Shown here: positions 1-64,000 of the stretch, piece by piece
Numbering within the stretch: the first letter of the stretch is position 1
How the letters are laid out: each line of letters starts with the position of its first letter
Made by a program: the position numbers and the translations under genes
Notes under the pieces: model-generated
What the model was told of the DNA's origin: nothing
Seen by the model: only the letters and a program-made list of their open reading frames with translations
Databases searched by the model: none
Source of the DNA: Candidatus Parcubacteria bacterium
GTDB lineage: Bacteria; Patescibacteriota; Patescibacteriia; Patescibacteriales; UBA12075
Reading direction: 5' to 3'
NCBI GenBank assembly: GCA_963814275.1
Contig: CAWFCE010000002.1
Span: 1,195,263-1,259,262 of the forward strand
Length of the DNA stretch: 64,000 nt

Positions 1-256
1 AATACAATATAAAAATAAAAAAATTTTCAGTTTTTAAGTCAGCAGAATATCCCGCAAACAATTGAACCGTAAAGCCCTCATCCAGACAGGCATTTTTAAG
101 TTTTTAAATTTTATTTTTAATTCCTATCTCGGCAGTCTGCCACCTGTTTACTGCTTACTACTTACTGATTACTATATTACACGAACAAAAAGCGAAAGTC
201 AAGGGCAATAAAAAACGCTAATTATCAATAATCGGCGTTAAAATAAAAATATAATG

Positions 257-1465
257 CTAATTTTTCTTTCCCAGCTTTACTTTAATGTCTTTGCGCTGTC
301 CCTGGTGGATATAGGTAACGGAGATCTCATCTCCGGCCATGAAACCGCCGATAAGCTTATCCAGGCCATTGTTCCGGTCGATCTCGATATTGTTTATCGC
401 AGAAATAATATCTCCCGCAACAAAACCCGCTTTGGCGGCCGGGCTGCCCGGAACCGCATAAATCCCCTTTTCGTTTGCGGCTACCATCGCCCCTTTGCCC
501 GAACTCACCGTTTCCGTACTGACGGCGCGGCTCAAATCGATATAGTATAAACCAAGCATCGGCTTGGCCGGCTCTTCGCCGTTCAAAAGACAATTAATGC
601 ATGAATTTATATATGATATCGGACGCACCACTCCATCCAGCCCAACTGTGGCAAATAGCTCGTTATTGAAATTAAATACATAAGATCCATATAAGTCCTC
701 ATCCGGCGGGATCGCCAGAATCAGCTGCTGGTCGTAATTATCGCTCAAGCGGACCACGCCGTCATTGCCCGGGTCTTTTATCCCGGATATCGTCGTTAGC
801 AGGCTATTGCCCTCCCAGGAAAGGGCCAAAATCTGCTGGCCGGGCATGACCGATTCGGTTGAAATTTTTTTGACCGGCAGATCATTGCTCGCAACCCTCC
901 AGAAAGAAATGTGCGAAACAATATCCGCTTTGACCGAAATAACCGGCAAGATCATACGGTCTTTCGTAGCGATAGTATATTGCTTTGCCAGCGAATCGAG
1001 CAACTGTGCCCGGGTTGTACTGGCATCGGGCAAAGCATTGAATTCGGACGGCCAATAATGGGACATGATCCATCCGTCGCTGGTAATCACGAAGCCCTGC
1101 CCAACCGGCCGGTCAAGGTCGTAAAATCGGTCCGCTGACGGGCCGGTTGAAGATGCCAGCGGCATTTTATCGGTTGCTACTGACTTGAATATCGCCACAA
1201 AACTATTCTCAACGCTGGCGATCGTTTCTTCGACCTTGGTATTCTGCTCCACTACCACCTTGCGGGCGCCCTGGATAACCACGCTTGACCCGGAAGGGGT
1301 TTGCGATGAGAAATCGAATGTCCCGACAAATGGTATATTAAAAACGGCCTCCCACAGGTAAACCCGTACCAGGATGGTACCGATAATACCGCTTGCCATC
1401 CCAAAAATAGCCACGAAGAGAAGCGGCCCGATTATAGATTTTCTCAATAAAGGTCTATTATCCAT
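257..1465 (-). CDS. membrane-anchored HtrA/DegP-like protease homolog with C-terminal PDZ domain
   Basis: 402-aa ORF with an N-terminal TM helix, a trypsin-fold-like GQGFVITSDGWIMSH segment and a PDZ-like C-terminus (GSPAAKAGFVAGDIISAINN). Confidence 0.55.
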   Translation of the reverse strand: MDNRPLLRKSIIGPLLFVAIFGMASGIIGTILVRVYLWEAVFNIPFVGTFDFSSQTPSGSSVVIQGARKVVVEQNTKVEETIASVENSFVAIFKSVATDKMPLASSTGPSADRFYDLDRPVGQGFVITSDGWIMSHYWPSEFNALPDASTTRAQLLDSLAKQYTIATKDRMILPVISVKADIVSHISFWRVASNDLPVKKISTESVMPGQQILALSWEGNSLLTTISGIKDPGNDGVVRLSDNYDQQLILAIPPDEDLYGSYVFNFNNELFATVGLDGVVRPISYINSCINCLLNGEEPAKPMLGLYYIDLSRAVSTETVSSGKGAMVAANEKGIYAVPGSPAAKAGFVAGDIISAINNIEIDRNNGLDKLIGGFMAGDEISVTYIHQGQRKDIKVKLGKKN

Positions 1466-2228
1466 AAGATAACCAATTGGCGGTTAATAGTACTAATATA
1501 ATGCTCGAAAAACCGAATACCAGATAAGCCCTTACCGTCTGCCTGGTAAGCGTACCCAATAGATAAAATCTGGTCAACCCAATTATAATATAATAACAAA
1601 CCGCCAAAATCAAGCCCAGGATATAGTAGTTAAGGGTTAAAAACGAAATTGACCAGCTCAGTTCGGTGATTATCAGCTCAATAATAAGCAAAAACAAAAA
1701 TCCGCGGGAAAACTGGATTTGATTGATCCAGAAAACCTGAATAACAGCCATCGCCAGCATGATCATCAGCGCGAGAATCAACTTCCATATTTCGATGCCT
1801 AGAAATACCTGTAACCCATAGATGGAAGATGCGATGAAATAAAATGCCAGGAAGTTGCCGTAAGCCGATATATTCTCCATACTGCGAGGCTGATAGCGAC
1901 GGATATCGACGAGATAAAAATATATAGTGCGGAAGTACAAATACAAAAACACGACGTTAACGGCAATGAGGATCTGTATATAAAAGCGGTTCGGTATCGT
2001 TGCGCTGAATATTATGTCTCCAACAAAAAATAAGCCGGGCAAAATAAGATAAAGATACCACTTTTCTTTACGATGGCTGGCAAGTATGAATTGGCGAATA
2101 ACGAAAAAAAATAAAAATTGTCCCAGCACCGCGATCACGTACAGCATTTTAGGGCGGAAATAATACGTTTCCAGAAGCGCTAAAGCGGAGATGACAACCA
2201 ATATGGGCAAAAAACGGTTATATTTCAT
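1458..2228 (-). CDS. polytopic membrane protein, function unknown
   Basis: 256-aa ORF, highly hydrophobic with multiple predicted TM helices; overlaps the downstream gene by 8 nt, consistent with an operon. Confidence 0.5.
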   Translation of the reverse strand: MKYNRFLPILVVISALALLETYYFRPKMLYVIAVLGQFLFFFVIRQFILASHRKEKWYLYLILPGLFFVGDIIFSATIPNRFYIQILIAVNVVFLYLYFRTIYFYLVDIRRYQPRSMENISAYGNFLAFYFIASSIYGLQVFLGIEIWKLILALMIMLAMAVIQVFWINQIQFSRGFLFLLIIELIITELSWSISFLTLNYYILGLILAVCYYIIIGLTRFYLLGTLTRQTVRAYLVFGFSSIILVLLTANWLSYG

Positions 2229-2519
2229 ATGATACGATTCGAAAGCCGGATGATTTATTTTAATAACATTTCAGTTTGGCAAAGGGAATATTATGAGAAT
2301 TTATGCGTTAGCTGAGAATAATGCTGATATATCAATAGTAATAAGACACATGGAATAAGTAATAAGCCCGTTATCAAGGCCATTAGTTTTAAATTGGCTT
2401 GTTACTTATGCCTTATTACTTATTATTTTCTCAAAAAATTTTATCCGGCCGAACCCGTTATCGGCCAAGGCCGGCAAATACGTAATTAAAACTTCCCCGC
2501 AAAGGTCAAATATCCCATC

Positions 2520-3026
2520 CTATTGGTAGAGCCATGGCTGATTGGCGACCGCTAAACGAAGTGACTCCAAGCTGGTTTTTTGCGCGGTCTCATCGCTATC
2601 CAGTATCGACTGCTTCAGCTGGGCCAGGGCCAAAACGGTGTTGACATGAAAATCCATTTCATCCTCCGGGACCACCAACTCCATCAACTCCAGCTTGTAC
2701 TGCGCCAGGGCTTCGATCAATTGGCTGCCGGATAAATTTTCCGTACCGGTCGCGGCCGTAACTTCCGTACCGGTCGCGATATTCAATCCGGCTTTCATGA
2801 GCGCGCCGTTGAAGCCGTCATATATTCGCCGGTACTCCAGGCGGTATTCGTTTTCGATCTGGCTCGGATCGATCCGTTCAGCCAATGAACCCGCCTGTTC
2901 CGTACCGGCCGGCAGGCTCTTGATCTCATCCTGCATATCGATCGGCTTGGAAGAAATGAAAATATAAAGTGATAGCCCCCCTGCTATCACCAGCAGAACC
3001 AATAAAATTCTAATTTCTTTTTTCAT
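2520..3026 (-). CDS. hypothetical TM-anchored protein
   Basis: 168-aa ORF with an N-terminal hydrophobic helix; no recognisable motif. Confidence 0.45.
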   Translation of the reverse strand: MKKEIRILLVLLVIAGGLSLYIFISSKPIDMQDEIKSLPAGTEQAGSLAERIDPSQIENEYRLEYRRIYDGFNGALMKAGLNIATGTEVTAATGTENLSGSQLIEALAQYKLELMELVVPEDEMDFHVNTVLALAQLKQSILDSDETAQKTSLESLRLAVANQPWLYQ

Positions 3027-3098
3027 AGAATAATATTCCTAAATCAATTATAAATTAGATTGAAGTCTGGACTTGTTGTCTGCCGTAATTTATTATTA

Positions 3099-3719
3099 TC
3101 ATTTACCGCTGATGGCAAAGTCATTGGAATGGATTATCTCATAGCTGTTCTTCGCTCCATTCCAGGCTGCGCTGCTGACGCGATACCGGCCCGCTTCAAC
3201 CCCAAGGGACTCCATCTCTCCGCTTGCCAAATCGCAAATATGCCGACTCTGATCCCAGACGAACGTCCTGGTTTCCCCTGGATTCATATCCGGTCCCTCG
3301 CGGCAGGATTCAAAACACTTGCTATCACAGCGCCAAACCGGTTCTATTGCCTGCCAAGAACCGCCGGCATAATATTCGATCAGGGCAACACCGTAGTTCC
3401 TCCCCATGCGCGGATCACCGTATATCGTTAAACCGCTATCGGTGTTATTGCGTATCTGCTTCCCGTAACCGCTTCTGATACTGATATTTACCGGCTCTCC
3501 CGGATTATACATTTGTTTATCCGTCCGTATCGCCATAGGCTGCGTCTTATCACCTTGCGGTATCCCGAATATCGAACCAATCGATAAATTATCTGACCGG
3601 AAGATTAAATAAGACAAAATCAACAAAACGACTAATGCGCCGCCGATTATCAATGTCGGCGTTTTATAATCCGTTTTCCGCCGTAAAACATATTTGTTTA
3701 TTATCCTTTTAATATGCAT
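3099..3719 (-). CDS. hypothetical TM-anchored/extracytoplasmic protein
   Basis: 206-aa ORF with an N-terminal TM helix (LIIGGALVVLLILSYLIF). Confidence 0.45.
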   Translation of the reverse strand: MHIKRIINKYVLRRKTDYKTPTLIIGGALVVLLILSYLIFRSDNLSIGSIFGIPQGDKTQPMAIRTDKQMYNPGEPVNISIRSGYGKQIRNNTDSGLTIYGDPRMGRNYGVALIEYYAGGSWQAIEPVWRCDSKCFESCREGPDMNPGETRTFVWDQSRHICDLASGEMESLGVEAGRYRVSSAAWNGAKNSYEIIHSNDFAISGK

Positions 3720-3761
3720 CTGTGTTTCTATTGATGGCCAAATTAGGGTTAAATGAAGATG

Positions 3762-4205
3762 TTAATGCTGTATATCGATAATTATCGTAACCGGTCCGTC
3801 GTTGACCAGCGACACATTCATTTTTGCCCCGAATTCCCCGGTCGCTACGGATACGCCCCGCTCCTGCAAACACTCGACGAATTTTTCGTAAAACGGGATT
3901 GCTTTTTCCGGCCGGGCAGATGCGATGAAACTCGGCCGATTGCCTTTTTGGGTGTTGCCGTAAAGCGTAAATTGCGGCACGACCAAGATCTCGCCGCCGA
4001 TATCTTTGACCGACAAATTCATTTTGTCCGCTGTATCGCCAAATATCCGCAAATTCATTATTTTGTCGGCCAATTTGCCAATCAGATCTTCCGTATCTTC
4101 TATATGAACCGCCAGCAATACCAGGAGCCCCTGGTTAATCCGCCCGACGACCTTACTGCCGATTTCAACTTTGGCATCTTTGACCCGTTGGATAACAGCG
4201 CGCAT
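3762..4205 (-). CDS. dtd: D-aminoacyl-tRNA deacylase
   Basis: 147 aa. MRAVIQRV...VVPQFTLYG...NRPSF...GEFGA.M.V.L.NDGPVT matches the Dtd family along its full length. Confidence 0.93.
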   Translation of the reverse strand: MRAVIQRVKDAKVEIGSKVVGRINQGLLVLLAVHIEDTEDLIGKLADKIMNLRIFGDTADKMNLSVKDIGGEILVVPQFTLYGNTQKGNRPSFIASARPEKAIPFYEKFVECLQERGVSVATGEFGAKMNVSLVNDGPVTIIIDIQH

Positions 4206-4321
4206 TTATTCAATAAATTAAGCTGGATTATACTGGTATATACCGGATCAGGGCAAGACTCGAATAAACTCCCGGATAACAAGATTCAACGGGATAGCCG
4301 GATTGGATTATGCATTTGCGG

Positions 4322-4648
4322 CTATTCGAATGAAGCGCTGTCCATCTCTACCCAATCGTTTTGGGCGTCGTCCCATTTGTATGCCATTAGCTGATGGCTC
4401 ATTTCCTCGTCGCTGTAAACATAATCCACCTTGGTTTCCGAACCGATGCGCCGCGAGTAAGTGGTTTTCTTGTCCAGGATCACCGGCTTGACCACGTATT
4501 CCAGGCGCATCCGCCCGAGCGGCCCGCCGAATTCGATAAAATCGACCTGTATACCGCCTTCTTCGTCGATCTTGGACCGGCCTTCGTCAAAAACCTGGAA
4601 ATTATCCTTGATATTGCCGAGAATTGTTTTCCATTTATCTGGGGACAT
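4322..4648 (-). CDS. hypothetical protein
   Basis: 108-aa ORF, acidic, no recognisable motif. Confidence 0.45.
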   Translation of the reverse strand: MSPDKWKTILGNIKDNFQVFDEGRSKIDEEGGIQVDFIEFGGPLGRMRLEYVVKPVILDKKTTYSRRIGSETKVDYVYSDEEMSHQLMAYKWDDAQNDWVEMDSASFE

Positions 4649-4754
4649 TTAATAACTTTAATTATTTACACTTATAATTACGTTATGTTCACTTTTGAGA
4701 TTATCGGCTATTAATTGTACCGACAAACCCCACCAGGTAAAATATTGGTCTATA

Positions 4755-5798
4755 TTAATAATATACTGCTTTTGTTTCCATGTCACGCTTCCGATTATGG
4801 TTGGTGTGCTCGGAGATCTGTCCACTGGCGAATAATTGGTCGATCGCTTTGTTCATGGTAACCATCCCTTCCTTGGCTCCGGTCTGAATGACGGACGGTA
4901 TCTGTTCATACTGTCCATGGCGGATCAGGTTGGCTACGGCCGTGTTGTTGACCATTATCTCGCGCGCGGCAATCAAACCGCCGCCTTTTTTCGGCAACAA
5001 CTGCTGGGCCACAACGGCCCGTAGCACTGTAGCCAGCTGATGCGCCACTAATTGGTGGTTTTGGATCGGGAAATAATCCACTATCCTTTCAATGGTTTCG
5101 GCAGCGGTCGTCGTGTGCAGGGTGGAAAGGACCAAATGGCCGGTTTTAGCCGCGGTCAGCGCCGCCTGAATCGTTTCCAGGTCCCGCATTTCACCGACCA
5201 TAATAACATTCGGGTCCTGCCGCAGGGCGTATTTCAGGGCCGAAGCGAAACTGTCGGTATCCCGCCCCAGCTGGCGCTGCTCAACTATGCTCTGCTTATC
5301 GTCAAAAGAATATTCTATCGGGTCCTCTACCGTAATGATATGGGAATGACGCTCGGAATTAATGATGTCGATCATTACCGCCAAAGTCGTCGATTTGCCT
5401 ACCCCCGAAGGTCCGGTTACCAGGATCAAACCGTCTTTAAGATGCGTCATGTGATAGATCGCCTCGCTTATACCGATGTCTTCCGGCCGGGGAATATTGC
5501 TCGGAACCAACCGCGCCGCCAGTCCGATCCTTCCTTTTTGAAAATGCAGGTTAATGCGGAAACGATTATCATAAAATTCAAGCGATAGGTCGATATCACG
5601 CTTGCGTAAAAAACGGTCCTGGGTCTCCTTGTCCAGGCGCCGGAAAAGCGAATATCTAAGTTCACCGTATGGAATCGGCGATTCTTTGAATTTGACCAAT
5701 TCACCGTATATTCTAAGCGATGGGACACTGCCCTCCACCAAATGCAGATCAGACGCGCCATGCTCGATAGCCGCCTTGAAATAAGGTTCTAAGTCCAT
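4755..5798 (-). CDS. pilT: type IV pilus retraction ATPase PilT
   Basis: 347 aa. Walker A motif GPSGVGKSTT, the VGEMRD Asp box and the TGHLVLSTLHT His box, typical of PilT/PilU. Confidence 0.88.
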   Translation of the reverse strand: MDLEPYFKAAIEHGASDLHLVEGSVPSLRIYGELVKFKESPIPYGELRYSLFRRLDKETQDRFLRKRDIDLSLEFYDNRFRINLHFQKGRIGLAARLVPSNIPRPEDIGISEAIYHMTHLKDGLILVTGPSGVGKSTTLAVMIDIINSERHSHIITVEDPIEYSFDDKQSIVEQRQLGRDTDSFASALKYALRQDPNVIMVGEMRDLETIQAALTAAKTGHLVLSTLHTTTAAETIERIVDYFPIQNHQLVAHQLATVLRAVVAQQLLPKKGGGLIAAREIMVNNTAVANLIRHGQYEQIPSVIQTGAKEGMVTMNKAIDQLFASGQISEHTNHNRKRDMETKAVYY

Positions 5799-6041
5799 GA
5801 GGGTGGGTTTTTATAAGATGGGGATAATATTTCTTAATCTTTATATATTATAACATTATCTGCCGATTAAACACAATCGCAGGAAGCGCTGGAGCACGCG
5901 AGCGCTGAGTAGGAAATAAATCGTGAAAAATCCCTATATTATAATATTAAAAGAGGTTAAACTGTATTTAGTCCCTGTTTGATCTTGGATTTTTTCCGTG
6001 TACCTGCGTTCTGGTGTTCACGTGCTAAAATGTTCCGGTGA

Positions 6042-6599
6042 TCACGTTCGCCGGCTGAATTCACAGCCGCAGTAATCCTGGCGATACAAATCCAGTTCGT
6101 GCGAGAGCGCGCAGGCATGCCTGAAGCCGTCCTGTTTTTTGAAATCTCGGGCCAGGAATTCAACTCCGAAAACTGAGGCCAACTCGCTGCCGATCGCCAT
6201 GATCGCTTTGGCGTCTTTGTGCGGACTTACGGTCAAGGTGGTCGTGAATATGCCGAATCCCCGGACTTTGGCTTGCGCTGCCGCTTCTTCCATCCGCAGC
6301 CTATAGCATATCCGGCAACGCTCCCCTTTTTCCTGATCGTTCTCGTACCCGGCGATTGCCTTAAGCCAGTGGCTATGATCGTATTCACCGGTTATAAGAT
6401 CCAGGCCCAGCCGTTTGGCCACCTTCTCGGTTTCCCTGAGCCTTAGTTCGTATTCGGATCGGGGGTAAATATTCGGATTGAAAAAATACAATGTTACATC
6501 GTATTCATCGGTCAGCGTGCTCGCCACATAAGCGCCGCAGCCGATACAGCAGACATGCAAGAATATTTTAGGCTTTACGGAGTAATTTGTATCTGGCAT
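6042..6599 (-). CDS. queH: epoxyqueuosine reductase QueH (DUF208 family)
   Basis: 185 aa. N-terminal LHVCCIGCGAY and C-terminal YCGCEFS cysteine motifs plus the overall length typical of QueH. Confidence 0.72.
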   Translation of the reverse strand: MPDTNYSVKPKIFLHVCCIGCGAYVASTLTDEYDVTLYFFNPNIYPRSEYELRLRETEKVAKRLGLDLITGEYDHSHWLKAIAGYENDQEKGERCRICYRLRMEEAAAQAKVRGFGIFTTTLTVSPHKDAKAIMAIGSELASVFGVEFLARDFKKQDGFRHACALSHELDLYRQDYCGCEFSRRT

Positions 6600-6939
6600 A
6601 CATTATTATTATCATAACAAAAGCTCCCGCCACGCCGGCATAAAAATCGTATATTGACACCGTCCGGCCGGGAATGAACCCTTGCAGATATTCCACGCCG
6701 GCGGAATATGAAGCGCTTATCGCGAGCGCGATAAGGGCGCTTAACAAAAAAGGCAGGCGCGGGATCAATTCCAGCGCCAGAATCACGAAAAACACCAATC
6801 CGCCGAACAAGATCATGTGAAACACTTTGTCATACCAAGTCACCACGGTGCCGTTATACGGAACGCTTGGAGCGCCGGTAACGATCAGAATAAACATGAT
6901 CCAGTTAAATAATAAATACAATCTAAAGAAAATTTTCAT
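6568..6939 (-). CDS. VanZ-like membrane protein
   Basis: 123 aa, 4 TM helices, DKVFHMILFGGL motif characteristic of the VanZ family. Confidence 0.55.
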   Translation of the reverse strand: MKIFFRLYLLFNWIMFILIVTGAPSVPYNGTVVTWYDKVFHMILFGGLVFFVILALELIPRLPFLLSALIALAISASYSAGVEYLQGFIPGRTVSIYDFYAGVAGAFVMIIIMYARYKLLRKA

Positions 6940-7045
6940 AAAAATATACCATTGATGATGGTATTTACACTAATCATTAACCACACACCACATAGCACGC
7001 CTCACCAAAAATACAGCTAAAAAAATCAACTAAAGAGGAGATGTG

Positions 7046-8149
7046 TTACGTGTTATGTGGCCGGTGTCTTTCAAAATACGTCACTGCGACTATTATTCCC
7101 AGCATGATCAATACCAAAACCGCGAGGGCCAGGAGTTTGCCGATACTTTGGAAAAAAAGCGCCAGCAGGCCGAAACCGGCGGCGGCCAGATAATATAATA
7201 GCACGGTCTGCCTCTGCGTCAAGCCAAGGTCAAGCATGCGGAAATGAAGATGCCGCCGGTCAGCGAATTTGAACGGGTTTTGGCCTGATTTGAGGCGCCG
7301 GACGATCGTCCAGGCGACGTCCAGTATCGGGATACCCATGATCAAAAGGGCAATCGCGATCTTGCCGCCGGAAATGATCGCCAATACGCCCAGGGCATAC
7401 CCCAAAAAAAGAGAGCCGCCTTCACCCAGAAAGATCTTGGCCGGATGCCAATTGAAAATGAGAAAACCGAGACAGGCGGCGGTCAGCACCAGGGCGGCCA
7501 GGCCGATGTCCGGCTGGAAATAACGGGTGGTCATGGTAAACAAAAAAACGATAAAACTGCCGATCGCCCCTATCCCCGTTACCAGGCCATCCACTCCGTC
7601 CAGAAGCTTGGTCGTATACATCATCCCCATGAGCCAGAGCATGATCAACAAATCGGAGATAACGGTAAAATAATAGACCGTTCCGTTCCAGAGAAAGATC
7701 GGTATCTTTACCGCGTCCAGATAAAAATATCCTCCCAGCGGATTACTGACCTTGGCGATCTCCACGCCGCCAGCCACGACCGCCACGGCCGCCAGGATCG
7801 GGAATATAATCTGCCGGCCCGGGGGCAGGTGGTATTTGTCGTCAAGGAATCCGCCGATCATCAGGATCAGGCCGCCAACGAAAAAACCGATCCAATGCCG
7901 CGGCTCCAGCCCCCGCTCAACAAGTTTGCTTCCCAAGGGATACAGGATAACAAAAAATGTGGCAAAAATCGCCACCCCGCCCAAAAGCGGCACCGCCCGT
8001 TCGTGCTTCTTTCTTTCCAGATTCGGCTTATCGACCACTCCGATCCTCTCCGCGGCTATACGGACCACGAAGGTAAACAAAATCGAAAACAGAAAAGCAA
8101 AAAGAAAAACGCTGATATTGAATAAAAAGTCTATATTCGCTATTGACAC
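7046..8149 (-). CDS. glycosyltransferase family 4 (WecA/MraY-type polyprenyl-phosphate sugar-phosphate transferase)
   Basis: 367-aa polytopic membrane protein with VDKPNLERKKHERAVPLLGGVAIF and LDDKYHLPP motifs. Confidence 0.8.
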   Translation of the reverse strand: MSIANIDFLFNISVFLFAFLFSILFTFVVRIAAERIGVVDKPNLERKKHERAVPLLGGVAIFATFFVILYPLGSKLVERGLEPRHWIGFFVGGLILMIGGFLDDKYHLPPGRQIIFPILAAVAVVAGGVEIAKVSNPLGGYFYLDAVKIPIFLWNGTVYYFTVISDLLIMLWLMGMMYTTKLLDGVDGLVTGIGAIGSFIVFLFTMTTRYFQPDIGLAALVLTAACLGFLIFNWHPAKIFLGEGGSLFLGYALGVLAIISGGKIAIALLIMGIPILDVAWTIVRRLKSGQNPFKFADRRHLHFRMLDLGLTQRQTVLLYYLAAAGFGLLALFFQSIGKLLALAVLVLIMLGIIVAVTYFERHRPHNT

Positions 8150-8220
8150 AAATTTATTTTAGTTATATAATAAATTGTTGGTATAATATAAACCTATAAA
8201 AGCATTGGGAGGAGGAAAGC

Positions 8221-8508
8221 TTGAAGAATAAAAGTCGAAAGAGCAAAACCGCGGCAGTTAAACCAAAAGCACCCAAAAAAACAAAACAGCAATTTGACGT
8301 TTACGGGCACAAAATTTTCGACGGGGATGGAAATGTATTAATACTTACAAACAATATCCCCGTTGATCTAATCAACAAATTGGAAGAAATAAGAAGGAGA
8401 GGTATTGATGTCGGGATTACACTTGCCGTTATCGAAAAATTCAATGATGGCACCGAGAAAGCGACATTCAACAAGGATGTCGTATACAACAGGATAATAA
8501 AACTTTAG
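8221..8508 (+). CDS. hypothetical basic protein
   Basis: 95-aa ORF with a TTG start preceded by GGGAGGAGGAAAGC (strong SD). Confidence 0.45.
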   Translation: MKNKSRKSKTAAVKPKAPKKTKQQFDVYGHKIFDGDGNVLILTNNIPVDLINKLEEIRRRGIDVGITLAVIEKFNDGTEKATFNKDVVYNRIIKL

Positions 8509-8520
8509 AGTTTTTTTACA

Positions 8521-8556
8521 GGACCGCAGCCGAGCTGTGGTCCTTTTCTTTTTTTA
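8521..8556. terminator. rho-independent terminator between convergent genes
   Basis: GGACCGCAGC-CGAG-CTGTGGTCC hairpin followed by a T-run. Confidence 0.55.
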
Positions 8557-8598
8557 AACATTAAAATACTGTCCAATATCCTTTTCTGGAAAATTGTA

Positions 8599-11352
8599 TC
8601 AAAGTATCTTCTTTCCCTTCTCTATCCGTACATTCCCCTGTTCGTCGATCACTACTGTGTCGCGGCGCTTCAGGTTGCCCAGGAGGATCTGGTTGGCGAT
8701 CTGGTCTTCTACCCGGTCCTGGAGCAGGCGGCGCAGGGGCCGGGCGCCGAACTTGGGGTCGAAGCCGGCTTTGGCCAGGACGCGTATCCCCCCTTCTTCG
8801 GCGCGAAAGCCGATGCCTTTCGGTTCGAGCAGTTTGGCGATGCCCTTGAGCATCAATCCGGCGATCTCAACCACATGTTCCATTGACAGCGGTTCGAATA
8901 CGATCACCCCGTCAAAGCGGTTAATGAGCTCCGGCCGCATCACTTTGACCAGGTAATCGCCGAGTAGTCGATCCTTGAATTCTTCCGTCCGCTTGCCGGC
9001 GAATATCTGTTCCTGGATGAATATCGCGCCAGCGTTGCTGGTCGCGATAATGATCGTATTGGTGAAATCGACCGTATGCCCCTGGCCGTCGGTCAGGCGG
9101 CCGTCATCCATCACCTGCAGGAACAAATTCATGATATCGGGATGGGCCTTCTCGACCTCGTCCAACAGGACCAGGGTAAACGGCAATTGGCGCACCTTTT
9201 CCGTCAGATAGCCCTTGGCCCCGTCAGAATCGCCGATCATTTTTTTGACACTGTCCGGATGCTGGTATTCGCTCATATCGATCCGCACCATATACTCCTC
9301 TTTGCCGAAATAAACATAAGATAGGGTTTTGGCCAATTCGGTCTTACCGACACCGGTCGGTCCCAGAAAAAGGAAATTAGCGATCGGCCGCTTGCCTTCC
9401 CGGAGCTCGGTCCGGGCGCGGCGCAGGCTGGCGGAGACCATCCTGACCGCTTCTTCCTGGTCGATCATGCGCTCGTGGATGCGCTCTTCCAGATGCAATA
9501 ATTCCCGGCCTTCGTTTTCCGTGATCTTGGTCACGGGGATCTTAGTTTCGTCGCTAATGACCGCGGCAATGTCTTCCCGGGAAATAAAGGCGTTTTCTCC
9601 CTTTTCCTTGGCGGCCCTGACCGCCACCAACTCCAGTATTTTGACCGCTTTTTCCGGTAAATACTTATCGTGGATGTACTTTGCCGCCAGGGACAGCACC
9701 TGTTCGACCGCGCTATAAGAAAAATATACTTTGTATTTGCCTTCGAAATAACCGATCTTCGATTCGATTATCTGTATCGCCTGGTTGCCTTCCGGCTCTT
9801 CCACGTCGACTTTAGCCATTGCTTCGGCGATCGAACAGCCTTGGATATACTTGATATAATTCTCGTCGCTGGCCGATGCCAGACAGTAAAGGTTCCGCCG
9901 TTCCAGGGCGCTGGAGAGCACCTCCGAGAGATCCAGGCTCTCCTCCCCGCCACTCGTGATACCCAGTAAATTCTCTATATTATCGATAAACAAAACGATA
10001 TTCCCGGCCCGCGCCACCTCGTCAATCACATTCAGCATCCTTCCCTGCGCCTCCGAAGGGGAAGCGCCGCTAATAAGGCGGGCGGCATCCAGCTCGACCA
10101 GGCGCTTATCCTGGAGGAACTTCGGCACTTGCTCCTTGACCATCAGCTGGGCAATGCCGTCGACGATAGTCTTCTTACCCACTCCGGGCGGACCAACCAG
10201 GAGCACTCCATTCAGGCCGGATTCGAATTGCTGCCATATGCGGTTGATCTCCTCTTCGCGGGCTACGCAGAAATCGAGCTTATTCCATTTGGCTGCCACT
10301 GTCAGATCATACCCGAGGGCGTTCAGGATCGGTGTCGCCACGGATGTGTAGGCGCGGTCCATATTGGTAGAGGGCTTGAAACCGGCCATTTGGCGGTACC
10401 GTCGGTATGACTCCACCTGGCGTTCATTGATAATGAACCACAACAATACGTTGTGGATCTTTCCGGTATCAACTTCGAGTTCATATAATATTTCTTTCAA
10501 TATCGAATCTTTGGCGAGGCAAGGTATAATAAAATTCTTGGGTGTGACTTTTTTCTGCCCCAGCTGATAGGCGGAAATATAGGCGTCAACCAGCACTTCG
10601 CGGATAGTGCGCGAAAGCAGGGTTCGCGCCGCCTGCCGCGGGAACTGGCCGATCCTTTTTTTTACCGCTTCGATCAGCCTGGCGCTATCGACATCCAGAC
10701 GGGAGAACATCGCCGCCACTTGCCGGTCGGACAGGCACGCGAAAAACAAATGAGCGGGGGTGGCATGCGGTTGTTCCAGCTTATTCGCGAGCAAAAACGC
10801 CTGCTCCACCGTATCCATCGCGGAGCGGGAAAAACCGCCGGATACGTCAACCTTGAATTTTCCTTTGGCCGTCCGCAATTCATCCCAATTATCGGCAATA
10901 TGGACTGCCTGGATATGCTCATCATACGGCAGCGGACGGATCAAATGCTGGCGGCGGATCTCTTCGCTCAGTCGGTAAAAAATGAACATACCGGCCGCCA
11001 AACCGATCCAAAATATCAATATCAGCGGATGCTGGATGCGCCAAAAAGCGAACCCGGCCAATTCGGCGGTATCCCGGGAAATATTATAAAGCCAGAACGT
11101 GAGCGACAATAATCCGGATAAGGCGATCGTGAAAGCGATTATATTTATGGCCAGCTGGAATTTTTGCCGGATATGGCTGAGTTCGATCATGGCCCGCCCC
11201 AATTTGGGCGCCCAAAAAAAGAAACGGTTATAGGCGAATTTACCCACGCCCATACCGGAGCAATTCGGACACGCCAAGCCTAAATTATTCTTGCCCTGGC
11301 CGGAACATACCGGGCAGATGATATATTTGCCATTTCGGGTGTTATTAGCCAT
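8599..11352 (-). CDS. ClpC/ClpB-like double AAA+ ATPase with N-terminal DnaJ-type zinc finger and TM helices
   Basis: The ORF runs to 11382; ATG at 11352 (MANNTRNGKY) is the likely start. CPVCSGQG and CPNCSGMG repeats, then 2-3 hydrophobic helices. Two Walker A motifs: LLVGPPGVGKKT (D1) and FLGPTGVGKTELAK (D2). Confidence 0.85.
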   Translation of the reverse strand: MANNTRNGKYIICPVCSGQGKNNLGLACPNCSGMGVGKFAYNRFFFWAPKLGRAMIELSHIRQKFQLAINIIAFTIALSGLLSLTFWLYNISRDTAELAGFAFWRIQHPLILIFWIGLAAGMFIFYRLSEEIRRQHLIRPLPYDEHIQAVHIADNWDELRTAKGKFKVDVSGGFSRSAMDTVEQAFLLANKLEQPHATPAHLFFACLSDRQVAAMFSRLDVDSARLIEAVKKRIGQFPRQAARTLLSRTIREVLVDAYISAYQLGQKKVTPKNFIIPCLAKDSILKEILYELEVDTGKIHNVLLWFIINERQVESYRRYRQMAGFKPSTNMDRAYTSVATPILNALGYDLTVAAKWNKLDFCVAREEEINRIWQQFESGLNGVLLVGPPGVGKKTIVDGIAQLMVKEQVPKFLQDKRLVELDAARLISGASPSEAQGRMLNVIDEVARAGNIVLFIDNIENLLGITSGGEESLDLSEVLSSALERRNLYCLASASDENYIKYIQGCSIAEAMAKVDVEEPEGNQAIQIIESKIGYFEGKYKVYFSYSAVEQVLSLAAKYIHDKYLPEKAVKILELVAVRAAKEKGENAFISREDIAAVISDETKIPVTKITENEGRELLHLEERIHERMIDQEEAVRMVSASLRRARTELREGKRPIANFLFLGPTGVGKTELAKTLSYVYFGKEEYMVRIDMSEYQHPDSVKKMIGDSDGAKGYLTEKVRQLPFTLVLLDEVEKAHPDIMNLFLQVMDDGRLTDGQGHTVDFTNTIIIATSNAGAIFIQEQIFAGKRTEEFKDRLLGDYLVKVMRPELINRFDGVIVFEPLSMEHVVEIAGLMLKGIAKLLEPKGIGFRAEEGGIRVLAKAGFDPKFGARPLRRLLQDRVEDQIANQILLGNLKRRDTVVIDEQGNVRIEKGKKIL

Positions 11353-11713
11353 AAATCTGAAAAAATATTTCGAATATAACAAGCGGCGGTATTATAAGCC
11401 ACGCCGCCAAAGCGGCCACTGCGACAGCCGCCCAGACCAACATCACTATTCCGCGAAAAAATATCTGGACCAGCCGCATTCCGATACTGATCAGGCGCCC
11501 CTGCCAGTCGGTTTGTCCGAACATCGGCCGGAATAAATTCTTGACCCAGATGTGAAGCGCCAATCCCCTTTCCCGGTTCTTCAAGAACTCATGCAAGCCG
11601 CGCACCGTGCGGACCAGCCCGAAAGTATACCACCATAACGGAAACATCAAAATGTCCCGACTGATCTCGCCAAGGATTTTTATGCTGTACAAATAGAAAT
11701 TATTGGTTAGCAT
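11345..11713 (-). CDS. hypothetical membrane protein
   Basis: 122-aa ORF with 2-3 TM helices; its 3' end overlaps the clp-like gene start. Confidence 0.45.
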   Translation of the reverse strand: MLTNNFYLYSIKILGEISRDILMFPLWWYTFGLVRTVRGLHEFLKNRERGLALHIWVKNLFRPMFGQTDWQGRLISIGMRLVQIFFRGIVMLVWAAVAVAALAAWLIIPPLVIFEIFFQIYG

Positions 11714-11967
11714 GAAATATTAGTGTATAAACATAAATGTTAACAAATAGCAAACAAGAGATAACAGCTTGAATAATCTGTTATCCGCCATCTGTTATCT
11801 GTTATCTAATTATAACATATTTTCCTCGTTTCCGACAACTAAATCTTGACATATTATCCTGGCTTTGTTATATTAATATAGTTATCTCTATGAGGGATAT
11901 TTTATTTTTAAGTATCTAACTTTCCGCTATTACAACTAATAATAGTCAAAGTTAATATCTAAACAAT

Positions 11968-12252
11968 ATGGCCCATAAAAAAGCCGGCGGCAGTACTAGT
12001 AACCTACGGGATTCAAAAAGCAAGCGTCTCGGCGTTAAACTGGCCGACGGGCAATTCGCCAAAATCGGCGCGATCATAATCCGCCAGCGCGGCACGAAAT
12101 ATCATCCCGGTGAAAATGTCAAACGCGGCAATGACGATACTCTTTTTGCGACCGCGGCCGGATTGGTCAAATTCACCACCAGAAAGCTCAAAAAATTCAA
12201 TAACCAATTGAAAGCGACAAAAATAGTAAGTGTCAACGAGCAAACTAAATAG
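11968..12252 (+). CDS. rpmA: 50S ribosomal protein L27
   Basis: [24 protein letters not shown]...[16 protein letters not shown] is canonical L27. Confidence 0.97.
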
Positions 12253-12273
12253 GATATATTCACCATATTAAAA

Positions 12274-12302
12274 ACACCCGATTAATTACCGGGTGTTTTT
12301 AA
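12274..12302 (+). terminator. rho-independent terminator after rpmA
   Basis: ACACCCG-ATTAATTA-CGGGTGT hairpin plus TTTTT. Confidence 0.6.
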
Positions 12303-12324
12303 TTGTATAAAATATCCCAAAAAT

Positions 12325-12930
12325 GAATTACCCCGGGGCAGAGCCCCGAGGTATCGGGGATGTTCCGATGTTTTTGTTAATCAAACAGTTTTAGCTGACC
12401 TTCGTGTATCTTTTTGTAGCTTCCGCCCTGTTTTTCGATATATTCCTTAATCATCTTTTCATTACCGTATTGTCCGACCGTGTTTGCATAAAAACCTGAT
12501 GTCCAAAGATTTCCACCCCACAATATTTTCCTGATTTCCGGATGCTTCTTGAATAGCCCTTTTCCAGTTATGCTTTTGATCGTTTTCACCATTTCTGAAA
12601 CCGACATGCTTGGAATTCCCTGGACTAAATAGTGTACGTGATTTTCGTCGGCTCCGATTTCTACAAAATTCATTTCATAGCAAATTCCAATTTCCAGACA
12701 AATATCTTTCAATGAATTTTCAACTTCAGGAGTTAGAATAGAGCGTCGATATTTTACAGGAAAAACTATGTGGTAGAGTAGCAATGTCTTGCTGTGCCTT
12801 TTGTATATATGTTTATCATCTTTATCCATATATACATAGTTTAGCTGTTAATCAACCTCTTGAAAACCTACGGTTTTCAAACTTTCCCTCCTGAAGGAAA
12901 CCCCGGGGCAGAGCCCCGAGGAATAGTAGA
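12325..12930 (-). mobile_element. IS200/IS605-family insertion sequence (tnpA only)
   Basis: A Y1 transposase gene bracketed by the same-orientation repeat CCCCGGGGCAGAGCCCCGAGG (12331-12353 and 12901-12923, with internal hairpin CGGGG-CAGAG-CCCCG). An additional hairpin TTGAAAACC-TAC-GGTTTTCAA (12860-12880) lies upstream of tnpA. Element ends are approximate. Confidence 0.72.
12377..12829 (-). CDS. tnpA: IS200/IS605 family transposase TnpA (HUH/Y1)
   Basis: 150 aa. LLYHIVFPVKYRR...DENHVHYLVQ (HUH motif)...GFYANTVGQYG (catalytic Tyr region). Confidence 0.88.
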   Translation of the reverse strand: MDKDDKHIYKRHSKTLLLYHIVFPVKYRRSILTPEVENSLKDICLEIGICYEMNFVEIGADENHVHYLVQGIPSMSVSEMVKTIKSITGKGLFKKHPEIRKILWGGNLWTSGFYANTVGQYGNEKMIKEYIEKQGGSYKKIHEGQLKLFD

Positions 12931-12936
12931 TTTAAT

Positions 12937-14649
12937 TTATTGTTTCTTTGGTTTTTTTTTCCTTTCGTTCAGGCAGACCCGGATGAATTCCACGAAGAGC
13001 GGGTGTGGCGAAAGAGGTCGGGAGATATATTCCGGATGGAATTGGGTGCCGATGAAAAACGGGTGGCCTTTGATCTCGACCGCTTCCACGATCCGGCCGT
13101 CGGGCGAAGTACCGGCGATCGTCAAGCCGTTCTTTTCAAAATGCTGGCGATAATCGTTATTGAATTCATAGCGATGGCGATGGCGTTCGCTCACTATTAC
13201 ATCTTCTTTTCTGTCGAATTTTTTCCTGATATCCGCTGCTGTCCGGGAATAGGCCGATGCCAAATGAGTCCTGGGAACCAGTTTGCAGGGCCAGCCGCCC
13301 AAGCGGATAGTCCCTCCATATTGTTTTTTCTCGATCAATTCCTTCTGGCCGGGCATAATATGGATGACCGGGTATGACGTCCGGGGATTCACTTCCTCGG
13401 AATTAGCATCGGCAAATCCGCATACATTACGGGCGAATTCGATCACCGCCATCTGCATGCCGTAGCAAAGCCCGAAATACGGCAATTTCTTTTCCCGGCA
13501 GTATTCGATGGTCTTGATCTTCCCCTCGCTTCCCCGCGATCCCCAGCCCTGCGGTACGATCACGCCGTCATAGCGCTTCAGGCTGGCGGTGCCGTTCTGT
13601 TCGATCTCTTCGGTGTTGATCCAATGCAATACCGGTTTGCAATTATTGGCCGCTCCGGCATGCTTGATCGCTTCGATCACCGAAATATATGAATCGGCCA
13701 GGCAGAAATCGCCGGTGGCGAAATATTTGCCCACAATCCCGATATTCACCTCTTTTTTCGCTTTTTTGACCGCAACGGTCATATTGGTCCATTCCTTCAT
13801 ATCATTCTTGCGCTTGCGCAAGCCGAATTTTTCCAATATCCGGTCACCCAGATTTTCCTGTTCGAAATTCAGGGGGACGTCATAGATCGAATCAATATCC
13901 GGAGCGGCAATCACGTCATCGGTCTTGACGTTGCAATGGATCGCGAGCTTCTTCCGCCTCGGTTCGTCAATCGCCACCCGGGCCCGGGCGACGATGAAAT
14001 CCGGCTGGATGCCGGCGCTGTTCAGATTGCGCACCGCGTGCTGGGTGGGCTTGGTCTTCATCTCACCGACCTTCTCCGGGATCGGCAGATAACTGACCAT
14101 CACGAACTGGACATCTTCCGGATGTTCCAGATGCATATAGCGCGCCGCTTCGAGGAAAAGCAGGTTCTCGTATTCTCCGGCGGTGCCCCCGATCTCGATC
14201 ACCATGATCTCGGCGCCGGTTTTCTTGACCGCCCTTTGGATCCGCTCCCTGATCTCGATCGGCACATGAGGAACGACCTGGACGCATTTGCCGTCATATT
14301 CCAGATTACGCTCTTTCTGGATCACGCTCAGGTAAACCCGCCCGGTCGTCATATAATTCTCACGATAGATATTCTGGTTCAGAAACCGCTCGTAATTGCC
14401 GATGTCCTGGTCGGTTTCGTCTCCGTCTTCTGTCACGAACACTTCGCCGTGCTCGATCGGATTCATCGTGCCGGCATCCACGTTGACATAGGGGTCGACC
14501 TTGATACAGCTCACTTTATATCCTTTGGATAATAAAATCCGGCCGATCGAGGCCGTAGTTATGCCCTTGCCCACTCCGGACAAGACGCCGCCGACCACAA
14601 AAATGAATTTTGCGGACGGTTTTTTTCGGTTAATTTTTCTTTTTGGCAT
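12937..14649 (-). CDS. pyrG: CTP synthase
   Basis: 570 aa. N-terminal synthetase domain FVVGGVLSGVGKGITTASIGR and C-terminal GATase domain (GLCYGMQ, HRHRYEFN). Confidence 0.97.
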   Translation of the reverse strand: MPKRKINRKKPSAKFIFVVGGVLSGVGKGITTASIGRILLSKGYKVSCIKVDPYVNVDAGTMNPIEHGEVFVTEDGDETDQDIGNYERFLNQNIYRENYMTTGRVYLSVIQKERNLEYDGKCVQVVPHVPIEIRERIQRAVKKTGAEIMVIEIGGTAGEYENLLFLEAARYMHLEHPEDVQFVMVSYLPIPEKVGEMKTKPTQHAVRNLNSAGIQPDFIVARARVAIDEPRRKKLAIHCNVKTDDVIAAPDIDSIYDVPLNFEQENLGDRILEKFGLRKRKNDMKEWTNMTVAVKKAKKEVNIGIVGKYFATGDFCLADSYISVIEAIKHAGAANNCKPVLHWINTEEIEQNGTASLKRYDGVIVPQGWGSRGSEGKIKTIEYCREKKLPYFGLCYGMQMAVIEFARNVCGFADANSEEVNPRTSYPVIHIMPGQKELIEKKQYGGTIRLGGWPCKLVPRTHLASAYSRTAADIRKKFDRKEDVIVSERHRHRYEFNNDYRQHFEKNGLTIAGTSPDGRIVEAVEIKGHPFFIGTQFHPEYISRPLSPHPLFVEFIRVCLNERKKKPKKQ

Positions 14650-14711
14650 AGGGATTTTGGTAATTAGTAATTTGTAATTAGTAATTTGCGAGCCTATTCC
14701 GGTGACTTCGG

Positions 14712-15161
14712 TTATTTAGTATTGTCTGTCGTAATTTTGAATTCGGCTTTTACGGCTTTGCTTCCCAGTGCGACCTCTACTTTATAATCCCCTGTTTTCT
14801 TGATAGTCCGGTTGAGTTTTATCTCTTCCGGATCGATATTGTAGCCTTCCTTTTTAAGCGCTTGGGAGAGCGCTTTTTTGTCCAGCCCGGCGTATAGCGT
14901 CCCTTTCTCGTCCGTCTTTACAGTAATGACAAATGTTTTACCGGAAATTCTCTTTACCAGCTTTGACTTGTCCTGTATTGTCTGTTTTTTCACTCTTTCC
15001 CGTTTGGCGGCCTGGGCGCTTAGCATATTGAGCGTGTGTTTGTTCAATAACTCGGCAAAACCCATAGGGATAAGGTAATTCCGGGCATAGCCTTCGGCCA
15101 CATCCTTGATATCGCCCTTGTGGCCGAGTTTGGGAACCTCTTTTAGCAATACTATTTTCAT
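14712..15161 (-). CDS. rplI: 50S ribosomal protein L9
   Basis: MKIVLLKEVPKLGHKGDIKDVAEGYARNYLIP is canonical L9. Confidence 0.93.
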   Translation of the reverse strand: MKIVLLKEVPKLGHKGDIKDVAEGYARNYLIPMGFAELLNKHTLNMLSAQAAKRERVKKQTIQDKSKLVKRISGKTFVITVKTDEKGTLYAGLDKKALSQALKKEGYNIDPEEIKLNRTIKKTGDYKVEVALGSKAVKAEFKITTDNTK

Positions 15162-15323
15162 AAATGTTGTTTAAAAATTTAAAATTATTCAGTTATCAAC
15201 GTTGGGAGTAGTAATTTTCAATTACCCAATTATCAATTTCCATAAATTTCAAATATCTAATATCAAATTATCAAATCATCTTTACTTTTATTTGACATTG
15301 ATTGGATTATTGAAAATTGATAA

Positions 15324-16637
15324 TTAATTCTCCATTTGGTCGCTTGTGCTCGCATTATTACCAGTGGCTGCTCCGGAATTATTACCCGTTAATATTTCGA
15401 CGGCTTTATCCATCTGCGGATCGAGGTTGTTGTTGTAATCATCCAGGGTTAAATCGACCTCGACGTCTGGCGTTATCCCTTCATCATTGATGCTGCGGCC
15501 GTCCGGGGTCAGCCATTTGGCGACAGTCACCTTGACCGATGAACCGTCGTCGAATTTTTCCAGGGTTTGGACCGAACCTTTGCCGAAAGACTGTTTGCCC
15601 ACCAGGGTAGCCAGTTTATGGTCCTGAAGCGCGCCGGAGACGATCTCCGAAGCGGAGGCGCTTCCCTGGTTTATGAGCACTACCGTGGGGAAGGATTTCA
15701 AGCGGGCGCGACCGCGCGATAGATGCTCGATCTTCTGGTCGTCGCTGTAGCGTTCAACCACCACAATCCCGTCTTCCACCCATTCACTGGAAACTTCGAT
15801 CGCGGTTTCCAGATAGCCGCCGGGGTTGTTCCGCAGGTCAAGTATAATACCTTTGGGGTTGGCGTCGACGATCTCCCGAACGGCAGTATTGAATTCTTCT
15901 TCGGTGTCATCGTTAAAGCTGGTTATTTGGACAACAAAGATCCCATCATCGCGTTTGGTCGTACGCACGCTTTTTACCGTTATCTGATCGCGTTTGACCG
16001 CGATATCGCGGACATCATCCTCCCCGTTGCGCTTGATTGTCAGGGTGACTTCGGTTCCCTTGGGGCCGCGTATGCGGTTAACCGCCTCATCGACCGACAG
16101 GCCCATTGTCGTTTCTTTATCTATCGCCAGTATCCGGTCGCCGGACAATAAGCCGGCCTTTTCGGCCGGCATTTCGGGCAGAGGCGCGATAATCGTCAAC
16201 AAATCGTTCTTCATGCCGATCTCGGCCCCTATCCCTTCGAAAGTCCCCTGCAAGTCTTCCTGGAACTCGCGCGCCACCACGGGGTCCATAAACACCGTAT
16301 ATGGGTCTTTGGCCGAAGCAACCATACCCTTGATCGCGCCGTAAAACATCTGTTTATCGCTTAGCTTATCCTTGTCGACATAGTTGGACTTAAGCGAATC
16401 CCACACGCGCCAAAACAAAGAAAAGTCTATATCCTGAGATAATACTCCCGGTTCCGGTTCCTGATATTCCCCGATTACCTTGCCCAAATAGACGGCCTGG
16501 TCAGTGGCCAATTTCGCCATAATTTCATTTTTGCCCGACAGATATACGCCGGCCCCGAAGCTTAACCATAGCAGTACGACAACTAATATTAGCTTTAAAA
16601 AACGTTTTATTGATTTTCCATTTTTTTCTTCTGACAT
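15324..16637 (-). CDS. S41 family carboxyl-terminal processing protease
   Basis: 437 aa. N-terminal TM helix, PDZ segment (PAEKAGLLSGDRILAID) and S41 catalytic region (LINQGSASASEI...GKGSVQ). Confidence 0.88.
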   Translation of the reverse strand: MSEEKNGKSIKRFLKLILVVVLLWLSFGAGVYLSGKNEIMAKLATDQAVYLGKVIGEYQEPEPGVLSQDIDFSLFWRVWDSLKSNYVDKDKLSDKQMFYGAIKGMVASAKDPYTVFMDPVVAREFQEDLQGTFEGIGAEIGMKNDLLTIIAPLPEMPAEKAGLLSGDRILAIDKETTMGLSVDEAVNRIRGPKGTEVTLTIKRNGEDDVRDIAVKRDQITVKSVRTTKRDDGIFVVQITSFNDDTEEEFNTAVREIVDANPKGIILDLRNNPGGYLETAIEVSSEWVEDGIVVVERYSDDQKIEHLSRGRARLKSFPTVVLINQGSASASEIVSGALQDHKLATLVGKQSFGKGSVQTLEKFDDGSSVKVTVAKWLTPDGRSINDEGITPDVEVDLTLDDYNNNLDPQMDKAVEILTGNNSGAATGNNASTSDQMEN

Positions 16638-17029
16638 ATTTTAATTACTAGGCTTTAAAACTTGATTGTAAATACAATATAAATAAGCGTCAATTGATTA
16701 TTGAGCTTATTGAATGATTATTAATTTTTATTACATGATTATTCTAACATAAATAAATCAATCGTGGCAAGAAGCCAAACATGCTTGAATTTTACCGCAA
16801 TTGAAGGTAAGATAGAATTGAATAATAAAAAATTTACATTATTCCAAACTATAAGCATATTAACATAATACTGCCAAAGATTAGACGGAAACTTGAAATT
16901 GGAAATTGGAAATTTGGTTTTGACTTATCCATAACCGTCAATTACAAGATTCGAATACTTCCATAATTGTAATAAGCTTAGTCGTTCGAAATACGGGTAT
17001 ACAACATATTAGTAATTCGTCTAAAAACT

Positions 17030-18343
17030 ATGCCTAACTTTATTATCAACGGCGGCCGGAAACTACACGGCAAGATAAAAACTAATTCAGCCAAAAATTC
17101 GGCAGTTGCGGTATTGTGCGCCACCGCCATGATCAAGGGCAGAACAAGATTGACCGATGTACCGAAAATCGAGGAGGTGAAAAGAATAATCGAAATTCTG
17201 GAATCGATCGGCCTTAAGATAGAGTGGAGCGGCGACCATGAGCTCACAGTCGAAAATACGGGTAAATTCGTTTTGGACAAGATCAACCGTGAATCTTTCA
17301 TCAAAACCCGTTCCGGCCTGCTCCTGATGGGCGCCCTGTTGCCGTTTTTCGATAAATTCGACCTCCCCAAGGCCAGTGGCTGCAAGCTGGGCAAGCGTAC
17401 GGTCAATCCGTACTCCATTGCCCTGGAACATCTGGGTATTACGGTTGAATGCGATAATGAAGCCTACCATATCGTCAAAACCGATCCGCATCCGGCTGAT
17501 TTTACGATGTACGAAATGGGCGATACGGCAACGGAAAATACGATTATGGCCGCCTGTCTGATACCCGGCAGCACGACTGTCCATTTTGCCTCTTCCAACT
17601 ATATGGTCCAGGACCTGTGCCGGTTTTTAACGGCTGCCGGCGCGCGGATCGAGGGTATTGGTACGGCCACGCTTGAAATAGAAGGGGTGTCGGCGCTAAG
17701 CGAAGTTGACGGCTACGCCATTATGCCTGATCCGATCGAATCGATGGCCTTTATATCCGCTGCCATTACTACCGGCTCCGAGCTGACTATTACCCATTGT
17801 CCGATCGATTTTCTTCGTCTGGAACTGGAAAAGCTGCGGATAATGGGCCAGAAATTTGAATTAAGCGACACTTACAAATCAGAAAACGGATATTTCGACC
17901 TTAAGGATATAAAAATCATTCCTTCGGAGCTGACCGCGCCCGCTGACAAGATCCATCCCCTGCCTTATCCCGGTCTTAATATTGACAACATACCGCAGTT
18001 TCTCCCGATACTCACACAAGCCCGGGGTACGACCCTGGTGCATGACTGGATTTACGAAAACCGGGCGATCTATTTTACCGAGTTGAACAAGCTGGGAGCG
18101 GATATAATTCTTATGGACCCGCACCGCGTCATGGTAAACGGCCCGACCATACTCAAGGCCAACGAATTGATCTGCCCGCCGGCCTTGCGCCCCTCTATCA
18201 GTTTGCTCATCACGATGCTCGCCGCCCAGGGGCAATCGATACTGCGCAATTCTTACGCCATCGACCGCGGCTATGAGGATATTGTCGGCCGCCTGAATAA
18301 GATCGGGGCGAATATCAAGTCGGTGGATAAGCTGGATATATAA
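17030..18343 (+). CDS. murA: UDP-N-acetylglucosamine 1-carboxyvinyltransferase
   Basis: 437 aa. EPSP-synthase-fold repeats and an active-site loop KASGCKLGKRTVNP. Confidence 0.9.
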   Translation: MPNFIINGGRKLHGKIKTNSAKNSAVAVLCATAMIKGRTRLTDVPKIEEVKRIIEILESIGLKIEWSGDHELTVENTGKFVLDKINRESFIKTRSGLLLMGALLPFFDKFDLPKASGCKLGKRTVNPYSIALEHLGITVECDNEAYHIVKTDPHPADFTMYEMGDTATENTIMAACLIPGSTTVHFASSNYMVQDLCRFLTAAGARIEGIGTATLEIEGVSALSEVDGYAIMPDPIESMAFISAAITTGSELTITHCPIDFLRLELEKLRIMGQKFELSDTYKSENGYFDLKDIKIIPSELTAPADKIHPLPYPGLNIDNIPQFLPILTQARGTTLVHDWIYENRAIYFTELNKLGADIILMDPHRVMVNGPTILKANELICPPALRPSISLLITMLAAQGQSILRNSYAIDRGYEDIVGRLNKIGANIKSVDKLDI

Positions 18344-18527
18344 TCAAATTTTCAATAATCCAATTATCCAACCTGTTTGCCGGCAGGCAGGTTTTCAATC
18401 AATATCCAATATTTAATATTAGTTATTCAAACACTCTTTATAAATACTAGATATTGAATATTGTTTGAGTCATTGGATTATTGAAAATTGAAAATTCGAA
18501 ATATTTTGACTTATCTAAAATCCACCA

Positions 18528-19883
18528 ATGTCCCTGAATAAAAGACGTATTCTATATTCCCTCTTCATCCTCGCCTTCCTGGTTATTACCCCGCTGGTCT
18601 CGCTCTACGCGGGCGGATATAAGATCGGAGGCGGTTTTAAGATCCAGAAGACAGGCATCTTGATCCTGGATACCCGGCCGCAGGGAGCGACCATTTCCCT
18701 GAACGGAAAAATACAACGGCGCACTATTTCGGGCCTGCTCTTCGGCGGACATACCGATATAAATACTCCGGCTAAAATCAAGAACCTTCTGCCCGGAGAG
18801 TACGATGTTACTCTGTCTTTGCCGGGTTACTGGCCCTGGAACAAACGGCTCGACATCTCGCCCGGCCAGTCAACTTACGCGGAGGACGTGGTTTTATTCA
18901 AGAATGATCTCCCTCTGACAGTAACCAACGGTGATTATTCCGAACTACTCCTGTCACCCAGTGAACGGTATCTCGCAGCCACGGGAAACGGTGTGATATC
19001 AATAATCGATTTGGAACCGGATTTACCGCAAGCAATATACACTGCCACCTCCAGCGCCGGATTCCCGCCCGAGTCAATCCGGTGGTCGCCTGACGGAAAA
19101 AGATTGTCGGCCGGAAATTCCATCATTACCCCGGAGTCGGCAAAACCGTCCGAAAAAATCCCGGTACCTGGCGGCCAACCAGCCGGGAGGATATTGTGGC
19201 TGGACAACAGCCAGCTGACATTTCGGATGGATAACATCATATATCGTTATCACCTGGGAGAAAAAGCGGCTGATGAATTTTATAATGCTCCGTCCCTGGG
19301 AGATTATTCCCTGGAAAATGGCAAACTCATAACAATAGAATCCTCCGCCAGTGAAACCCGGGTGGTTTTTCACGATGCGACCGACCGGCGTTTTTTGACG
19401 GACGTCAGCCTCCCCCTTTCCCGCTACGGATTGCTTGACAACGGCAGCCAGTCCCTGACCGGCGCCTTGGACACGGATCATCATATCCTGTATCTCCTGG
19501 ATCCCTTCTCCGCTTTCAATCCGATCTTCGACACGATCAATGATGTCACGATGATGAAGTGGATCGATGACCGCCATCTCGTATTCGCGAACGAGCATGA
19601 AATATGGCTTTATGATTTGAATAACAAAAACAGCCAGCTTCTCACCCGGATCAGCGAGCAGGTCAACTCTATCTTGTGGCACCCCAGCGACAATTACGTC
19701 ATTTATTCCACCGGCAGTTATATTGCCACGATCGAGCTCGACAAACGCGACCGGTATAATATCACCCGCATTATCGAACTCACCGATATTACCGCTCCTG
19801 TCCTTACCCGCCAAGGCGATTCACTCTATTTCGGGGCCAGGATCGGAAACCAACAGGGAGTGTATCAGCTGGTGATACAGTGA
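18528..19883 (+). CDS. PEGA domain protein with beta-propeller-like C-terminal region
   Basis: 451 aa. N-terminal TM helix; PEGA-like LDTRPQGATISLNGK...LLPGEYDVTLSLPGYWPW; the C-terminal part is rich in WD/TolB-like repeats (RWSPDGKRLS). Confidence 0.55.
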   Translation: MSLNKRRILYSLFILAFLVITPLVSLYAGGYKIGGGFKIQKTGILILDTRPQGATISLNGKIQRRTISGLLFGGHTDINTPAKIKNLLPGEYDVTLSLPGYWPWNKRLDISPGQSTYAEDVVLFKNDLPLTVTNGDYSELLLSPSERYLAATGNGVISIIDLEPDLPQAIYTATSSAGFPPESIRWSPDGKRLSAGNSIITPESAKPSEKIPVPGGQPAGRILWLDNSQLTFRMDNIIYRYHLGEKAADEFYNAPSLGDYSLENGKLITIESSASETRVVFHDATDRRFLTDVSLPLSRYGLLDNGSQSLTGALDTDHHILYLLDPFSAFNPIFDTINDVTMMKWIDDRHLVFANEHEIWLYDLNNKNSQLLTRISEQVNSILWHPSDNYVIYSTGSYIATIELDKRDRYNITRIIELTDITAPVLTRQGDSLYFGARIGNQQGVYQLVIQ

Positions 19884-20045
19884 TCTTTTTCGGAGATCGG
19901 AGATCGGGGATCTTTTCTCACGCAGCACGCAACACATAGCAAGTAGCATATTACCGGTATCGGATTAATTTTATATTCAAAATTAATATTTTAAAAATTA
20001 AAAAGCGGCGGGTGAACCGTCGCTTTTGTTCGGCCTAAGGCCGTC

Positions 20046-20576
20046 TCAGTTGACAAGCAATAATTTTTTCCAAAACCAATAGTACCCGGGCGGTCTTAAT
20101 TTCATTAGCCTCTCTTCCATATCCCGGTGCTCTAACAGGATGCCCTCGTACTTTTCCATTAATTTCCGCCTCACCGTATCCATCGGAATACTGATCAAAT
20201 CGGATCGAGACAGCCGCAAACTGCGTTTATTGTCGAAAATAACATCGATATCGCTTATTTTCTCACCAAGTTTGTCTTGTTGACGGACGGCGATTTCCAC
20301 CAGTTCCTGAAATTCGTTACGCCGGTAAGTGCACAGACGGAAAGCGAAAATCATATCGGATTTTTTCGCGAAATAACTCCGGATCCGCCTGTACTGACCC
20401 ATTGTAACAAACGTGACGATGAAGCAAATTCCCATGTAACCGAGATTTTGCCATCTTACGAGTTGCGGCTGCTTCCCGGTGTAATCATACGCATAAACAA
20501 AAAATATCATAGCCGCTACGCAAATGACTATGCTCAATAGCCTCATCCTGTTATCAAGGCTTTTTTCCATTGTCAT
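20046..20576 (-). CDS. hypothetical membrane protein (tandem paralog A)
   Basis: 176-aa ORF with two N-terminal TM helices; same architecture and C-terminal FWKxxL tail as the neighbouring gene. Confidence 0.45.
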   Translation of the reverse strand: MTMEKSLDNRMRLLSIVICVAAMIFFVYAYDYTGKQPQLVRWQNLGYMGICFIVTFVTMGQYRRIRSYFAKKSDMIFAFRLCTYRRNEFQELVEIAVRQQDKLGEKISDIDVIFDNKRSLRLSRSDLISIPMDTVRRKLMEKYEGILLEHRDMEERLMKLRPPGYYWFWKKLLLVN

Positions 20577-20588
20577 ATCTCCCGGTAT

Positions 20589-21131
20589 TTACGCTTTCAT
20601 TGAATTAGCAAAAAGTACCGTCTTCCAGAACTTCATGTAACACGGTTCTGAAGTTTTAACATCCGCCAAATCGTCCTTCGCGGTTTCACATTCCTCCAAG
20701 GCTTTCTGGTAATCCCGCAGAGCCGCATCCCTCACCTGCTCGATCATTTTTTCGTCCAGAACCGGGCCATTAAGCCGGATTTTGAGATCATTGGGGAAAA
20801 GCACATCGATCCCGACAACCGCATCCCGTGCCTCATCCGGACTGTCTTCGGCCAATACCGCCAATTGGTTCAGTTTGACCATGCTGACTTGCTCCATGCT
20901 CAACTTTTTTTTCGCTCTGGCAATTCCTCGGATATAAATATCCATTTTGCATGCGAAGATCATGCCTATTCCTCCCACCAGGATGATACCTAAGCCGCAA
21001 GACACGTAAATGATGAATCGGGAATCGATCTTATCTGCCGTGAAAAACATGCCTCGGCACAAAAACAACAATCCTACTAAAATGACGATGAAAGACAGCG
21101 CTGACAACCGCTTAACGACCCTGATATCCAT
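20589..21131 (-). CDS. hypothetical membrane protein (tandem paralog B)
   Basis: 180-aa ORF with two N-terminal TM helices and a C-terminal MKFWKTVLF tail. Confidence 0.45.
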   Translation of the reverse strand: MDIRVVKRLSALSFIVILVGLLFLCRGMFFTADKIDSRFIIYVSCGLGIILVGGIGMIFACKMDIYIRGIARAKKKLSMEQVSMVKLNQLAVLAEDSPDEARDAVVGIDVLFPNDLKIRLNGPVLDEKMIEQVRDAALRDYQKALEECETAKDDLADVKTSEPCYMKFWKTVLFANSMKA

Positions 21132-21149
21132 TTTTCATTTCTCCCTTCT

Positions 21150-22022
21150 CTATTTTCTACAAACGGTTTTCTGGAAATAATCCATCAGTTCTCTGCCGAT
21201 GTCTTCGCGGTCCAGGGCGTACTTCAAGACCGCTTTGATATGATTTAAAGGATCGCCGGTGGTCAACCATTCACCGTCCTCCACTTTTTTTACATAGAAT
21301 TCCCCTCCCTGTTTGATATATTTGGTGATCGCGTCCACTATCCAGAGTTCATTGCCTTTGCCCAGGTCTGTATCTTGCAAAACGTCGATAATTTCCTGGT
21401 TAAGGATCATCCGCCCGAAATCCGCCAGATTCGAGGGTTCTTCTCCCGGCGCCGGCTTCTCTATTATCCCCTTTAGACGCATGGTGGCTGGATCGATATC
21501 GGCCACGCCGTAGCGGGACAATACTTCTTTGGGCATTTCCTGCACCCCGATCATCATATGTCCGGTCTTTTCGTATTCTTCCACCATCTGCTTGGTGAAT
21601 GATATTTTCGACTTGACCAGATCATCACCCCAGACATAGACGAACGGTTCGTCGCGTACCAGGCTGGCGGCGGAGAGTACCGGGGTGCCGTTGCCATATG
21701 GGCCCTTTTGCCGGACATAGATGAAATTAGCCATATCGGCGATCCGCTTCATTTGCTCTTTGATCTCATGTTTACCTGCTTTTTCCAGATCGTTTAAGAG
21801 CGCCCAGTTATAATCGAAATGGTCTTCAAGCGGCTTTTTGTCCCACTTGGTGACCAGAATGATATCTTCAATACCGGCCTCGACCAATTCTTCGACCACC
21901 AGCTGGATGATCGGCTTGTCCACGATCGGCAGCATTTCCTTGGGCATCGCCTTGGTGGCTGGGAGGAAGCGGGTGCCGGAGCCGGCCACGGCGACAATAG
22001 CTTTTTTTATGGGTTTGGGCAT
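21150..22022 (-). CDS. galU: UTP--glucose-1-phosphate uridylyltransferase
   Basis: 290 aa. KAIVAVAGSGTRFLPATKAMPKEMLPIVDKP is the canonical GalU N-terminus. Confidence 0.9.
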   Translation of the reverse strand: MPKPIKKAIVAVAGSGTRFLPATKAMPKEMLPIVDKPIIQLVVEELVEAGIEDIILVTKWDKKPLEDHFDYNWALLNDLEKAGKHEIKEQMKRIADMANFIYVRQKGPYGNGTPVLSAASLVRDEPFVYVWGDDLVKSKISFTKQMVEEYEKTGHMMIGVQEMPKEVLSRYGVADIDPATMRLKGIIEKPAPGEEPSNLADFGRMILNQEIIDVLQDTDLGKGNELWIVDAITKYIKQGGEFYVKKVEDGEWLTTGDPLNHIKAVLKYALDREDIGRELMDYFQKTVCRK

Positions 22023-22277
22023 ATGTTTTATAAAAGATGAAATTAATTAATTTAAAAATATATTTATATTTCTTTGAGCTAATTTTCAATTATCAATTTT
22101 CAATAATCCAATCAATATTTAATTTTCAATATTTATTTTACGCTATGAATATCAATTTCAGGAATTAACGGCCATAAGCTATGGATCAAAATAGATCCAG
22201 CCGCACTTAATTTGACACTACCTTTGAAAATTAAATATTAAATATTGATTGAAAATTGGATTATTGAAAATTGATAT

Positions 22278-23063
22278 TTATCTCCATTTCCACACATACT
22301 TGACCCAGCTCGATATATGTATCCGCGCCAGTTTGTTCTTGAACGGCGCGATATACCAGGGGTATTTGGCGCTTTCCCGGCTATGGTCATGCACTACCCG
22401 GACCAGCGGGTAATAAACTACTTTGTATCCGGCCTGCCAGATCCGGCGGCAGAGGTCGGTATCTTCGAAATACATGAAGAACCGTTCGTCGAACGGACCG
22501 CCGGCCGCATCCATCGCCTCCCGACGGATCAGGAGAACTGAACCCATTACCCAGTCGGCGTCGATCGGCGAGCGTTTGGACGCGTCTTTCATGAGGAAAG
22601 AATCGACCTGGGACTTGAATATCCGCCCGACGAATGTCCGCCGCACCAAGGGGTACCAAAGATTGGGAAAGCGGAAGCAGGAATCCTGGTGCCCGCCGTC
22701 GGCGAAGACCAGTTCGGGCGCCACTATGCCGACTGATGGATTTGCCTCCAAATATTCATGCAAAATCTTAACTGTATTCGGCTCCAGCCGCGTATCCATA
22801 TTCAAAATCAGGAAATATCTACCCTTAGCTTTCCTGATACCCAGATTGTTGCCGCCGCCCATTCCGAGATTCTTTTCGCTTCTCAGAAATATTATATCGG
22901 GATAGTACCGCTTAATTTCATTTTCGATATTGTCCGGCGAACCGTTATCGATCACGATTGCCTCATGATCCGGGTTTGCCAAATTCGCCTTCCTGACCGA
23001 TTCCAGACAGCGGAAGGTCTTTTCGCGCGCCTGGTAGTTTACGATGATTGTGCTGATATCCAT
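22278..23063 (-). CDS. glycosyltransferase family 2
   Basis: The ORF extends to 23129; ATG at 23063 (MDISTIIVNYQ) is the likely start. DNGSPD and EDTDLCRR motifs. Confidence 0.8.
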   Translation of the reverse strand: MDISTIIVNYQAREKTFRCLESVRKANLANPDHEAIVIDNGSPDNIENEIKRYYPDIIFLRSEKNLGMGGGNNLGIRKAKGRYFLILNMDTRLEPNTVKILHEYLEANPSVGIVAPELVFADGGHQDSCFRFPNLWYPLVRRTFVGRIFKSQVDSFLMKDASKRSPIDADWVMGSVLLIRREAMDAAGGPFDERFFMYFEDTDLCRRIWQAGYKVVYYPLVRVVHDHSRESAKYPWYIAPFKNKLARIHISSWVKYVWKWR

Positions 23064-23247
23064 ATTATCGATTAAGCAGTTATATGTTATTAAATTTTCA
23101 ATAATCCAGTAACCCAATGATCCAAACAATATTTAATTTTCAATACCAAATATTTAAACCGCATCGTTTGAAAATTAAATATTAGATATTAGAAATTGAT
23201 TGAAAATTGGATTATTGGATTATTGAAAATTTATTACGAAAATTCAT

Positions 23248-24303
23248 TCACCAAATTATAACTAATTTTACCATTTTCCAGTATAAACCAAACACCGGAT
23301 TCACCGCCCGCAGTTTCCAATCATCGATCTCCTGATACCAGATGCGCCCGGATATTAATTCCACAATCCCCTTGTCCTTAACTATTCTTAAAGATTGGTT
23401 CCGTTCCCGCGCCCGATGGAGGTATCGCCAGGTTTTCGGCTTCAGAAAATACCCCCAGACCTTAAGCTTGTCCCTGAACCAGCCGCCTTTCAAAGAAAAT
23501 AAGATATGGCCCAATTCCATTAATATAAAAGCCGGCAAAATCAAAACCAAAGTCGGCCATTTGTAACAGATCAAAATGGAAATCATCCGATTGCGGTCCA
23601 TCCAATAGAACTTCGTGATCGAGCGTTTGAATTCGTAATTATTGTAAAGTACGGCCTTGGGTGACAGCATTACCTTATACCCGGCCAGGCGGAAGCGCCA
23701 GGGCAGCTCCTGGTCCTCGTTGTACATCCAGTATTCCTCATCAAAGAGGCCGATCTTCATGAGTTCTTCAGCGCGAAACAGCATGGAGGTGCCGGAGGCA
23801 TAAAAAATCTCTGTCGGCTCGCTGATCTGTTCCTGCCACTTTTCGCGGTACCCGACGCAGTATCCGAAGCCGAGAAAGTGAGTGGCATTGCCCAGACTGC
23901 TGATGGTCTCTTTGTCCGGCATCATCTGCCGGGCCTGGACCACCCCGGTCTTCGCGTCGCTTTTGAGCACCTTAACCATTTCCGTAATACAATCCGGCTC
24001 CATTACGGTATGGATATTCAGCACCAGGACATAATCGCAGCCATCGGTAATCGCCTGCCGCATCCCGTCGTTCATACCCTTGGCAAATCCGTCATTAGTT
24101 TTGTTCAATATCAAATTCGCCTCAGGCGCGGTCCGGGAGATGAAACCGGTTGTTTCCGCAGTCGTCTCATTATCCGTGATATAAATTTTCTTTTCGCCGT
24201 CGTAATCCTGACTTCTCACGCTCTCGATCCAGCCGGGCAGGTACTTCTTCGAATAACCACGCCAGACCACGGTTACGATGCCGATCTTTTTTCCTGTTTT
24301 CAT
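23248..24303 (-). CDS. glycosyltransferase family 2 with C-terminal TM region
   Basis: 351 aa. IGIVTVVWRG...ITDNETT...NEDQELPWR motifs. Confidence 0.78.
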   Translation of the reverse strand: MKTGKKIGIVTVVWRGYSKKYLPGWIESVRSQDYDGEKKIYITDNETTAETTGFISRTAPEANLILNKTNDGFAKGMNDGMRQAITDGCDYVLVLNIHTVMEPDCITEMVKVLKSDAKTGVVQARQMMPDKETISSLGNATHFLGFGYCVGYREKWQEQISEPTEIFYASGTSMLFRAEELMKIGLFDEEYWMYNEDQELPWRFRLAGYKVMLSPKAVLYNNYEFKRSITKFYWMDRNRMISILICYKWPTLVLILPAFILMELGHILFSLKGGWFRDKLKVWGYFLKPKTWRYLHRARERNQSLRIVKDKGIVELISGRIWYQEIDDWKLRAVNPVFGLYWKMVKLVIIW

Positions 24304-24905
24304 TTTCGTAAATAATTCTGGTGTAATTTTTTAATTATCTCATACTCTTTCCTGACCAGGCTTTGCGCTCTGGGCAAAAGTGCCAGATCGCGCCAGTCTC
24401 TTTCCAGTTTAGCCAGATGTATTTCGACCATTTCCTCCAGGGTGTCATCTGGACGAAAAAACCAATGGCAGAAGTAAAAAAGTCCGGTGAAATGGGACAT
24501 TGTATCAACTACCGCCACAATCTTATCTTCGCTAGTCTCCACCAGATACGGCTTGCTATTGCGGTGGCGGATCACGGCATTGGCGACCAGATCGGTCTCA
24601 TCTTGGGGCAGTCCGTAGTTCTGCAGGAACCCCAGGGTGAATTTGTAGCTGTCGATATGATGGGTCTCATCGGCTTTTGCCAATCCCCTCTTGTTCACCA
24701 CCTCGTACTTGCTTATGTCATGGAGCCAACACGCGAGCATTACCACCTAGCGGTCGGCTTTGTAGAGTTTCAAAATCTTTTCGGCGCAGCGCAGGACTTC
24801 TTTCTGGTGCAAGTCATAGAACCATACCCAGTCGTTCCGTTCCGCCTGGCGGAGAATATAATCCTTGATGTCGGCTTCTATTTTTCTAAATAAATCGTTA
24901 TTCAT
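24300..24905 (-). pseudogene. HD-domain phosphohydrolase interrupted by an in-frame TAG
   Basis: The ATG at 24905 opens 52 codons (..FYDLHQKEVLRCAEKILKLYKADR). An in-frame TAG follows at 24747-24749, and the same frame then continues VVMLACWLHDISK... to 24300. The stop falls between the H and HD elements of a single HD domain. Confidence 0.6.
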
Positions 24906-24919
24906 AGCGATTTGCTAAT

Positions 24920-25780
24920 TTATAATAAATCCCCGATTTCGTCAAATTTATTTACTGCAACTTTAGTATAAATTTGAGTGGTTTCCAGGCGAGCATGGCC
25001 CAGCAAAGACTGAATATATCTTAAGTTTACACCATTTTCTAAGAGGTGGGTAGCAAAGCTGTGGCGCAATGAATGAGCAGAAACCCGTTTTTTGATCCCG
25101 GCCCGATTTGCGGCCTCGGTGACAATTTTCTGGATGGTCCGAACCGTCAATTTCCCGGCCGAACGGAAGCTTTCGAACAAGAATTCGGCCGGATCATAGC
25201 CGCGGATGTATTGCCCGATGTTTTCCAACACTGTCCCGGACACGATCGTCACCCGGTCCTTGTTGCCCTTGCCGGCCTGGATCCGGATTATTTTTCGGTC
25301 AAAGTCGATATCATAAACCCGCAAATTCACAAGTTCGCTCACCCGCATGCCGGTGGTATAAAGCACCTGGATGATGAGTTTATGTTTTATATTTCCTGCT
25401 ACCTCTATCATCCCAATGATTTCTTTTTTCGCCAGCACAACCGGTATCCTGGAGCCCATTTTGGGCCGCTTGATCCGGATTTCCCCGGCAAAAAAATTCC
25501 TCTTTAAAATTTGCGTGTAATAGAATTTAATGGCGTTGATCGCCAGGTTCAAGGTCGCCGGCGCCCGGCCGCTCACCAGAAGCCAATCCAGATAATCTTT
25601 TATATCCTGCGCGTTTAAATCATCGCTGAATTTGTTTGCAAATCTAAGCAATTCCTTGGTATAATAAACATAAGCCTTTACCGTTTTTTGGCTATAATTC
25701 CGTATTCTCAATTCCTGCTCCAAGTTATAAAACAAATCCCTTTTTAAAGTAGTAGAACGATTTAAATCTGATGGTAGCAT
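24920..25780 (-). CDS. tyrosine recombinase, integron-integrase-like N-terminus but Xer-sized (array 1 recombinase)
   Basis: 286 aa. SAM-like core-binding domain (IRNYSQKTVKAYVYY..., RIPVVLAKKEI); catalytic set TGMRVSE, GKGNKDR, HSLRHSFATH, LLGH, QIYTKV. It is divergent from and 78 bp away from the first GTTRRRY site. Confidence 0.85.
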   Translation of the reverse strand: MLPSDLNRSTTLKRDLFYNLEQELRIRNYSQKTVKAYVYYTKELLRFANKFSDDLNAQDIKDYLDWLLVSGRAPATLNLAINAIKFYYTQILKRNFFAGEIRIKRPKMGSRIPVVLAKKEIIGMIEVAGNIKHKLIIQVLYTTGMRVSELVNLRVYDIDFDRKIIRIQAGKGNKDRVTIVSGTVLENIGQYIRGYDPAEFLFESFRSAGKLTVRTIQKIVTEAANRAGIKKRVSAHSLRHSFATHLLENGVNLRYIQSLLGHARLETTQIYTKVAVNKFDEIGDLL

Positions 25781-25850
25781 ACCTTAATTAGCTAACATAT
25801 TTATATAATAATTTTAACTAATTTTTAACAAAAAATCAACAAGTTCAGAT

Positions 25851-25864
25851 ATAACCAGTTAGAT
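25851..25864 (+). other. attI-like site of array 1 (ATAACCAGTTAGAT)
   Basis: First GTTRRRY box (GTTAGAT, 25858-25864) after the recombinase gene. The ATAACCAGTT prefix is shared with array 2 (58890-58899). It is complementary to the R'' of cassette 1. Confidence 0.5.
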
Positions 25865-25902
25865 GAAATAATTAAATTATTTTCTGCTACGCAGAAAAAT
25901 TA

Positions 25903-27126
25903 TTGGGGCAAATTTATTTTTTTTATGAATATGAAGAAAAAATTCAAAAACCAACTCCTGAAAACAATCAAGAGTCACAAGCTGATATTTTACCTGAAAC
26001 ATACACCAAAGCCCGCACTCAAGAGATTAATCAGCAAATTAATTCATATCAGGGACCAAAAAACTCTGTAGATTTGGTATCCAAAACCAAAGAGATACAA
26101 GAAAACTACAAGCAATACATGGAAGAATCAGATGCTGAAGGAAGCCAAGAAACATTACAGCTTTTTCAAAAAAAAATGCAGGCAGAGATTGATTTCTATA
26201 AAAAAGAGTTTGATAAATTTAATGATCTGCAAAGGCTAGAAACCGTCTCTAATATATTAAAACCAGAAGATTTTCAGCTCTATGAAAAAATTCTAGGCAA
26301 CAAGGAAGGAAACACAGATGATTTATTTGATTCCCGCGGTAAAGTAATTCACGCCACAAATTCAACTGCACTAGATATAATATCTGATGTTAATACAATT
26401 TCTGGAGGAACAAGGCAGCTTGGACCTTCTTTCTCTGACGGAGATCACGACATCGCAATCACTTTTAATCTTGTGTGGGAAAAATTAAAAACGCCAGGAG
26501 GCATAGATAAAACCCACAAAAAAATTGACCTTGATGAATATCCACAATTCCCCAGTAAATATAATGAATTTGTTGATTGGGCAGTGCAAAGATTAAAAAA
26601 TGAATATGGCGAGGGAGAAAAGTTTGAAATGGAAAAAAACAAACTTCTTGCAAAAGCTGAAAAACATAACGAAGATAAATCAGTCCTCCACGATACTGAA
26701 GAACAGTACACTCAAGAATTAAAAGATATGGCATATGGCACGCTTAAACCGAAGTGGATAAAAGACGGGCTTAGCGAAGAAGAAGCTGAAAATAAAGTAA
26801 AAGAATATATTGAAAATCAAAACCATTTTAAAAACAGGCTAAAAAACCGACCTCAAAATGAAGTAGCCTTCCCTGTTACACTTGCATTTATTAAAAATGA
26901 GCTACCTGAACTTGTGCCTGAAGGTGGTGAAAGAGAATTTGAACTAAGAACAGAAGAAGAAATTAAGCTTGATAATGCCTCTACCATATTTGTTCCTGAA
27001 AAATATCTAAATAGCAGACTTGTTAGAAAAATAAATCAGGTTTATCCTAATATAGACATAAGAACAGAGGAGGAGTTGGAATTTGTAAGAATGAATAAAT
27101 TATTAAATAAAATAAATTTGCCCTAA
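25903..27126 (+). CDS. hypothetical Lys/Glu-rich protein (cassette 1)
   Basis: 407-aa ORF. Start uncertain: the TTG at 25903 lies inside the cassette inverted repeat and the first in-frame ATG is at 26119. Confidence 0.5.
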   Translation: MGQIYFFYEYEEKIQKPTPENNQESQADILPETYTKARTQEINQQINSYQGPKNSVDLVSKTKEIQENYKQYMEESDAEGSQETLQLFQKKMQAEIDFYKKEFDKFNDLQRLETVSNILKPEDFQLYEKILGNKEGNTDDLFDSRGKVIHATNSTALDIISDVNTISGGTRQLGPSFSDGDHDIAITFNLVWEKLKTPGGIDKTHKKIDLDEYPQFPSKYNEFVDWAVQRLKNEYGEGEKFEMEKNKLLAKAEKHNEDKSVLHDTEEQYTQELKDMAYGTLKPKWIKDGLSEEEAENKVKEYIENQNHFKNRLKNRPQNEVAFPVTLAFIKNELPELVPEGGEREFELRTEEEIKLDNASTIFVPEKYLNSRLVRKINQVYPNIDIRTEEELEFVRMNKLLNKINLP

Positions 27127-27162
27127 TAATAACTCGCTTCGCTCGTTGAATTTAATTACATC

Positions 27163-27254
27163 ATCTAACAGCGTGTATACGGTTCGCGCTTGGCTATCGC
27201 CAAATGCTCACCCAAATTTGCTTCGCAAACTTCGTATACACACGAACGTTAGGC
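27163..27254 (+). repeat. attC-like site 1
   Basis: R'' ATCTAAC (27163-69) is the reverse complement of the upstream GTTAGAT. It is followed by stem GTGTATACG / CGTATACAC, GGTTCG, hairpin H1 TTGGC-TATC-GCCAA, CACCCAAATT, hairpin TTTGC-TTCG-CAAA and ACTTCG. R' is GTTAGGC (27248-54). Confidence 0.75.
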
Positions 27255-27318
27255 GCAACAATAAAAAGCCTCTTTAATTAATTTAATAATTTTGGCAATT
27301 TATTTGCCCAATAAAACT

Positions 27319-27702
27319 ATGATAAAACCAGACCAAAATTTAGGAAAATTTTTTTCCAAAGAAGACCAATCCATTGAAAAGGAAACTGATTTAAAACAAC
27401 TTCAAGATTTCGCCGTATTATACCATGAAAAAAACATGCCTGAAGATCAGGAGAAAAAATTTATTTCATTGGCGCAAAAATACATAGACGAGAATCATGA
27501 TGGAACATACTATAATGAAGGCAATACAGATTATATTTATGTGCAACTTCCAAACGGACTATACTTAGAAGCTGATGCACATCTCAGAAGTAACACCTTT
27601 TATTTTTCCGGAGTACTATCAAAAGAAGATGCAGAAAAAAGAATAGACATGTTAGCAAAACAACGGGAAGAAGATATAAAAGCAGCTTTAGATAAAGAAT
27701 AA
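27319..27702 (+). CDS. hypothetical protein (cassette 2)
   Basis: ATG at 27319. The track start at 27292 reads through the cassette inverted repeat. 127 aa. Confidence 0.5.
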   Translation: MIKPDQNLGKFFSKEDQSIEKETDLKQLQDFAVLYHEKNMPEDQEKKFISLAQKYIDENHDGTYYNEGNTDYIYVQLPNGLYLEADAHLRSNTFYFSGVLSKEDAEKRIDMLAKQREEDIKAALDKE

Positions 27703-27842
27703 ACAAATTGCCAAAATTAATTTAAATAGCGGAGGAGGCTTTTTATTACTCGCTCCACTCCGTTCCGCGCCGCGCTGCGCTCTCACCCTCAAATTTTATG
27801 ATTATTAACTTTAATAAGGTATAAAATTTGAGTCTTCGGGGC

Positions 27843-27941
27843 GTATAACAACGCGATATACGGTTCGGCCCTCGGCCCGGGCCTCACCCAAATTGCAATC
27901 CCCTTCGGGTCTTGCAACTTCGTATATCGGTGATGTTGTGT
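27843..27941 (+). repeat. attC-like site 2
   Basis: Degenerate R'' GTATAAC; CGATATACGG / CGTATATCGG stems; GGTTCG; H1 GGCCC-TCG-GCCCGGGCC; CACCCAAATT; H2 GCAATCCCC-TTCG-GGTCTTGC; ACTTCG. R' is GTTGTGT (27935-41). Near-identical to site 14 except for H2. Preceded by an extra hairpin module at 27749-27842. Confidence 0.7.
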
Positions 27942-28006
27942 GAAATAATTAAATTATTTTTGCTCCGCAAAAATTGTTAGGGCAAATTTATTTAATCTTT
28001 AATCTT

Positions 28007-28456
28007 ATGAAACTCTATCATGGTTCACCAAATAGTTTTGATACAATTCGTAAAAGTCAGGCGCAAGCAGGTGATGATATTAAAGTGCCAGATGATGAAT
28101 TATTAAACGCGATTTATTTAACCCCAAATTATGAATTTGCTTTGGCCATCGCTTCGATGCCGGAAGGTGCTGCCAACATCGACAATGAAACCAAAACAAT
28201 CAAGTTTGAAAATCCTGAAGCATTCGACCCAGAAAAAGAAGTTTATATTTATGAAGTTGATAGTGAATTAATCCCGAAAGAAAATTTAAAAGAAGTTGAC
28301 GAGCTTCAAATTGCGATTTTAAACACCGATGAAATAAAGCCAACAATAAAACATGTTTGCAAAGCTGGTGATGTTGAGAAATATTATGAAATAAAAAAAG
28401 AAATTTTAGAGGCTAAAAACGAAACTAAAATATCACCTGAGTTCAAGATTAAATAA
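28007..28456 (+). CDS. hypothetical protein (cassette 3)
   Basis: ATG at 28007 (MKLYHGSPNSF). The track start at 27974 lies in the inverted repeat GGGCAAATTTATTT. Confidence 0.5.
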   Translation: MKLYHGSPNSFDTIRKSQAQAGDDIKVPDDELLNAIYLTPNYEFALAIASMPEGAANIDNETKTIKFENPEAFDPEKEVYIYEVDSELIPKENLKEVDELQIAILNTDEIKPTIKHVCKAGDVEKYYEIKKEILEAKNETKISPEFKIK

Positions 28457-28500
28457 ATTTGCCCTAACAACTCGCTATCGCTCGTTAATTTAATTACATC

Positions 28501-28627
28501 ACACAACACCGCGATAAACGGCTCGGTCTTTATTCAAAGACCTCGCGCAAATTTCTGTTTTCTCTTTTGTGATTAATTTAATAATGTAGAGAAGACAGAA
28601 ACTTCGCTTCATCGGGAAACATTATGT
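28501..28627 (+). repeat. attC-like site 3
   Basis: R'' ACACAAC is the reverse complement of the upstream GTTGTGT. CCGCGATAAACGG / CGCTTCATCGGG stems with conserved bulges; GCGCAAATT; long H2 with an ATTAATTTAATAAT loop; ACTTCG. R' is ATTATGT. Confidence 0.72.
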
Positions 28628-28686
28628 GAAATATGTTTTTACTCTTGGGCTAACGCCCCAACTTTTATATAATAAATTTAATTTTT

Positions 28687-29136
28687 ATGAATAACCTAAA
28701 ATATACGAAACCACTAAACATTTTTTTGCTTTTAGTAGCTATTGTCTTATTAGCTGGTTGCTCAAATAAATATTTTGAAAAAAATTTGGAGTGCGAGAAA
28801 CAAAAAGACATGCTTCAATACAACAGCGATAATTACAGCAAGGATACCAACACAATTATCAGTAAAATTCAAAAAGTATTTTACAGTCCAAAAGCAAAAA
28901 AATGTTTGTATGTTAGTGTCTCTGCAATCGATTTTAATTCGCCTAATAATATGACTGCTCTAACACAGAAAGACTATTCAGACGGAGCAAGATGGAAGCT
29001 CCGGACAATTTCAGGCGAATTAGTTGAAGATTTGCTAATTAACACTGAAGATGAAAAAATGGCTGTTTTTGGAGCAGAGCCACAACATACAGATTCATAT
29101 GAAGAATTTGAAAACCTTGTTAAAAAATGGGAATAA
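28687..29136 (+). CDS. putative lipoprotein (cassette 4)
   Basis: 149 aa. Signal peptide with lipobox LLAGC. Confidence 0.55.
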   Translation: MNNLKYTKPLNIFLLLVAIVLLAGCSNKYFEKNLECEKQKDMLQYNSDNYSKDTNTIISKIQKVFYSPKAKKCLYVSVSAIDFNSPNNMTALTQKDYSDGARWKLRTISGELVEDLLINTEDEKMAVFGAEPQHTDSYEEFENLVKKWE

Positions 29137-29200
29137 AAAATTAAATTTATTATATAAAAGCAATTCCGCATAAGCGGAATTAAGAGCAAAAACATACATC

Positions 29201-29657
29201 ACATAACAATGAATATGCGGTTCACAAATTAAAAATTATTCCTTATAATTATCAAAATATATGAAAAAAATATTAGTATTCGCGGTCGTTGTCTTGTTAA
29301 TAATTTTAGTGTTTAGCTGGTGGAATAAATCCCCAGAAGCTACATGGCAGGGTTCCTATTACAAACACGGACAACAAGAAAACGAAGTGTATGGACCAAT
29401 TTTTACTAATTTTGATGGCTGTAAAGCGTGGGCATTAGGAAAAATAGTTTATAACGACGACACAGCTAACTGTAGTAAAAATTGTCATGACGCTTTGGGA
29501 GACGGCACCCCTGTGTGTGAGGAAGTTGTTAGAAATTGGGCACCGCTTCCGGGCAGTTACACTTTTGATAATTATAAGGAATAATTTTTAATTTGTTCAC
29601 CCAAATTTTTGTTCCGCTTCGCTACACAAAAACTTCGCATATTCATAAACGTTAGGC
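29201..29657 (+). repeat. attC-like site 4, split by a nested cassette (29225-29595)
   Basis: R'' ACATAAC matches the upstream TTATGT. L'' AATGAATATGCG (29208-19) pairs with L' CGCATATTCAT (29636-46). The insert is flanked by GTTCAC (29220-25 and 29595-600) and sits immediately 5' of CCAAATT. R' is GTTAGGC (29651-57). Confidence 0.72.
29261..29584 (+). CDS. small secreted/TM-anchored Cys-containing protein (nested cassette)
   Basis: 107 aa with an N-terminal hydrophobic helix. The ORF is bracketed by a perfect 32-bp inverted repeat (29225-29256 / 29564-29595), whose right arm encodes the last 6 codons plus the stop. Confidence 0.55.
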   Translation: MKKILVFAVVVLLIILVFSWWNKSPEATWQGSYYKHGQQENEVYGPIFTNFDGCKAWALGKIVYNDDTANCSKNCHDALGDGTPVCEEVVRNWAPLPGSYTFDNYKE

Positions 29658-29689
29658 GAAATAAATTTTTCGCTACTAATTTTAAACAT

Positions 29690-30283
29690 ATGAAAAAATT
29701 CTTTTTGGGCTTCGCAAGCTCGTTATTAATCACAATTCCCCTGATCGCTTTTTCTGCTGATTCACTGTCTACAAAACTAAAAGGAAAAATTTTGTTAGCA
29801 GTAGAAGATAAGGGTAAAACTTATTATGTCAATGAAGATGGAAACAGATACAGAATTACTGTTTCTACTGCACAAAAAATATTTGAAAAACTTGCATTGG
29901 GCATTACAAATGAAAATTTAAGTCAAATTCCAGAAAGTAACGTAGGTATCGACCCAGAAGAAAACAGCACCCAGGAAAATTGTGCTGCGCAAGAATCAGA
30001 ATTAAATGATTGGAAGAATTTGAATACAAAAAATGAAAATACCCTCAGTTCTTGCCTTAACACCCTCACTAGCTTGAAGGATTCTTATGCAGACCTAATT
30101 AACAAATACGAAGATTGCATAGGTGAGTGCAATTATGGCCCTACAGTTGATGCACTCATCGCCCAAAATAACGAGCTTGCTAAACAAAATGATGAACTTT
30201 TAGCTATATCTATTTACTGGGAAAATAGTGCTAACACATGGAAGGCTTACGCATATGGTTGCACTGGCTATACTAGTCAATAA
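29690..30283 (+). CDS. secreted protein with KGKILLxVExxGxxYYV motif (cassette 6)
   Basis: ATG at 29690 (MKKFFLGFASSLLITIPLIAFS signal peptide). The track start at 29609 reads through attC-like site 4. Confidence 0.55.
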   Translation: MKKFFLGFASSLLITIPLIAFSADSLSTKLKGKILLAVEDKGKTYYVNEDGNRYRITVSTAQKIFEKLALGITNENLSQIPESNVGIDPEENSTQENCAAQESELNDWKNLNTKNENTLSSCLNTLTSLKDSYADLINKYEDCIGECNYGPTVDALIAQNNELAKQNDELLAISIYWENSANTWKAYAYGCTGYTSQ

Positions 30284-30336
30284 AATTAGTAGCGAAAAAT
30301 TTACTCAAGGGTTCGCTCCTTGAATCCGCTCACCTC

Positions 30337-31028
30337 GCCTAACGCGGCGTATCTGGCTCCGCTGGCCGTAAAATAATTAATTTTTTTATGACGATATTAA
30401 AGCCCAGAAATAAACCTGGCTCAAATAGTTTGCAAAACAGATTAGGTGGAGCAGTTTATAATTTTCTGGACAAAGCAAAAAATAATGATAAATTTTTGTT
30501 AGACTACGAAAGGATTAAAGGTAAATGTACCTCTGGCAATTGGCAAATTAATGATTATTCTCCAATACTTTTGCCATTGGTTAAATACTATGAAAATAGC
30601 TTGTGGTTTATTTGTGATAAATTAGGCATATTTAACCAGATTAATGACGGCAAAAAACCCCATAGCTTAAGGGCATTTTTCGACACAAAAGAAACAGAAA
30701 TAAATATTTGGCTTTCTTCAAAAATTAATGATAATCTTAAATATAAAAAATTGTCCAGAAAATTATTTTCAACAATCGACGATTATGTTCAGAGAAATGA
30801 AGTTGTTCATTGCAACGAAATCATATCCTTTCCCGATTTGAGCAATTACGATAGTTTGCTTACTAAATTAAAAGAATTAGTTGAACTTTTATTTAATCAC
30901 AATTTATTACAAAAAAATTAATTATTTTACTAGCTCCGCCCAAATTTCGTTTCCGCTTTTTGTTGGCGCATCCGCGCAATTATAACAAAAAGCTACAACG
31001 AAACTTCAGATACGCCGAAATGTTATCG
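30337..31028 (+). repeat. attC-like site 6, split by a nested cassette (30363-30932)
   Basis: R'' GCCTAAC is the reverse complement of the upstream GTTAGGC. L'' GGCGTATCTG (30346-55) pairs with L' CAGATACGCC (31007-16). The direct repeat GCTCCGC occurs at 30356-62 and 30933-39, the latter abutting CCAAATTT. R' is GTTATCG (31022-28). Confidence 0.72.
30388..30921 (+). CDS. hypothetical protein (nested cassette)
   Basis: 177-aa ORF flanked by the 20-bp inverted repeat GTAAAATAATTAATTTTTTT (30368-87 / 30911-30). Confidence 0.5.
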   Translation: MTILKPRNKPGSNSLQNRLGGAVYNFLDKAKNNDKFLLDYERIKGKCTSGNWQINDYSPILLPLVKYYENSLWFICDKLGIFNQINDGKKPHSLRAFFDTKETEINIWLSSKINDNLKYKKLSRKLFSTIDDYVQRNEVVHCNEIISFPDLSNYDSLLTKLKELVELLFNHNLLQKN

Positions 31029-31120
31029 GAAATAAATTTTTTATCTTGGTGGTAATTTCAAGGTTTGCGCGTTTTGCCAAGACGAAAATTTGATTTTTTA
31101 TTTTTTAAAGAGGGGTAATT

Positions 31121-31609
31121 ATGAAATTAACCAAAGAAACTACCTCGGAAAAACTTCTTGATTTTGGCAAACAGATTTTCGAGATTTTACAAAGACTAGA
31201 TACCTCACCAATCGTTTACGGTAGTTTGGCATATTTTTATCATACGAAAGATACTAGTTTCCCGATTAGAGACATTGATTTGCTTTTGCCAGAATCAAAT
31301 TTTTCAAAAATATCTGAAATGCTCGACAAAGAAAAAAATGTCACATACAATGTGATGCCATATCATAGTATAGAGGTATTCAGAGACGGTCTCGAAATCG
31401 ACATCGATTCTATCGAACATTTTTTAGATCCGAGATCTAGAGAATTTCATAAATCAACGATAAACGACCTCGATTTGAATATTTTAAATAAAGAGTCCTT
31501 GGCAAGCATTTACAAAGAAGCCTTGGATAACATGCCGCAAGAGAAAAAACTCGATGAAAAAAGAAATAAGTATCAAAAGAAGTTAGACAATCTCCAAAAA
31601 TTACTTTAA
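31121..31609 (+). CDS. hypothetical protein, possible minimal nucleotidyltransferase fold (cassette 8)
   Basis: 162 aa with SD AAGAGGGG. YGSLAYFYH...IRDIDLLLPE resembles the GS...DxD motif of Pol-beta-type nucleotidyltransferases; this is a weak call. Confidence 0.4.
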   Translation: MKLTKETTSEKLLDFGKQIFEILQRLDTSPIVYGSLAYFYHTKDTSFPIRDIDLLLPESNFSKISEMLDKEKNVTYNVMPYHSIEVFRDGLEIDIDSIEHFLDPRSREFHKSTINDLDLNILNKESLASIYKEALDNMPQEKKLDEKRNKYQKKLDNLQKLL

Positions 31610-31734
31610 TAAGGAGTTTTTATTTTTGGCCATTCACCCCTACCCCTCTGGCCAAAAATAAAAACAAAAAATCAAATTTTCTTTTAACGTAGAAAAGCTA
31701 TCGGCCAGTAGCATGGAGATAAAAAATTTACATC

Positions 31735-31921
31735 CGATAACACGGCACATGCGGTTCAGAAATTTCTCGTTTTTTAGACTTTTCAATTAAGGTATGAGAA
31801 ATTTCCTCTCCCAAATTGCGCTGACTATATGGAAAGTTTAGTGGTATAATCAAGTTAAGCGATAATCAATAATTTTATCAATAAATAACGGCGCAACTTC
31901 GCATGTGCCGATACGTTAAAT
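31735..31921 (+). repeat. attC-like site 8
   Basis: R'' CGATAAC is the reverse complement of the upstream GTTATCG. GGCACATGCGG / CGCATGTGCC stems; GGTTCA; H1 GAAATTTCTC...GAGAAATTTC; CTCTCCCAAATT; long H2; AACTTCG. R' is GTTAAAT (31915-21). Confidence 0.72.
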
Positions 31922-32016
31922 GAAATTGGCTAATTGTTTAGTGTACACCATAGATGACACTATAGTGTACACTAATGTGGTAAATCAAAGTTAATCGCGA
32001 GCCAACTTCACTTAAC
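31916..32016 (+). other. conserved ORF-less cassette, copy 1 of 3
   Basis: GAAATTGGCT...TTAATCGCGAGCCAACTTC-ACTTAAC with internal palindrome TAGTGTACAC-N16-GTGTACACTA. Homologous copies are at 59441-59542 and 61297-61396. Confidence 0.6.
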
Positions 32017-32534
32017 AGGTGATATGCGGTTACAATTAAGGAAATATAGAATATAATTTTTACTAAAAAAATCCCCACGAACTGAATCGCAGGGACACGT
32101 TGGTTTTAGTCCATCTTTGGAAATTACACAATAAGGATTTTTGCTCTGCCTTCGACATTGTGAAAACCGATAAACACAGTATTGCGTCCGGTTTCCTTTA
32201 AACGTTTCAATGCTAACACGGCAGCTTCGGTACCAACGGTTTTTTCAAAATCTGATATGAGCTTTATGGCATCATCAATCGGATAATCATCAACTTCCAC
32301 TCCAACCATTGGTCCGTGCTTTTCTGGGTCATATTCTGATATCGGCGCTGTCTTTAATTCCATATTCCCTCCTTTTTATGAATTGTTGCTAGAAACTTAG
32401 CACGTGAATGCCAAAAACGCAAGTAAAAATTATTTTCTATATTTCTTTAATCTCCACCCAAATTCCTGCCCCTCTTTTTAGGATAAATTAATAATGAGTC
32501 GGGGCAGAAACTTCGCATATCAAAAATGTTAGGC
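32010..32534 (+). repeat. attC-like site 9, split by a nested reverse-oriented cassette (32034-32451)
   Basis: R'' ACTTAAC. L'' GGTGATATGCG (32018-28) pairs with L' CGCATATCA (32513-21). ACCCAAATT and the H2 stem CCTGCCCC...GGGGCAG follow. R' is GTTAGGC (32528-34). This is a paralog of the array 2 site at 59536-60215. Confidence 0.7.
32124..32363 (-). CDS. hypothetical 79-aa protein (reverse-oriented nested cassette)
   Basis: Strong SD (AGGAGGG) 7 nt upstream of the ATG on the minus strand. The cassette is bounded by a roughly 29-bp inverted repeat (32034-63 / 32423-51). Confidence 0.55.
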   Translation of the reverse strand: MELKTAPISEYDPEKHGPMVGVEVDDYPIDDAIKLISDFEKTVGTEAAVLALKRLKETGRNTVFIGFHNVEGRAKILIV

Positions 32535-32559
32535 GAAATTTATTTTCAATTTAAAATTT

Positions 32560-33396
32560 ATGAGTTCGGATACTATAACCAATTACTACGATTACACCCT
32601 GCCATTTTATAGATTTTTTTATCACGGCAAGAGCAATGCCGTTCATTATGGCTTTTGGAACAATGGAGTTAAAAATCACCAGGAAGCTTTATTGAACGTA
32701 AATAAATTTTTGGCTGACACGGTTAAGATAAAATCAGATGATAGTGTTTTAGACGCGGGTTGCGGAATTGGAGGTAGCGCGATTTGGCTGGCACAGAATT
32801 ACAATGTTCGAGTTGATGGCATAACCATAAGTGAAAAACAGTTAGAGGAAGCCAAAAATTTATCTACCAAATATAATGTTGACCATATCGTAAATTTTTA
32901 TCAAAGAAATTTTTTAAATACCAAATTTAACGATAGTTCCTATAACATAGTTTTGGCGATTGAAAGCGTGTGCCATGCCGAGAACAAAAAGGACTTTATC
33001 AAAGAAGCGTACCGGGTACTTAAAAACGGCGGACGATTGATTGTTGATGATGGATTTCTTTTGCGAAGTCCGAAAAATAAACACGAGCAAAAAGATTTAA
33101 ATGCATTTTTAGAGGGCATGGCACTCTCCAATCTTGCTTTTGAAACAGACTTTAAAAAATCTCTTGAAGATGTTGGATTTAAAAATATAAAAATTTACGA
33201 CAAGGTCAACGAAACGATTCCTTCTTCAAAAAAAATCTATAAAATGTCAATTTTTAGTTATCCTTTATCTATAATTCTCGAAAAACTAAAACTTACACCA
33301 CCATTATTAACCAAAAATAATTTAGCGGGAATAACACAATACAGGATAATTAAAAATGGGATAATGGGACACCGAGTATTTTACGCTGAAAAATAA
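32560..33396 (+). CDS. class I SAM-dependent methyltransferase (cassette 11)
   Basis: 278 aa. Motif I VLDAGCGIGGSAIWLA; post-I and motif II/III spacing (LKNGGRLIVDD). Confidence 0.8.
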   Translation: MSSDTITNYYDYTLPFYRFFYHGKSNAVHYGFWNNGVKNHQEALLNVNKFLADTVKIKSDDSVLDAGCGIGGSAIWLAQNYNVRVDGITISEKQLEEAKNLSTKYNVDHIVNFYQRNFLNTKFNDSSYNIVLAIESVCHAENKKDFIKEAYRVLKNGGRLIVDDGFLLRSPKNKHEQKDLNAFLEGMALSNLAFETDFKKSLEDVGFKNIKIYDKVNETIPSSKKIYKMSIFSYPLSIILEKLKLTPPLLTKNNLAGITQYRIIKNGIMGHRVFYAEK

Positions 33397-33419
33397 ATTT
33401 TAAATTGAAAATAAACATC

Positions 33420-33573
33420 GCCTAACACCGCGATAAGCGGCTCCAGAAAAGTTCCTTAATTAAATATAATAATGAGTAAACTTTTCTTCCGACCCAAATT
33501 TCTATTTTTCTTTTCTTATTAATTTTAATATTGAAAAAAAATAGAAACTTCGCTTCATCGGGAAACGTTGTGT
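33420..33573 (+). repeat. attC-like site 11
   Basis: R'' GCCTAAC is the reverse complement of the upstream GTTAGGC. CCGCGATAAGCGG / CGCTTCATCGGG stems; GGCTCC; H1 33445-87; CCCAAATT 33493-500; H2 33501-45; AACTTCG 33546-52. R' is GTTGTGT (33567-73). Confidence 0.75.
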
Positions 33574-33639
33574 GAAATAATGTCCTTAAACAAAATATTT
33601 TAGGTGGTGCTAATTCAAAAGAAAAAGGAGGGAGGTATT

Positions 33640-33852
33640 ATGGTAATCATCAATAAACTTGGCAGATTATTAAAAGACCATTCAGAAACTTTTATTCTTT
33701 TTTTAGCGGGTATAATATTAACCCTATACGGGATTTTGAAAGCATTGCCTTTTATTGATTGGGCGCAGAAAGGTCAATTTTCGAGTGAGTTTACTATTTT
33801 ACTTGGAATACTTCTGCTATTCTTTGGACTTCGTTCATTATTAAACAAATAA
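33640..33852 (+). CDS. small two-TM membrane protein (cassette 12)
   Basis: ATG at 33640 preceded by AAGGAGGGAGG. 70 aa. Confidence 0.55.
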   Translation: MVIINKLGRLLKDHSETFILFLAGIILTLYGILKALPFIDWAQKGQFSSEFTILLGILLLFFGLRSLLNK

Positions 33853-33955
33853 ATTGATTATTCTCGCGGGGAACACTTTCCCCGCACCACCTAAAATATT
33901 TTGTTAGCTTCTATTCAGAAGCTGTTTGCTCAATCGCAAACAAGGACATTACATC

Positions 33956-34073
33956 ACACAACAACGCGACAAGCGATTCGGTCTTTATTCAAAGACCTCA
34001 CTCAAATTTTTGAAATGATTATTAACTTTAATAATGAATTTCAAAAACTTCGCTTCGTCGGTATACGTTATAT
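33956..34073 (+). repeat. attC-like site 12
   Basis: R'' ACACAAC is the reverse complement of the upstream GTTGTGT. H1 GGTCTTTATTCAAAGACC; CACTCAAATT; H2 TTTGAAATG...ATTTCAAA; ACTTCG. R' is GTTATAT (34067-73). Confidence 0.72.
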
Positions 34074-34090
34074 GAAATTAAAAATTCCCT

Positions 34091-34603
34091 ATGAGCATTA
34101 AACAAGATTGGAAAAGTCCCAAAGTTGATATAAAAGATAGTCCGATTGGAGGAAAAGGCATTTTTGCTAATTCCAATATTAAACGAGGTGAAAAAATCAT
34201 CGTCTGGGGAGGAAATTATACTGATGCTGTTGGTGCGCAAAAAGCAAAAGAAAAAGGTATGCTAGTATTTCAATGGGACGATGACCTTTATAGCTACGAA
34301 GATAGAGGGAAAGACGATGGGTACTACATAAACCATTCCTGTAACCCTAATCTATGGATGACAGATGCATACACTTTAACAGCTATGAGAGATATTAATG
34401 CTGGTGAAGAAATTACAATAGATTATGCGTTGTTCGAGGAAGATGATTATATTTCAAAATGGAAATGCAACTGCGGTTCATCGTTATGCCGCGGCCGGGT
34501 TACAGGAGAGGATTGGAAAAGCATAGTGCTACAAAAACGCTATAAAGGACATTTTTCACCTCTCTTAAATAAACGGATCCAGAAATTACAAGATAATAAA
34601 TAA
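34091..34603 (+). CDS. SET domain protein (cassette 13)
   Basis: 170 aa. YINHSCNPN and EEITIDY SET motifs plus the post-SET CNCGSSLCRG. Confidence 0.8.
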   Translation: MSIKQDWKSPKVDIKDSPIGGKGIFANSNIKRGEKIIVWGGNYTDAVGAQKAKEKGMLVFQWDDDLYSYEDRGKDDGYYINHSCNPNLWMTDAYTLTAMRDINAGEEITIDYALFEEDDYISKWKCNCGSSLCRGRVTGEDWKSIVLQKRYKGHFSPLLNKRIQKLQDNK

Positions 34604-34627
34604 TTCACGGCGGGAATTTTTAACATC

Positions 34628-34772
34628 ATATAACACCGCGATAAGCGGTTCCAGAAAATTTCCTTTATTAATGATAATAATGAATAAAATTTTCTTCCAC
34701 CCAAATTTTGCAAATGAATATTAATTTTAATAAGGTATTTGCAAAACTTCGCTTCATCGGGAAACGTTAGGC
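34628..34772 (+). repeat. attC-like site 13
   Basis: R'' ATATAAC is the reverse complement of the upstream GTTATAT. Same family as sites 3, 11 and 17. R' is GTTAGGC (34766-72). Confidence 0.75.
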
Positions 34773-34800
34773 GAAATAATTTATCAATAATTAAATTTCT

Positions 34801-35150
34801 ATGGGAATAGACAACAAGCCTTTTACGGCAGAGCAACTCCAGGAACAGATTAATTTTTTTGGAATTGATTGCACTGTAAAAAAACACCTGGAGAAAAATA
34901 TATATTTTTTAGTTGTGACTCTATGGAAGACGCGGAATCAATAGTAGTAAGTTTTTGGGGAAAAAGAGATCAATCAGTTGTTGACGGCCTTAACCGAGGC
35001 ATGCTAAAACCTAGTCATGAAATTACTACAGGTGCCAGAACGGAAATCACTGAAATCGGAGGCAAAGCAACATTAATTATTAGTGAAAACGGTGCTCCAC
35101 TTTCGGAAAAAACAATTTCAGCATTAGAAGATGGAGGATTTACAATTTAA
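34801..35150 (+). pseudogene. hypothetical cassette gene with a frame break at an A7 run (cassette 14)
   Basis: The ATG at 34801 opens MGIDNKPFTAEQLQEQINFFGIDCTVKK. After the A7 run (about 34877-34883) the reading continues in another frame as TPGEKYIFFSCDSMEDAES... to 35150; one extra A would fuse the two frames. Alternatively an intact ORF could start at ATG 34923. Confidence 0.4.
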
Positions 35151-35232
35151 TTATTGATAAATTACTCAAGGGGGCGCTGCGCTTCAGGTCTGCCTTTTAC
35201 AATTAATAATATTGAGAGCAGACCTGACCCTC

Positions 35233-35331
35233 GCCTAACAACGCGATATGCGGTTCGGCCCTCGGCTCGGGCCTCACCCAAATTTTCTTTCACTTCGTTC
35301 AAGAAAACTTCGTATATCGGTGATGTTGTAC
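35233..35331 (+). repeat. attC-like site 14
   Basis: R'' GCCTAAC is the reverse complement of the upstream GTTAGGC. Near-identical to site 2 apart from H2. R' is GTTGTAC (35325-31). Preceded by a hairpin module at 35165-35232. Confidence 0.75.
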
Positions 35332-35359
35332 GAAATAAAAATTTAATTATTTTGCTACC

Positions 35360-36079
35360 ATGAAATTCAAGGAAGCATACAAACACATAAACCCCACCGA
35401 ATACATAAATATTTTTTCCAACCCTCAATGGTATTTGGAAATACAAGCTGAACTAAAGGATTTTTTTTATGATTATGACGGCAATAAGGATAACAAATCG
35501 CAAGAATGGCTTGAAAAAAGGAAAGAATTTGTAAAAATGGTTTGTGAACTTTTAGAAGCTGGCAAAGTTGCTCTTGGCGACTCTGGTATAAACTGGGATA
35601 AAGACCGTTTACCCATAGATACAATTGTTATACATCATACGAGCACGCCATCAGACACCCCCGTTATAGCCATTGATGCACTGGGATTGATTCGTTTGTA
35701 TGCACCGAATTACAGCAAAAAAAATGAGGAGCAATTTGGCCAGCCAATATGGTCAAACCATTTTTGCAAAAATCAACAAACATTCGTTGCTTATCATTAC
35801 ATAATCAGACAGGATGGTTCTTTTGAACACATATTACAAGATGACCAAATAGGTTGGCATTGTGGCAATTGGGATTATAACTGCAGAAGTATTGCGATTT
35901 GTTTTCTTGGTGATTTAAAAGAAAAAAAACCGACTGAAAAAGCACTTCAAACGGCGAATGAAATCATAAAAAAATATCCAAATTGTAATATATTCGGTCA
36001 TAGAGAAATTAAACCCACAACAACTTGCCCAGGTAATCTGTTTCTAGGGAAAGAGGGTTGGAAAACGACATATTTCTAA
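35360..36079 (+). CDS. N-acetylmuramoyl-L-alanine amidase (amidase_2/PGRP fold) (cassette 15)
   Basis: 239 aa. IVIHHTSTP...AYHYIIRQDG...GWHCGNWDYNCRSIAICFLG...GHREI...TCPG. Confidence 0.75.
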   Translation: MKFKEAYKHINPTEYINIFSNPQWYLEIQAELKDFFYDYDGNKDNKSQEWLEKRKEFVKMVCELLEAGKVALGDSGINWDKDRLPIDTIVIHHTSTPSDTPVIAIDALGLIRLYAPNYSKKNEEQFGQPIWSNHFCKNQQTFVAYHYIIRQDGSFEHILQDDQIGWHCGNWDYNCRSIAICFLGDLKEKKPTEKALQTANEIIKKYPNCNIFGHREIKPTTTCPGNLFLGKEGWKTTYF

Positions 36080-36107
36080 GAACGCAAAATAATTAAATTT
36101 TTACATC

Positions 36108-36186
36108 GTACAACACTGAATATCTGGTTCCGTTATCGCTCCACCCAAATTGCTGACGCAACTTCAGATATTCAGAAACGTTATCG
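36108..36186 (+). repeat. attC-like site 15 (shortest, 79 bp)
   Basis: R'' GTACAAC is the reverse complement of the upstream GTTGTAC. CTGAATATCTGG / CAGATATTCAG stems; GGTTCC; CCACCCAAATT; hairpin GCTGACGCAA; CTTCAG. R' is GTTATCG (36180-86). Confidence 0.75.
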
Positions 36187-36253
36187 GAAATATTGCTCAT
36201 TAAAATATTTTTTTGTAAGAGGGCTTGAAATTAACTATCAAAGGAGGATTGTA

Positions 36254-36544
36254 ATGAAGAAAAAATCTTTACACAACGTTGGAGATTTGGTCGTATTTAA
36301 TGAAACCAAAGAATTTGGGAACAAAAATGACCGTATATTTCACATCCACGCCATTCGATATGGCAAATGCACTGGAATTCCTAAAAAACAATATTGGTTC
36401 GCTGGTTTCCTGCTGGAAATTGGAAAACACGAGAGTGAGGGTTTACCTCAAATTCCAGTTTTTGCAACAACCTTAACCAACGCTTCCGAAAATCAATTGA
36501 GTTCATTAGAGCATCTACAATGCCGTTTCAACCCATGGAAATAA
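36254..36544 (+). CDS. hypothetical protein (cassette 16)
   Basis: 96 aa. SD AAAGGAGGA upstream of the ATG. Confidence 0.5.
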   Translation: MKKKSLHNVGDLVVFNETKEFGNKNDRIFHIHAIRYGKCTGIPKKQYWFAGFLLEIGKHESEGLPQIPVFATTLTNASENQLSSLEHLQCRFNPWK

Positions 36545-36651
36545 TCTACGCCCTTTGTCTTCGCGGGAATAAACAATATTCCCGCCCTCTTTTCAAAAAA
36601 ATATTTTTGCTGGCTTATCAGCCAACGGCTATCACTAATGAGCAATATATC

Positions 36652-36759
36652 CGATAACAGCACGCTATCCGGTTCGCGCTTGCCCTGTCGGGCAAATGCT
36701 CACCCAAATCCCGACTCCGATTCACTACATCGGGACTTCGGATATCGGCATATGTTATG
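36652..36759 (+). repeat. attC-like site 16
   Basis: R'' CGATAAC is the reverse complement of the upstream GTTATCG. Family shared with sites 18, 23 and 24 (GCACG.TATCCGG ... CCGATATC). H1 stem TTGCCC/GGGCAA. R' is GTTATGT (36753-59). Confidence 0.75.
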
Positions 36760-36815
36760 TGAAATTTAAGTTGTGGCCTTAATTAAATTTAATATATTCA
36801 ATAACTTCTCTCTTA

Positions 36816-37208
36816 ATGATAAAACAAGTTTCATTGTTAATATTATTTGATAAAGATAAGCGCATTTTATTGCAACATCGTTCCGAAGATCAAGAAGGAT
36901 TACCTGGCTATTGGGCTTTTTTTGGTGGTCATATTGAAAACGGCGAAACACCAGAGCAGGCATTACTGAGAGAGTCTGAGGAGGAATTAGAGTATATGCC
37001 GGAAAACCCCCGCCTAGTTATGACTCAGGATTTTATGCACGACAATATACGACATAGAAAATACGTTTATTTAGAGGAATATAATAACAGCAAACTTGTT
37101 CAACACGAGGGTCAAGCTATGGGATGGTACCATTTAGGCGAAATACAAAAATTAAAAATGGTAGACCACGACCGAGAAGTTATTGATTATATTAAAAACA
37201 AATATTGA
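36816..37208 (+). CDS. NUDIX hydrolase (cassette 17; duplicated at 60271-60663)
   Basis: 130 aa. Nudix box [23 protein letters not shown]. Protein sequence identical to the array 2 copy. Confidence 0.85.
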
Positions 37209-37227
37209 GTGCCACAACTTAAACATC

Positions 37228-37433
37228 ACATAACACCGCGATAAGCGGCTCCAGAAAATTTTCTTTATTAATATTAAACAGGAATAAAATTTTCTACCGG
37301 CCCAAATTTCATTTCAGTTTTCTGATGAACGTTCAATAAACGTTCATCGCTCCACGATTGTCTGATATTGATAATAATCGATTCTAAAACGGAAAACTGA
37401 AGTGAAACTTCGCTTCATCGGGAAATGTTAAAT
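37228..37433 (+). repeat. attC-like site 17 (206 bp)
   Basis: R'' ACATAAC is the reverse complement of the upstream GTTATGT. Long branched H2. R' is GTTAAAT (37427-33). Duplicated with the NUDIX cassette in array 2. Confidence 0.72.
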
Positions 37434-37497
37434 GAAATATCTAAAACAAATTCCCTATCGGGAATTTTATCTGCAAGTTTATAATTAATTTTCTTAT

Positions 37498-38160
37498 ATG
37501 AAAAACAAATTTTTTTTACTATTAATCTTAGTCATTATCTTAGCTGGGTGCAATAAACAAAACACAAGTATTAATTTAACCCCAGATAATCAAACTAAAA
37601 ATATTTCAAACTCAACAAACGATACTAATACATCAATACAGGAAAACGTAGAAGCAAAAAACAATATTCCCGAAGAAAAACCAACAGAAATTAAGCAAGA
37701 AGACGATATAAAAATACAAAATATTAATAATAAAAAAAGTTATCAAAATTTAACAACTGGGTTTAGCTTAGAATTTCCAGAGGCATTAATATTCAGGAAT
37801 AACGCTTTTTACACCGAGGTAAACTGGGACGGTATTGTAAATAAAAAAACTGACCATATGTACGTTCCTGAATTTACTGTCCGTTTTGCATCTGATGTGT
37901 CATTAGATGAATTTATTTATAATTCGATTAACCCAAATTATAAAAATCATTTTAATTCAAACAAAAACAAAATCAAAGAACAAAAAACAATAGGAAATAA
38001 TAAATTCTTTATGATAAACAGTAAAAATTTTGATAGCAATGGTTGTAGTTACTATATAGAAAATAATAAAAATATAATGAGATTAAGTACCGCATATAAC
38101 TGCGGTGAAAACGAATTAATAGAAAACGTTTTGATATCTATTAAAACAACAGAAAATTAA
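37498..38160 (+). CDS. putative lipoprotein (cassette 18)
   Basis: 220 aa. Signal peptide with lipobox ILAGC; Asn/Lys-rich. Confidence 0.55.
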   Translation: MKNKFFLLLILVIILAGCNKQNTSINLTPDNQTKNISNSTNDTNTSIQENVEAKNNIPEEKPTEIKQEDDIKIQNINNKKSYQNLTTGFSLEFPEALIFRNNAFYTEVNWDGIVNKKTDHMYVPEFTVRFASDVSLDEFIYNSINPNYKNHFNSNKNKIKEQKTIGNNKFFMINSKNFDSNGCSYYIENNKNIMRLSTAYNCGENELIENVLISIKTTEN

Positions 38161-38212
38161 TTATAAACTTGCAGATTATTTTTGCTATCGCAAAAATGGT
38201 TTTAGATACAGC

Positions 38213-38318
38213 ACATAACAGCACGATATCCGGTTCGCGCTTTCCTTCGGAAAATGCTCACGCAAATCCCGACTCCGTTTCACTGCGTCGGGACTTCGGA
38301 TATCGGCATACGTTAGGC
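38213..38318 (+). repeat. attC-like site 18
   Basis: R'' ACATAAC has 2 mismatches to the upstream GTTAAAT. Paralog of site 16 with a compensatory H1 stem TTTCC/GGAAA. R' is GTTAGGC (38312-18). Confidence 0.68.
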
Positions 38319-38347
38319 GAAATTTAAAATTTATCTTTATCTCAATT

Positions 38348-38638
38348 ATGTCATTAAACAAACTAAAACATTTTAAAAAACCTTGGGTAATTGGTCTTAT
38401 TGTTGGTATAATCCTAGCCATCGGAAATATATTACTTGCCGGAATTCCAGGGATTATCTTATTTGAAAACACTTTAGATCCGGTACAATCAATTTCTGGT
38501 TGTGCAGGAGAAGACTGTTGGGGTCCATCTGCACTTTATGGTAGTGTAATTTTCTTAATTGTCGGGTTTTTATTTGGTTACCTTGTTGGAATATTTATAA
38601 ATAGATCCTTGAGCAAAGTAGATAAAGATAAATTTTAA
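38348..38638 (+). CDS. small membrane protein (cassette 19)
   Basis: 96 aa, 3 TM helices. The 3' end (GATAAAGATAAATTTTAA) is part of the cassette inverted repeat. Confidence 0.5.
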   Translation: MSLNKLKHFKKPWVIGLIVGIILAIGNILLAGIPGIILFENTLDPVQSISGCAGEDCWGPSALYGSVIFLIVGFLFGYLVGIFINRSLSKVDKDKF

Positions 38639-38712
38639 ACTCAAGGGGGCGCTGCGCTTTCGTCCCGCCCTTTGAATAATATAATTTAATATTGTAGGCG
38701 TGACGAACCCTC

Positions 38713-38811
38713 GCCTAACACCGAGTATACGGAAAAAGGCTCAACTCGCCTTTTTCCCAAATTCGCCTTCGTTTCACTCCGGCGAACTTCGTATACTCGG
38801 AAACGTTATCG
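38713..38811 (+). repeat. attC-like site 19
   Basis: R'' GCCTAAC is the reverse complement of the upstream GTTAGGC. CCGAGTATACGG / CGTATACTCGG stems; H1 AAAAAGGC...GCCTTTTT; CCCAAATT. R' is GTTATCG (38805-11). Preceded by a hairpin module at 38640-38712. Confidence 0.75.
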
Positions 38812-38845
38812 GAAATTACACTTTTTAAAAAATAATTTTATTATT

Positions 38846-39511
38846 ATGAACCATAAACTAAAACCCTTAATCTATAGTTTGATATTTGCTACACCAATAT
38901 ATTTATATGCCACATACGTGTTTAGCTATATTCCAGATTATGATAGTAGCTTTCCTTTTGACAAAGAAGCGTTTTTCTTTGTCCCAGTCTTAACCTATGG
39001 CATCTCAATATTGCTATTCCACATAATTTATATGAAAGCTACAATAAATATTGTTAAAGGTTTTAACGAATACAAAAGAAACAACAAAAAAAAGTATTTA
39101 TATCAAAATTTATTCACCTTTTTGATAGTTTTATCATTCGCCCACCTGTCTTTGGTGGCGCCAAGATACATGCAATCAATAATATTCGTACTTTATTTAA
39201 TAATTTATATTTTAATTATAAAAATCCCCAATCAATACCTTCGCGCTGAATTCAATAACTATAAAAAATATTTTAGAGATGCTAATATATTCAACTTTGT
39301 ATTATCATTCGTGGTTCTTATAAATACTTTTTTATTTATTAGATTCGCAGGAAATATTACCGGAAACGAGGTAGGTGACTTTTTGGCCCTAGTTTATACG
39401 AGTGGATTTTTGTTGTTTCTTTTGTTTGCTTCATTTGTCGTAAATGTATTTATATTACTAATTCATAAAAATTATTTAACAAAAAAACATAACCAACCAC
39501 AAGGTTCATAA
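38846..39511 (+). CDS. polytopic membrane protein (cassette 20)
   Basis: 221 aa with about 6 TM helices. Confidence 0.5.
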   Translation: MNHKLKPLIYSLIFATPIYLYATYVFSYIPDYDSSFPFDKEAFFFVPVLTYGISILLFHIIYMKATINIVKGFNEYKRNNKKKYLYQNLFTFLIVLSFAHLSLVAPRYMQSIIFVLYLIIYILIIKIPNQYLRAEFNNYKKYFRDANIFNFVLSFVVLINTFLFIRFAGNITGNEVGDFLALVYTSGFLLFLLFASFVVNVFILLIHKNYLTKKHNQPQGS

Positions 39512-39589
39512 TAATAAAATTATTTCTTTATTTGGGCTATTCGCCCAAATGTCCTTCCCTATCGGTCAGGACTAAAAAGTGTAACTGTC

Positions 39590-39726
39590 CGATAACAGCG
39601 TATATCAGGTTCCGACTCCCCTGTCGGTGAGCCTCCACCCAAATTCGGTCTCCATAATTTGCTGGTGCTCCGCACAATTTTAGAAAATTACTACGACTGT
39701 ACTTCTAATATACGCATATGTTAGAT
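39590..39726 (+). repeat. attC-like site 20
   Basis: R'' CGATAAC is the reverse complement of the upstream GTTATCG. GGTTCC; CCACCCAAATT. R' is GTTAGAT (39720-26). Confidence 0.7.
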
Positions 39727-39763
39727 GAAATGACTCCATATTCATTACGTCACATCATCTAAC
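39721..39763 (+). other. minimal ORF-less cassette (43 bp)
   Basis: TTAGAT-GAAATGAC...GTCACATC-ATCTAAC: just a short inverted repeat between an R' and the next R''. Confidence 0.5.
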
Positions 39764-40325
39764 ACTGTGTAACTGGCTCCGCTAAATAAATAATTTCATT
39801 TCAATATTATGGCTTACTATAACAAAATCGGCTTATTGATTTTAAATGAAAATGCTACTAAATTTCTTGTTTGTGAGCCTGGCAACCTGTATAAAAATAA
39901 AAACGTTACTCAGTATTTAATGCCCGGCGGGAAATACGAAGAAGATTCTGTCGAGGATTGTTTAAAATCCGAAACAAAAGAAGAGCTTGGTTGTGAATTG
40001 GACATAAGCAGTGTTAAATATATTAATGAATACCTCGACGTAGCCGCGGCAAGCCCCAATCGCGATGTCTCAATTCGTTTATATGAAGGAAAACTCATTG
40101 GCAAACCCGTTCCCTCAACTGAAATAGGCGCTCTTCATTGGATTGGAAAAAGAGACGTTAATAATGAAAAAGTTTCTGCCATAATAAAAAATAAAATAAT
40201 CCCCGATTTAGTGGAGAAAAAAATATTGAAATAAAATTATTTATTTAGCTCCGCCCAAATTTTTGAAATAATTAATTAACTTGATAAGGAATTTCAAAAA
40301 CTTCAGTTACACATAAACGTTAGAT
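39757..40325 (+). repeat. attC-like site 21, split by a nested cassette (39783-40247)
   Basis: R'' ATCTAAC. L'' TGTGTAACTG (39766-75) pairs with L' CAGTTACACA (40305-14). The direct repeat GCTCCGC occurs at 39776-82 and 40248-54, the latter abutting CCAAATTT. R' is GTTAGAT (40319-25). Confidence 0.72.
39809..40234 (+). CDS. NUDIX-like hydrolase (nested cassette)
   Basis: 141 aa. Nudix-box-like PGGKYEEDSVEDCLKSETKEELG. Flanked by the perfect 15-bp inverted repeat CTAAATAAATAATTT (39782-96 / 40234-48). Confidence 0.6.
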   Translation: MAYYNKIGLLILNENATKFLVCEPGNLYKNKNVTQYLMPGGKYEEDSVEDCLKSETKEELGCELDISSVKYINEYLDVAAASPNRDVSIRLYEGKLIGKPVPSTEIGALHWIGKRDVNNEKVSAIIKNKIIPDLVEKKILK

Positions 40326-40398
40326 GAAATAAATAAATGCTTTTCGGCTAACGCCGAAAAATTATTCGGGCAAATATTTATTATTCAATACTAAAAGA

Positions 40399-40944
40399 AT
40401 GAACAAAAAAATAATATTGACGTTAAGCATTTTAGCCCTTATGGCTATCGGGCTCTATTTCTGGATTGTTAACAAATATCAACCTAAACCTGAAACAAAT
40501 ATCCCACTGGTTAATCAACCGGTTGTGGAAGATGCACAGATGGACGAAACTAAAAAAATTGACAATTGGCAGACTTATACAAACAAAGATTATGGTTTCG
40601 AATTCCAATACCCAAGTGATTTAAAGAAAAAAGATAATCATTATTATTTTTTTGATCTAGTAAATAAGCAAGTTACAATACATATAGATATTCTTGATGA
40701 AAAATTTGATATTAATAATGTAAAAAGCCCTATTGGATACGTCCCAAAAGACACAATCAGTGAAACCACAATTAATGGAATTAAAGCCTACTTCTTTAGT
40801 GATGGTGACATGGGTGCAGGGGGAAATAGCTATAGAATGCCAATCGACGAAAATCATACTTTACTTATTTGGTTTGTTACAGAAGGCGGCCCATACCAGA
40901 ACGAAAATAAAATTCTTTCAAGTATAAAAATATTGAATAAATAA
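40399..40944 (+). CDS. TM-anchored extracytoplasmic protein (cassette 23)
   Basis: 181 aa with an N-terminal TM helix. Confidence 0.5.
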   Translation: MNKKIILTLSILALMAIGLYFWIVNKYQPKPETNIPLVNQPVVEDAQMDETKKIDNWQTYTNKDYGFEFQYPSDLKKKDNHYYFFDLVNKQVTIHIDILDEKFDINNVKSPIGYVPKDTISETTINGIKAYFFSDGDMGAGGNSYRMPIDENHTLLIWFVTEGGPYQNENKILSSIKILNK

Positions 40945-40991
40945 AATTTGCCCAAATAATACTCGCTATCGCTCGCGAATTTATTTACATC

Positions 40992-41095
40992 AGCTAACAG
41001 CACGATATCCGGTTTGCGCTTACCTCCGGCAAACGCTCACCCAAATCCCGATATCGCTTCGCTCATCGGGACTTCGGATATCGGCAATGTTATCG
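40992..41095 (+). repeat. attC-like site 23
   Basis: R'' AGCTAAC has 1 mismatch to the upstream GTTAGAT. Family of sites 16, 18 and 24. R' is GTTATCG (41089-95). Confidence 0.7.
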
Positions 41096-41149
41096 GAAAT
41101 AGGAAAAAAAATATTTTCTTCCAGAAAATACAAATTATTTTTGAAAATT

Positions 41150-41187
41150 AAAAAGCCTCGTGGTTACTTAAGTATTATCCACGAGGC
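41150..41187 (-). terminator. rho-independent terminator of the reverse-oriented cassette gene
   Basis: GCCTCGTGG...CCACGAGGC hairpin followed by a T-run on the minus strand. Confidence 0.55.
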
Positions 41188-41205
41188 CAATTAAACGGTT
41201 TTATT

Positions 41206-41460
41206 TTATCTATCTGTAAAATATGGGCATCTACCACAATAAGTAGATACTTCCTCCTTAGATCTTGGAGGTCCTGGATTACAGTACGACAAGTAACACG
41301 AACCTTCTTTGCCCAATTGCCAGTGTTTGCACAACACTTTTGTGCGACCGTCAAGGTAAACATTAACAATTGCTTGACAGGGCTTGTCAAAGACATTCTT
41401 TCTTGACCTGTCTGCCCCCATACAAGGAACTATATGTGATTGTAATAAAACACTTTCCAT
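41206..41460 (-). CDS. small Cys-rich protein (reverse-oriented cassette 24)
   Basis: 84 aa. Strong SD (AAGGAGGAATC-ATG on the minus strand); 8 Cys including CGRC. Confidence 0.55.
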   Translation of the reverse strand: MESVLLQSHIVPCMGADRSRKNVFDKPCQAIVNVYLDGRTKVLCKHWQLGKEGSCYLSYCNPGPPRSKEEVSTYCGRCPYFTDR

Positions 41461-41609
41461 GATTCCTCCTTGTTCAGTTATAATATTTCCAAAAATAATT
41501 TAAAAATAGTGCGGGATTTTATAGCGTTTAAAACTAACATCACAGATATTATATTTTACACTTTTTAGGAAGAAAGTCAAGACACTATTTCCTGTTTTTT
41601 ACTACTATC

Positions 41610-41697
41610 CGATAACAGCCGATATCCGGTTTGCGCTTACCTCTGGCAAATGCTTACCCTTCGCTACTCGGGACTTCGGTTATCACAAACGTTAGGC
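41610..41697 (+). repeat. attC-like site 24 (CCCAAAT core partly deleted)
   Basis: R'' CGATAAC is the reverse complement of the upstream GTTATCG. Aligns with site 23 but lacks about 6 nt of the central motif. R' is GTTAGGC (41691-97). Confidence 0.65.
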
Positions 41698-41786
41698 GAC
41701 ATTTGCGAGCGTGTTAATTTGTCTACAGGATCCTAACAAAAAATAATTATAAATAAAGATTATTTTTAAACAAAATTTGTATAAAT

Positions 41787-41921
41787 ATGAAAAAAAACAT
41801 AAAACAGGCAATTAAAATTCACCAACAAGGTTTTCTTCCGATAGTAGAAAAATATATTAGGAATAAAAATCTTTTAGATGTTGGCTGCGGGAATGGATTA
41901 AATTCATTTTTCTTAATATAA
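41787..41921 (+). pseudogene. truncated SAM-methyltransferase fragment (cassette 25)
   Basis: A 44-codon ORF ending just after motif I (LLDVGCGNG). It runs directly into a 5'-truncated attC-like site lacking R''. Confidence 0.5.
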
Positions 41922-41924
41922 AAC

Positions 41925-42047
41925 TTTCTCTTACGCATTCGCTTCAGAGAAATTATAATATTGAAATTCTTTCACCCAAATTTTGCAGATGAATATAAAT
42001 ATTAATAAGGTATCTGCAAAACTTCGCAACATGCGGATATGTTCAGC
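41925..42047 (+). repeat. attC-like site 25, 5'-truncated
   Basis: TTCACCCAAATT, H2 TTGCAGATG...TCTGCAA and ACTTCG are present, and R' is GTTCAGC (42041-47). No recognisable R''. Confidence 0.5.
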
Positions 42048-42094
42048 AAAATCGTGCGCCTTCGCTAACGCTCGGCGCTTCGATCTTGCTGAAC
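42042..42094 (+). other. minimal ORF-less cassette (53 bp)
   Basis: TTCAGCAAAATCG...CGATCTT-GCTGAAC. R'' GCTGAAC (42088-94) is the reverse complement of the upstream GTTCAGC. Confidence 0.5.
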
Positions 42095-42165
42095 GGTCGC
42101 GGTGCCCGAATCAGTTAAATAAAATAGCCTCGGCCATTATTCTTGTATCAAAGTATTGACAACGT

Positions 42166-42196
42166 AAAAAAGCCGCTACTTAATTTCACGGCTTTT
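42166..42196 (-). terminator. possible bidirectional terminator downstream of the reverse gene
   Basis: AAAAGCCG...CGGCTTTT hairpin with an A-run and a T-run on either side. Confidence 0.45.
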
Positions 42197-42271
42197 GAAT
42201 GGACTATCTCACTTTACACGGAACATCTGGTCCGTAAAAAGGAATTTAATAAATTGAACCCTTTTTACAGT

Positions 42272-42754
42272 TTACCTGGCTATGCGTTTGTAAATGAAAA
42301 AAGGCATTAACATGATGATTAGCTCCCTGCTCCACCATTCCCATTTTGTACGAGTGCGTTTTTGCCCTGATTCGACGCAAAACCACTCATTAGAATATAG
42401 TCTCACTTCTTCACATGCGTTAACCTTAATTTGTGCGCCAGCTTCTCGGACAGCATAAGTCAGATCCCTAACACAGCGCCACATGTGAGGTTTTGCGGCT
42501 ACAATCAAAAGATTTGTAATTCCTCTACGCATTGCCCACTGAACAGCCCCCCTTGCTATTCGCAAAGTAGGCGGCGGATAACCTGGTTGTTCTTTCGTAA
42601 ATTCAACTTCAATTTTCGGCTCAACCATAACGTCAACCTGAGTATATACTGGTGCGCATAATTCCCTGGCTTTCCGCGAAGCGATTTCAGAAATTAACCT
42701 ATTTGAGAGTAAAGAACTTGGTACCCCAAATGCTTGTGCCACTATTCCTTCCAT
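42272..42754 (-). CDS. hypothetical 160-aa protein (reverse-oriented, last unit of array 1)
   Basis: SD AAAGGAGGTTCAAT-ATG on the minus strand. GC content is higher than in neighbouring cassettes. Confidence 0.55.
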   Translation of the reverse strand: MEGIVAQAFGVPSSLLSNRLISEIASRKARELCAPVYTQVDVMVEPKIEVEFTKEQPGYPPPTLRIARGAVQWAMRRGITNLLIVAAKPHMWRCVRDLTYAVREAGAQIKVNACEEVRLYSNEWFCVESGQKRTRTKWEWWSRELIIMLMPFFIYKRIAR

Positions 42755-43251
42755 ATTGAACCTCCTTTGTTTGTATAGCCAGATTTTACTTTATAACATA
42801 TTTTATAATATTTGTCTATAGTAAAAACAAAAAAATATTAAAAGGGCTCTAAAATAAGGTATGTTATTTGTTAAATTTCTTTTCACTACACCCAAATTTC
42901 ATTTATCCTTTTATCAATAATTATAATAAGCTATAATAAATAAAACTTCCGATACTCCGATATGTTCAGAGAAATAATAAAAAATCTTTTTTGTCGTATG
43001 CATGTTTAAAAAAATTAAAAGGAAGTGATTTTATTTAAATATCCTTGGAAAGAACAAAGGGATGAACCCAAAAGAATTTATGCGGTATCTGGATGGAATG
43101 AAGCCTAAAATTATTATAACGAGCAGTTTCAACTTTATTCACCTCATTCCGCTCCCTGCTGCGCATGGCCTGCGGGCCACGGTTCACCACGCAACAAACG
43201 GCTTACCAAATTCTTTATCTTTATTCTTAACCATATATAGTAAAATATAAT

Positions 43252-45537
43252 ATGTTTTCAGAATTATTTTCTCCGGCCATTTATTCATACAATCCGGCTG
43301 CCATACCGGTTTTGATCGCCGGTTTCATTAATTTATCAGTCGGGATTTTTGTCTTCTTTAAAAATCGCCGGTCGATAATCAACATTTCCTATTTTTGCTT
43401 TGCCCTGAGCCTGGCCGTCTGGCTAATCGGTTTCAGCATCGCATACAGCATGAACAATCCGGATATTGCGTTCGCCTGGTACCGCCATTTTGCGTTTTCG
43501 GGAATCATATTTCTTGCCCCTACCTATATTTTTTTTACTATTACTTTTGTGGGCGCCATAAACCGGCGAAGGATTTTTGTGGTTTTAAATTTTATTGCCG
43601 GGTTCATGTTTTATATACTTACAAGTGAAACCCTGCTGTTGTCAGATAAAATAATTATTAATGGACTCGGCTACTACCTCCATTATGCCATTGTGGGCAA
43701 AGTGGTTTTTATCCCCTGGTTTTCGTTTTTGATTTTATACGGTTTTTATCTGATATGGAAAAAATCAAAAGAGACCAGGAGCCGGGCGATGAAAAGGCAA
43801 TATCTGATCATATTACTAGCCCTAATGACCGGCTCCCTGGCCATGGTAGACCATCTCGTTGCCTATGGGGTGAGACTTTATCCAATCGGCTATATCTCGG
43901 TGACAATTTTCGCCCTGGTGATAGCGTATATGGTGATCCGCTACAAAATCATGAGCGTAACCACGGCAATCGCGGCCGAAACGATCGTTTCCACAATGCC
44001 TGATCTGCTCATAATCATAAACAAAGACCAGTCGATTTCTTTCGCCAATCAAGCCACGCTAAAAATTCTAGATTACAAAAACGAAGACATCTTTGCTGAA
44101 CCAATCGGCATAATATTCCCGGAATACGATACATTGGTTACCCGATGGTTTTCCCAGAAAACTCAGCCTATTTTAAACTGCAATTCCCTGGTCAAAGCAA
44201 AAAATGGCGAGAATATCCCCGTGGATATGAGTATTGCCGAAATAATCCAAGACAAAGAAGCGGTTGGTTATGTCATCGTGGCGAAAGATATGAGAAAAAT
44301 CAACCGCTTGATCGATAATCTCAAAAACCGGACAACCGAATTAAAGCGCTTGCAGGACAACCTTGAGGAAAAAGTCGCAAGCAGAACCGCAGAATTGATT
44401 TCGGAACGGGACAAAACCAATGCGATAATTTCCAATATGGTTGACCCGATATTGGTAGTCAATAATGATATGAAGCTGGTCCTGGCCAACCAGGCAAGCC
44501 AAAATGTACTAAAACTAAATACTAAGGCCATCGGACAAACGGTCGGTGCCAAAAATAGCGATCTCGCTTTTACCAATTTTAAAGGATTATCATCCATAAA
44601 TTTTAATTCTAAAATACTTAATGCCACTCCTGACGGAAAGGTATGGCTCGAAGAAGTAGTAATCAACGGAAATAAGCCAGGGCTAAAACCGCTTAATCCT
44701 TTCCTGAGCGGCCGGTCTAATTACGATACCGACAATAAAATATATAAAATAATCACCGTGCCGGTAGTGGGTAAGGAAGGCCAAAAATACGGCTACATGA
44801 AAATTTTCTACAATATGACCAGAGAACGATTGTTGGACCAGATGAAATCAGAATTTATCTCGGTCGCCGCCCATCAGCTCCGTACTCCCCTCTCAGCTAT
44901 AAAATGGTCTATTAAAATGGTTCTGGATGGTGATGTCGGGAAAATAACCAAGCAGCAAATTGCCATATTAAACAAAGGATATGTGAGTAATGAGCGGGTC
45001 ATAAAACTTGTCAATCAGATGCTAAATGTATCACGTATTGAAGAGGGCAAATTCGGCTACAGCTACGCAATGAGCGATTTTCTCGACATAATCAGATCTA
45101 ATGTAAATAATATCAAGGATTTGACCGAAAATAAAAATCTTAAAATAAATTTAAAGCTTCCGGATAAACCCATTAATATTAACATGGACAAGGAAAAAAT
45201 TAATATGGCTATTCAGAATTTAATTGACAACGCGATCCTTTACAGCCCGGAAAATAACAAAATTGATATTGAAGTAAGGCAGGAAGACAATAGCCTGGCT
45301 TTTACCATAAAGGATAGCGGCCTTGGCATACCAAAAAATGATCAGGACAAGATAGGAACAAAATTTTTCCGAAGCGACAATGTCCTTCGCGTACAAACCG
45401 ATGGTTCCGGGCTTGGCCTATATATAACCAGGAATATCATTGAAGGACATGGCGGTACCCTGGATTTCGAGAGCACCGAAGGCGTGGGCTCTGTATTTAC
45501 GATCAAGCTCCCATTGGCCGGAGTAACGGGTAAATAA
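43252..45537 (+). CDS. sensor histidine kinase (multi-TM sensor, PAS-like, HisKA, HATPase_c)
   Basis: 761 aa. About 7 N-terminal TM helices; H-box SVAAHQLRTPLSAI; N/G boxes (NLIDNAILYS, DSGLGIP, GSGLGLYI). Confidence 0.88.
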   Translation: MFSELFSPAIYSYNPAAIPVLIAGFINLSVGIFVFFKNRRSIINISYFCFALSLAVWLIGFSIAYSMNNPDIAFAWYRHFAFSGIIFLAPTYIFFTITFVGAINRRRIFVVLNFIAGFMFYILTSETLLLSDKIIINGLGYYLHYAIVGKVVFIPWFSFLILYGFYLIWKKSKETRSRAMKRQYLIILLALMTGSLAMVDHLVAYGVRLYPIGYISVTIFALVIAYMVIRYKIMSVTTAIAAETIVSTMPDLLIIINKDQSISFANQATLKILDYKNEDIFAEPIGIIFPEYDTLVTRWFSQKTQPILNCNSLVKAKNGENIPVDMSIAEIIQDKEAVGYVIVAKDMRKINRLIDNLKNRTTELKRLQDNLEEKVASRTAELISERDKTNAIISNMVDPILVVNNDMKLVLANQASQNVLKLNTKAIGQTVGAKNSDLAFTNFKGLSSINFNSKILNATPDGKVWLEEVVINGNKPGLKPLNPFLSGRSNYDTDNKIYKIITVPVVGKEGQKYGYMKIFYNMTRERLLDQMKSEFISVAAHQLRTPLSAIKWSIKMVLDGDVGKITKQQIAILNKGYVSNERVIKLVNQMLNVSRIEEGKFGYSYAMSDFLDIIRSNVNNIKDLTENKNLKINLKLPDKPININMDKEKINMAIQNLIDNAILYSPENNKIDIEVRQEDNSLAFTIKDSGLGIPKNDQDKIGTKFFRSDNVLRVQTDGSGLGLYITRNIIEGHGGTLDFESTEGVGSVFTIKLPLAGVTGK

Positions 45538-45575
45538 TGTTTTAATCTAAACACCGGAAAATCATTTAATGTTTT

Positions 45576-46097
45576 ATGTATTCACCGTCATTGGCAGAAA
45601 TCGATCGCATTCGCAAGAACGGCTACCGGCCGCAGGTGGTCGGCTGTTTTATGAATAGCCAAAGGATCCTTTTTCTCTATGATAAGAAATACGGGCTCTG
45701 GCAACTGCCCCAAGGCGGCATCGATAACAAAGAAACAGTCGAACAGGCGGTATTGCGTGAAATGTCCGAGGAACTGGGAGAAGAATTTACCGCGCCCGCG
45801 GAAATCAAGGCGCTTCTCGGTGAAGATCAGCTGGAATTTCCCGACCGCTTCAAGAATTCCCGTGAGATGAGAACGGATGATGGCGAAGAGATGAATATGC
45901 GCGGAAAAAAATATTTTTTTGTCGCGATCGATACGGATTTATCCAATCTGGATATCGATAAAACCGAATTCGATGATTATAAATGGCTGGACTACGAAGG
46001 CGCACTCCGACTGACTGCCGCAATCCACCAAAAGGGCAAAAGAATAATCACGGAATCCGCCCTGGCCAAACTGCGCGAATCAGGCCTGCTCTCATAG
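45576..46097 (+). CDS. NUDIX hydrolase (core)
   Basis: 173 aa. Nudix box GGIDNKETVEQAVLREMSEELGEE. Confidence 0.8.
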   Translation: MYSPSLAEIDRIRKNGYRPQVVGCFMNSQRILFLYDKKYGLWQLPQGGIDNKETVEQAVLREMSEELGEEFTAPAEIKALLGEDQLEFPDRFKNSREMRTDDGEEMNMRGKKYFFVAIDTDLSNLDIDKTEFDDYKWLDYEGALRLTAAIHQKGKRIITESALAKLRESGLLS

Positions 46098-46128
46098 CTG
46101 CCGAATTAAACTTATTAACCGCAAAATT

Positions 46129-46353
46129 ATGGAGAAAAAATGGTTCAAAAAATCCGGCTGGCTCTACCTTCCCATTGCCTGGCCGGGCATCCTTATCACC
46201 CTGGTTTTAATCGCTTTCTGTGTCCATATTTTCCTTTTCGTCGACAGCCGTTCCCATTCAGTGAGCGACACCCTTTACGGCATCTTCCCCTTCCTGGCCC
46301 CGGCTTTCCTGCTTTATCTCTGGATTGCCTCGGAAACGGCGGCCCGTAAATAA
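46129..46353 (+). CDS. small membrane protein
   Basis: 74 aa, 2 TM helices. Confidence 0.45.
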   Translation: MEKKWFKKSGWLYLPIAWPGILITLVLIAFCVHIFLFVDSRSHSVSDTLYGIFPFLAPAFLLYLWIASETAARK

Positions 46354-46430
46354 AATAAAAAAACCGGCACAAAATGCCGTTTTTCCCGATTACTCGCCAC
46401 TAAACGTACAGTGGATACTTTTATTGATTT

Positions 46431-47315
46431 TCAGGTTTTCGCCCGGGGCTTGACCCCCGCCTTCTCCCCCCATACCGCCATCGCTTTGCCGATCACCCAT
46501 GCCGATTGCAAAGCTAAATACTGCCAAAACGGATGCCATTTGCGGAAATATTTGATCATCGAGTCGCGCATATAGTTCTGGGTCGTGGAAAGCTTTACTT
46601 GTTTGAAGCTTTGCCCGACCAGATCAGTGCATTCGGCCGCCGGCGTATACCAGACTTCGCCGCCGGCTTTTTTGATCTGCCGGCAATAATCGACCTCCTC
46701 GAACCAGAGAAAATAATTATCGTCGAAAAAAGGCAGCGTACTGTCCAGAAAGTGGTCCAGCTCCCTGACCCGATGCATCGCGATCAGGAAGAACGAACCG
46801 CGGATCGAATCGACCCGGGCGGACCGGGTGTAATCAAAATCGGCAAATAAATAATGGTCTATTATTCTCTTAAAAATATGGGGTAATTTCAATATGATCG
46901 ACAATTGGTTCCACACGGAAGGAAATCGGCGGACCTGGCGGATAGTATTGCCGGCGGGGTCCGTGAGGCGGCACCCGGCTACACTGGCCCGCGGGTTGCG
47001 CATTAGCCAATTCAGCGCTTTGCCAAGCGTATCATCGCGAACGCGCATATCCGGGTTTAAGAGCAGGACATAGTCGCTCTCGATCTGTTTCATGGCGATA
47101 TTATTGGCCTTGGCAAAGCCGAGATTAGCTTCATTGGCGATATAGGATACATCGGGAAATTCTTTCTCCACCATTTCGATCGTCCCGTCTTCGGAATTGT
47201 TGTCGACCACGATTATTTCATATTCAAAATCCACCTTGCTCTTGAGCAAAGCAGCCAGGTTTTCGCGCAATTTATCTTTGACGTTCCAGGAAACGATGAT
47301 GATGGATAATATCAT
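46431..47315 (-). CDS. glycosyltransferase family 2
   Basis: 294 aa. LSIIIVSWN...VVDNNSEDGT...EEVDYCRQ. Confidence 0.82.
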   Translation of the reverse strand: MILSIIIVSWNVKDKLRENLAALLKSKVDFEYEIIVVDNNSEDGTIEMVEKEFPDVSYIANEANLGFAKANNIAMKQIESDYVLLLNPDMRVRDDTLGKALNWLMRNPRASVAGCRLTDPAGNTIRQVRRFPSVWNQLSIILKLPHIFKRIIDHYLFADFDYTRSARVDSIRGSFFLIAMHRVRELDHFLDSTLPFFDDNYFLWFEEVDYCRQIKKAGGEVWYTPAAECTDLVGQSFKQVKLSTTQNYMRDSMIKYFRKWHPFWQYLALQSAWVIGKAMAVWGEKAGVKPRAKT

Positions 47316-47432
47316 ATTGATAGATAACAGATAGCAGACGACAGATAACAGTATTTTATATCGGAAAAATTATAATATACTAAATATAAAGCAAATCCTG
47401 TGGGTTATTAACAATATATTAAAACTATTCTG

Positions 47433-48434
47433 CTATCTGTTATCTGCTATCTCAACTGGACTTATTTTGTTCTTAATCTTCCATAACATCACATACTGCT
47501 TCAATAAAAACTGCTCGAATATCAAGACAAAAATAAACATCTCAAAAGCATACCAAAGAACCGAAATTTTTTTTCCAATTGATAATGTATGCCAAAATTT
47601 TATAAACATCATATGCTGGTTGAAAAATGCCCATTCCTTGGCTTGGCGGTTTTTGTTCCGCCTATTCAGCGCGACTTTGACATCGCTCTCCCCTTTTCCG
47701 AATGTCGTCCGGTCATGATAGATCCTCGCTTCGTTAACTAATTTTGAACCGTAACCCGCCAGTTTCAGCCGATAAGCCAGGTCACAGTCCTCTTTGTACA
47801 TAAACATCATTTCGTCGAAATACTGCCCGTTTCTTTCGATTTTTTTCAGTGATGACGACCGGTACAGCGGCGCGGTGCCGCTTGGCCCCAATATTTCGGC
47901 ATTATTGAATTGCCCGGAATCACGCTGGCCCTGGCCCAGGTCGAAAAAACGCAAACCGGATTTCACGATTATGCCGCAGCTGTCCAATATGGCGGTTTTA
48001 GTATTATTATCGAAATCCCACCGTAATATTTTGGCGCTGGCCGAACCAAGCGCGCTGTCTCCAGCCATTATTTTGACCATCTTTTCGACCGCATCCTTCT
48101 CCAGGATCGTATCCGGATTAAGGAGCATAACGAATTCGGCGCCCCTTTTTATAGCCTCGCCGATTATGATATTATTGGCCCGGGCAAAGCCCAGATTCTG
48201 TCCCATCTGTTTTACCGGAATATCCGGATAGGCTTTTTGCAAGTAGTCGATATTGGGATTATCGATATTTTCGCTATTGTCCACTGCAAAAATCTCAAAG
48301 TCGCGGTAGGACTGGCCCAATAGGGACGGTAAAAAATACGGCAAATATTTTGCCGTCAGTGTATTGTAAGTAATGAAACCAACAACCAAATTAATATTAT
48401 TTTGCATTGATTTAAACTGATTTATACGGATCAC
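47433..48434 (-). CDS. glycosyltransferase family 2
   Basis: 333 aa. A GTG start overlaps the rfbA-like stop (GTGA); an alternative ATG is at 48407. AVDNSEN and KEDCDLAYR motifs. Confidence 0.8.
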   Translation of the reverse strand: MIRINQFKSMQNNINLVVGFITYNTLTAKYLPYFLPSLLGQSYRDFEIFAVDNSENIDNPNIDYLQKAYPDIPVKQMGQNLGFARANNIIIGEAIKRGAEFVMLLNPDTILEKDAVEKMVKIMAGDSALGSASAKILRWDFDNNTKTAILDSCGIIVKSGLRFFDLGQGQRDSGQFNNAEILGPSGTAPLYRSSSLKKIERNGQYFDEMMFMYKEDCDLAYRLKLAGYGSKLVNEARIYHDRTTFGKGESDVKVALNRRNKNRQAKEWAFFNQHMMFIKFWHTLSIGKKISVLWYAFEMFIFVLIFEQFLLKQYVMLWKIKNKISPVEIADNR

Positions 48435-49228
48435 GCTAAGCGTTTTTTCGCCAACGCCTTCAGCTCAGCGTTGAATTCCTGTATTGCTTCATCTATCTTG
48501 GGATCGAATTGTTTGTGGATGCCATTATCCCTGACGAAATTACCCGCATCCAATAGCGTATCGAAAGTCCCGGCATCAAGCCACTTTCCTTTTAACAGAC
48601 GGACATCGAGTTCATTTTTTTTCAAATACCAGTTATGCAATTCGGTAATCTCTATTTCGCCCCGCTCGCTCGGTTTAGCGGCTTTTGCCGCGGACACGAC
48701 CCGTTTGTCATAAATGTACAAGCCGGTAATAGCGTAATTACTTAAAAATTTTTTCGGTTTTTCCTCGATCTTGACCGCCTTCATATCATCATTGAATTTA
48801 ACTACGCCGAAACGTTCCGGATCTTCGACTTCAGCCGCGAAAACCCGGCCGCCGGATTTGAAGCTTTTGATATCATTGCTAAGATCGTCCTCAAATATGT
48901 TGTCTCCCAGAACCATGGTCACATTATCATTGTCTATGAACTTTTCGCCAACAATAAAAGCATCGGCTAATCCGCGCGGAACTTTTTGCACCTTAAATTC
49001 GATCGATATGCCATGATTCCCGAGAATAGAGCCCAAAAGATTCAGATATTGTCCGGAGTGATCAGGCGCCACGATCACTAATATTTCCTTGATTCCGGCC
49101 TTCACCAGGATATTCAACGGATAAAACACCATTTGCCGGTCATAGATCGGCAATAATTGCTTCGATGTGGTAGCGGTCAGCGGAAACAAACGTGTCGCGG
49201 TCCCGCCGGATAATATGATACCTTTCAT
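48431..49228 (-). CDS. rfbA: glucose-1-phosphate thymidylyltransferase-like sugar nucleotidyltransferase
   Basis: 265 aa. MKGIILSGGTATRLFPLT...KQLLPIYD is an RmlA-type N-terminus. Confidence 0.78.
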   Translation of the reverse strand: MKGIILSGGTATRLFPLTATTSKQLLPIYDRQMVFYPLNILVKAGIKEILVIVAPDHSGQYLNLLGSILGNHGISIEFKVQKVPRGLADAFIVGEKFIDNDNVTMVLGDNIFEDDLSNDIKSFKSGGRVFAAEVEDPERFGVVKFNDDMKAVKIEEKPKKFLSNYAITGLYIYDKRVVSAAKAAKPSERGEIEITELHNWYLKKNELDVRLLKGKWLDAGTFDTLLDAGNFVRDNGIHKQFDPKIDEAIQEFNAELKALAKKRLA

Positions 49229-49274
49229 ATTGACAGTTATAAAGTAATAAAGTTCATAAAGTTGAAGGTAAACT

Positions 49275-49628
49275 CTACAGGGTTTTTATCAAACCGGATA
49301 ATAATTTGGATATTTCGATCGTCTTAAAGTAGCAGTCATTGAACTGATTGCCATCTATATATTTCAATTTGAAAGCCAAATATAGCATGGATCTTACCTC
49401 GGCGTATGATCCTTTGGCAATATATAGAAAGTTTTTAAATTCTTTATTGGTATTCCTTTCAAAACCTTCCGCAATATTGTTCATTATTGATACTGAGGCT
49501 CGGCATATTTGGTTCCGGAAAGCATAATCACGGGAATTATCGAAATATTTATAAATCGTTAACGACAACTCTCCGCTTTTTCGCCATGAATAAATATCCT
49601 CAAATCTGTCGATCTTCATAACTTTCAA
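49275..49628 (-). CDS. four-helix-bundle protein (23S rRNA intervening-sequence protein family)
   Basis: 117 aa. SVSIMNNIAEGFERNTNKEFKNFLYIAKGSYAEVRS is the family signature. Bracketed by a 28-bp inverted repeat (49241-68 / 49622-49). Confidence 0.82.
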   Translation of the reverse strand: MKVMKIDRFEDIYSWRKSGELSLTIYKYFDNSRDYAFRNQICRASVSIMNNIAEGFERNTNKEFKNFLYIAKGSYAEVRSMLYLAFKLKYIDGNQFNDCYFKTIEISKLLSGLIKTL

Positions 49629-49642
49629 CTTTATGAACTTTG

Positions 49643-50506
49643 TTACTTTCTACTTAAGTATTCACGCAAGGCATCTTTGTAATTCCGTAATTTATCCGTT
49701 TTCGTGTTGAGCAATACCGAATACTCCGGCCGCTTGGCCGGGCGGGGAAAATGCGATCCGGGCACCGGCCGGAGCCTGACCGGAACGCCGGAAATCTCGA
49801 ATAGGGCCTGGGCCGCCTCATACCAGGTACACGGCCCTTCATTGACCAAATGGTATATCCCGAACGATTTCATATCTTCGACCAGCTTCAGTGTCGCGCC
49901 AGCCAAGTCCAGAGTATAGGTAAAACAGCTGACTTCACTGTCCACCACGTCGATCTCGCCTTTGTCGTGCGCCAATTTCATCATCATATCGAAAAATGCC
50001 GGTTTTGCCCCCTCGCTCTCGCCCTTGGGACCGAATAACTTTGATGTGCGGATCAAATAATACTTAAGGCCCTCTTCGGCGCGTTCCAGAACCGCCCGTT
50101 CGCCCAGGAGCTTGGTAAAGCCATATTTGTTAATCGGCGCCGGTTCGTCAGTTTCCCGGTAGCCTTCCTTCTTCCGGCCGTCAAAGACATAGTCGGAGAC
50201 ATAATGGATGAACAGCGCCTCCAGCTCCAGCGCCAGGTCGGCCAGATTCGCCACTACTTCGCCATTTAGTTGCCGGGCCACCTCTTCGTCCATTTCGCTT
50301 TCTTCGCATTTGTCGACCGCGTTGTAGGCGACCGTATTGATGATAATATCCGGTTCGACCGCCATGATGCTCTTCTTCGCCTGATGGTGGTTCAGCAGGT
50401 CAAGCTCGTCGCGGTCCCAGCCGATCACTTCATAATCGCGCCGGAACACTTTGGCCAGCTGGCTGCCCAGATTGCCGCGGGCACCGAGGATTAATACACG
50501 GAACAT
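49643..50506 (-). CDS. rfbD: dTDP-4-dehydrorhamnose reductase
   Basis: 287 aa. ILGARGNLGS Rossmann motif and overall RmlD-like sequence. Confidence 0.85.
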   Translation of the reverse strand: MFRVLILGARGNLGSQLAKVFRRDYEVIGWDRDELDLLNHHQAKKSIMAVEPDIIINTVAYNAVDKCEESEMDEEVARQLNGEVVANLADLALELEALFIHYVSDYVFDGRKKEGYRETDEPAPINKYGFTKLLGERAVLERAEEGLKYYLIRTSKLFGPKGESEGAKPAFFDMMMKLAHDKGEIDVVDSEVSCFTYTLDLAGATLKLVEDMKSFGIYHLVNEGPCTWYEAAQALFEISGVPVRLRPVPGSHFPRPAKRPEYSVLLNTKTDKLRNYKDALREYLSRK

Positions 50507-50646
50507 AATATATTATTAAATGTTATTAGAAGTTGTAATGCCATATTATCCGAAATTTTATTAATTTCTAAATTATAAATTATAATTTCTAACCCCGCTA
50601 ACTCATTTGGATATTTAAATATATAATTTAGAAATTTAACCACTAA

Positions 50647-51657
50647 CTATCTTTCCTGGTACTGTTTTTTGTAATATTCCAGATATTCCCCGTTTTTTAG
50701 TTTTTGCCACCACGCCTGATTGTTTTTATACCAATTCACGGTCTCTTTCAGGCCGTCCTCGAACTTGACCCCTGGTCGCCACCCCAATTTTTCAATCAAC
50801 TTGTCCGGATTGATGGCATAACCGAAATCGTGGCCAGGCCGGTCTTTTACCCGTTCGATAGAGCTCTCATCCTTTCCGAATTCCCTCAAAAGCATTGCGG
50901 TCAATTCCCTATTATTGAGCCTTTGCCGGGTGCCGATGTTGTAGACTTCGCCGATTTCTCCTTTGTGCAAAACTAGATCAATCGCGCGGCAATGGTCGCT
51001 CGTATAAATCCACTCCCGGAATTGCTTGCCTTCTCCGTACAATGGGACTTTCTTGTTTTCCATCAGATTGGTAATGAAGAGCGGGATTATTTTTTCCGGA
51101 TACTGGTTGGGGCCGTAATAGTTACAGCTATGGGTTACGATTACCGGAGTTTTGTATGTACGGAAATAGGCCATGCACAAATGATCCCCGCCGGCTTTTG
51201 ACGCGCTGTAGGGGCTTGACGGGTCGAAACGCGAATCTTCATCGAATTCTTCATCCATCGTATGGACCATGCCGAAGACTTCGTCAGTCGAGATCTGGAC
51301 GAGTTTTTTGGCCAACCCTTTACGTACCGCCTCAAGAAGCACATATGTTCCGTACACATCGGTTTTCAAAAAAGAATCGGGCTCCATGATCGAGCGGTCT
51401 ACATGGGTTTCAGCGGCATAATTAAGGATCACATCCGCCCCGTTGCCCAGCGCGCGAATTACATCATCCCTAATGGCGATATCACCTTTAACGAACCTGT
51501 ATTTGGTATTGTCCTCAACTTCCTTCAAATTTTCCAAGTTACCGGCATAGGTCAATTTATCCAAATTAACCACCTCGTAATCCGAATATTTTTTCAATAT
51601 GTATTTGATAAAATGCGAGCCCATGAATCCGGCGCCGCCCGTGACAAGTAATTTCAT
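50647..51657 (-). CDS. rfbB: dTDP-glucose 4,6-dehydratase
   Basis: 336 aa. VTGGAGFMGS; YSASKAGGDH catalytic YxxxK. Confidence 0.9.
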   Translation of the reverse strand: MKLLVTGGAGFMGSHFIKYILKKYSDYEVVNLDKLTYAGNLENLKEVEDNTKYRFVKGDIAIRDDVIRALGNGADVILNYAAETHVDRSIMEPDSFLKTDVYGTYVLLEAVRKGLAKKLVQISTDEVFGMVHTMDEEFDEDSRFDPSSPYSASKAGGDHLCMAYFRTYKTPVIVTHSCNYYGPNQYPEKIIPLFITNLMENKKVPLYGEGKQFREWIYTSDHCRAIDLVLHKGEIGEVYNIGTRQRLNNRELTAMLLREFGKDESSIERVKDRPGHDFGYAINPDKLIEKLGWRPGVKFEDGLKETVNWYKNNQAWWQKLKNGEYLEYYKKQYQER

Positions 51658-51884
51658 ACTCCTGAAATTATTATTTTAATTATGTCTATGCGAGTAAGAG
51701 TGAAGGGAACGACGAATCAATATTTGGTAATAATGTCATTGCGAGGAGCCGCAGCGACGAAGCAATCCCGAGGCGCACGCTACTATCATCCCCATAACCG
51801 TCATTCATATCCTTCGTTAAGAATATGTAGTTCAGGATTATCTCGTCCCGAATGCACAGCACTCAGACGGGAAACAAAGAAAAA

Positions 51885-53549
51885 TTATTTCTCGCCACGC
51901 CGCTTGGTCGGCAGCTCTATATAAAAAGTAGTGCCGATCCCCTCCTGGGACTCGAACCATATTTTCCCGTTATGGTTATCGATTATGTTCTTCGCCACGA
52001 ATAGGTCCAGGCCGTTGCCTTCGGTATCGACGCGCAGGGCGTTATCCGCCCGGAAGAACTTGCCGAACATTTTCTTTTGCTGCCCCTTGGGTATCCCGAT
52101 GCCGCTGTCGCTCACGCTGATCTGGCAGCTGGTGTTATCTTTGAATTCGACATTTACTTTCACTTTACCGCGTTTCGGAGTATAGCTGATGGCGTTGCTC
52201 AGTATGGCCCCCAGCACCAGCTTGATCTTATAGACGTCAAGCGTGACCGGGGACAAATTATTAACGACCTGCAAATTAAAACCGATCAATTTTTTCCCTG
52301 CTTCCTCTTCGTAGCGGCGGCAGATATCGAGGATCAACGGCTCAATGTCGACGGATTCGTATTGATACTCGAATTTGCCCTCTTCGATCGAGCTGACTTC
52401 CAGCAGATCGTTGATCAGGAATATCAGCCGGTCATTGTACTGGTAGCATTGTTCCAGCACTCTTTTCTGTTCATCCGATACCGGGCCGAAATCCCCTGTC
52501 TTGAGCAAATTCAAGGCTCCTTTGATGGCTGACAGAGGGGTGCGGAGCTGATGGCCGGCGATCGTGATGAATTCTGATTTCATATTGTCAACGAATTTTT
52601 CCCGACTGATATCCCGGATCACTTTGGCCATTCCGATATATTCGTCGGCCTCATTGCGGATTGCCGAAGATGACACCAGGAGGGTGTTGTCAGGCTGCGT
52701 GGCGGGTACGATCTCCTGTCCGCGGCTGGTATCGACTGACAGGATCTGCCGTAAGATCGGAAAGTTGTCTATCTTGATCTGGATGATATTCTTGCCGATG
52801 AGATCCTTGCCTTTGATATCAAGATATTTTTCCGCTTGCGGGTTCACCAATTCGATCACGTCTTTGTTGTTGATGTAGATCAAGCCATCCGTCAGATCGG
52901 CAAAAACCGACTTCACCTTGTCGCGTTCCTCGGTTACTTCCTGCTCCCGCTTGCGGATGCTGCCCGCGTACTTACTGACGAAAAAACCCAACATATAGAA
53001 ACTGGTCACGATCGTAAACGTATTGATCAACACCGGCCAGAACGAGGCGGCCAAAGAGAATTCGAAGGCGTCATTGTAACGGGGAATATACGGAAATATG
53101 CCCAGCAACTGTCCCCATAACAAGCCGCTGTACAAAACGCAGATTAGGGTGGTGAATACGAGCACGCCGCGATATTGATAGAAGAAACCGGACGCGATTA
53201 TGACAAACGTAAAATACAGGAAAGAGATACTGATGATCCCGCCGGCCAGGTAGATGGTAAAAGTCAAAATGATGCTGTCGATAACCAGCTGCAGGGCGGT
53301 GACCAGCCATACTCCCTGCGCGCTAGGCTTTTTTATCCGCCAAAAATACAAGGTATACAATACATTGACCAAGAACGAACAACCGACCAGCGCGGCCAGT
53401 CCGAGGGGCGACAAATTGACCCCAACCATCCCGGACAATCGGTTCAACAGACCGGTCAATGCCAGAGAGCCCAAATAAAACCACCGCACTTTGACGAGCA
53501 GGCGGTTGGCGGCGATCAATTGTAACAGTCTATCGGAATTTAATTTCAT
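51885..53549 (-). CDS. sensor histidine kinase
   Basis: 554 aa. N-terminal TM bundle, PAS-like region, H-box TIAGHQLRTPLSAI and an HATPase_c domain (DSGIGIP, GNGLDLFV). Confidence 0.88.
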   Translation of the reverse strand: MKLNSDRLLQLIAANRLLVKVRWFYLGSLALTGLLNRLSGMVGVNLSPLGLAALVGCSFLVNVLYTLYFWRIKKPSAQGVWLVTALQLVIDSIILTFTIYLAGGIISISFLYFTFVIIASGFFYQYRGVLVFTTLICVLYSGLLWGQLLGIFPYIPRYNDAFEFSLAASFWPVLINTFTIVTSFYMLGFFVSKYAGSIRKREQEVTEERDKVKSVFADLTDGLIYINNKDVIELVNPQAEKYLDIKGKDLIGKNIIQIKIDNFPILRQILSVDTSRGQEIVPATQPDNTLLVSSSAIRNEADEYIGMAKVIRDISREKFVDNMKSEFITIAGHQLRTPLSAIKGALNLLKTGDFGPVSDEQKRVLEQCYQYNDRLIFLINDLLEVSSIEEGKFEYQYESVDIEPLILDICRRYEEEAGKKLIGFNLQVVNNLSPVTLDVYKIKLVLGAILSNAISYTPKRGKVKVNVEFKDNTSCQISVSDSGIGIPKGQQKKMFGKFFRADNALRVDTEGNGLDLFVAKNIIDNHNGKIWFESQEGIGTTFYIELPTKRRGEK

Positions 53550-53683
53550 GTGATTCAGATAACAAATAGCAGAAAACAGATAACGGAATCTTATATTAAT
53601 TTAAGCTTAAATAAAAGCTGTTGCTTTATTCGCATTGAACTTTCGAACTGAATTATTACTGCCAAAATCAAGAATACAGTTTT

Positions 53684-54085
53684 TTAACCGTCTAATCGTT
53701 CACGCAGGCGGCGGGCAATGCCCTCCAGTTCCTCCGTAGATAATTTCTTCACGTTCTTCAAATCAAGGGAATCGCCGTGGCCGTCGTTCGGGAAACGGGG
53801 TATCAGCCAGACGTGGGCGTGTGGCACTTCCTCGCCGAAAACGGCGGAAACCACCCATTCCGTATTGAACTCCCGACGCAGCGCATTGGCGATCCTTCCT
53901 ACCACGCCGTAATATGCGCCGATATCAGGCACGTCCCAGACCCAGCGGTAATGCTTCTTGGGTATGACAAGCGTATGGCCGGGATTGCGCGGCGTGATAT
54001 CGAGGAATGCCAAAAAATCGTTATCCTCGTAAATTTTATAGCTGGGGATGTCCCCGGTTATGATTTTACAGAAAATGCACTCCAT
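53684..54085 (-). CDS. HIT family protein
   Basis: 133 aa. CIFCKI and histidine triad HAHVWLIP. Confidence 0.85.
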   Translation of the reverse strand: MECIFCKIITGDIPSYKIYEDNDFLAFLDITPRNPGHTLVIPKKHYRWVWDVPDIGAYYGVVGRIANALRREFNTEWVVSAVFGEEVPHAHVWLIPRFPNDGHGDSLDLKNVKKLSTEELEGIARRLRERLDG

Positions 54086-54218
54086 AAATATAATCCGAAT
54101 ATTCCGAATTGATTTCCGAATGCTCCGAATATGTCATATCCAAACTATTCGGATAATTCGCATTCGAGGCATTCGCCTGCCTGCCGGCAGGCAGGGATAA
54201 ATTCGTGGATTCGGATTA

Positions 54219-54626
54219 TTATTTTATGTTTTCCGTCACTTGTTTGAGGCAATGCTCCGCTTCGCCTTCGGAGTAGCCGCTTTGCGGCCAGCGTTCCAGT
54301 CCGTCGCCTTCGGCGCGGGGTACGACGTGGAAATGGGCGTGCGGTACGTGCTGGTTGGCCGCGCTTTTATTGTCCAGGAATACGCTATAGCCTTTTACGC
54401 CCAGCCCGGCCATTACGGCCTGGCCGATCTTCTTGACCGCGACCGCCATGGCGGAAATTTCCTCATCGCTCAGGCTCTCGACGTCCCCTTCGTGCTTCTT
54501 GGGTACGACGATCGTATGGCCCGGGCTGATCGGCAGGATATCGAAAAAGGCCATTACCTTGTCGTCTTCATAGACTTTGTAGCTGGGGATGTCCCCGGCA
54601 ATGATTTTGCAGAAAATGCAATCCAT
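54219..54626 (-). CDS. HIT family protein
   Basis: 135 aa. CIFCKI and histidine triad HAHFHVVP. Confidence 0.88.
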   Translation of the reverse strand: MDCIFCKIIAGDIPSYKVYEDDKVMAFFDILPISPGHTIVVPKKHEGDVESLSDEEISAMAVAVKKIGQAVMAGLGVKGYSVFLDNKSAANQHVPHAHFHVVPRAEGDGLERWPQSGYSEGEAEHCLKQVTENIK

Positions 54627-54718
54627 GTTTCAAATTTCGAATTACGAATTTCGAATTTCGAATAATGATTCGAAATAACGAAAATACATTTCGAACAAAT
54701 AATAATTAATTGGTTATA

Positions 54719-55171
54719 TTAAATGATTTTATATGGAGAATCCGGGTCTTTTTCCCAGCGGATTTCGTCTATCTCCTCTGCTTTGCCTTCCCCCTTATAA
54801 AGCTTGTCGGGTAAGTTGATCGAGTAGGCGCTAGCTTCGGAAACGCATTTATACCCATGCACGACGCCGGGGGGTACGATCACAAAGCAGGCATTTTCTT
54901 CTCCCGCACTCAGTTTCATATATTCGTCCTTGGTCGGAGAATTATCCCGCCGGTCCCACAAATGCAATTCGAAAGTACCCGGACCGACAAAGACGAACAT
55001 ATCCGACTGATATACGTGTTCATGCGGACCACGGACCACTCCCGGCTTAGTCACGCTCACATAGCACATAAGCGGCCGGTAGTTGACCTCGTCACTACGG
55101 TAAAACTCAGCCAGCCAACCGCGCTCATCTTCGTATTTATCTATTTTTTTAATTAACACGCCTTCGATCAT
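54719..55171 (-). CDS. rfbC: dTDP-4-dehydrorhamnose 3,5-epimerase-like cupin
   Basis: 150 aa. DERGWLAEFYR...RGPHEH...PPGVVHGY is a short RmlC-like cupin. Confidence 0.65.
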   Translation of the reverse strand: MIEGVLIKKIDKYEDERGWLAEFYRSDEVNYRPLMCYVSVTKPGVVRGPHEHVYQSDMFVFVGPGTFELHLWDRRDNSPTKDEYMKLSAGEENACFVIVPPGVVHGYKCVSEASAYSINLPDKLYKGEGKAEEIDEIRWEKDPDSPYKII

Positions 55172-55266
55172 TTATTTTATCTTAGAATATAAATATTTTC
55201 TTGAACTTGTTACCAATTTTACTAATTACCAGTCTTACCACTTACCAGTCTTACTGAATTGCACAA

Positions 55267-56310
55267 TTATTGCCCCACATTCTTGAACAAGGGCATACCC
55301 GTGTCCGGGCTGGTCGGGACGTAGATCGTGCCTTCGCGGTCTTTCAATTGGTTAATATAGGAATAATACAGGTAATTCGTGGTCAGCGATTCGTTGATGA
55401 TCTTCTGGGCGTCGCGCTGGCCCTCGGCTTCGATCACTTTGCGCTCTTTCTCTTTCTTTTCCGTTTCCAGGATGAAGTCGTATTTTTCCGCTTCCTGTTC
55501 GGCCTGAAGCTTCTCCTGGATCGCGTTGGCCAGGTTCGGCGGCAGGACCACGTTGCGCAAAAGAACGCTTTCGACGGTAATGCCTCGCGGGTCCAGCTCG
55601 GCCTTAAGCTTGTCCTGTATCTTCTGGGATGCTTCTTCGCGTTTCACGGAATAAATATCCTTCGCTTCATAGCCGGCAATGACATCACGGATAGCGGTCC
55701 GGATGGTCGGCCGGATAATTTTTTCGTCATAATTCAGGCCCAATTCGCTATAGACGTCCGATGCTTTATCCTCCTGCAGGCGGTAGAGTACGGTCATGTC
55801 CAGGTCCACATTCAACCCTTCCTTGGTCAGGGCGGCGATCGAATCATCGCCTGTCCGCTTGCCCTCGCTCGTCGTTATGCTCATTGTGTATTCCTCGGTC
55901 CGGATGCTCATCCTGGTCACTTTGGCCAAAGGTATTACCAGGTGAAAGCCGGGTGACAGCTCGCTGTCCCGCACTTTGCCGAAAAGCGAATAAACGCCGG
56001 TTTCGCCCGCGTCCACGATCTGGATCGAGGCGAAGAACAGCCAAGCCAGGAAGATAACGACCACGGCGCTGATAAAGATGCTTTTCGCTTTTTTTAATGA
56101 TTTGATTTTGTCCAAATCTATCGGATTGCCCATGTTTTTGTAGTTATTAATATTATTAAAGTTAAAATTATTTTTAAACTTTTGATAAACGAAATATAAC
56201 GCCACAGCCACGATTAAGAGCGCAATGATATTTTTGCCTAAAATCGGCAATAAAAAAAGAACCGCGAACAATATCAGGGGCCAATTGCTTTTTAGCTTAT
56301 TCATGTCCAT
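55267..56310 (-). CDS. SPFH/band-7 (prohibitin-like) domain protein
   Basis: 347 aa. N-terminal TM helices, an SPFH core (VDAGETGVYSLFGKV...) and a C-terminal coiled coil (EQEAEKY...EAEGQRDAQKI). Confidence 0.8.
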   Translation of the reverse strand: MDMNKLKSNWPLILFAVLFLLPILGKNIIALLIVAVALYFVYQKFKNNFNFNNINNYKNMGNPIDLDKIKSLKKAKSIFISAVVVIFLAWLFFASIQIVDAGETGVYSLFGKVRDSELSPGFHLVIPLAKVTRMSIRTEEYTMSITTSEGKRTGDDSIAALTKEGLNVDLDMTVLYRLQEDKASDVYSELGLNYDEKIIRPTIRTAIRDVIAGYEAKDIYSVKREEASQKIQDKLKAELDPRGITVESVLLRNVVLPPNLANAIQEKLQAEQEAEKYDFILETEKKEKERKVIEAEGQRDAQKIINESLTTNYLYYSYINQLKDREGTIYVPTSPDTGMPLFKNVGQ

Positions 56311-56497
56311 CTTTTTTCGCGAATAACAATAATATTATACCATTAATAAGCCAAAAAAGTAAAACGAAATTGGTATTGATATAGGCAATTACGATACCTG
56401 GGTGAATCAATTCGAGTACAATAAATAAAGCCAGTGTCCAGGTCAGCACAGAGAATATTTCTTTGAATATCATATTAATCATATAAATCCCTGCCAA
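56297..56497 (-). CDS. small membrane protein
   Basis: 66 aa, 2 TM helices; overlaps the start of the SPFH gene. Confidence 0.4.
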   Translation of the reverse strand: MAGIYMINMIFKEIFSVLTWTLALFIVLELIHPGIVIAYINTNFVLLFWLINGIILLLFAKKDGHE

Positions 56498-56539
56498 TTA
56501 TATACCATATATAAATAATTTTGCAGGGATTTATATGAT

Positions 56540-57970
56540 TCATAAGATTTCTTTTATTTTTTCAAAAAGTGATTTGCCTTCCAAGTCAGCTTTAATTGAT
56601 TTAATTTCAACAAAATCATCAATCTCATCATCGGCGCGGAGGCCGGGTATGGAGATAATGAAAGAATACGCGCCGTTTTCGCGGTAGGCGGAGGATAGAT
56701 CGATGTCAGCGGCAGCGGTCTGCCAGCCATCTGCTGACGCGGGCGGATAGTAGCCGGCTATTACATAATCTATCCCCTCTTTATCCGGATCGAACGTGGC
56801 GTCGACTTTCCTGATGGCGGGGTTAAGCAATTCTTCCGGGCGCAAGGTGAAGACGCCGTCGCCGGTCAGGGTAATCCCGTCTTTTTCCAGCTCGATCGGG
56901 GCAGGTTGGCCGGGTTTAGCGTCTGTTTGGGCGGTGTACTGGCGGTAGGTTTCGGCCATATCGATGGTAGAAGAACCGACCCTGAGCGTTTGCAGGCTCT
57001 CCGGTCGGGATGTTACCGCCTGAATTTGCCGGCTGTCGGTATAGAAAACAAAATTCTCCTCTCCGGAAGCATACAAGGGCACTTTGCCGATTAACGACAG
57101 CTTGCTTTGCGCTGTGTCTATCCGGTCGGTGACGATGTCACTGCCGGCGCGCACCGCGATCTTATAGACACCCTCAGGCAGTCCGGGCAGGTCAAAAGAC
57201 GCTTTTTCGTTCCCGCCGGACTGGCCGTTTTCCGGGGCGCCCGCGTCTTCGACCTTTCGGGAATCGATCGGTTCGCCGTTATAATAAAGGATGATCTCGA
57301 CCGGGTCCGGATCCCGGTTAAGGTTCAGGTCATGAAAGGTGAAATCGAAGCGGAGCGGCTCATCCTTGACATAGGTATAGAACTGGTAATCACCCCGGAG
57401 GGCAATGCCGATATCGCGCATGGCGCTCGAACTGGCATAACCGGATAAAAGATAGGGCAAGCGCAAATCATAATTATATACGGCAATACGCCCGCGCCCG
57501 GGCGGATTGGCCAGGAAATCGCCGATCGAATCGTAATCAGGCTGGCGCTGCAGCAGCAGCGTCTCCCCTTCCCTGACCGCGTTCCAGTCTCCGGCCAATC
57601 GGTCGAGCAAACTGTTATCCAAAGGCTTAAGCGAGTAGCGCCACACGGTCTTATCGACCAAGGCTCCGGTTTCGATGATGGGCTTAGTAGAATCGTTCTT
57701 ATATTCGATCGTTAATTTGGCTTTATCGAAGCGGCGCGGGGTGTACAAAGCAAAATAGACCGGATCGCCGGTCAGTTTGACAGTGTGGCTGTCGGTTCTT
57801 TCCACTCTGTCGTCCGGAGTGAGCGCCCGGATAAAATAGCTGCTCGCGGTAAAATCCTGCTTATAGGTAATTTTCCCGCCGGGAACGACTGTCATATAGA
57901 CAAGCCAAACAAGCAACAGCCCCAAGGCCGTCCACAATATGATCCTGATTTTAATCTTTATATCCGGCAT
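56540..57970 (-). CDS. hypothetical TM-anchored extracytoplasmic protein
   Basis: 476 aa with an N-terminal TM helix. Its start codon overlaps the recombinase stop (TAATG). Confidence 0.5.
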   Translation of the reverse strand: MPDIKIKIRIILWTALGLLLVWLVYMTVVPGGKITYKQDFTASSYFIRALTPDDRVERTDSHTVKLTGDPVYFALYTPRRFDKAKLTIEYKNDSTKPIIETGALVDKTVWRYSLKPLDNSLLDRLAGDWNAVREGETLLLQRQPDYDSIGDFLANPPGRGRIAVYNYDLRLPYLLSGYASSSAMRDIGIALRGDYQFYTYVKDEPLRFDFTFHDLNLNRDPDPVEIILYYNGEPIDSRKVEDAGAPENGQSGGNEKASFDLPGLPEGVYKIAVRAGSDIVTDRIDTAQSKLSLIGKVPLYASGEENFVFYTDSRQIQAVTSRPESLQTLRVGSSTIDMAETYRQYTAQTDAKPGQPAPIELEKDGITLTGDGVFTLRPEELLNPAIRKVDATFDPDKEGIDYVIAGYYPPASADGWQTAAADIDLSSAYRENGAYSFIISIPGLRADDEIDDFVEIKSIKADLEGKSLFEKIKEIL

Positions 57971-58782
57971 TAATATGGGCTTTTTATTTTTTTAATCCCC
58001 GGATTGGTTACCTGGGTGTAGTGCTGGGTGGTACGGATATTGGCGTGCCCGAGCAGGGCCTGCACATAGCGTACATCCGTTCCCTGTTCCAGCAAATGAG
58101 TGGCAAAGCTATGCCGCAGAGAATGGAAGGTCGCGTCTTTTTTTATTTCCGTGTCTTTAAGCGCGCGTTCAAATATGGCTTGCACGGCGCGCGAGGAATA
58201 TTTCCCGCCTCGGTTGCTCATGAATACCGGATCACCGGCTTGCCGCTCGCAGATGAATTCCCTTAAATCATGCCTGAGCAGTTCGGATATAATCGTTATT
58301 CTATCCTTTTTGCCCTTAGCGCCTTTGATGTGGATTATCAATTCTTCCAAATCAAAATCTCTGACGCGCAGGCCTGTTACTTCGCTGATCCGCAGTCCGG
58401 CCGCATATGACAATTCGATCATCAGGCGGTGCTGACGGTTTTTTATTTTGCTCATCAGCAATTTAATTTCCCGCGAACTCATTACTACCGGCAGTTTACT
58501 CTCTCTTTTTGCGAATTTAACGTCGATTTTATCAGATATATTTAGAATATCCCGGTATAGGAATTTTACCGCATTCAAGGCCAGATTAATAGTCTGCGCG
58601 GCCAGATCTCGTTTTCTCATTTCCAGCAAGAAATCTTTAACCGCTTCTTCTTTGCTTTCTTTTTTGTTAATAGTCACGTATTTTAAATATTCCCTGATAT
58701 ATCTCAGGTAGCTGGTTATGGTTTTTCCACTATAGATCATCATCACTAATTCTCTTTCTGTTTTAGCTAAAATAGATTGCAT
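57970..58782 (-). CDS. tyrosine recombinase, integron-integrase-like N-terminus but Xer-sized (array 2 recombinase)
   Basis: 270 aa. SGKTITSYLRYIREYLKY core-binding domain; catalytic set AGLRISE, GKKDR, HSLRHSFATH, LLGH, QHYTQV. Divergent from the cassette array that starts at 58897. Confidence 0.85.
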   Translation of the reverse strand: MQSILAKTERELVMMIYSGKTITSYLRYIREYLKYVTINKKESKEEAVKDFLLEMRKRDLAAQTINLALNAVKFLYRDILNISDKIDVKFAKRESKLPVVMSSREIKLLMSKIKNRQHRLMIELSYAAGLRISEVTGLRVRDFDLEELIIHIKGAKGKKDRITIISELLRHDLREFICERQAGDPVFMSNRGGKYSSRAVQAIFERALKDTEIKKDATFHSLRHSFATHLLEQGTDVRYVQALLGHANIRTTQHYTQVTNPGIKKIKSPY

Positions 58783-58889
58783 TTTATTAAATATTTGCTA
58801 AAATATAATAAGAAACGTGTTGACAATATTATACCAAATATTTCACATAATATACAAAAAAACACCATTATTTTACATATTTTCGCATA

Positions 58890-58903
58890 ATAACCAGTTG
58901 TAC
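58890..58903 (+). other. attI-like site of array 2 (ATAACCAGTTGTAC)
   Basis: First GTTRRRY box (GTTGTAC, 58897-903). Exactly complementary to the R'' GTACAAC of the first cassette. Shares ATAACCAGTT with array 1. Confidence 0.5.
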
Positions 58904-58930
58904 GAAATTTGAGAACTTATTATTCAAAAT

Positions 58931-59260
58931 ATGTGGAAACAACTAAACAAAAAAACGAAAAATCTAGGATACATTACTCTCACTATTACAGTAATTATTC
59001 TTTTTCAAGTGGCAAATTTTAGAAATATATATCCAGGGTATTGTGATTTAGTACCCGATAAAAAATGTTTTGGTTTTCTCTCTGTTGGTGTCCAAATTAT
59101 TATATTGATATTTTTCATAATTGCTTTTGGAATTGCGTTATCAAAAAACATTCAAGCGATAAAAGGCAAAGAGCCAGCAGACATTGACATGGTTAGAATT
59201 ATTGCGTGGGCGGTACTAATCACATTTTTTATCGGAGTAATATTTGAATTCTTTTTTTGA
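58931..59260 (+). CDS. small membrane protein (array 2 cassette 1)
   Basis: 109 aa, 3 TM helices. Flanked by the inverted repeat GAAATTTGAGAACTTATTATTC / GAATAATAAGTTCTCAAACTCC. Confidence 0.5.
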   Translation: MWKQLNKKTKNLGYITLTITVIILFQVANFRNIYPGYCDLVPDKKCFGFLSVGVQIIILIFFIIAFGIALSKNIQAIKGKEPADIDMVRIIAWAVLITFFIGVIFEFFF

Positions 59261-59347
59261 ATAATAAGTTCTCAAACTCCTTCGGCCCCGCTGCGCTCTC
59301 GGCCTGCCTCTTTTTATTAATTTAATAATGAGGGCAGACCTCGGGTC

Positions 59348-59446
59348 GTACAACACGCTGTATCTGGTTCGGGGCTCAGCCCGCCCCTCTCCCAAATTCG
59401 CTTCCGCTTCGCTCCAGCGAACTTCAGATACAGCGATATGTTAAAT
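59348..59446 (+). repeat. attC-like site, array 2 no. 1
   Basis: R'' GTACAAC is the reverse complement of the attI-like GTTGTAC. CGCTGTATCTGG / CAGATACAGCG stems; GGTTCG; H1 GGGCTCAGCCC; CTCTCCCAAATT. R' is GTTAAAT (59440-46). Preceded by a hairpin module at 59271-59347. Confidence 0.75.
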
Positions 59447-59542
59447 GAAATTGGCTTCACGATTAGCACATTCCATAGAATGTGCTATAGAATACTCTAT
59501 AGGTGGTTAATCCAAATTAATCGCAAGCCAACTTCACTTAAC
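59441..59542 (+). other. conserved ORF-less cassette, copy 2 of 3
   Basis: GAAATTGGCT...TTAATCGCAAGCCAACTTC-ACTTAAC with internal hairpin GCACATTC-CATA-GAATGTGC. Confidence 0.6.
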
Positions 59543-60215
59543 AGGTGATATGCGACTGCGAAAAGTAATTTTTATTTTTTAATTTTTATGTGGCGAACAA
59601 TTTCATCTAAAGAGATATTCAATCATCCACGCATTGTATTAGTCGAGGATGAGGTTGAATTACCGAATGGCAAAGTAACCAAATACCTTAGATACAAGGA
59701 CAGTGGTGCTGGCGTCGTTACCATAGTCTGCAGGCGTGATGACGGCAAGATATTATTACAGAAAGAATATTCCTACCCGATCAACCAAAAACTTTTCCAA
59801 TTTCCTGGCGGCGGAACACATCCGGGTGAAAAACTGGAAGACGGAGCTAACCGCGAACTAATGGAAGAAGCGAACTTAAGAGCTAACAAACTTGAGTTAA
59901 TTGGAAAATATCTGAAAAATAATCGTCGTTCCAAGGTAATGTTTCATGTTTACCTTGCTACAGATTTAGTAAGTGACTCGTTGCCCAGCGACGAAACCGA
60001 AGAAATCGAAAGTTTTTGGTTTAGTGAAGACGAAATTGACGACATGATAAGAAATGGGGACATTATAAATAACCACGCCTTGTCTGCCTGGATACTTTAT
60101 AAGATAAAAATTAAAAAATAAAAATCACTTTTCTCCGTCCAAATTCCTGTCCCTCTTTTTAGATAATTTTAATAATGAGTCGGGGCAGGAACTTCGCATA
60201 TCACAGATGTTATGT
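59536..60215 (+). repeat. attC-like site, array 2 no. 2, split by a nested cassette (59560-60133)
   Basis: R'' ACTTAAC. L'' GGTGATATGCG pairs with L' CGCATATCAC. TCCAAATT and the H2 stem CCTGTCCC...GGGGCAGG follow. R' is GTTATGT (60209-15). Paralog of the array 1 site at 32010-32534. Confidence 0.7.
59588..60121 (+). CDS. NUDIX hydrolase, ADP-ribose pyrophosphatase-like (nested cassette)
   Basis: 177 aa. Nudix box GGGTHPGEKLEDGANRELMEEANL. Flanked by a 28-bp inverted repeat (59560-87 / 60106-33). Confidence 0.8.
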   Translation: MWRTISSKEIFNHPRIVLVEDEVELPNGKVTKYLRYKDSGAGVVTIVCRRDDGKILLQKEYSYPINQKLFQFPGGGTHPGEKLEDGANRELMEEANLRANKLELIGKYLKNNRRSKVMFHVYLATDLVSDSLPSDETEEIESFWFSEDEIDDMIRNGDIINNHALSAWILYKIKIKK

Positions 60216-60270
60216 GAAATTTAAGTTGTGGCCTTAATTTAATTTAATATATTCAATAACTTCTTTCTTA

Positions 60271-60663
60271 ATGATAAAACAAGTTTCATTGTTAATATTA
60301 TTTGATAAAGATAAGCGCATTTTATTACAACATCGTTCCGAAGATCAAGAAGGATTACCTGGTTATTGGGCTTTTTTTGGTGGTCATATTGAAAACGGCG
60401 AAACACCAGAGCAGGCATTACTGAGAGAGTCTGAGGAGGAATTAGAGTATATGCCGGAAAACCCTCGCCTAGTTATGACTCAGGATTTTATGCACGACAA
60501 TATACGACATAGAAAATACGTTTATTTAGAGGAATATAATAACAGCAAACTTGTTCAACACGAGGGTCAAGCTATGGGATGGTACCATTTAGGCGAAATA
60601 CAAAAATTAAAAATGGTAGACCACGACCGAGAAGTTATTGATTATATTAAAAACAAATATTGA
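60271..60663 (+). CDS. NUDIX hydrolase (second copy of the cassette at 36816-37208)
   Basis: Protein identical to the array 1 copy. Only synonymous nucleotide differences were seen by eye (TTG/TTA, GGC/GGT, CCC/CCT). Confidence 0.85.
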
Positions 60664-60682
60664 GTGCCACAACTTAAACATC

Positions 60683-60888
60683 ATATAACACCACGATAAG
60701 CGGCTCCAGAAAATTTTCTTTATTAATATTAAACAGGAATAAAATTTTCTACCGGCCCAAATTTCATTTCAGTTTTCTGATGAACGTTCAATAAACGTTC
60801 ATCGCTCCACGATTATCTGATATTGATAATAATCGATTCTAAAACGGAAAACTGAAGTGAAACTTAGCTTCATCGGTGAACGTTAGGC
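60683..60888 (+). repeat. attC-like site, array 2 no. 4 (copy of site 17)
   Basis: R'' ATATAAC (one substitution relative to copy 1). Same 206-bp body. R' is GTTAGGC (60882-88), which differs from copy 1 (GTTAAAT). Confidence 0.72.
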
Positions 60889-60914
60889 GAAATATTTTTA
60901 AAGCAACAAATCTT

Positions 60915-61124
60915 ATGAACAAAAAAATAATAACAATTTTGATAATATCCATTGTGGCATTATCAATCATCTCAGCTCTGTCAATCAATCATTGTCGAAA
61001 AACATGCAACTGTCCGATTGAATCAATGTGCTCAAAAATATGCGATTCGGCTTTACAATTTTTTGACATAGACAGTTGTCCATATATAACAAATTTTCCT
61101 GAAATTCAACCAACAAATAATTAA
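60915..61124 (+). CDS. small TM-anchored Cys-rich protein
   Basis: ATG at 60915 (MNKKIITILIISIVALS). The track start at 60876 reads through the attC-like site. Confidence 0.5.
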   Translation: MNKKIITILIISIVALSIISALSINHCRKTCNCPIESMCSKICDSALQFFDIDSCPYITNFPEIQPTNN

Positions 61125-61145
61125 CTGTTGCTTTAAAAATACATC

Positions 61146-61302
61146 GCCTAACACCGCGATAAGCGGCTCCATCTCGCTTATTATTAATAAATGATAATAT
61201 TAAATGGCGGGATTCCGACCCAAATTTCAATCCTTTCTTTTAAGTATTAATTTTAATAATGTAGAAAGAATTGAAACATCGCTTCATCGGGAAACGTTAT
61301 AT
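61146..61302 (+). repeat. attC-like site, array 2 no. 5
   Basis: R'' GCCTAAC is the reverse complement of the upstream GTTAGGC. Family of sites 3, 11, 13 and 17. R' is GTTATAT (61296-302). Confidence 0.75.
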
Positions 61303-61396
61303 AAAATTGGCTTCACATATAGTGTACACCATAGCGCCATCTATAGAGTACACTAACGTAATAAATAAAATTAATCGCGAGCCAACTTCACTTAAC
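61297..61396 (+). other. conserved ORF-less cassette, copy 3 of 3
   Basis: AAAATTGGCT...TTAATCGCGAGCCAACTTC-ACTTAAC with internal TAGTGTACACC...GAGTACACTA. Confidence 0.6.
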
Positions 61397-61775
61397 AATG
61401 TATATACGGCTCCGCCGGACGTGAAATAAATATTTTTAGAAAGCTAACTAAAAGGAGGTGCACATGGATGAAATAAAAAAAGATGTTGGCAAAGACGATC
61501 CTTACAGAAACCTCAAAGAATGGGGTGAACGAGCGCGCAAAAAAATGAAGCCCGAAGACTGGGAAAATGCTTTAAACGCAGCCGAAAGCATTATCGAGAA
61601 TATTGCGCGCATCTGTTCTTAGTAACAATTAACATTCCATTCTGGGGGAAATTCGCTTTCCCCCGCTTTCTAAAAATATTTATTTCACTGGCTCTGCCCA
61701 AATTTTTATTTTTCTTTTCTCTATAATGATAATAATGAAGAAAAATAAAAACTTCGTGTATACAAAATGTTAATC
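61390..61775 (+). repeat. attC-like site, array 2 no. 6, split by a nested cassette (61421-61688)
   Basis: R'' ACTTAAC. L'' TGTATATACGG pairs with L' CGTGTATACA. GCTCCGC (61409-15) and GCTCTGC (61691-97) flank the insert, the latter abutting CCAAATTT. R' is GTTAATC (61769-75). Confidence 0.68.
61464..61622 (+). CDS. 52-aa hypothetical protein (nested cassette; absent from the ORF track because it is under 60 aa)
   Basis: Strong SD AAAGGAGGTG 5 nt upstream of the ATG. Translation MDEIKKDVGKDDPYRNLKEWGERARKKMKPEDWENALNAAESIIENIARICS. Followed by hairpin GGGGGAAA-TTCG-CTTTCCCCC. The cassette is bounded by a perfect 24-bp inverted repeat (61421-44 / 61665-88). Confidence 0.55.
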   Translation: MDEIKKDVGKDDPYRNLKEWGERARKKMKPEDWENALNAAESIIENIARICS

Positions 61776-61805
61776 GTAATTTAATATTTATTTTTTATTA
61801 CTTTT

Positions 61806-62078
61806 ATGGCAGAAGATAAATTTAGTTACAAAGAAACATTCAAAAGAGTATCGGCAATAATATCCATGTTTTTACTGATTATTTACATTTGGGCTGTATT
61901 CAATTTTGGTGGTCTTGGCGGAAGTTCTCCTAATCCTTCTTTTGGTGCTTTTACTAATCCAGTTATCTATATAATAATTATTGCAATTACTCTCATTAGT
62001 TCTGTGATTTTAACCATATTTATTAAGTGGGGAAAAGAAATCGTTAATAAAGTAAAAAGTAATAAAAATAAATTTTAA
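61806..62078 (+). CDS. small membrane protein
   Basis: 90 aa, 2 TM helices. Confidence 0.5.
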   Translation: MAEDKFSYKETFKRVSAIISMFLLIIYIWAVFNFGGLGGSSPNPSFGAFTNPVIYIIIIAITLISSVILTIFIKWGKEIVNKVKSNKNKF

Positions 62079-62243
62079 ACTCTGCGGATTTACTTTTCCA
62101 AATTCGAGTGACTAACACAATTAGCACAACTCCATAACAGCACAACATTAAGTGTACATCTAAAGTAAATCCTTGCCCCGTTGCACTCTCACTTTCAAAT
62201 TATAAATTTCTATTATAATAAAAATAATTTGAGTCTTCGAGAC

Positions 62244-62355
62244 GCCTAACAGCACGATACACGGTTCGCTCGCGCACTTGCTCTCCCAAATTTTTAAAAT
62301 GAATATTAACTTTAATAATGTATTTCAAAAACTTCGTATATCGGCAACGTTGTAC
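62244..62355 (+). repeat. attC-like site, array 2 no. 8
   Basis: R'' GCCTAAC does not match the upstream GTTAATC. GCACGATACACGG / CGTATATCGGC stems; GGTTCG; CTCTCCCAAATT; H2 with a TTAACTTTAATAAT loop. R' is GTTGTAC (62349-55). Confidence 0.65.
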
Positions 62356-62500
62356 GAAATAAATTTTTTATCTGTAGAGGTTTTAATGGTTAGTGTTTTG
62401 AACACGACGAAAATTTGATTTTTTATTTATTTAATGAGGGGAAATAAGGCGGGTTTTCTTCGCTCCGCTGCGAAAACGATTTATTAACATATCTAAAAAT

Positions 62501-64000
62501 ATGACAAAAAAACTACTTTTATCAACAGTGACTTCTATTGTATTATTTGGATTAATTGGCATTACAAATGCGCAAAGTGAAAAACTCCATATCTCAGAAG
62601 ATAATGTAGTCTATGACTGCCCTGATGGCCAAGTAACCGCGCCTGAAAATCTAAATATCGATATGGAAAGTACGTCTATAATTGACGATAGATTTTTTAA
62701 AGACAAAAACAAAGTTTATACGGTCTCCGAAAATTGGAAGGCCAGAATCTGTACATTCTATATACTTGATAATATTGACCCAGAATCATTCGTGATATTT
62801 AATGACTATTACCAAAAAGATAATAACAATATATATTATAGCGATAACTACTGGGGATTCGGCACACCGCAAATAATTGAAGGCGCGGATATAAATACTT
62901 TTACCGTTCTTAATGACTGGTACGCCAAAGATAAGAACTATGCTTATTATACACGCCTTACTGACCATGAAAAAATCACTATGGCTGATGTTGGAACCTT
63001 CGAAGTTTTGAGTGAAGATGGCAGTTACGCCATGGATAAAAACAATATGTACTTGTACGGCAAAGTTCTAAACGAAGCAGCTGACAAAATCACCGACAAA
63101 TCACTTTACCAAAATCTTAAAGGGAAAGTTTTACTCAAAGTAGAAGCTAATGGCGAAGCTTACTATGTACATCCGACTAAACAGGAAATGCACTATCTGT
63201 CCCGTCCGTTGGTAGCTTTCTATGTTATGCGGGAACAAGGAATAGGCATTACCGACGGTGATTTAGAAAAAATAGAAATTGCCATAGACAATATATCGGG
63301 AACTGATTCTGATGGAGACAAACTTTCGGATATGCTTGAAGATTCGTTGGGTACGAATAAATACAAAATGGACAGCGATGGAGATGGTTTTAACGACAAA
63401 GAAGAGGTTGTGAACGGATATAATCCGGCAAACAGCAAAAAATTGAATCTTGATAGCGGTTTTGCACGAGCTCAGGCAGGTAAAATTTTCTTGCAGGTCG
63501 AAAAAAATGGCGAAGCCTGGTATGTAAATCCCATAAATTATAAAAGATATTTTTTGGGAAGGCCGATTGACGCATTTAACCTAATGAGGGACTTGGGACT
63601 TGGCATAAGTGATGCAAATTTTGAGAAAATGATTAATAATGATACAAATTGGAAAATTTTTAAATCTACTGAAAAACAGATATATTATGAAACAGATGAC
63701 TGGTCATCATACAGCCCTCAAGATAGCGCCAATAAAGTTCAAATTGCTTTTGAGTACCCTGGAAGTTGGAGTTTTACTGGTACCAGTGTATTTGATGATG
63801 AGACAGGAAGTAAAATAGCCGAATTATTGCCTGGCGCAATATTATTAAGCAATAATCAAAACTGTTTCGATTCTCCGCATGATGACAACTTTGGAATGAG
63901 CAAACTGATCTCAAAAGAAAATTTTACTATCGAGAACAATAGTGGCGTAAAAAAAATCACTAAAACTAATACTAATAACGGAACTTGGTATCCAAATTTA
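62501..64000 (+). CDS. secreted multi-repeat protein, partial (open to the window end)
   Basis: Absent from the ORF track because no stop falls inside the window. The ATG at 62501 opens 500 codons without a stop. Signal peptide MTKKLLLSTVTSIVLFGLIGITNA; DKNxxY repeats (DKNKVY, DKNYAYY, DKNNMYLY); Asp-rich DSDGD repeats; two copies of GK(V/I)(L/F)LxVExNGEAxYVxP. Confidence 0.65.
   Translation, partial: MTKKLLLSTVTSIVLFGLIGITNAQSEKLHISEDNVVYDCPDGQVTAPENLNIDMESTSIIDDRFFKDKNKVYTVSENWKARICTFYILDNIDPESFVIFNDYYQKDNNNIYYSDNYWGFGTPQIIEGADINTFTVLNDWYAKDKNYAYYTRLTDHEKITMADVGTFEVLSEDGSYAMDKNNMYLYGKVLNEAADKITDKSLYQNLKGKVLLKVEANGEAYYVHPTKQEMHYLSRPLVAFYVMREQGIGITDGDLEKIEIAIDNISGTDSDGDKLSDMLEDSLGTNKYKMDSDGDGFNDKEEVVNGYNPANSKKLNLDSGFARAQAGKIFLQVEKNGEAWYVNPINYKRYFLGRPIDAFNLMRDLGLGISDANFEKMINNDTNWKIFKSTEKQIYYETDDWSSYSPQDSANKVQIAFEYPGSWSFTGTSVFDDETGSKIAELLPGAILLSNNQNCFDSPHDDNFGMSKLISKENFTIENNSGVKKITKTNTNNGTWYPNL

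Follow-up and report, generated by a model that had tools for sequence, protein, structure and literature searches.

In most cassettes of two integron-like arrays in the window (the whole stretch of 64,000 nucleotides that was analysed, from a Candidatus Parcubacteria genome), the two ends of the same cassette are complementary to each other well beyond the recombination box, up to the ORF that they enclose. We consider the chances about even that in these repeats we see the self-complementary ends of mobile, integron-like cassettes, i.e., arms that clamp the R box and hold the crossover points together in single-stranded DNA. Integron attC sites are a model of structure-specific recombination, with a stem that is understood to begin at the R box. 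In the present cassettes the stem extends for tens of base pairs and is made of the two ends of the cassette, so a functional site would exist only once one cassette closes on itself. If true, this would reconcile the stability of the array, in which the R boxes are mismatched, with highly recombinogenic free or looped-out cassettes, in what appears from its sequence to be an integron-like system with a Xer-like enzyme in ultra-small genomes. In a literature search on Patescibacteria/CPR integrons or attC, integron-like Xer systems and extended attC stems, the coverage of which leaves out most subscription journals, we found no description of the arms.

Each of the two arrays adjoins its own gene for a Xer-like tyrosine recombinase:

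24920-25780, - strand: tyrosine recombinase of array 1, 286 aa, Xer-like, without the IntI-specific insertion
25858-42975, + strand: array 1, attI-like site and 22 cassettes
57970-58782, - strand: tyrosine recombinase of array 2, 270 aa, same type
58897-64000, + strand: array 2, attI-like site and at least six cassettes, running past the end of the window

The GC content of array 1 is 33%, against 45-50% in its flanks. As in integrons, the recombinase gene adjoins the array and diverges from it, with the attI-like site GTTAGATGAAAT at 25858, 78 nt from the gene start, in array 1, and GTTGTACGAAAT at 58897, 115 nt from the gene, in array 2. The same layout of attI, recombinase and array is repeated at the external loci L003, L006, L087-L091 and L097-L100. 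Judging by host GC skew and host gene orientation, the bottom strands of the arrays are the probable lagging-strand template.

By the definition that IntegronFinder uses (PMC4889954), an integron integrase is a tyrosine recombinase (PF00589) that carries an IntI-specific additional domain near patch III. The two recombinases of the window are 38% identical to each other. PF00589 is present in the window recombinase, which matches NCBIfam NF040815 (XerA_Arch) with 249 bits (cutoff 220) and is closest to XerA, XerC and XerD, the top solved structure being P. abyssi XerA (4a8e). The IntI-specific additional domain was not present in it by alignment to VchIntIA (2a3v) and IntI1 or by TIGR02249. 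Against VchIntIA, positions 182-214 of the query lie opposite residues 171-245 of the chain, some 42 residues short; against IntI1 about 45 residues of gaps fall in the region of the IntI-specific insertion; and the match to TIGR02249 is split and under its cutoff. A recombinase search of the genome contigs gave five loci only, three of them relevant, and two were truncated on the array side. The metagenome contigs were searched by recombinase alignment with generic catalytic-motif patterns, which brought up mostly distant Xer-like genes and recognisable arrays in 6 of 80 loci.

Cassettes begin with the TT of an R' box and end with the G of the R' box that follows. The 28 sites of the window have the form nnnnAAC ... 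GTTnnnn, with L''/L' stems that covary between sites, as is found in attC sites. These attC-like sites span 80-210 nt and contain two internal hairpins around CACCCAAATT; they are predicted to fold into R and L stems with an internal loop between them, with L-box bulges and an unpaired spacer. In integron attC sites, extra-helical bases and an unpaired central spacer make recombination selective for the bottom strand, a role for which the predicted bulges and the mispair of GAAAT/ACATC (see below) could be candidates. The cassette that had been singled out in the earlier note, A2 (27248-27946), illustrates how the ends are built. Arm coordinates here and below come from repeat finding and direct reading; the limits derived from cofolding over-extend into the ORFs.

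27248-27311, + strand: 5' end of A2, R' box GTTAGGC (27248-27254) and then the left arm, ending 8 nt before the ATG at 27319
27319-27702, + strand: ORF of A2, 127 aa counted from the ATG, loop of the putative long hairpin
27701-27747, + strand: right arm of A2 by inverted repeat finding, complement of 27255-27311, overlapping the stop codon 27700-27702
27748-27842, + strand: GC-rich module of A2 (ACTCGCTCC...CTCAAATTTTAT...ATAAAATTTGAG...), between right arm and R''
27838-27946, + strand: attC-like site of A2, with R'' (ends 27849), L'', the two internal hairpins, L', R' GTTGTGT (27935) and then GAAAT

The inverted repeat pairs 27260-27293 with 27714-27747 and extends to 27311 / 27701. Its arm score (left arm against the reverse complement of the right arm, with the 12 nt of R box and GAAAT/ACATC left out) was 48 (z = 10.9), a value reached by 0 of 54 mismatched pairs. 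Pfam gave nothing above threshold for the ORF. Modules related to the GC-rich one are located at 30304-30336, 35164-35232, 38639-38712 and 59276-59347, and this family clusters among right-arm modules. Some right arms are set off from R'' by such a module of 30-110 nt, and to that extent the rule that the right arm ends in ACATC directly before R'' does not hold.

All five inverted repeats quoted in the earlier note were found, at most a few bases off. Besides that of A2, they are 25849-25930 / 27099-27178, 28622-28686 / 29136-29206, 34067-34100 / 34601-34634 and 36753-36777 / 37211-37235. Some of these and other cassettes are detailed here:

25858-25920, + strand: A1, attI-like R' (GTTAGAT), GAAAT and left arm of family F1, private mini-hairpin at 25879-25897
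27104-27169, + strand: A1 right arm (AAATAAATTTGCCC..CTCGCTTCGCTCG..AATTTAATT), ACATC and R'' ATCTAAC
27935-28002, + strand: A3, R', GAAAT and left arm of family F1
28442-28507, + strand: A3 right arm, holding the last codons and the stop, ACATC and R''
28621-28686, + strand: A4, R' (ATTATGT), GAAAT and left arm with mini-hairpin
29136-29207, + strand: A4 right arm with its own mini-hairpin, ACATC and R''
29219-29601, + strand: interior of the A4 attC-like site, ORF 29261-29584 within the inverted repeat 29219-29257 / 29563-29601
32527-32561, + strand: A8, R' GTTAGGC, GAAAT and left arm ending at the ATG (inverted repeat 35 nt, 94%)
33393-33427, + strand: A8 right arm (begins at the stop codon), ACATC and R'' GCCTAAC
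35324-35355, + strand: A12, R', GAAAT and left arm (inverted repeat 32 nt, 94%)
36084-36115, + strand: A12 right arm, ACATC and R''
36754-37427, + strand: whole cassette A14, NUDIX ORF 36816-37208 (Pfam NUDIX), arms 36753-36777 / 37211-37235

That the right arm may encode the last codons and the stop, as had been proposed, is borne out at 29563-29601, 38621-38638 and 60106-60133. The wider claims, that essentially every cassette has the repeat and that each ORF is bracketed between R' and R'', apply to most cassettes with two kinds of exception. A7, A18, A21, A22, B2 and B5 hold merely an ORF-less hairpin of 44-103 nt between R' and R''. In addition, seven ORFs sit in the internal loop of the attC-like site, each with its own inverted repeat; in about one quarter of the cassettes the ORF is inside the attC-like site, bracketed in this way, and an ORF-less hairpin occupies the usual place. 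In A4 the internal inverted repeat is 39 nt long and 95% complementary, prolongs internal hairpin 1, and its right arm consists of the last seven codons and the stop.

Shared copies indicate that some of these cassettes have moved as units. A14 has a second copy in array 2 (B3, 60209-60882) with 98% identity that ends at R' GTT on both sides, and another window cassette is 97% identical, with the same boundaries, to one in a different genome (locus L006). In both shared cassettes the identity is lost exactly at R' GTT, as expected of integron cassettes mobilised with a G|TT crossover. These boundaries bear directly on whether the repeats could be the terminal inverted repeats of a second, nested mobile element (MITE-like or transposon-like), or substrates for ORF inversion, an explanation that we find very improbable. 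It would account for inverted repeats that tightly flank ORFs, for arm families that recur around different ORFs (see below) and for the few opposite-strand ORFs (A20, L003_11901 and, inside internal loops, 32124-32363 and 42272-42754). However, the repeats begin exactly at the R box, and it is G|TT that bounds the duplicated cassettes, whereas the inner arm ends do not. Neither target-site duplications nor a transposase were seen in the arrays, and since most arms differ between cassettes there is no common end for a transposase to bind. The transposon inverted-repeat reading was rejected on the cassette boundaries together with the absence of a common end sequence.

The complementarity of matched arms was strong in most cassettes. 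In the window cassettes the median arm score was 39.5 for matched arms and 17 for mismatched ones (99th percentile 30), and z-scores against shuffles were 6-12 in most cassettes, so the pairing goes beyond what AT composition would give. Of the 28 window cassettes, 19 scored higher than every one of the 54 mismatched pairings, and the duplicates A14 and B3, in addition, were equalled only by each other. When 68 cassettes from 16 loci were taken together, including other Patescibacteria assemblies, the medians were 39.5 and 18 (p = 9e-41). Among the external cassettes (n = 49) 41 exceeded the 95th percentile of mismatched pairs, so that the repeats are also a property of related arrays elsewhere; an assembly artefact was ruled out because the same design appears in independent assemblies. 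The external cassettes had been chosen for matching R boxes, partly by patterns based on GAAAT/ACATC, bases that the arm scores exclude. A small control of nine class 1 integron cassettes showed no end complementarity past the level of the R box.

As the earlier note had it, the arms prolong the R'/R'' pairing of the cassette's own ends: over the first 8 nt past GAAAT/ACATC, at least 7 of 8 were complementary in 54 of the 68 cassettes, whose arms are thus contiguous with the R box, vs. 1.9% of the mismatched pairs. Among 64 cassettes, the pairing is predicted to extend to 10 nt or less from the start codon in 80% and from the stop codon in 83%, and the 5' and 3' non-coding flanks are correlated in length (rho = 0.61). 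The motifs themselves were less uniform than the near-universal GAAAT and ACATC first described. GAAAT is present in 23 of the 28 window cassettes, whereas the exact ACATC was found in just 13, the variants being ACTTC, ACTAC and xxxTC after an inserted GC-rich module. They contain a conserved mispair, which reads A.C in the top strand and G.T in the bottom one. Since GAAAT/ACATC is also conserved at the attI-like sites, it is part of the recombination site and not of the cassette-specific repeat. Its frequencies in external cassettes are biased by the selection on R-box match and GAAAT/ACATC patterns; regular expressions had been added because nhmmer half-site profiles are of limited sensitivity for motifs of 32-38 nt, and this biases the counts as well.

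At its four variable positions R'' is a perfect match to the 5' end of its own cassette in 19 of the 28 cassettes, but to the in-array R' in only one of 28. The same contrast is predicted by thermodynamic folding. In simulated circular junctions A8 gave one continuous rod of arms, R box and L box (-53.7 kcal/mol, z = -8.1), against -28.1 in the array, and A3 also gave a continuous rod (-62.5 kcal/mol, z = -10.6). The predicted pairing probability of the R box (median over 20 sites) was 0.99 in the circular junction and 0.18 in the array, and the minimum free energy -54 vs. -36 kcal/mol. The suggestion that in a circularised cassette the R box would sit inside a very long stem is therefore upheld by these folds. 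Pairing need not await circularisation, as the arm stem is also predicted where a single-stranded array takes its minimum-energy fold: 14 of 17 such folds had the cassette's own ends paired over the ORF, whereas the in-array R box formed in 0-2 of 17, and the arms of A12 paired over the 790-nt ORF region in a fold of 1011 nt. All these structures are thermodynamic predictions, and minimum-energy folds disregard kinetics and SSB; loops of 400-1300 nt close slowly relative to a local hairpin.

The mechanism that we propose is the following. The start of a cassette (TTnnnn, GAAAT and left arm) is complementary to the right arm, ACATC and nnnnAA that precede its own attC-like site. When they meet in single-stranded DNA, which may be an excised circle, the template of the lagging strand or DNA acquired by transformation, the ends of one cassette would zip into a stem of 20-90 bp that contains the R box and continues into the L-box hairpin. 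The zipped cassette would be a rod with the ORF as its terminal loop. Because the in-array partner R', a property of the next cassette, is mismatched, this stem is probably what forms the R box. In a free cassette it would clamp the recombination site for insertion at the attI-like site, while in a single-stranded array it would bring both crossover points of one cassette next to each other near the L-box hairpin, an arrangement that would favour precise excision of that cassette alone. The DNA-DNA pairing may even replace the synapse-stabilising contacts made by the IntI-specific domain, missing in the Xer-like recombinase. Two processes could keep up the arms, namely selection for pairing and a templated correction that acts continually on the palindrome.

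The same repeat necessarily pairs in mRNA as well, and a role at the level of RNA has to be weighed. The flanks of each ORF could pair in the transcript and hide the ribosome-binding site and the start codon, which would silence stored cassettes, and they could make RNase III sites that cut the polycistronic array transcript into stable single-gene mRNAs; perfect duplexes of 20-60 bp would be substrates of this enzyme. In 80% of the cassettes, as noted above, the predicted arm pairing reaches to 10 nt or less from the start codon, which it often covers. In the arm family F2 (see below) an SD-like AGAGGGG pairs with CCCCTCT in the loop of the 3' hairpin. Even so, we regard this explanation as decidedly unlikely. 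The arms are continuous with the R box, which is a DNA recombination element, and they also close the ORF-less hairpins and bracket ORFs of the opposite strand. An Rfam scan of the whole window gave zero family matches. Weaker evidence comes from the strands: G.U-compatible mismatches are not in excess on the sense strand (11 G.T-type mismatches on the top strand vs. 21 on the bottom strand in ca. 1700 columns, 7 vs. 9 in a smaller count, too few for a strand call), and cofold energies with RNA parameters differed by 2.9 kcal/mol with the bottom strand slightly better (p = 0.047), while DNA parameters gave no difference.

The earlier note described the repeats as specific to each cassette. Most arms do differ, but at least two arm families, F1 and F2, recur as scaffolds that flank unrelated ORFs in different genomes. 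F1 is found in A1, A3, A19 and two external cassettes, and F2 in A6, B7 and four external cassettes; the genomes that share them have recombinases only 45-65% identical. Even inside these families the innermost part of the arm stays cassette-specific. Changes on both sides that preserve the pair were found in 20 of 58 predicted pairs in F1 and in 5 of 50 in F2. Altogether the aligned arms (ca. 1700 columns) have 1620 matches and ca. 100 mismatches, i.e., they are strictly Watson-Crick. The compensatory changes, the strict Watson-Crick pairing, the orientation of the mispair and the probable lagging-strand position of the bottom strands point to pairing that is maintained, with DNA as the level at which the signal acts.

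Near-perfect, strand-symmetric pairing is also what would be expected if palindrome dynamics produced the arms as a by-product: a hairpin would be seeded in single-stranded DNA by the R-box stem (7 bp with the GAAAT/ACATC flank), and intramolecular template switching (quasi-palindrome correction) would copy one arm from the other, progressing inward until purifying selection on the ORF intervenes, with no selected function. Two further observations fit this scenario: the arms stop exactly at the first and last codons or, often, inside them, and their innermost part is private to each cassette. We nevertheless think it unlikely. The scaffolds are conserved around unrelated ORFs across genomes with such divergent recombinases. 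Both arms carry private mini-hairpins that are not complementary to each other and conserved bulge motifs (e.g., CTCGCTAWCGCTCG), and these persist although templated correction should erase both. The GAAAT/ACATC mispair is never corrected either. Moreover, a by-product would need the same single-stranded hairpin anyway.

Returning to the cassettes as self-pairing mobile units, the recurrence of arm scaffolds around unrelated ORFs suggests that ORFs enter the loops of pre-existing hairpin cassettes. Shared scaffolds plus ORF-less hairpin cassettes offer a concrete handle on the genesis of gene cassettes. A bolder extension, which we advance only tentatively, is that Patescibacteria possess a separate integron-like lineage with a Xer-type recombinase and rod cassettes of self-complementary single-stranded DNA, whose end pairing builds the R box, pre-assembles the junction for excision and insertion and does the job of the IntI domain, and in which ORF-less hairpins and the F1 and F2 scaffolds are the vehicles for new ORFs. 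If true, scaffolds and ORF-less hairpins would be a visible intermediate of cassette genesis.

Among known systems, the processing stems of rRNA operons (RNase III) share the long-range 5'/3' complementarity around a unit in a longer transcript, a likeness that bears on the RNA explanation only; here, in contrast, the stem runs on into a DNA recombination box, its pairs are strictly Watson-Crick, and ORF-less hairpins are closed by it as well. With Xer/dif systems the arrays have in common that their recombinase is of the XerA/XerC/XerD type. The sites of Xer recombinases are double-stranded and 28 bp long, with two inverted 11-bp arms around a spacer of 6-8 bp, whereas inspection of the junctions showed no dif-like dyad, and R'' and L'' are not inverted copies of each other. 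It is only in the folded single strand that L and R boxes pair, covarying, with partners 60-200 nt apart on the same strand. In the pdif modules of Acinetobacter plasmids genes lie between inversely oriented halves of recombinase sites, as here, but these modules do not form arrays beside a dedicated recombinase and attI.

Integrons are the closest comparison. Archaeal ones, like the present arrays, extend the architecture beyond the classical bacterial phyla to uncultured, small-genome metagenomic lineages, but archaeal integrons are reported to have typical attC folding and IntIs that retain the IntI-specific additional domain (Ghaly et al., 2022, bioRxiv 10.1101/2022.02.06.479319); the enzyme here lacks the domain, and extended arms are not described in that work. 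The canonical cassette and attC site (PMC5371416; PMC4889954), whose recombinogenic strand is the bottom one (PMC5371416), are represented by class 1 and Vibrio cholerae VCR integrons. As in these, the units are mostly promoterless, hold a single ORF and stand beside a divergent tyrosine recombinase and an attI-like site. They end in an imperfect palindrome R''-L''...L'-R' with AAC/GTT triplets and covarying L''/L', the G|TT crossover makes the first 6 nt of a cassette complementary to its own R'', and cassettes are common to different arrays and genomes. The differences are that the complementarity of the ends goes 20-90 bp past the R box, to the ORF (none in the nine class 1 cassettes), with the outward extension GAAAT/ACATC and its fixed mispair; that in-array R boxes are mismatched; that the sites, 80-210 nt with two internal hairpins, can have ORFs inside; and that the recombinase is without the IntI-specific domain. 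The self-pairing cassette ends would thus represent a variation on the cassette/attC design of integrons, served by a Xer-like recombinase.

The window holds two blocks of low GC content (33%, in a surrounding genome of 45–50%), each beginning about 80–115 nt from a divergent tyrosine recombinase gene and made of short units in series, which are divided by imperfect palindromes of 80–210 nt:

24920-25780, minus strand: Xer-like tyrosine recombinase of array 1
25858-42975: array 1, 22 units tabulated
57970-58782, minus strand: Xer-like tyrosine recombinase of array 2
58897 onward: array 2, 6 units tabulated

The order within the palindromes is ACATC, nnnnAAC (the R'' box), L'', hairpin 1, CACCCAAATT, hairpin 2, L', GTTnnnn (R') and GAAAT. 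In all of these attC-like sites (for example 33415-33578) CACCCAAATT lies unpaired between the two internal hairpins, the second of which has the conserved loop ATTAAyTTTAATAAkG; canonical attC sites, in contrast, are without such conserved central motifs. By sequence comparison the units behave as mobile cassettes with crossover at G|TT. A NUDIX cassette is found in both arrays (36754-37427 and 60209-60882) with 98% identity that breaks off at the R' GTT of either side, and cassette 34766-35327 is shared (97% identity, same boundaries at the R' GTT) with L006, another assembly (recombinase identity 74%). The cargo includes three NUDIX hydrolases, a SAM methyltransferase, a SET-domain protein and an Amidase_2 peptidoglycan hydrolase, and most other array ORFs had no match in Pfam. 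The distal end of array 1 (41600-43000) has a degenerate look: its R boxes are weak (GTTAGGCGACAT, CCTAAC), one ORF is a truncated, methyltransferase-like fragment, and the last site encloses an ORF on the reverse strand.

The earlier note had described inverted repeats around the ORFs, and all the examples that it quoted are present in the sequence. A repeat search found 25 long ones in array 1 (e.g., I2, 39 nt, 95%; I3, 35 nt, 94%; I4, 32 nt, 94%), nearly all flanking one ORF and beginning at R' and R''. To keep AT-richness and the conserved boxes from passing for signal, the 12 nt made up of the R box and GAAAT/ACATC were removed before the left arm of each cassette was scored against the reverse complement of its right arm. 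Matched arms in the window had a median of 39.5, compared to a median of 17 and a 99th percentile of 30 when the left arm of one cassette was paired with the right arm of another (mismatched pairs). Nineteen of the 28 cassettes outscored all 54 mismatched pairings, the score of the duplicated cassette was equalled only by its twin, and the z-scores against shuffled sequences were 6–12 (arm score 48, z = 10.9 in cassette 27248-27849, the one first flagged), so that the repeats go beyond AT composition.

Related arrays were taken from a Falkowbacteria MAG (L003), from metagenome contigs (L007–L011) and from contigs encoding recombinase homologues (L006, L087–L092, L097–L100), and in all those fetched the small ORFs diverge from the recombinase and the sites are built alike. 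With 68 cassettes pooled from 16 loci, the median arm score was 39.5 matched vs 18 mismatched (Mann-Whitney p = 9e-41), and 59 cassettes exceeded the mismatched 95th percentile; among the external cassettes the proportion was 41/49, confirming that the repeats exist in related arrays elsewhere. The arms adjoin the R box, their first 8 nt being at least 7/8 complementary in 54/68 cassettes vs 1.9% of mismatched pairs. Among 64 cassettes, the start codon lay no more than 10 nt from predicted pairing in 80%, and the same was true of the stop codon in 83%; in 69% the final codons or the stop were themselves part of the predicted stem. Longer 5' non-coding flanks go with longer 3' ones (rho = 0.61). 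When the test was anchored on the ORF, matched arms of nine class 1 integron cassettes scored 24 and mismatched ones 16 (95th percentile 33), i.e., complementarity at the R-box level only; the window gave 49 vs 20.

The four variable bases of R'' are perfectly complementary to the 5' end of their own cassette, which is the R' of the site before it, in 19/28 cases, and to the R' closing the same in-array site in only 1/28. Therefore, the arms are the outward extension of a pairing owned by the cassette, and not of the in-array hairpin. Thermodynamic predictions, all for the bottom strand folded as DNA, agree that the arms extend the R'/R'' pairing. At the simulated circular junction of cassette A8 a single unbroken stem of arm, R box and L box is predicted (-53.7 kcal/mol, z = -8.1), while its in-array junction reaches -28.1 kcal/mol (z = -1.6) with the R box not formed; for A3, where the left arm also forms a side hairpin, the value is -62.5 kcal/mol (z = -10.6). 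Pairing probability, averaged over the seven base pairs of the R box and compared at 20 sites, had a median of 0.99 in the circular junction vs 0.18 in-array, and the predicted minimum free energy was -54 vs -36 kcal/mol. When cassettes were folded in array context, from one attC through the cassette to the next (n = 17), the ends paired across the 400–1300 nt ORF in 14/17 and the in-array R box appeared in 0–2. In these models end pairing is not dependent on circularisation.

The proposal that the repeats differ between cassettes holds in part. They are not always private, since clustering of the arms gave scaffold families, at least two in number:

F1 (A1, A3, A19, L091_12644, L099_16778): arms ...GGGCAAATTTATTT / AAATAAATTTGCCC..., with a CTCGCTAWCGCTCG bulge
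F2 (A6, B7, L003_14055, L008_11516, L089_13684, first cassette of L091): arms AAATTTTTTATCT...GAAAATTTGATTTTT / AAAAATCAAATTTTC...AGATAAAAAATTT

The ORFs within a family are unrelated (no BLASTP match better than E = 0.09), and homologous methyltransferase ORFs (A8, L089_13684) occupy different scaffolds. Pairing was kept through two-sided changes in 20/58 pairs of F1 and 5/50 of F2. The CTCGCTAWCGCTCG sequence (27133-27145, 28471-28484, 40962-40975; also L003 and L091) occurs both as the unpaired bulge of the F1 right arm and in the loops of "empty" hairpin cassettes, and GNC-TATC/TAAC-GNC mini-hairpins are frequent throughout arms and sites. The GAAAT/ACATC mispair is indeed fixed, persisting in the variants ACTTC and ACTAC, but GAAAT/ACATC belongs to the site, since GAAAT also follows the attI-like R'. 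As a top-strand pair the mispair is A.C, as a bottom-strand pair G.T, which fits bottom-strand folding as in integrons (PMC5371416). The main rival explanation is a non-adaptive origin of the arms, by template switching that lengthened a quasi-palindrome; it is made less likely by scaffolds that are conserved, by private mini-hairpins and by a mispair that is never corrected.

The bracketing of each ORF has to be restated, because in some cassettes the stretch from R' to R'' is free of ORFs. In a wider set, 19 of 87 cassettes with matched R boxes had only a hairpin of 38–112 nt there, still closed by a stem prolonging the R box. Their ORF is the loop of internal hairpin 1 in the attC-like site, flanked by an inverted repeat of 16–39 nt (e.g., 29219-29257 / 29563-29601). 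The general rule is that each ORF forms the loop of a long hairpin. Complete ORFs inside attC-like sites, and a GC-rich module of 30–110 nt that one class of cassettes carries between the right arm and R'', are the following:

29261-29584: in-site ORF
30388-30921: in-site ORF
32124-32363, minus strand: in-site ORF
39809-40234: in-site ORF
42272-42754, minus strand: in-site ORF
59588-60121: in-site ORF
about 61466-61623: in-site ORF
27748-27842, 30304-30336, 35164-35232, 38639-38712, 59276-59347: GC-rich structured module (ACTCAAGGGGGCGCTGCGCT...hairpin...CCCTC)

The GC-rich module occurs with GCCTAAC- or GTACAAC-type R boxes and interrupts ACATC, which is otherwise the rule, to give AC...TC. 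A second module, conserved and without an ORF (~100 nt, GTTAAATGAAATTGGC...GCCAACTTCACTTAAC), is present at 31915-32016, 59440-59542 and 61296-61396, and recurs across genomes (L003, L006, L091, L097, L099). Several copies hold a sigma-70-like TTAGTG/TTAGCA-N17-TATAGT/TATAGA, a candidate promoter for the ORF of the neighbouring site.

The arms pair almost exclusively by Watson-Crick matches (1620, as opposed to 11 G.T-type mismatches on the top strand and 21 on the bottom), fold energies are almost equal for both strands, the arms run on from a DNA recombination box and also close ORF-less hairpins, and they matched no Rfam family. Together these features favour an origin and role at the DNA level. 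Consequences for the mRNA are possible alongside, the start region being predicted as sequestered in most cassettes. In F2, a Shine-Dalgarno-like AGAGGGG upstream of the ORF pairs with a conserved CCCCTCT in a 3' hairpin loop (CATTCACCCCT..CCCCTCT):

31085-31120 / 31640-31660, and scaffold F2 members: AGAGGGG / CCCCTCT pair

The best solved relative of the recombinase, which is encoded on a contig of 1.27 Mb, is XerA, and thousands of close homologues are annotated from Patescibacteria (Falkowbacteria, Parcubacteria). Both array recombinases lack ~42–45 residues where IntI enzymes have their specific domain, held to define IntI and to be needed for integron recombination (PMC4889954; bioRxiv 10.1101/2022.02.06.479319), and both adjoin an attI-like site and a cassette array despite lacking this insertion. 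Standard integron detection would not name either of them IntI. DNA-DNA pairing of the cassette ends may stand in for the function of this domain. In the flanking regions (1-25000 and 43000-58800) the plus strand has a negative host GC skew and nearly all host genes are on the minus strand, which suggests the lagging-strand template as the location of the bottom strands. There the whole cassette could be single-stranded, and its ends would zip together, there or in the excised circle, and form the duplex of the R box immediately next to the L-box hairpin. The break in the strand would then coincide exactly with the site of G|TT cleavage, both crossover points of a single cassette, 5' and 3', would be pre-aligned for excision, and the free cassette would offer a fully paired site for insertion. 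The structural reading of the cassette ends is well supported, and the functional one, built on predicted folds, is plausible.

In the searchable literature we found no description of extended self-complementary termini, in-site ORFs or shared scaffolds. Although the integron-defining IntI domain is absent from the window's recombinases, and the system is therefore not classed as an integron in the strict sense, it works like one, with attC-like folded sites, an attI-like site adjoining the recombinase and G|TT cassette boundaries.

What the first reader, a model, noticed from the sequence alone, without database searches (positions are those of the whole stretch)
29201..29657. Cassette nested inside the attC-like site of another cassette (perfect 32-bp IR, GTTCAC duplication)
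The two halves of one site are separated by 371 bp containing ORF 29261-29584. The left half is R'' ACATAAC plus L'' AATGAATATGCGG; the right half is CCAAATTT, H2, ACTTCG, CGCATATTCAT and R' GTTAGGC.

The insert is bounded by a perfect 32-bp inverted repeat (CAAATTAAAAATTATTCCTTATAATTATCAAA, 29225-56 / 29564-95) and by the direct repeat GTTCAC (29220-25 / 29595-600). It lies exactly between the GGYTCS box and CCCAAATT. Removing 29226-29600 restores a normal short site.

This suggests a second insertion point inside the sites. A circular form of the insert would carry IR-GTTCAC-IR, which resembles a lox/dif-type core (two inverted arms around a 6-7 bp spacer).
Basis: seen in the sequence. Interest (0 to 1): 0.85.

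Follow-up and report, generated by a model that had tools for sequence, protein, structure and literature searches.

The report
Gene carried inside its recombination-site hairpin
In an integron-like gene-cassette array of an uncultured Patescibacteria (CPR) bacterium, a small gene sits inside one hairpin arm of its own recombination site, held in by a perfect 32-bp inverted repeat; six cassettes in this window are built this way, so it is a recurring design rather than a one-off insertion.

Summary
There is a perfect 32-bp inverted repeat (IR; 34 bp if extended), GTTCAC occurs on both sides, and the two half-sites are 11/11 complementary across 416 nt.

The "nested cassette" reading is only partly right. 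In groundwater metagenomes the same unit (97% aa) occurs in at least 3 upstream and 6 downstream contexts. Its ends lie at G|TT of the outer R' boxes. So half-sites, IR and gene travel together as one cassette, and the gene lies in the site's variable arm (H1). A 64%-aa relative keeps this layout with compensatory stem changes. No uninterrupted site was found.

The layout recurs. Six of 26 cassette genes in the window sit in H1, each with a different IR. All 26 genes are bracketed by 17-34-nt IRs.

The GTTCAC repeat largely reflects two similar boxes that flank H1. It is degraded or absent in other cases, so a lox/dif-like core is not supported in general. However, the same site frame does carry different IR+gene inserts, and the same IR carries unrelated genes. 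A second loading point therefore remains possible.

The recombinase is XerA/IntI-like but lacks the IntI-specific domain. The sites fold better as the bottom strand (18/18), as integron attC sites do.

I found no description of this system in the searched literature.

The parts
24920..25780 (-). Tyrosine recombinase of array A (286 aa), XerA/IntI-like, divergent from the cassette array
   Evidence: Pfam Phage_integrase 1.2e-42. NCBIfam NF040815 'site-specific tyrosine recombinase/integron integrase' scores 249 against a cut-off of 220. TIGR02249 integron integrase scores 209, below its cut-off of 265. It has 31 aa where VchIntIA has 73.
28687..29136 (+). Gene in the ordinary position of the same cassette (149 aa). 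It has its own bracket IR at 28662-28686 / 29136-29160
   Evidence: ORF. Bracket is 25/25 nt. In metagenome copies of the cassette this position holds only a 35-nt leader.
29201..29207 (+). R'' box ACATAAC
   Evidence: Matches the RYYYAAC form and is complementary to R'-type GTTRRRY boxes.
29209..29219 (+). L'' ATGAATATGCG
   Evidence: 11/11 complementary to 29636-29646 (I18).
29219..29225 (+). Box 1 (GGTTCAC), containing the left GTTCAC
   Evidence: GGYTC follows L'' in nearly all sites.
29221..29249 (+). Promoter-like TTCACA-17-TATAAT inside the left arm, 11 nt before the ATG
   Evidence: 11/12 match and the best hit in 28600-30400. This is a consensus match only.
29225..29256 (+). Left arm of the 32-bp perfect IR (base of the H1 stem)
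29261..29584 (+). Gene in the H1 loop: 107 aa, N-terminal hydrophobic segment, several Cys, no Pfam or NCBIfam family
   Evidence: 28 homologous protein clusters at 46-97% identity.
29564..29595 (+). Right arm of the IR. It covers the last 6 codons (FDNYKE), the stop codon and 11 further nt
   Evidence: The same C-terminus occurs in non-cassette homologues.
29595..29607 (+). Box 2 GTTCACCCAAATT, containing the right GTTCAC
29606..29632 (+). H2 hairpin TTTTTGT-TCCGCTTCGCTAC-ACAAAAA
29632..29657 (+). ACTTCG box, L' CGCATATTCAT, spacer AAAC, R' GTTAGGC (crossover at G|TT)
   Evidence: Flanks diverge right after ...AAACGTTA in 7 contexts.
30338..31027 (+). Case E, same layout: gene 30388-30921 in H1, IR 30368-30387 / 30911-30930 (20/20)
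   Evidence: Relatives L117-L120.
32005..32534 (+). Case C: gene 32124-32363 on the minus strand inside H1, IR 32035-32064 / 32422-32451
39755..40320 (+). Case F: NUDIX gene 39809-40234 in H1, IR 39781-39808 / 40222-40249, flanks GGCTCCGC | GCTCCGCCCAAATT
59535..60215 (+). Case B (array B): NUDIX gene 59588-60121 in H1, IR 59560-59589 / 60104-60133
61385..61775 (+). Case D (array B): small gene 61464-61622 in H1, IR 61421-61444 / 61665-61688

Best explanation
What it is: 29201-29657 is a single recombination site of an integron-like cassette system in a Patescibacteria chromosome.

Site layout:
- An outer stem is formed by R''/R' and L''/L'.
- The stem opens into a junction with two hairpin arms, H1 and H2, framed by the boxes GGYTC, CACCCAAATT and ACTTCG.
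- In most sites H1 is a hairpin of 17-57 nt. Here H1 is a 32-34-bp stem (the inverted repeat) whose loop is a whole gene.

How it works:
- When the DNA is single-stranded, the long stem closes the gene off as a loop. This brings the two half-sites, 370 nt apart, back together so that the site can still fold and be recombined. The bottom strand is probably the folded one, as in integrons.
- Left half, IR, gene, IR and right half move as one cassette by strand exchange at G|TT of the R' boxes. The neighbouring XerA/IntI-like tyrosine recombinase is the likely catalyst.
- The left arm is a derived inverted copy of the gene's own 3' end. It is kept complementary by compensatory change or templated correction of the quasi-palindrome. 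It also carries a promoter-like element for the gene.
- The IR is the local form of a bracket that encloses every gene in these arrays. What is special here is its position, in H1 rather than outside the R box.

Shown versus inferred:
- Shown: the anatomy, recurrence of the layout, mobility as one unit, age of the layout, and strand bias of folding.
- Inferred: that the recombinase acts on the folded strand, that the stem is needed for function, and how the gene first got into H1.
For: Anatomy and significance:
-. The predicted fold reproduces the L stem, IR stem and H2 with z about -6.

One mobile unit:
- A 97%-identical gene with the same half-sites and IR lies in at least 3 upstream and 6 downstream contexts. 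Homology ends at (G)TTATATG on the left and at ...AAACG|TTA on the right.

Old and inherited:
- The 64%-aa relative (L092-L099) has the same layout.
- Its outer stem has two both-sided compensatory changes, and its inner stem tracks its own codons.
- D and L001 show a compensatory A:T to G:C change in the same IR.

Right arm is native coding sequence:
- Operon homologues (61%, 68%, 49% aa) lack any IR. The 61% one, whose 3' end was read, ends in FDNYKD.

Recurrence:
- Six of 26 array genes in the window are in H1.
- The distance from L'' to CCAAAT is 289-587 nt in these six, against about 17-57 nt in 18 other sites.
- There are further cases in L001, L082, L107-L110 and L117-L120.

Universal bracket:
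- 26/26 genes score 17-34. Mismatched pairs have a median of 9 and a 95th percentile of 12. L001 gives 7/7.

Single-strand, bottom-strand signal:
- The bottom strand is more stable in 18/18 sites, by 2.0 kcal/mol on average. Integron attC sites show 2.12 (PMC5027507).
- GCTNCGC occurs 20 times on the + strand of the arrays and 2 times on the - strand. On the bottom strand this reads GCGNAGC, a stable DNA mini-hairpin motif (my own knowledge).

Recombinase and activity:
-.
- A 681-bp cassette is 97.7% identical between the window's two arrays.
Against: - No experiment or read-level evidence shows excision or folding. Recombination of a site with a 300-nt loop is assumed, not shown.
- For integron attC sites extruded from double-stranded DNA, recombination frequency falls as the variable terminal structure gets longer (PMC5027507).
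- The recombinase lacks the IntI-specific domain that integron integrases need (PMC9668308 citing Messier and Roy 2001). The analogy with integrons may therefore fail in detail.
- The explanation does not say how the gene entered H1.
- It does not explain why the sequences flanking H1 resemble each other as direct repeats and co-vary: GTTCAC/GTTCAC in A, GCTCCGC/GCTCCGC in E and F, GCTTCGC/GCTTCGC in L120.
- The IRs could serve an RNA-level role instead or as well. A test on mismatch types was inconclusive: 14 versus 7, p = 0.19.
Confidence: 0.65

Rival explanations
1. IR-gene-IR is an independently mobile circle. It enters a short site by tyrosine-recombinase exchange at a 6-7-bp core (GTTCAC) between GGYTC and CCCAAATT. 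In the circle, IR-core-IR forms a lox/dif-like site.
For: - Direct repeats flank the IR in A (GTTCAC), F (GCTCCGC, flush with the IR), E, D, L107 and L110, and they co-vary between lineages.
- The same site frame carries different IR+gene inserts in either orientation (B versus C).
- The same IR and boxes carry three unrelated genes (D, L001, L107).
- The recombinase scores above the XerA cut-off. XerA enzymes act on sites with short inverted arms around a 6-bp spacer (my own knowledge).
Against: - In about 18 contexts the unit was never seen apart from its half-sites.
- No uninterrupted site was found and no circle junction was found in viral contigs.
- The repeat is degraded in the 64% relative, absent in B, C and L108, and separated from the IR by 1-5 nt in D, E and L110.
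- The IR arms differ between cassettes, so a single recombinase would have no common arm to bind.
- The right arm is native coding sequence.
- No site with box 1 abutting box 2 exists among about 45 sites.
Confidence: 0.17
2. The inverted repeats act mainly in RNA. Pairing of the 5' leader and start codon with the 3' end of each cassette transcript would create RNase III-type processing sites or control translation and stability. Their position in the site would then be incidental.
For: - The IRs are flush with every gene and often include the start and stop codons, for example 38826-38852 / 39503-39530 and L108.
- They are present at ordinary cassette positions, where site folding does not need them.
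Against: - The strand bias of folding and of the GCGNAGC motif points to the non-coding DNA strand.
- Transition mismatches in the stems lean to G.T on the bottom strand, not the mRNA strand, although not significantly.
- For genes in H1 a DNA stem is structurally needed to rejoin the half-sites.
- Genes on the opposite strand (C, L110) have the same brackets.
Confidence: 0.12
3. A MITE- or IS-like transposon with terminal inverted repeats and a 6-bp target-site duplication, which happened to land in the site.
For: Perfect 32-bp terminal IRs and a flanking GTTCAC repeat.
Against: - The IR occurs only as this one pair in 64 kb.
- There is no transposase.
- Every gene in the arrays has a different IR.
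- The insert is always at the same structural position in a site.
- The right arm is the gene's own 3' end.
- The unit moves with its site.
Confidence: 0.03
4. An invertible gene switch: the recombinase flips the segment between the inverted repeats.
For: - Some H1 genes are on the opposite strand (C, L110).
- Tyrosine recombinases can invert DNA lying between inverted sites (my own knowledge).
Against: - All copies of the target unit in 10 + 8 loci have the same orientation.
- The IR sequences are cassette-specific and carry no common recombinase core.
Confidence: 0.03

Closest known systems
Integron attC sites with long, branched variable terminal structures (e.g. chromosomal integron repeats)
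   Same: - Imperfect palindrome with R''/R' = RYYYAAC/GTTRRRY and L''/L'.
- Unidirectional cassette array next to a tyrosine recombinase.
- Crossover at G|TT.
- The bottom strand folds better by about 2 kcal/mol (PMC5027507).
- The variable tip tolerates changes in length.
   Different: - Known attC sites are 57-141 bp (PMC5027507). This site is 457 bp and has a whole gene in one arm.
- The sites carry extra conserved boxes: GGYTC, CACCCAAATT and ACTTCG.
- Every gene is bracketed by an IR.
- The recombinase lacks the IntI-specific domain.
Elements that insert inside attC sites (IS1111-attC insertion sequences, group IIC-attC introns) - from my own knowledge, not tested here
   Same: A discrete element interrupts an attC site at a defined position.
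   Different: - Those elements encode their own transposase or reverse transcriptase and recur with the same ends.
- Here the insert is an ordinary cargo gene with cassette-specific IRs, and it moves with the site.
XerA/dif, loxP and FRT-type simple sites
   Same: - The recombinase scores as XerA-like.
- A hypothetical circle would read IR-GTTCAC-IR, that is, inverted arms around a 6-bp spacer.
   Different: - No such junction was observed.
- The arms are cassette-specific and one of them is coding sequence.
- The array sites are folded, attC-like palindromes rather than 28-34-bp duplex cores.
Synthetic attC sites embedded in coding sequence (PMC7439510)
   Same: Shows that site structure and coding sequence can overlap.
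   Different: The relation is reversed: there the site sits inside a gene, here a gene sits inside the site.

Membership tests
Integron (sensu stricto) | Integrase is a tyrosine recombinase with the IntI-specific additional domain around patch III | tested here: not met
   - The alignment to VchIntIA (2A3V) breaks between query 182-214 and chain 171-245. The query has 31 aa where IntI has 73.
- TIGR02249 scores 208.8 against a cut-off of 265, in two stretches.
- The definition is taken from PMC9668308.
Integron (sensu stricto) | Array of cassettes, each ending in an imperfect palindrome with RYYYAAC ... GTTRRRY | tested here: met
   About 24 sites in two arrays, all in one orientation.
Integron (sensu stricto) | Cassette boundaries / crossover at G|TT of R' | tested here: met
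   - The same cassette sits in several contexts, with homology ending at G|TT on both sides.
- In addition, the same site occurs with unrelated upstream genes, and there the break is at R''. This is not typical of integrons.
Integron (sensu stricto) | Recombinogenic bottom strand folds more stably than the top strand | tested here: met
   18/18 sites, mean -2.0 kcal/mol. GCTNCGC strand bias is 20:2.
Integron (sensu stricto) | attC length 57-141 bp with a short variable tip | tested here: not met
   The target site spans 457 bp. The six sites with a gene in H1 have 289-587 nt between L'' and CCAAAT.
Integron (sensu stricto) | Integrase-catalysed recombination of the folded single strand | not testable with these tools
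   Needs recombination assays.
XerA / dif chromosome-dimer resolution | Recombinase passes the XerA family cut-off | tested here: met
   NF040815 scores 249.2 against a cut-off of 220. The best solved relative is P. abyssi XerA 4A8E, with VchIntIA nearly equal.
XerA / dif chromosome-dimer resolution | Acts on a single duplex core of about 28 bp: two inverted arms around a 6-bp spacer | tested here: not met
   - The gene is next to arrays of about 100-bp folded sites.
- IR-GTTCAC-IR exists only as a hypothetical circle. It was searched for only in viral contigs, and was not found.
MITE / insertion sequence | Multiple copies share the same terminal inverted repeats | tested here: not met
   Only the one pair in the window, even allowing 3 mismatches. 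The IRs differ for each of 26 genes.
MITE / insertion sequence | Target-site duplication of fixed length, flush with the ends | tested here: inconclusive
   - Flush in A (6 bp) and F (7 bp).
- Offset in D, E and L110.
- Absent in B, C and L108.
- Degraded in the 64% relative.
Invertible DNA switch | Both orientations of the segment occur in a population | tested here: not met
   18 loci carrying the target family all have one orientation.

The most novel reading that the evidence does not exclude
The cassettes of this Patescibacteria system are modular. A site frame (leader, R/L stem, boxes, H2) has two loading positions for hairpin-bracketed genes: one outside the R box and one in H1. Genes taken from ordinary operons are loaded or exchanged there by a recombinase- or replication-dependent process. 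That process leaves inverted repeats at the gene's ends and similar boxes on either side.

If so, these arrays would show how cassettes are assembled, which is still an open question for integrons. They would also define an integron-like system that works without the IntI-specific domain.
Probability: 0.2. Interest if true: 0.9.

Novelty: new variant of a known kind. Interest (0 to 1): 0.7.

Why it matters
- Integron attC sites are known as short hairpins that follow a gene. Here a natural, recurrent and mobile form has the gene inside the hairpin. This shows that a folded recombination site can carry several hundred nucleotides in one arm, provided a long stem closes it.
- The arrays belong to Patescibacteria (CPR) and use a XerA/IntI-like recombinase without the domain thought necessary for integron activity. 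The searched literature does not describe them.
- Two features could bear on how cassettes are made and brought together for excision: the inverted-repeat bracket around every gene, and the exchange of genes within conserved stems.
- Practically, attC and integron finders that cap site length would miss or mis-split such cassettes.

Tried and rejected
- Looking up the window's own proteins by exact sequence (the nested gene and the recombinase) gave nothing on record.
None had this site type, so the scan was wasted.
- The metagenome scan for the uninterrupted site gave 0 hits. It matches exactly only, so diverged empty sites could have been missed.
- Viral-contig scans for the circle junction and for the left junction gave 0 hits.
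- Rfam at gathering thresholds and tRNA scans of the whole window found nothing.
- A test of whether stem mismatches are G.T on the top or the bottom strand gave 7 versus 14, which is not significant.
- I considered whether L'' pairs alternatively with box 2 plus H2. A weak match appeared, but it does not hold for other sites.
- I considered whether box 2 mimics an R' arm. This is suggestive for A (GTTCACCCAAATT versus GTTAGGCGAAATT), but the consensus is CTC, not GTT.
- Literature searches for CPR/Patescibacteria cassette arrays found no description.

Full report
**Setting**

The window has a backbone of about 47% GC and two stretches of about 33% GC, at roughly 25.8-42.1 kb and 58.8-64 kb. 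Both are filled with short genes on the + strand. Each starts next to a divergently oriented tyrosine recombinase gene: 24920-25780 (286 aa) and 57970-58782 (270 aa). The two recombinases are 38% identical.

The first recombinase passes the NCBIfam model 'site-specific tyrosine recombinase/integron integrase' (XerA type), scoring 249 against a cut-off of 220. It fails the integron-integrase model, scoring 209 against 265 in two pieces. Its closest solved relatives are P. abyssi XerA and Vibrio IntI4, with nearly equal scores. In the alignment to IntI4 it has 31 residues where IntI4 has 73, so the IntI-specific domain is missing. That domain is the accepted hallmark of integron integrases (PMC9668308).

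Homologues at 57-74% identity are abundant in Patescibacteria: Falkowbacteria, Parcubacteria and others.

**The sites**

Between the genes lie about 24 sites of a common form:

- R'' (..yAAC), L'', GGYTC, hairpin H1, (C)TCACCCAAATT, hairpin H2, (A)ACTTCG, L', R' (GTTrrry, followed by a conserved GAAAT).

They are attC-like palindromes with a branched tip. Three results point to a folded single strand, and to the same strand that integrons use:

- The bottom strand folds more stably than the top strand in 18 of 18 sites, by 2.0 kcal/mol on average. The published figure for integron attC sites is 2.12 kcal/mol (PMC5027507).
- The heptamer GCTNCGC occurs 20 times on the + strand of the arrays and twice on the - strand. 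About one occurrence is expected from base composition (my estimate; counts).
- On the bottom strand this heptamer reads GCGNAGC, which I know as an unusually stable DNA mini-hairpin.

**Check of the observation**

- The 32-mer is present exactly twice, in inverted orientation, with none in shuffles. It extends to 34 perfect bp.
- GTTCAC lies on both sides of it.
- L'' and L' are 11/11 complementary across 416 nt, and this is the only such match within 4 kb upstream.
- The insert lies between GGTTC and CACCCAAATT.
- Folding 29190-29665 as DNA gives the L stem, the long stem and H2 on either strand, with z about -6.

One sub-claim fails. No 'normal short site' with the two boxes abutting exists among about 45 sites examined. 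The shortest H1 region is about 17 nt, at 36127-36145.

**What the unit is**

The gene is real. It has 28 homologous protein clusters at 46-97% identity.

The 97% homologue occurs on dozens of metagenome contigs. In ten loci read here (L082-L091) the DNA is the same from (G)TTATATGAAATAGC..ACATAAC-AATGAATATGCGGTTCAC-IR-gene-IR-GTTCACCCAAATT-H2-ACTTCG-CATATTCATAAACG to the next TTA. Outside these points the flanks differ:

- three different left contexts: next to a 356-aa recombinase of the same family, next to relA/spoT, and after another site;
- six different right contexts.

The two half-sites, the IR and the gene are therefore one mobile cassette with ordinary ends at G|TT. Its only gene lies inside its own site. 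In the window the 35-nt leader of that cassette is replaced by another bracketed gene, 28687-29136.

A 64%-aa relative (L092-L099) has the same layout with a co-diverged site:

- Its outer stem differs from the window's by two both-sided compensatory changes.
- Its inner stem matches its own C-terminal codons.
- The flanking hexamers read GTTCAA and GCTCAC.

Homologues at 61%, 68% and 49% lie in ordinary, tightly packed operons without any IR or site. The 61% one, whose 3' end was read, ends in FDNYKD. So the right arm is the native end of the gene and the left arm is the derived copy. In the 97% copies the left arm has an internal mismatch loop, whereas in the window it is perfect. This fits a one-step templated correction of a quasi-palindrome, which is an inference.

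A scan of the metagenome collection for the same site with an H1 of 0-30 nt found nothing.

**Recurrence**

The layout is common. The window has five more cases:

| Case | Site span | Gene |
|---|---|---|
| E | 30338-31027 | 30388-30921 |
| C | 32005-32534 | 32124-32363, opposite strand |
| F | 39755-40320 | 39809-40234 |
| B | 59535-60215 | 59588-60121 |
| D | 61385-61775 | 61464-61622 |

- Each case has a different 20-30-nt IR.
- Three of them (B, C, D) follow a conserved, gene-less leader of about 100 bp. Searching that leader in metagenomes gave seven loci. All that are long enough have a gene in H1.
- More generally, all 26 array genes in the window are bracketed by an IR of 17-34 nt that ends at or inside the start and stop codons. 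Mismatched upstream/downstream pairs give a median score of 9 and a 95th percentile of 12.
- The syntenic relative L001 shows brackets on 7 of 7 genes.

The 32-bp repeat is thus the strongest instance of a general bracket. The special point is where the bracketed gene sits.

**Is there a second entry point?**

Some evidence favours it:

- B and C share the leader, L'', box 2, H2 and L' but carry different IRs and genes, in opposite orientations.
- D, L001 and L107 share the same boxes and the same 24-bp IR, with a compensatory A:T/G:C difference, yet enclose three unrelated genes.
- The sequences on either side of H1 resemble each other as direct repeats and co-vary: GTTCAC/GTTCAC in A, GCTCCGC/GCTCCGC in E and F, GCTTCGC/GCTTCGC in L120.

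Other evidence argues against a simple core or target duplication:

- The repeats are offset from the IR by 1-5 nt in D, E and L110.
- They are absent in B, C and L108 and degraded in the old relative of A.
- The IR arms have no common sequence.
- Neither the A nor the E gene family was found at the ordinary cassette position or in an unrelated site.

For the E family, the 66%-aa relative has a nearly identical site and IR but an unrelated upstream gene, and the break lies at R''. This suggests that exchange can also occur on the R'' side, unlike in integrons.

I therefore keep the second-entry idea as an open possibility for the origin of these cassettes. I do not use it to explain how this unit moves now.

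**Other features**

The left arm contains the best promoter-like match of the region, TTCACA-17-TATAAT at 29221-29249, 11 nt before the ATG. Its -35 hexamer overlaps the left GTTCAC. This is only a consensus match.

**Comparison and novelty**

- The system works like an integron in five respects: the array, the R/L palindromes, the G|TT ends, the bottom-strand bias, and shuffling.
- Shuffling is shown by the varying neighbours of the target cassette and by a 681-bp cassette that is 97.7% identical between the two arrays.
- It fails the defining integrase test.
- Its sites differ in having extra boxes and universal gene brackets, and in about one cassette in five having a gene inside the site.
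- Published attC sites are 57-141 bp (PMC5027507).
- Four literature searches found no description of cassette arrays in Patescibacteria.
- I rate it a new variant of a known kind and of high interest to integron specialists. The specific lox/dif-core mechanism is unproven.

Noticed in passing
window 25900-42050 and 58900-62100 (all array genes): Every one of 26 cassette genes is bracketed by a cassette-specific IR of 17-34 nt, often overlapping the start and stop codons. Mismatched-pair controls give a median of 9 and a 95th percentile of 12. This is not a known property of integron cassettes.
   Followed up: partly
window 25780-42100 and 58780-64000: GCTNCGC occurs 20 times on the + strand and 2 times on the - strand of the arrays, in H2 loops, in small hairpins beside genes, and in the boxes. 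On the bottom strand it reads GCGNAGC, a stable DNA mini-hairpin motif.
   Followed up: partly
window 31915-32013, 59436-59541, 61291-61396; L105-L111: A conserved gene-less leader of about 100 bp (GTTAAATGAAATTGGCT ... AGCCAACTTCACTTAAC) with an internal palindrome such as TAGCACATTCCATAGAATGTGCTA. It precedes sites that carry their gene in H1. Its function is unknown (operator, promoter or small RNA?).
   Followed up: partly
window 36753-37433 and 60208-60889: A cassette (130-aa NUDIX gene plus a site with a long H2) is 97.7% identical between the two arrays of the same genome, although their recombinases are only 38% identical.
   Followed up: partly
window 30284-30400 versus L117:1090-1212; window 29137-29207 versus L082: The same site (with its H1 gene) is joined to unrelated upstream genes, and the break lies at or next to R''. 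This suggests exchange on the R'' side as well as at R'.
   Followed up: partly
L100-L104 and L121: Non-cassette homologues of two different H1 genes (families A and E) both lie in tightly packed operons that contain a DUF6804 gene. These may be a common source of captured genes.
   Followed up: no
window 33450-33500, 34655-34700, 37245-37300, 60700-60750, 61165-61215 and many H2 loops: AT-rich hairpins of about 43 nt in H1 or H2 whose loops share TTAATnnTAATAATGAGT / ..TAAGGAG-like sequences. They could be scars of lost gene loops or expression signals.
   Followed up: no
L093/L094 1480-1929 versus L092/L095: An IS200-type Y1 transposase gene is present or absent next to the old relative of the target cassette.
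   Followed up: no
window 41700-42047: The last cassette of array A looks decayed: a truncated gene fragment and only the right half of a site.
   Followed up: no
L082:1716-2786: The target cassette also sits first in an array next to a 356-aa recombinase of the same family. That recombinase is 46% identical, has a 75-aa N-terminal extension, and is oriented in the same direction as the cassettes.
   Followed up: partly

Follow-up and report, generated by a model that had tools for sequence, protein, structure and literature searches.

Complete genes within the H1 arm of integron-type attC sites in a Candidatus Parcubacteria bacterium

Gene-bearing attC sites in two cassette arrays

The window analysed here, that is, the whole stretch of 64,000 nucleotides from contig CAWFCE010000002.1 of a Candidatus Parcubacteria bacterium, contains two arrays of co-oriented, mostly single-gene cassettes, located at about 27160-42970 and from 59348 to the window end, each adjoining a minus-strand recombinase gene. 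The arrays have a GC content of 33%, compared with about 47% in their flanks. Three integron-type attC sites, at 30337-31028 (site 1), 39757-40325 (site 2) and 61390-61775 (site 3), are split by segments of 268-570 bp, each consisting of one gene and a closing perfect inverted repeat of 16-24 bp (Table 1). These segments are flanked on both sides by GCTCCGC, replaced once by GCTCTGC, and CCAAATT directly follows the right copy in all three. The initial annotation, which had described three GCTCCGC-flanked inserts with terminal inverted repeats and perfectly paired L''/L' host arms, was confirmed in its coordinates and sequences, as were the repeats, which measure 20, 16 (noted as 15) and 24 bp; the L''/L' pairing is present in all three sites, with one mismatch in site 3.

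Table 1. Coordinates of the recombinase genes, split attC sites and cargo genes in the window (L203, closest relative; L208, contig with a homolog of the site 1 gene)
Feature	Position	Strand	Details
Tyrosine recombinase 1, Xer/XerA-like	24920-25780	-	divergent from array 1 (about 27160-42970)
Further split attC	29201-29657	+	H1 base GGTTC..TCACC; 34-bp perfect arms 29224-29257 and 29563-29596
Site 1, left half of host attC	30337-30355	+	R'' GCCTAAC 30337-30343, 2-nt spacer, L'' GGCGTATCTG 30346-30355
Site 1, left GCTCCGC, 5' strand of H1 base	30356-30362	+	with G30355 gives GGC-TCC-GC
Site 1, H1 stem left arm	30368-30387	+	20-bp inverted repeat GTAAAATAATTAATTTTTTT; compensatory change relative to L208
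Site 1, cargo gene	30388-30921	+	177 aa, weak HEPN_RiboL-PSP match; last four codons within right arm
Site 1, H1 stem right arm	30911-30930	+	20-bp inverted repeat
Site 1, right GCTCCGC, 3' strand of H1 base	30933-30939	+	
Site 1, CCAAATT junction motif, H2 hairpin, AACTT	30940-31006	+	CCAAATT 30940-30946; AACTT 31002-31006
Site 1, L' and R'	31007-31028	+	L' CAGATACGCC 31007-31016, 5-nt spacer, R' GTTATCG 31022-31028
Further split attC	32010-32534	+	cargo 79-aa ORF 32124-32363, minus strand
Site 2, R'' and L''	39757-39775	+	R'' ATCTAAC; L'' TGTGTAACTG
Site 2, left GCTCCGC	39776-39782	+	final GC already within long stem
Site 2, H1 stem left arm	39781-39802	+	16 bp perfect; 22 bp with one mismatch
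Site 2, cargo gene	39809-40234	+	141-aa NUDIX hydrolase
Site 2, H1 stem right arm	40228-40249	+	begins with GAAATAAAATT, the cargo gene's last codons and stop
Site 2, right GCTCCGC	40248-40254	+	
Site 2, CCAAATT, H2, AACTT, L', R'	40255-40325	+	AACTT 40299-40303; L' CAGTTACACA 40304-40313; R' GTTAGAT 40319-40325
Tyrosine recombinase 2	57970-58782	-	40% identical to recombinase 1; divergent from array 2
Further split attC	59536-60215	+	cargo 177-aa NUDIX 59588-60121; 30-bp arms with one mismatch
Leader element without gene	61303-61389	+	from previous R' to site 3 R''
Site 3, R'' and L''	61390-61408	+	R'' ACTTAAC; L'' TGTATATACG
Site 3, left GCTCCGC	61409-61415	+	
Site 3, H1 stem left arm	61421-61444	+	24 bp; kept in L203 with one compensatory change
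Site 3, cargo	61445-61664	+	Shine-Dalgarno, 52-aa ORF 61464-61622, GC hairpin 61644-61664
Site 3, H1 stem right arm	61665-61688	+	24 bp
Site 3, right copy GCTCTGC	61691-61697	+	L203 ortholog: GCTCCAC
Site 3, CCAAATT, H2, AACTT, L', R'	61698-61775	+	AACTT 61750-61754; L' CGTGTATACA; R' GTTAATC 61769-61775

Each insert encodes a single ORF, of 177 aa in site 1, 141 aa (NUDIX) in site 2 and 52 aa in site 3. Altogether, six of the roughly 28 attC sites in the window, about one in five, hold a gene inside hairpin H1, one of the arms of the folded site. The three further examples include the site at 29201-29657, with a 107-aa ORF at 29261-29584, and the pair at 32010-32534 and 59536-60215, which have leader, L'' and H2 in common and differ in arms and cargo, the difference running from just past L'' to just before CCAAATT. 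The cargo families across the split sites comprise NUDIX (two), one weak HEPN-like protein and small proteins without a family match. Neither a transposase nor a reverse transcriptase was found among the insert-encoded proteins, an Rfam scan of the window returned no intron and no other RNA family, and a tRNA search of the window returned none. The terminal GC hairpin of site 3 was considered as a mini-attC and rejected, having no R boxes at its flanks.

Within site 1, the AACTT at the base of H2 pairs with AAATT. The 16-bp repeat of site 2, GCTAAATAAATAATTT, occupies 39781-39796 and 40234-40249, and the inner 11 nt of its left arm are the reverse complement of the cargo gene's own 3' end. Since R'' of this site lies only about 30 nt past the preceding R' (39722-39728), the site 2 cassette has no gene outside its attC. 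The leader element preceding site 3 is repeated ahead of two other split sites, at 31922-32009 and 59447-59535; scanning the leader and site 3 for promoters and terminators gave no match. In the window, both motifs exceed chance: GCTCCGC is found 12 times where 5.5 would be expected, five of the 12 at split-site junctions, and CCCAAATTT 14 times where 2.3 would be expected. Independent Logan assemblies (L001, L002) reproduce sites 1 and 2, which are therefore not assembly artefacts; exact-protein look-ups with their genes returned only contigs of the same sample, in the same arrangement.

R''/R' boxes (RYYYAAC/GTTRRRY) together with variable, paired L''/L' sequences are found in all three split sites, the co-oriented array lies beside a divergent integrase gene, and one example is available of a cassette moving as a unit bounded at the G|TT of R'. 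The central spacer is asymmetric, 2-3 nt long next to R'' and 5 nt long next to R'. Sites of the CGATAAGCG/CGCTTCATCGG class contain bulges, and the L stems of the three split sites are perfect or have one mismatch; no extrahelical bases like those usual in attC are apparent in these three. The neighbouring Xer-like recombinases have no IntI-specific insertion around patch III. Recombinase and XerA (4a8e) align over the full length, and the alignment with IntI4 (2a3v) breaks into two stretches, with query residues 183-213 opposite IntI4 172-244 and about 40 residues missing. TIGR02249 scores 208.8 in two stretches, below its cutoff of 265, and NF040815 scores 249, above its cutoff of 220. Since these recombinases are without the IntI insertion that, in known integrons, recognises folded attC, the recombination pathway may differ.

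GCTCCGC forms the base of hairpin H1

Each GCTCCGC copy is one strand of the H1 base, which reads GGC-TCC-GC ... GC-TCC-GCC at any H1 length from 16 to 600 nt, with GGC/GCC closing pairs, a TCCxTCC internal loop and then GC/GC. Because GC is self-complementary and the internal loop is symmetric, these strands read as a direct repeat. GCTCCGC is a conserved hairpin base, not an insertion scar or a crossover, and the genes therefore lie within an expanded arm of attC rather than between crossover cores. Unsplit relatives from other metagenomes carry both copies 3-8 nt apart, as in GGCTCCGC-TTC-GCTCCGC-CCAAATT; both are exact in L086, L150 and L198, and near-variant pairs occur in L183, L090, L132, L104, L197 and at window position 36108. 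With both copies in place in unsplit sites, the initial annotation's view of GCTCCGC as a 7-bp duplication marking a recombinase overlap region is not supported. Its proposal to score sites as occupied or empty found nothing to score as empty, as a single-copy attC appeared in 0 of the 27 occurrences of GGCTCCGCCCAAATT among the matches listed, the metagenome sample having been picked through the right-hand 14-mer, which biases the C:G class and narrows the search for single copies.

The folded site is a three-way junction with covarying pairs. One arm is the R-box/L-box stem, in which R''-L'' is paired with L'-R'; the second, H2, is closed by pairing of CAAATT with AACTT; and the third, H1, is closed by GGY/RCC, followed by a small pyrimidine internal loop. 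Across 20 unsplit sites, 92.6% of cells are paired, compared with 76.9% in shuffles (0/500), the covariation score is 0.451 against 0.155 in shuffles, and sliding the partners by 1-3 columns lowers pairing to 17-47%. The H1 closing pair is UA in nine of these sites, CG in eight and AU in one. GGY..RCC is Watson-Crick in 31 of 42 sites, or in 35 if a bulged A is allowed (permutation p = 5e-5). AAC/GTT is invariant in 20/20 sites; in the L stem, 96.9% of cells are paired, and compensatory changes are found in seven of its eight pairs. At the H2 base, AAGTT/AATTT, the bottom strand always has a G.T pair where the top strand has A.C, a difference that may serve as an alternative strand marker.

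DNA folds are more stable for the bottom than for the top strand in 3 of 3 sites, a preference that would suit recombination of the folded bottom strand by the integrase, and the bottom-strand folds of sites 2 and 3 (z = -4.8 and -8.2) recover the R box, the L box, H2 and the long repeat spanning the insert. In the thermodynamic fold of site 3, each 7-mer favours a mini-hairpin of its own over pairing with the other copy. The bottom-strand fold of the unsplit L150 reads GGC-GGA-GC-GAA-GC-GGA-GCC. Minimal H1 loops on this strand are GAA, GTA or GATA.

The H1 loop contains a whole gene in sites 1 to 3 and in the other three split sites of the window. Gene-bearing sites have a perfect H1 stem of 12-34 bp, compared with the usual 2-11 bp, and stem length follows H1 length (Spearman 0.89), with a median of 5 bp in 29 short sites and 20 bp in 11 long ones (>=150 nt), almost all of which contain a gene. 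The arms are unrelated from insert to insert, and their distance from the 7-mer varies from about 0 to 5 nt on the left and from 0 to 3 nt on the right. Compensatory changes in the arms convert A.T to G.C between the window and L203, and A.T to T.A between the window and L208. Elsewhere in the window and in the compared contigs, the arm sequences have only AT-rich chance matches.

Turnover of the nested genes and alternative readings

The closest relative, L203, carries an ortholog of site 3 in which host site and arms are 93-100% identical, the interior is unalignable and the encoded proteins are unrelated; the loop gene is thus replaceable while the host site and its arms persist. The exchange boundaries in this pair lie at the inner arm ends, about 30 bp from the 7-mers. 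This ortholog and the paralogous 32010 and 59536 sites, which differ in cargo, bear out the annotation's view that gene-bearing segments are nested in split attC-type sites and that their content turns over. Homologs of the site 1 gene occur in L206 (64% identity) and L208 (59%) in the same nested arrangement, with homology to site 1 spanning R'' to R', showing that other genomes inherit this unit as one block together with its gene; the L''/L' pairing is weak in both, at 8/10 in L206 and 7/10 in L208. The possibility that the nested unit of site 1 sits in another host attC in L208 was rejected; the L208 host is homologous, with a 31-nt H2 hairpin indel, and is therefore not evidence of hopping. 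Because no orthologous pair of an occupied site and a short H1 was found in these comparisons, which yielded only the replacement in L203 and the occupied units kept in L206 and L208, gain and loss are deduced from replacement only.

The cassette at 34743-35348 in the window is 95.9% identical to L203rc 12207-12814 among differing neighbours, and the homology ends at R' in this single example. The same attC-plus-gene unit is also found downstream of three unrelated ORFs, which crossover only at R' does not predict. The cargo gene families also occur without attC, in ordinary operons, or in the canonical cassette position (L207, L209, L210-L212), and the right-arm start of site 2, GAAATAAAATT, is ancestral, being present in homologs without attC. 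A genome-collection scan with the integrase alignment gave relatives of at most 47% identity among the matches listed, few of them with this attC family.

With a probability of roughly 0.7, judging from sequence and its comparison, the three loci are integron-type attC sites of a mainly Patescibacteria family, with genes nested in H1 and GCTCCGC as the H1 base. The initial annotation had instead taken the inserts for small cassettes entering empty sites through a conventional double-strand tyrosine-recombinase reaction, with GCTCCGC as the 7-bp overlap. Identical 7-mers do occupy the same position in three unrelated host sites, tyrosine recombinase genes adjoin, and the content at that position changes between related sites. 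Yet this view is largely refuted and very improbable: unsplit sites have both copies, with no single-copy target in attC context among the matches listed; the arms beside the 7-mer are unrelated and variably spaced; other split sites use GGTTC..TCACC, GTTAC..CTCCAC, ACTGC..TCCGT or no motif (L013); the L203 exchange boundaries lie away from the 7-mers; and the 7-mer positions covary as a helix. The annotation had also envisaged that the copies might simply belong to conserved GGYTCS/YTCVCCC motifs, with inserts never gained or lost; the first half of this is correct, whereas the second disagrees with the cargo turnover. Extremely improbable is the related idea of non-autonomous transposons, either MITE-like or akin to IS1111-attC elements and group IIC-attC introns, with GCTCCGC as target-site duplication. 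The classical signature of a transposon, terminal inverted repeats enclosed by a direct repeat, is indeed present, and one related array (L210) has an IS200/IS605 transposase gene nearby, but the arms differ in every insert, neither transposase nor reverse transcriptase is encoded, the supposed duplication exists without insert, the cargo coding sequence extends into the arms, and no copies lie outside attC sites in the window and the compared contigs.

H1 might alternatively be a second, inner recombination arm, where the recombinase would bring nested units in or out through a crossover close to the outer stem end, or cassettes might have entered the loop at a secondary site. In sites 1 and 3, the left side reads GGCTCCGC, a 5-nt spacer and GTRAAAT, and the right side ATTTYAC, a 2-nt spacer and GCTCYGCC, an order reminiscent of L box, unpaired spacer and R box (GTTRRRY/RYYYAAC, 6/7 matches), the 5 versus 2 nt asymmetry recalling the unpaired central spacer. 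The left ends of four nested units also resemble, by eye, the GAAATAAAT leader that follows every R', and the stretch over which the 32010 and 59536 hosts diverge would fit as well. Against this, R-like boxes are missing from other split sites (29201, 32010, L159, L181, L013), GTG or GTA stands in place of the invariant GTT, no nested unit carries the attC of its own expected from secondary-site insertion, and the L203 pair keeps its arms and has changed in the interior alone. Because the GTRAAAT/ATTTYAC ends are confined to sites 1 and 3 and to homologs of these, this alternative is unlikely and is kept at low confidence. It is improbable, too, that a former cassette between two attC sites lost both inner halves and that the remaining halves happen to pair. 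The poor L''/L' pairing in L208 and L206, a NUDIX homolog in L210 that follows an R' leader without an attC of its own, and the leader-like left ends of nested units would suit such a composite, but L''/L' is perfect or has one mismatch in 8/10 split sites, which two independent sites would not show, two precise mirror-image deletions would be needed every time, and the long perfect arms and the left-arm copy of a gene 3' end would be left unexplained.

Gene capture and comparison with known systems

If the genes are nested in H1 as proposed, the long stem would zip up in single-stranded DNA and join both halves of attC, so that the neighbouring Xer-like recombinase could then recombine the site at the R box, as in any cassette; the gene would travel within a recombination site, not beside one. 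In site 2, part of the stem repeats the gene's 3' end in reverse complement, which suggests that the H1 stem may have been built or extended after capture, through fold-back synthesis, hairpin correction or selection. A tentative extension, possible though doubtful, is that loop capture is a route by which new cassettes are born: an operon gene would enter H1 of an attC element that has no gene, for example 39729-40325 or one of the leader-plus-attC units, and its 3' end would then be copied by fold-back to lengthen the stem. The product would at once be a mobile cassette, with the gene inside its own recombination site.

An integron cassette is by definition a gene followed by its attC site, and to our knowledge, how genes become joined to attC sites is a long-standing open question. 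In about a fifth of the cassettes here, the gene lies inside attC, in the loop of a structural arm, and since the same gene families also occur in operons and in the canonical cassette position, these sites offer concrete candidate intermediates for the joining of gene and attC. Should loop capture be true, the Xer-type arrays of Patescibacteria would show directly how genes gain attC sites and may represent an integron lineage working without the IntI-specific domain. This domain is thought essential for recognising folded attC; tools that require it would score such arrays as integrase-less, and integron-like capture in candidate phyla may therefore be under-counted. The sites also indicate that a structure-specific recombination site may tolerate a loop of about 600 nt if its closing stem is lengthened, which would be useful in the design of synthetic attC sites, and that a direct repeat on both sides of a hairpin need not be a target duplication but can represent a symmetric internal loop read on its two strands.

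A literature search, with most subscription journals outside its coverage, found no integrons in Patescibacteria and no description of a gene inside attC. The terminal structure of attC is known to vary between a GAA triplet and a branched form of 65 nt, and exchanging one for the other changes recombination little (PMC2727003). The order of R'', L'', L' and R' is the same in integron attC sites whose terminal structure is large and branched, such as the Vibrio cholerae repeats, and the asymmetric spacer, probably unpaired here, looks similar. As in known integrons, co-oriented cassettes lie beside a divergent tyrosine recombinase gene, their boundaries fall at R', and the region above the L stem is variable, a region that integrons tested for it can do without. 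Unlike in known integrons, the terminal region here is a defined three-way junction with a conserved core of GGY/RCC and CAAATT/AACTT, one arm can house an entire gene, up to about 530 bp long, the IntI-specific insertion is missing from the recombinase, and the hosts are Patescibacteria.

IS1111-attC elements and group IIC-attC introns are alike in that foreign DNA interrupts attC. They encode their own transposase or reverse transcriptase and have ends common within a family, whereas each insert here has arms of its own, carries nothing but a cargo gene and occupies the loop of a structural arm. Genes in peripheral loops of spliced RNAs are familiar from the domain IV ORF of group II introns and the homing endonuclease ORFs of group I introns. 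The analogy, which implies no homology, is that a functional fold can accommodate an entire gene in a peripheral loop as long as the helix beneath it still closes; the difference is that the structure here is presumed to be single-stranded DNA recognised by a recombinase. Finally, conventional tyrosine-recombinase core sites (dif, loxP, phage att) and the Xer-dependent pdif modules of Acinetobacter plasmids resemble the present arrays in that a Xer-family recombinase lies next to gene modules with inverted bounding sequences. In those systems, a short double-strand site consists of two binding arms that enclose an overlap of 6-8 bp, of which each partner has one copy, whereas the supposed overlap here occurs twice in unoccupied sites and behaves as a helix.

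Cassette arrays and their recombinases

Two stretches of the window, roughly 27160-42970 (array 1) and 59348 to the window end (array 2), have ~33% GC against ~47% for the genome, and both consist of many short plus-strand ORFs with a repeated structured element between them. In both arrays this element is organised like an integron attC site. Its 5' part comprises R'' (RYYYAAC), a 2-3 nt spacer, a variable L'', GGYTCS, the first hairpin arm (H1), YTCVC and CCAAATT, while its 3' part comprises the second arm (H2), AACTTC, L' (the complement of L''), a 5-nt spacer, R' (GTTRRRY) and then GAAATAAAT. A single canonical cassette of the window recurs at 95.9% identity in L203, the contig of the closest relative; its limits lie at R' and its neighbours differ, which indicates that ordinary cassette shuffling operates in the arrays.

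Each array is preceded by a tyrosine recombinase gene. The two proteins share 40% identity, have their nearest relatives (57-74% identity) in Patescibacteria (Falkowbacteria, Parcubacteria and similar), and can be aligned over their full length with archaeal XerA (4a8e), whereas, compared with IntI4 (2a3v), they are missing ~40 residues exactly at the IntI-specific insertion. The integron-integrase model TIGR02249 matches the recombinase in two pieces, with a score below its cutoff. Candidate-phyla proteins of like type have been classed as an Xer-related "Cand" subgroup with an assumed Xer function (PMC8138268), and a survey of archaeal integrons recorded only 6 integrases against 539 attC sites (PMC9668308). 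Since the recombinases are Xer-like and without the IntI insertion, the arrays would, judging from sequence, qualify as integrons by their attC sites and array structure and not by their integrase, and tools needing an IntI domain would count them as integrase-less. Both arrays, with canonical R''/R' boxes beside Xer/XerA-like recombinases, lie on a single 1.27-Mb Patescibacteria contig.

Several further elements accompany the arrays. The first ORF past the recombinase of array 1, which precedes the first attC (27163), encodes a Glu/Lys-rich protein of 407 aa without a Pfam or NCBIfam match. The two degenerate sites at the end of array 1 keep CCAAATT, H2 and AACTTC, have poor left halves and an R' reading GTTCAG, and enclose a minus-strand 160-aa ORF. 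GC-rich extra modules, just 5' of R'' in several cassettes, consist of GCGCTGCGCTYTC and a hairpin, sometimes with CTCAAATT or a CCAAATT box, and resemble modules of the H1/H2 type lying outside the attC proper. An AT-rich loop motif, TTAATTAAT..TAATAATGAGT or TAATAAGGTAT, recurs in a single orientation in medium-sized H1 and H2 hairpins; it might bind a protein, act as a translation signal or be left over from lost cargo (a gene inside the H1 loop). The H2 arms at 37302-37405 and 60757-60860 are 105 nt long and themselves branched (hairpin, GCTCCAC, hairpin), so that the H1/H2 design recurs one level down. NUDIX hydrolase cassettes are recurrent, at 39809-40234 and 59588-60121 with Pfam matches and at 36816-37208 and 60271-60663 as NUDIX-like ORFs assigned by sequence alone; NUDIX genes also adjoin the recombinase in the related loci L204 and L205. 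Near-identical flanks and equal ORF lengths suggest that cassette 36816-37433 (130-aa ORF plus attC) has a duplicate in the second array at 60271-60888.

Coordinates of features in the window and in the L203 contig
Feature	Position	Strand	Remark
Tyrosine recombinase gene 1	24920-25780	minus	directly upstream of first low-GC stretch
Tyrosine recombinase gene 2	57970-58782	minus	directly upstream of second low-GC stretch
Glu/Lys-rich protein ORF	25903-27126	plus	
Split site 1	30337-31028		
Split site 2	39757-40325		
Split site 3	61390-61775		
Further split sites	29201-29657, 32010-32534, 59536-60215		same build, other flanks
Gene-less leader copies	31922-32009, 59447-59535, 61303-61389		
Gene-less leader copy, L203	14131-14212		reverse-complement coordinates
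Degenerate sites	41920-42047, 42822-42970		end of array 1
160-aa ORF	42272-42754	minus	
GC-rich extra modules	27740-27842, 35170-35232, 38650-38712, 59290-59347, 62085-62243		
AT-rich loop motif, examples	33455-33475, 34660-34685, 34715-34735, 62300-62320		

Split sites and the role of GCTCCGC

The coordinates and sequences given for sites 1 to 3 in the initial annotation were all correct. In each site a segment that holds one ORF and is closed by a perfect inverted repeat (20, 16 and 24 bp) separates GGCTCCGC from GCTC(C/T)GC-CCAAATT; the ORFs encode 177 aa (weak HEPN-like match), a 141-aa NUDIX protein and 52 aa. Together with the three further sites, ~6 of the 28 sites in the window are split. 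Sites 1 and 2 were reproduced in independent assemblies, and in bottom-strand folds of sites 2 and 3 R, L and H2 are paired across the insert, as is the long repeat (z = -4.8 and -8.2).

GCTCCGC had been read as the 7-bp overlap of a conventional tyrosine-recombinase reaction, left on both sides of the insert. It occurs 12 times in the window against 5.5 expected, and CCCAAATTT 14 times against 2.3. A metagenome collection was scanned for the right junction GCTCCGCCCAAATT, a sample thus chosen by its right-hand motif, yielding at least 120 matches. Among the 120 listed, 12 pass a loose attC right-half pattern; three of these are chance matches in GC-rich DNA and nine are real sites of the family, seven of them unsplit and already carrying the left copy, identical or closely variant, a few nt upstream. 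Exact pairs are found in the metagenomic contigs L086 (GGCTCCGC-TATC-GCTCCGC-CCAAATT), L150 (with -TTC-) and L198 (with -AACATGTT-), and variant left copies in L183 (GGCTTCGC-TAC-GCTCCGC) and L104 (GGCTAAGC-ATC-GCTCCGC); window site 36108 reads GGTTCCG-TTATC-GCTCCAC. None of the 27 matches reading GGCTCCGCCCAAATT among those listed is a single-copy attC. Because unsplit sites hold both copies and no single-copy attC appears among the matches listed, the pair is not a product of insertion, and the crossover overlap finds no support.

The two 7-mers are instead shown to be the base of H1, and their repetition has a structural cause. GC being self-complementary, GC-TCC-GC pairs antiparallel with GC-TCC-GC of the other side, giving a 3x3 pyrimidine loop with two base pairs on either side, a helix that the preceding G and following C extend to GGC...GCC; in L150 the bottom strand adopts precisely this fold, GGC-GGA-GC-GAA-GC-GGA-GCC. 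Of 42 sites, 31 have a Watson-Crick pair between the third base after L'' and the one preceding CC (T:A 15, C:G 15, A:T 1), and four more have a bulged A at the H1 closing pair (permutation p = 5e-5). When 20 unsplit sites were aligned, the proposed full structure was 92.6% paired versus 76.9% in shuffles (0/500 as high) and 17-47% with partners slid, and fifteen pairs displayed changes on both sides. In the same alignment the base of H2 is a CAAATT:AACTT pairing, in which the bottom strand has an invariant G.T wobble and the top strand, correspondingly, a mismatched A.C. The pairing and covariation identify the conserved motifs as the core of a three-way junction; since H1 and H2 meet at this point, the right 7-mer lies directly against CCAAATT. 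The bottom strand was more stable than the top in all three sites folded, and its minimal H1 loops (GAA, GTA or GATA) resemble the GAA loops of small classical attC sites (PMC2727003).

Nested genes and cargo turnover

H1 falls into size classes of 16-30 nt, 51-82 nt and, with a gene, 265-600 nt. The longest perfect stem rises with H1 size (Spearman 0.89), from a median of 5 bp in short sites to 20 bp in long gene-bearing ones. The gene sits in the H1 loop, and the length of the closing stem matches the size of the loop. The arms differ wholly in sequence and share no terminal motif across inserts. From genome to genome, however, the arms of a given site are conserved: a compensatory change distinguishes AGAAAGC/GCTTTCT in the window from AGGAAGC/GCTTCCT in L203, and the related contig L208 differs from the window by a swap of A.T for T.A. 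At sites 29201, 30337, 39757 and 59536 the right arm takes in the stop codon together with the last 2-7 sense codons. At site 2 this arm starts with GAAATAAAATT, comprising the last codons, the stop codon and four bases, which is common to NUDIX homologs without attC; the left arm therefore repeats the end of this gene in reverse complement.

Comparison with relatives revealed that the whole attC-plus-gene unit is inherited and that its cargo is replaceable. In L203, whose recombinase is 74% identical and whose flank is syntenic with the window, the ortholog of site 3 retains 93-100% identity in most of the leader, R'', L'', the 7-mer, both arms, H2, L' and R', with only ~60% in the 5' part of the leader; the 220-260 bp between the arms are unalignable and encode unrelated small proteins. 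Similarly, window sites 32010 and 59536 have leader, R''-L'' and H2-L' in common and differ in arms and genes. The proposal of nested, exchangeable units was accordingly right in part, as to nesting and replacement of cargo, and is unsupported as to an overlap at GCTCCGC. No pair of occupied and empty orthologous sites was found.

In L206 and L208 a homolog of the site 1 gene is nested in the same way, and the homology extends from R'' to R'. The three genomes have unrelated ORFs upstream of R'' (window 30283-30337, L206 859-880, L208 2392-2455). Crossover at R' only does not predict this arrangement, which may reflect crossovers on the R'' side (top strand), fusion of cassettes or homologous exchange. 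The site 1 gene also has homologs in ordinary gene clusters (L207, L209), as does the NUDIX gene (L211, L212), and the NUDIX homolog of L210 is in canonical position after an unsplit attC.

In three cassettes a gene-less leader of ~90 bp (GAAATTGGCTTCAC ... inverted repeat TAGTGTACACCATAG/CTATAGAGTACACTA ... GAGCCAACTTC) takes the gene position, and the gene is borne by the split attC that follows. In copy 61303-61389, the sole copy scanned, there was no detectable sigma-70-like promoter. On metagenome contig L159 (1290-1380), a minimal attC-like hairpin directly after greA (R'' GATTAAC, 8-bp stem with TTC loop, R' GTTATCG) precedes two paralogous small genes, one in canonical position and the other nested in H1 of the same cassette's attC. 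Near the end of the related array in L210 is a gene (2539-2663) for an IS200/IS605-type Y1 transposase, an enzyme of the single-strand hairpin type.

Proposed mechanism and comparison with known attC sites

In single-stranded DNA, the long stem would join the two attC halves, so that recombination at the R box could proceed as for an ordinary cassette. Replacing the terminal structure by a GAA triplet has little effect in classical integrons (PMC2727003), which suggests this region as a place tolerating extra DNA. The inserts contain no transposase, internal attC or conserved arm terminus. The copied gene end in the site 2 arm points to stems built or extended after capture, whether by fold-back synthesis, hairpin correction or selection.

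Within the searchable literature, whose coverage is incomplete, no report of Patescibacteria integrons or of genes inside attC was found. The nearest known counterparts are attC sites with large branched terminal structures, from which the window sites differ in their conserved three-way core, in carrying a complete gene in one arm, in the type of recombinase and in the host phylum.
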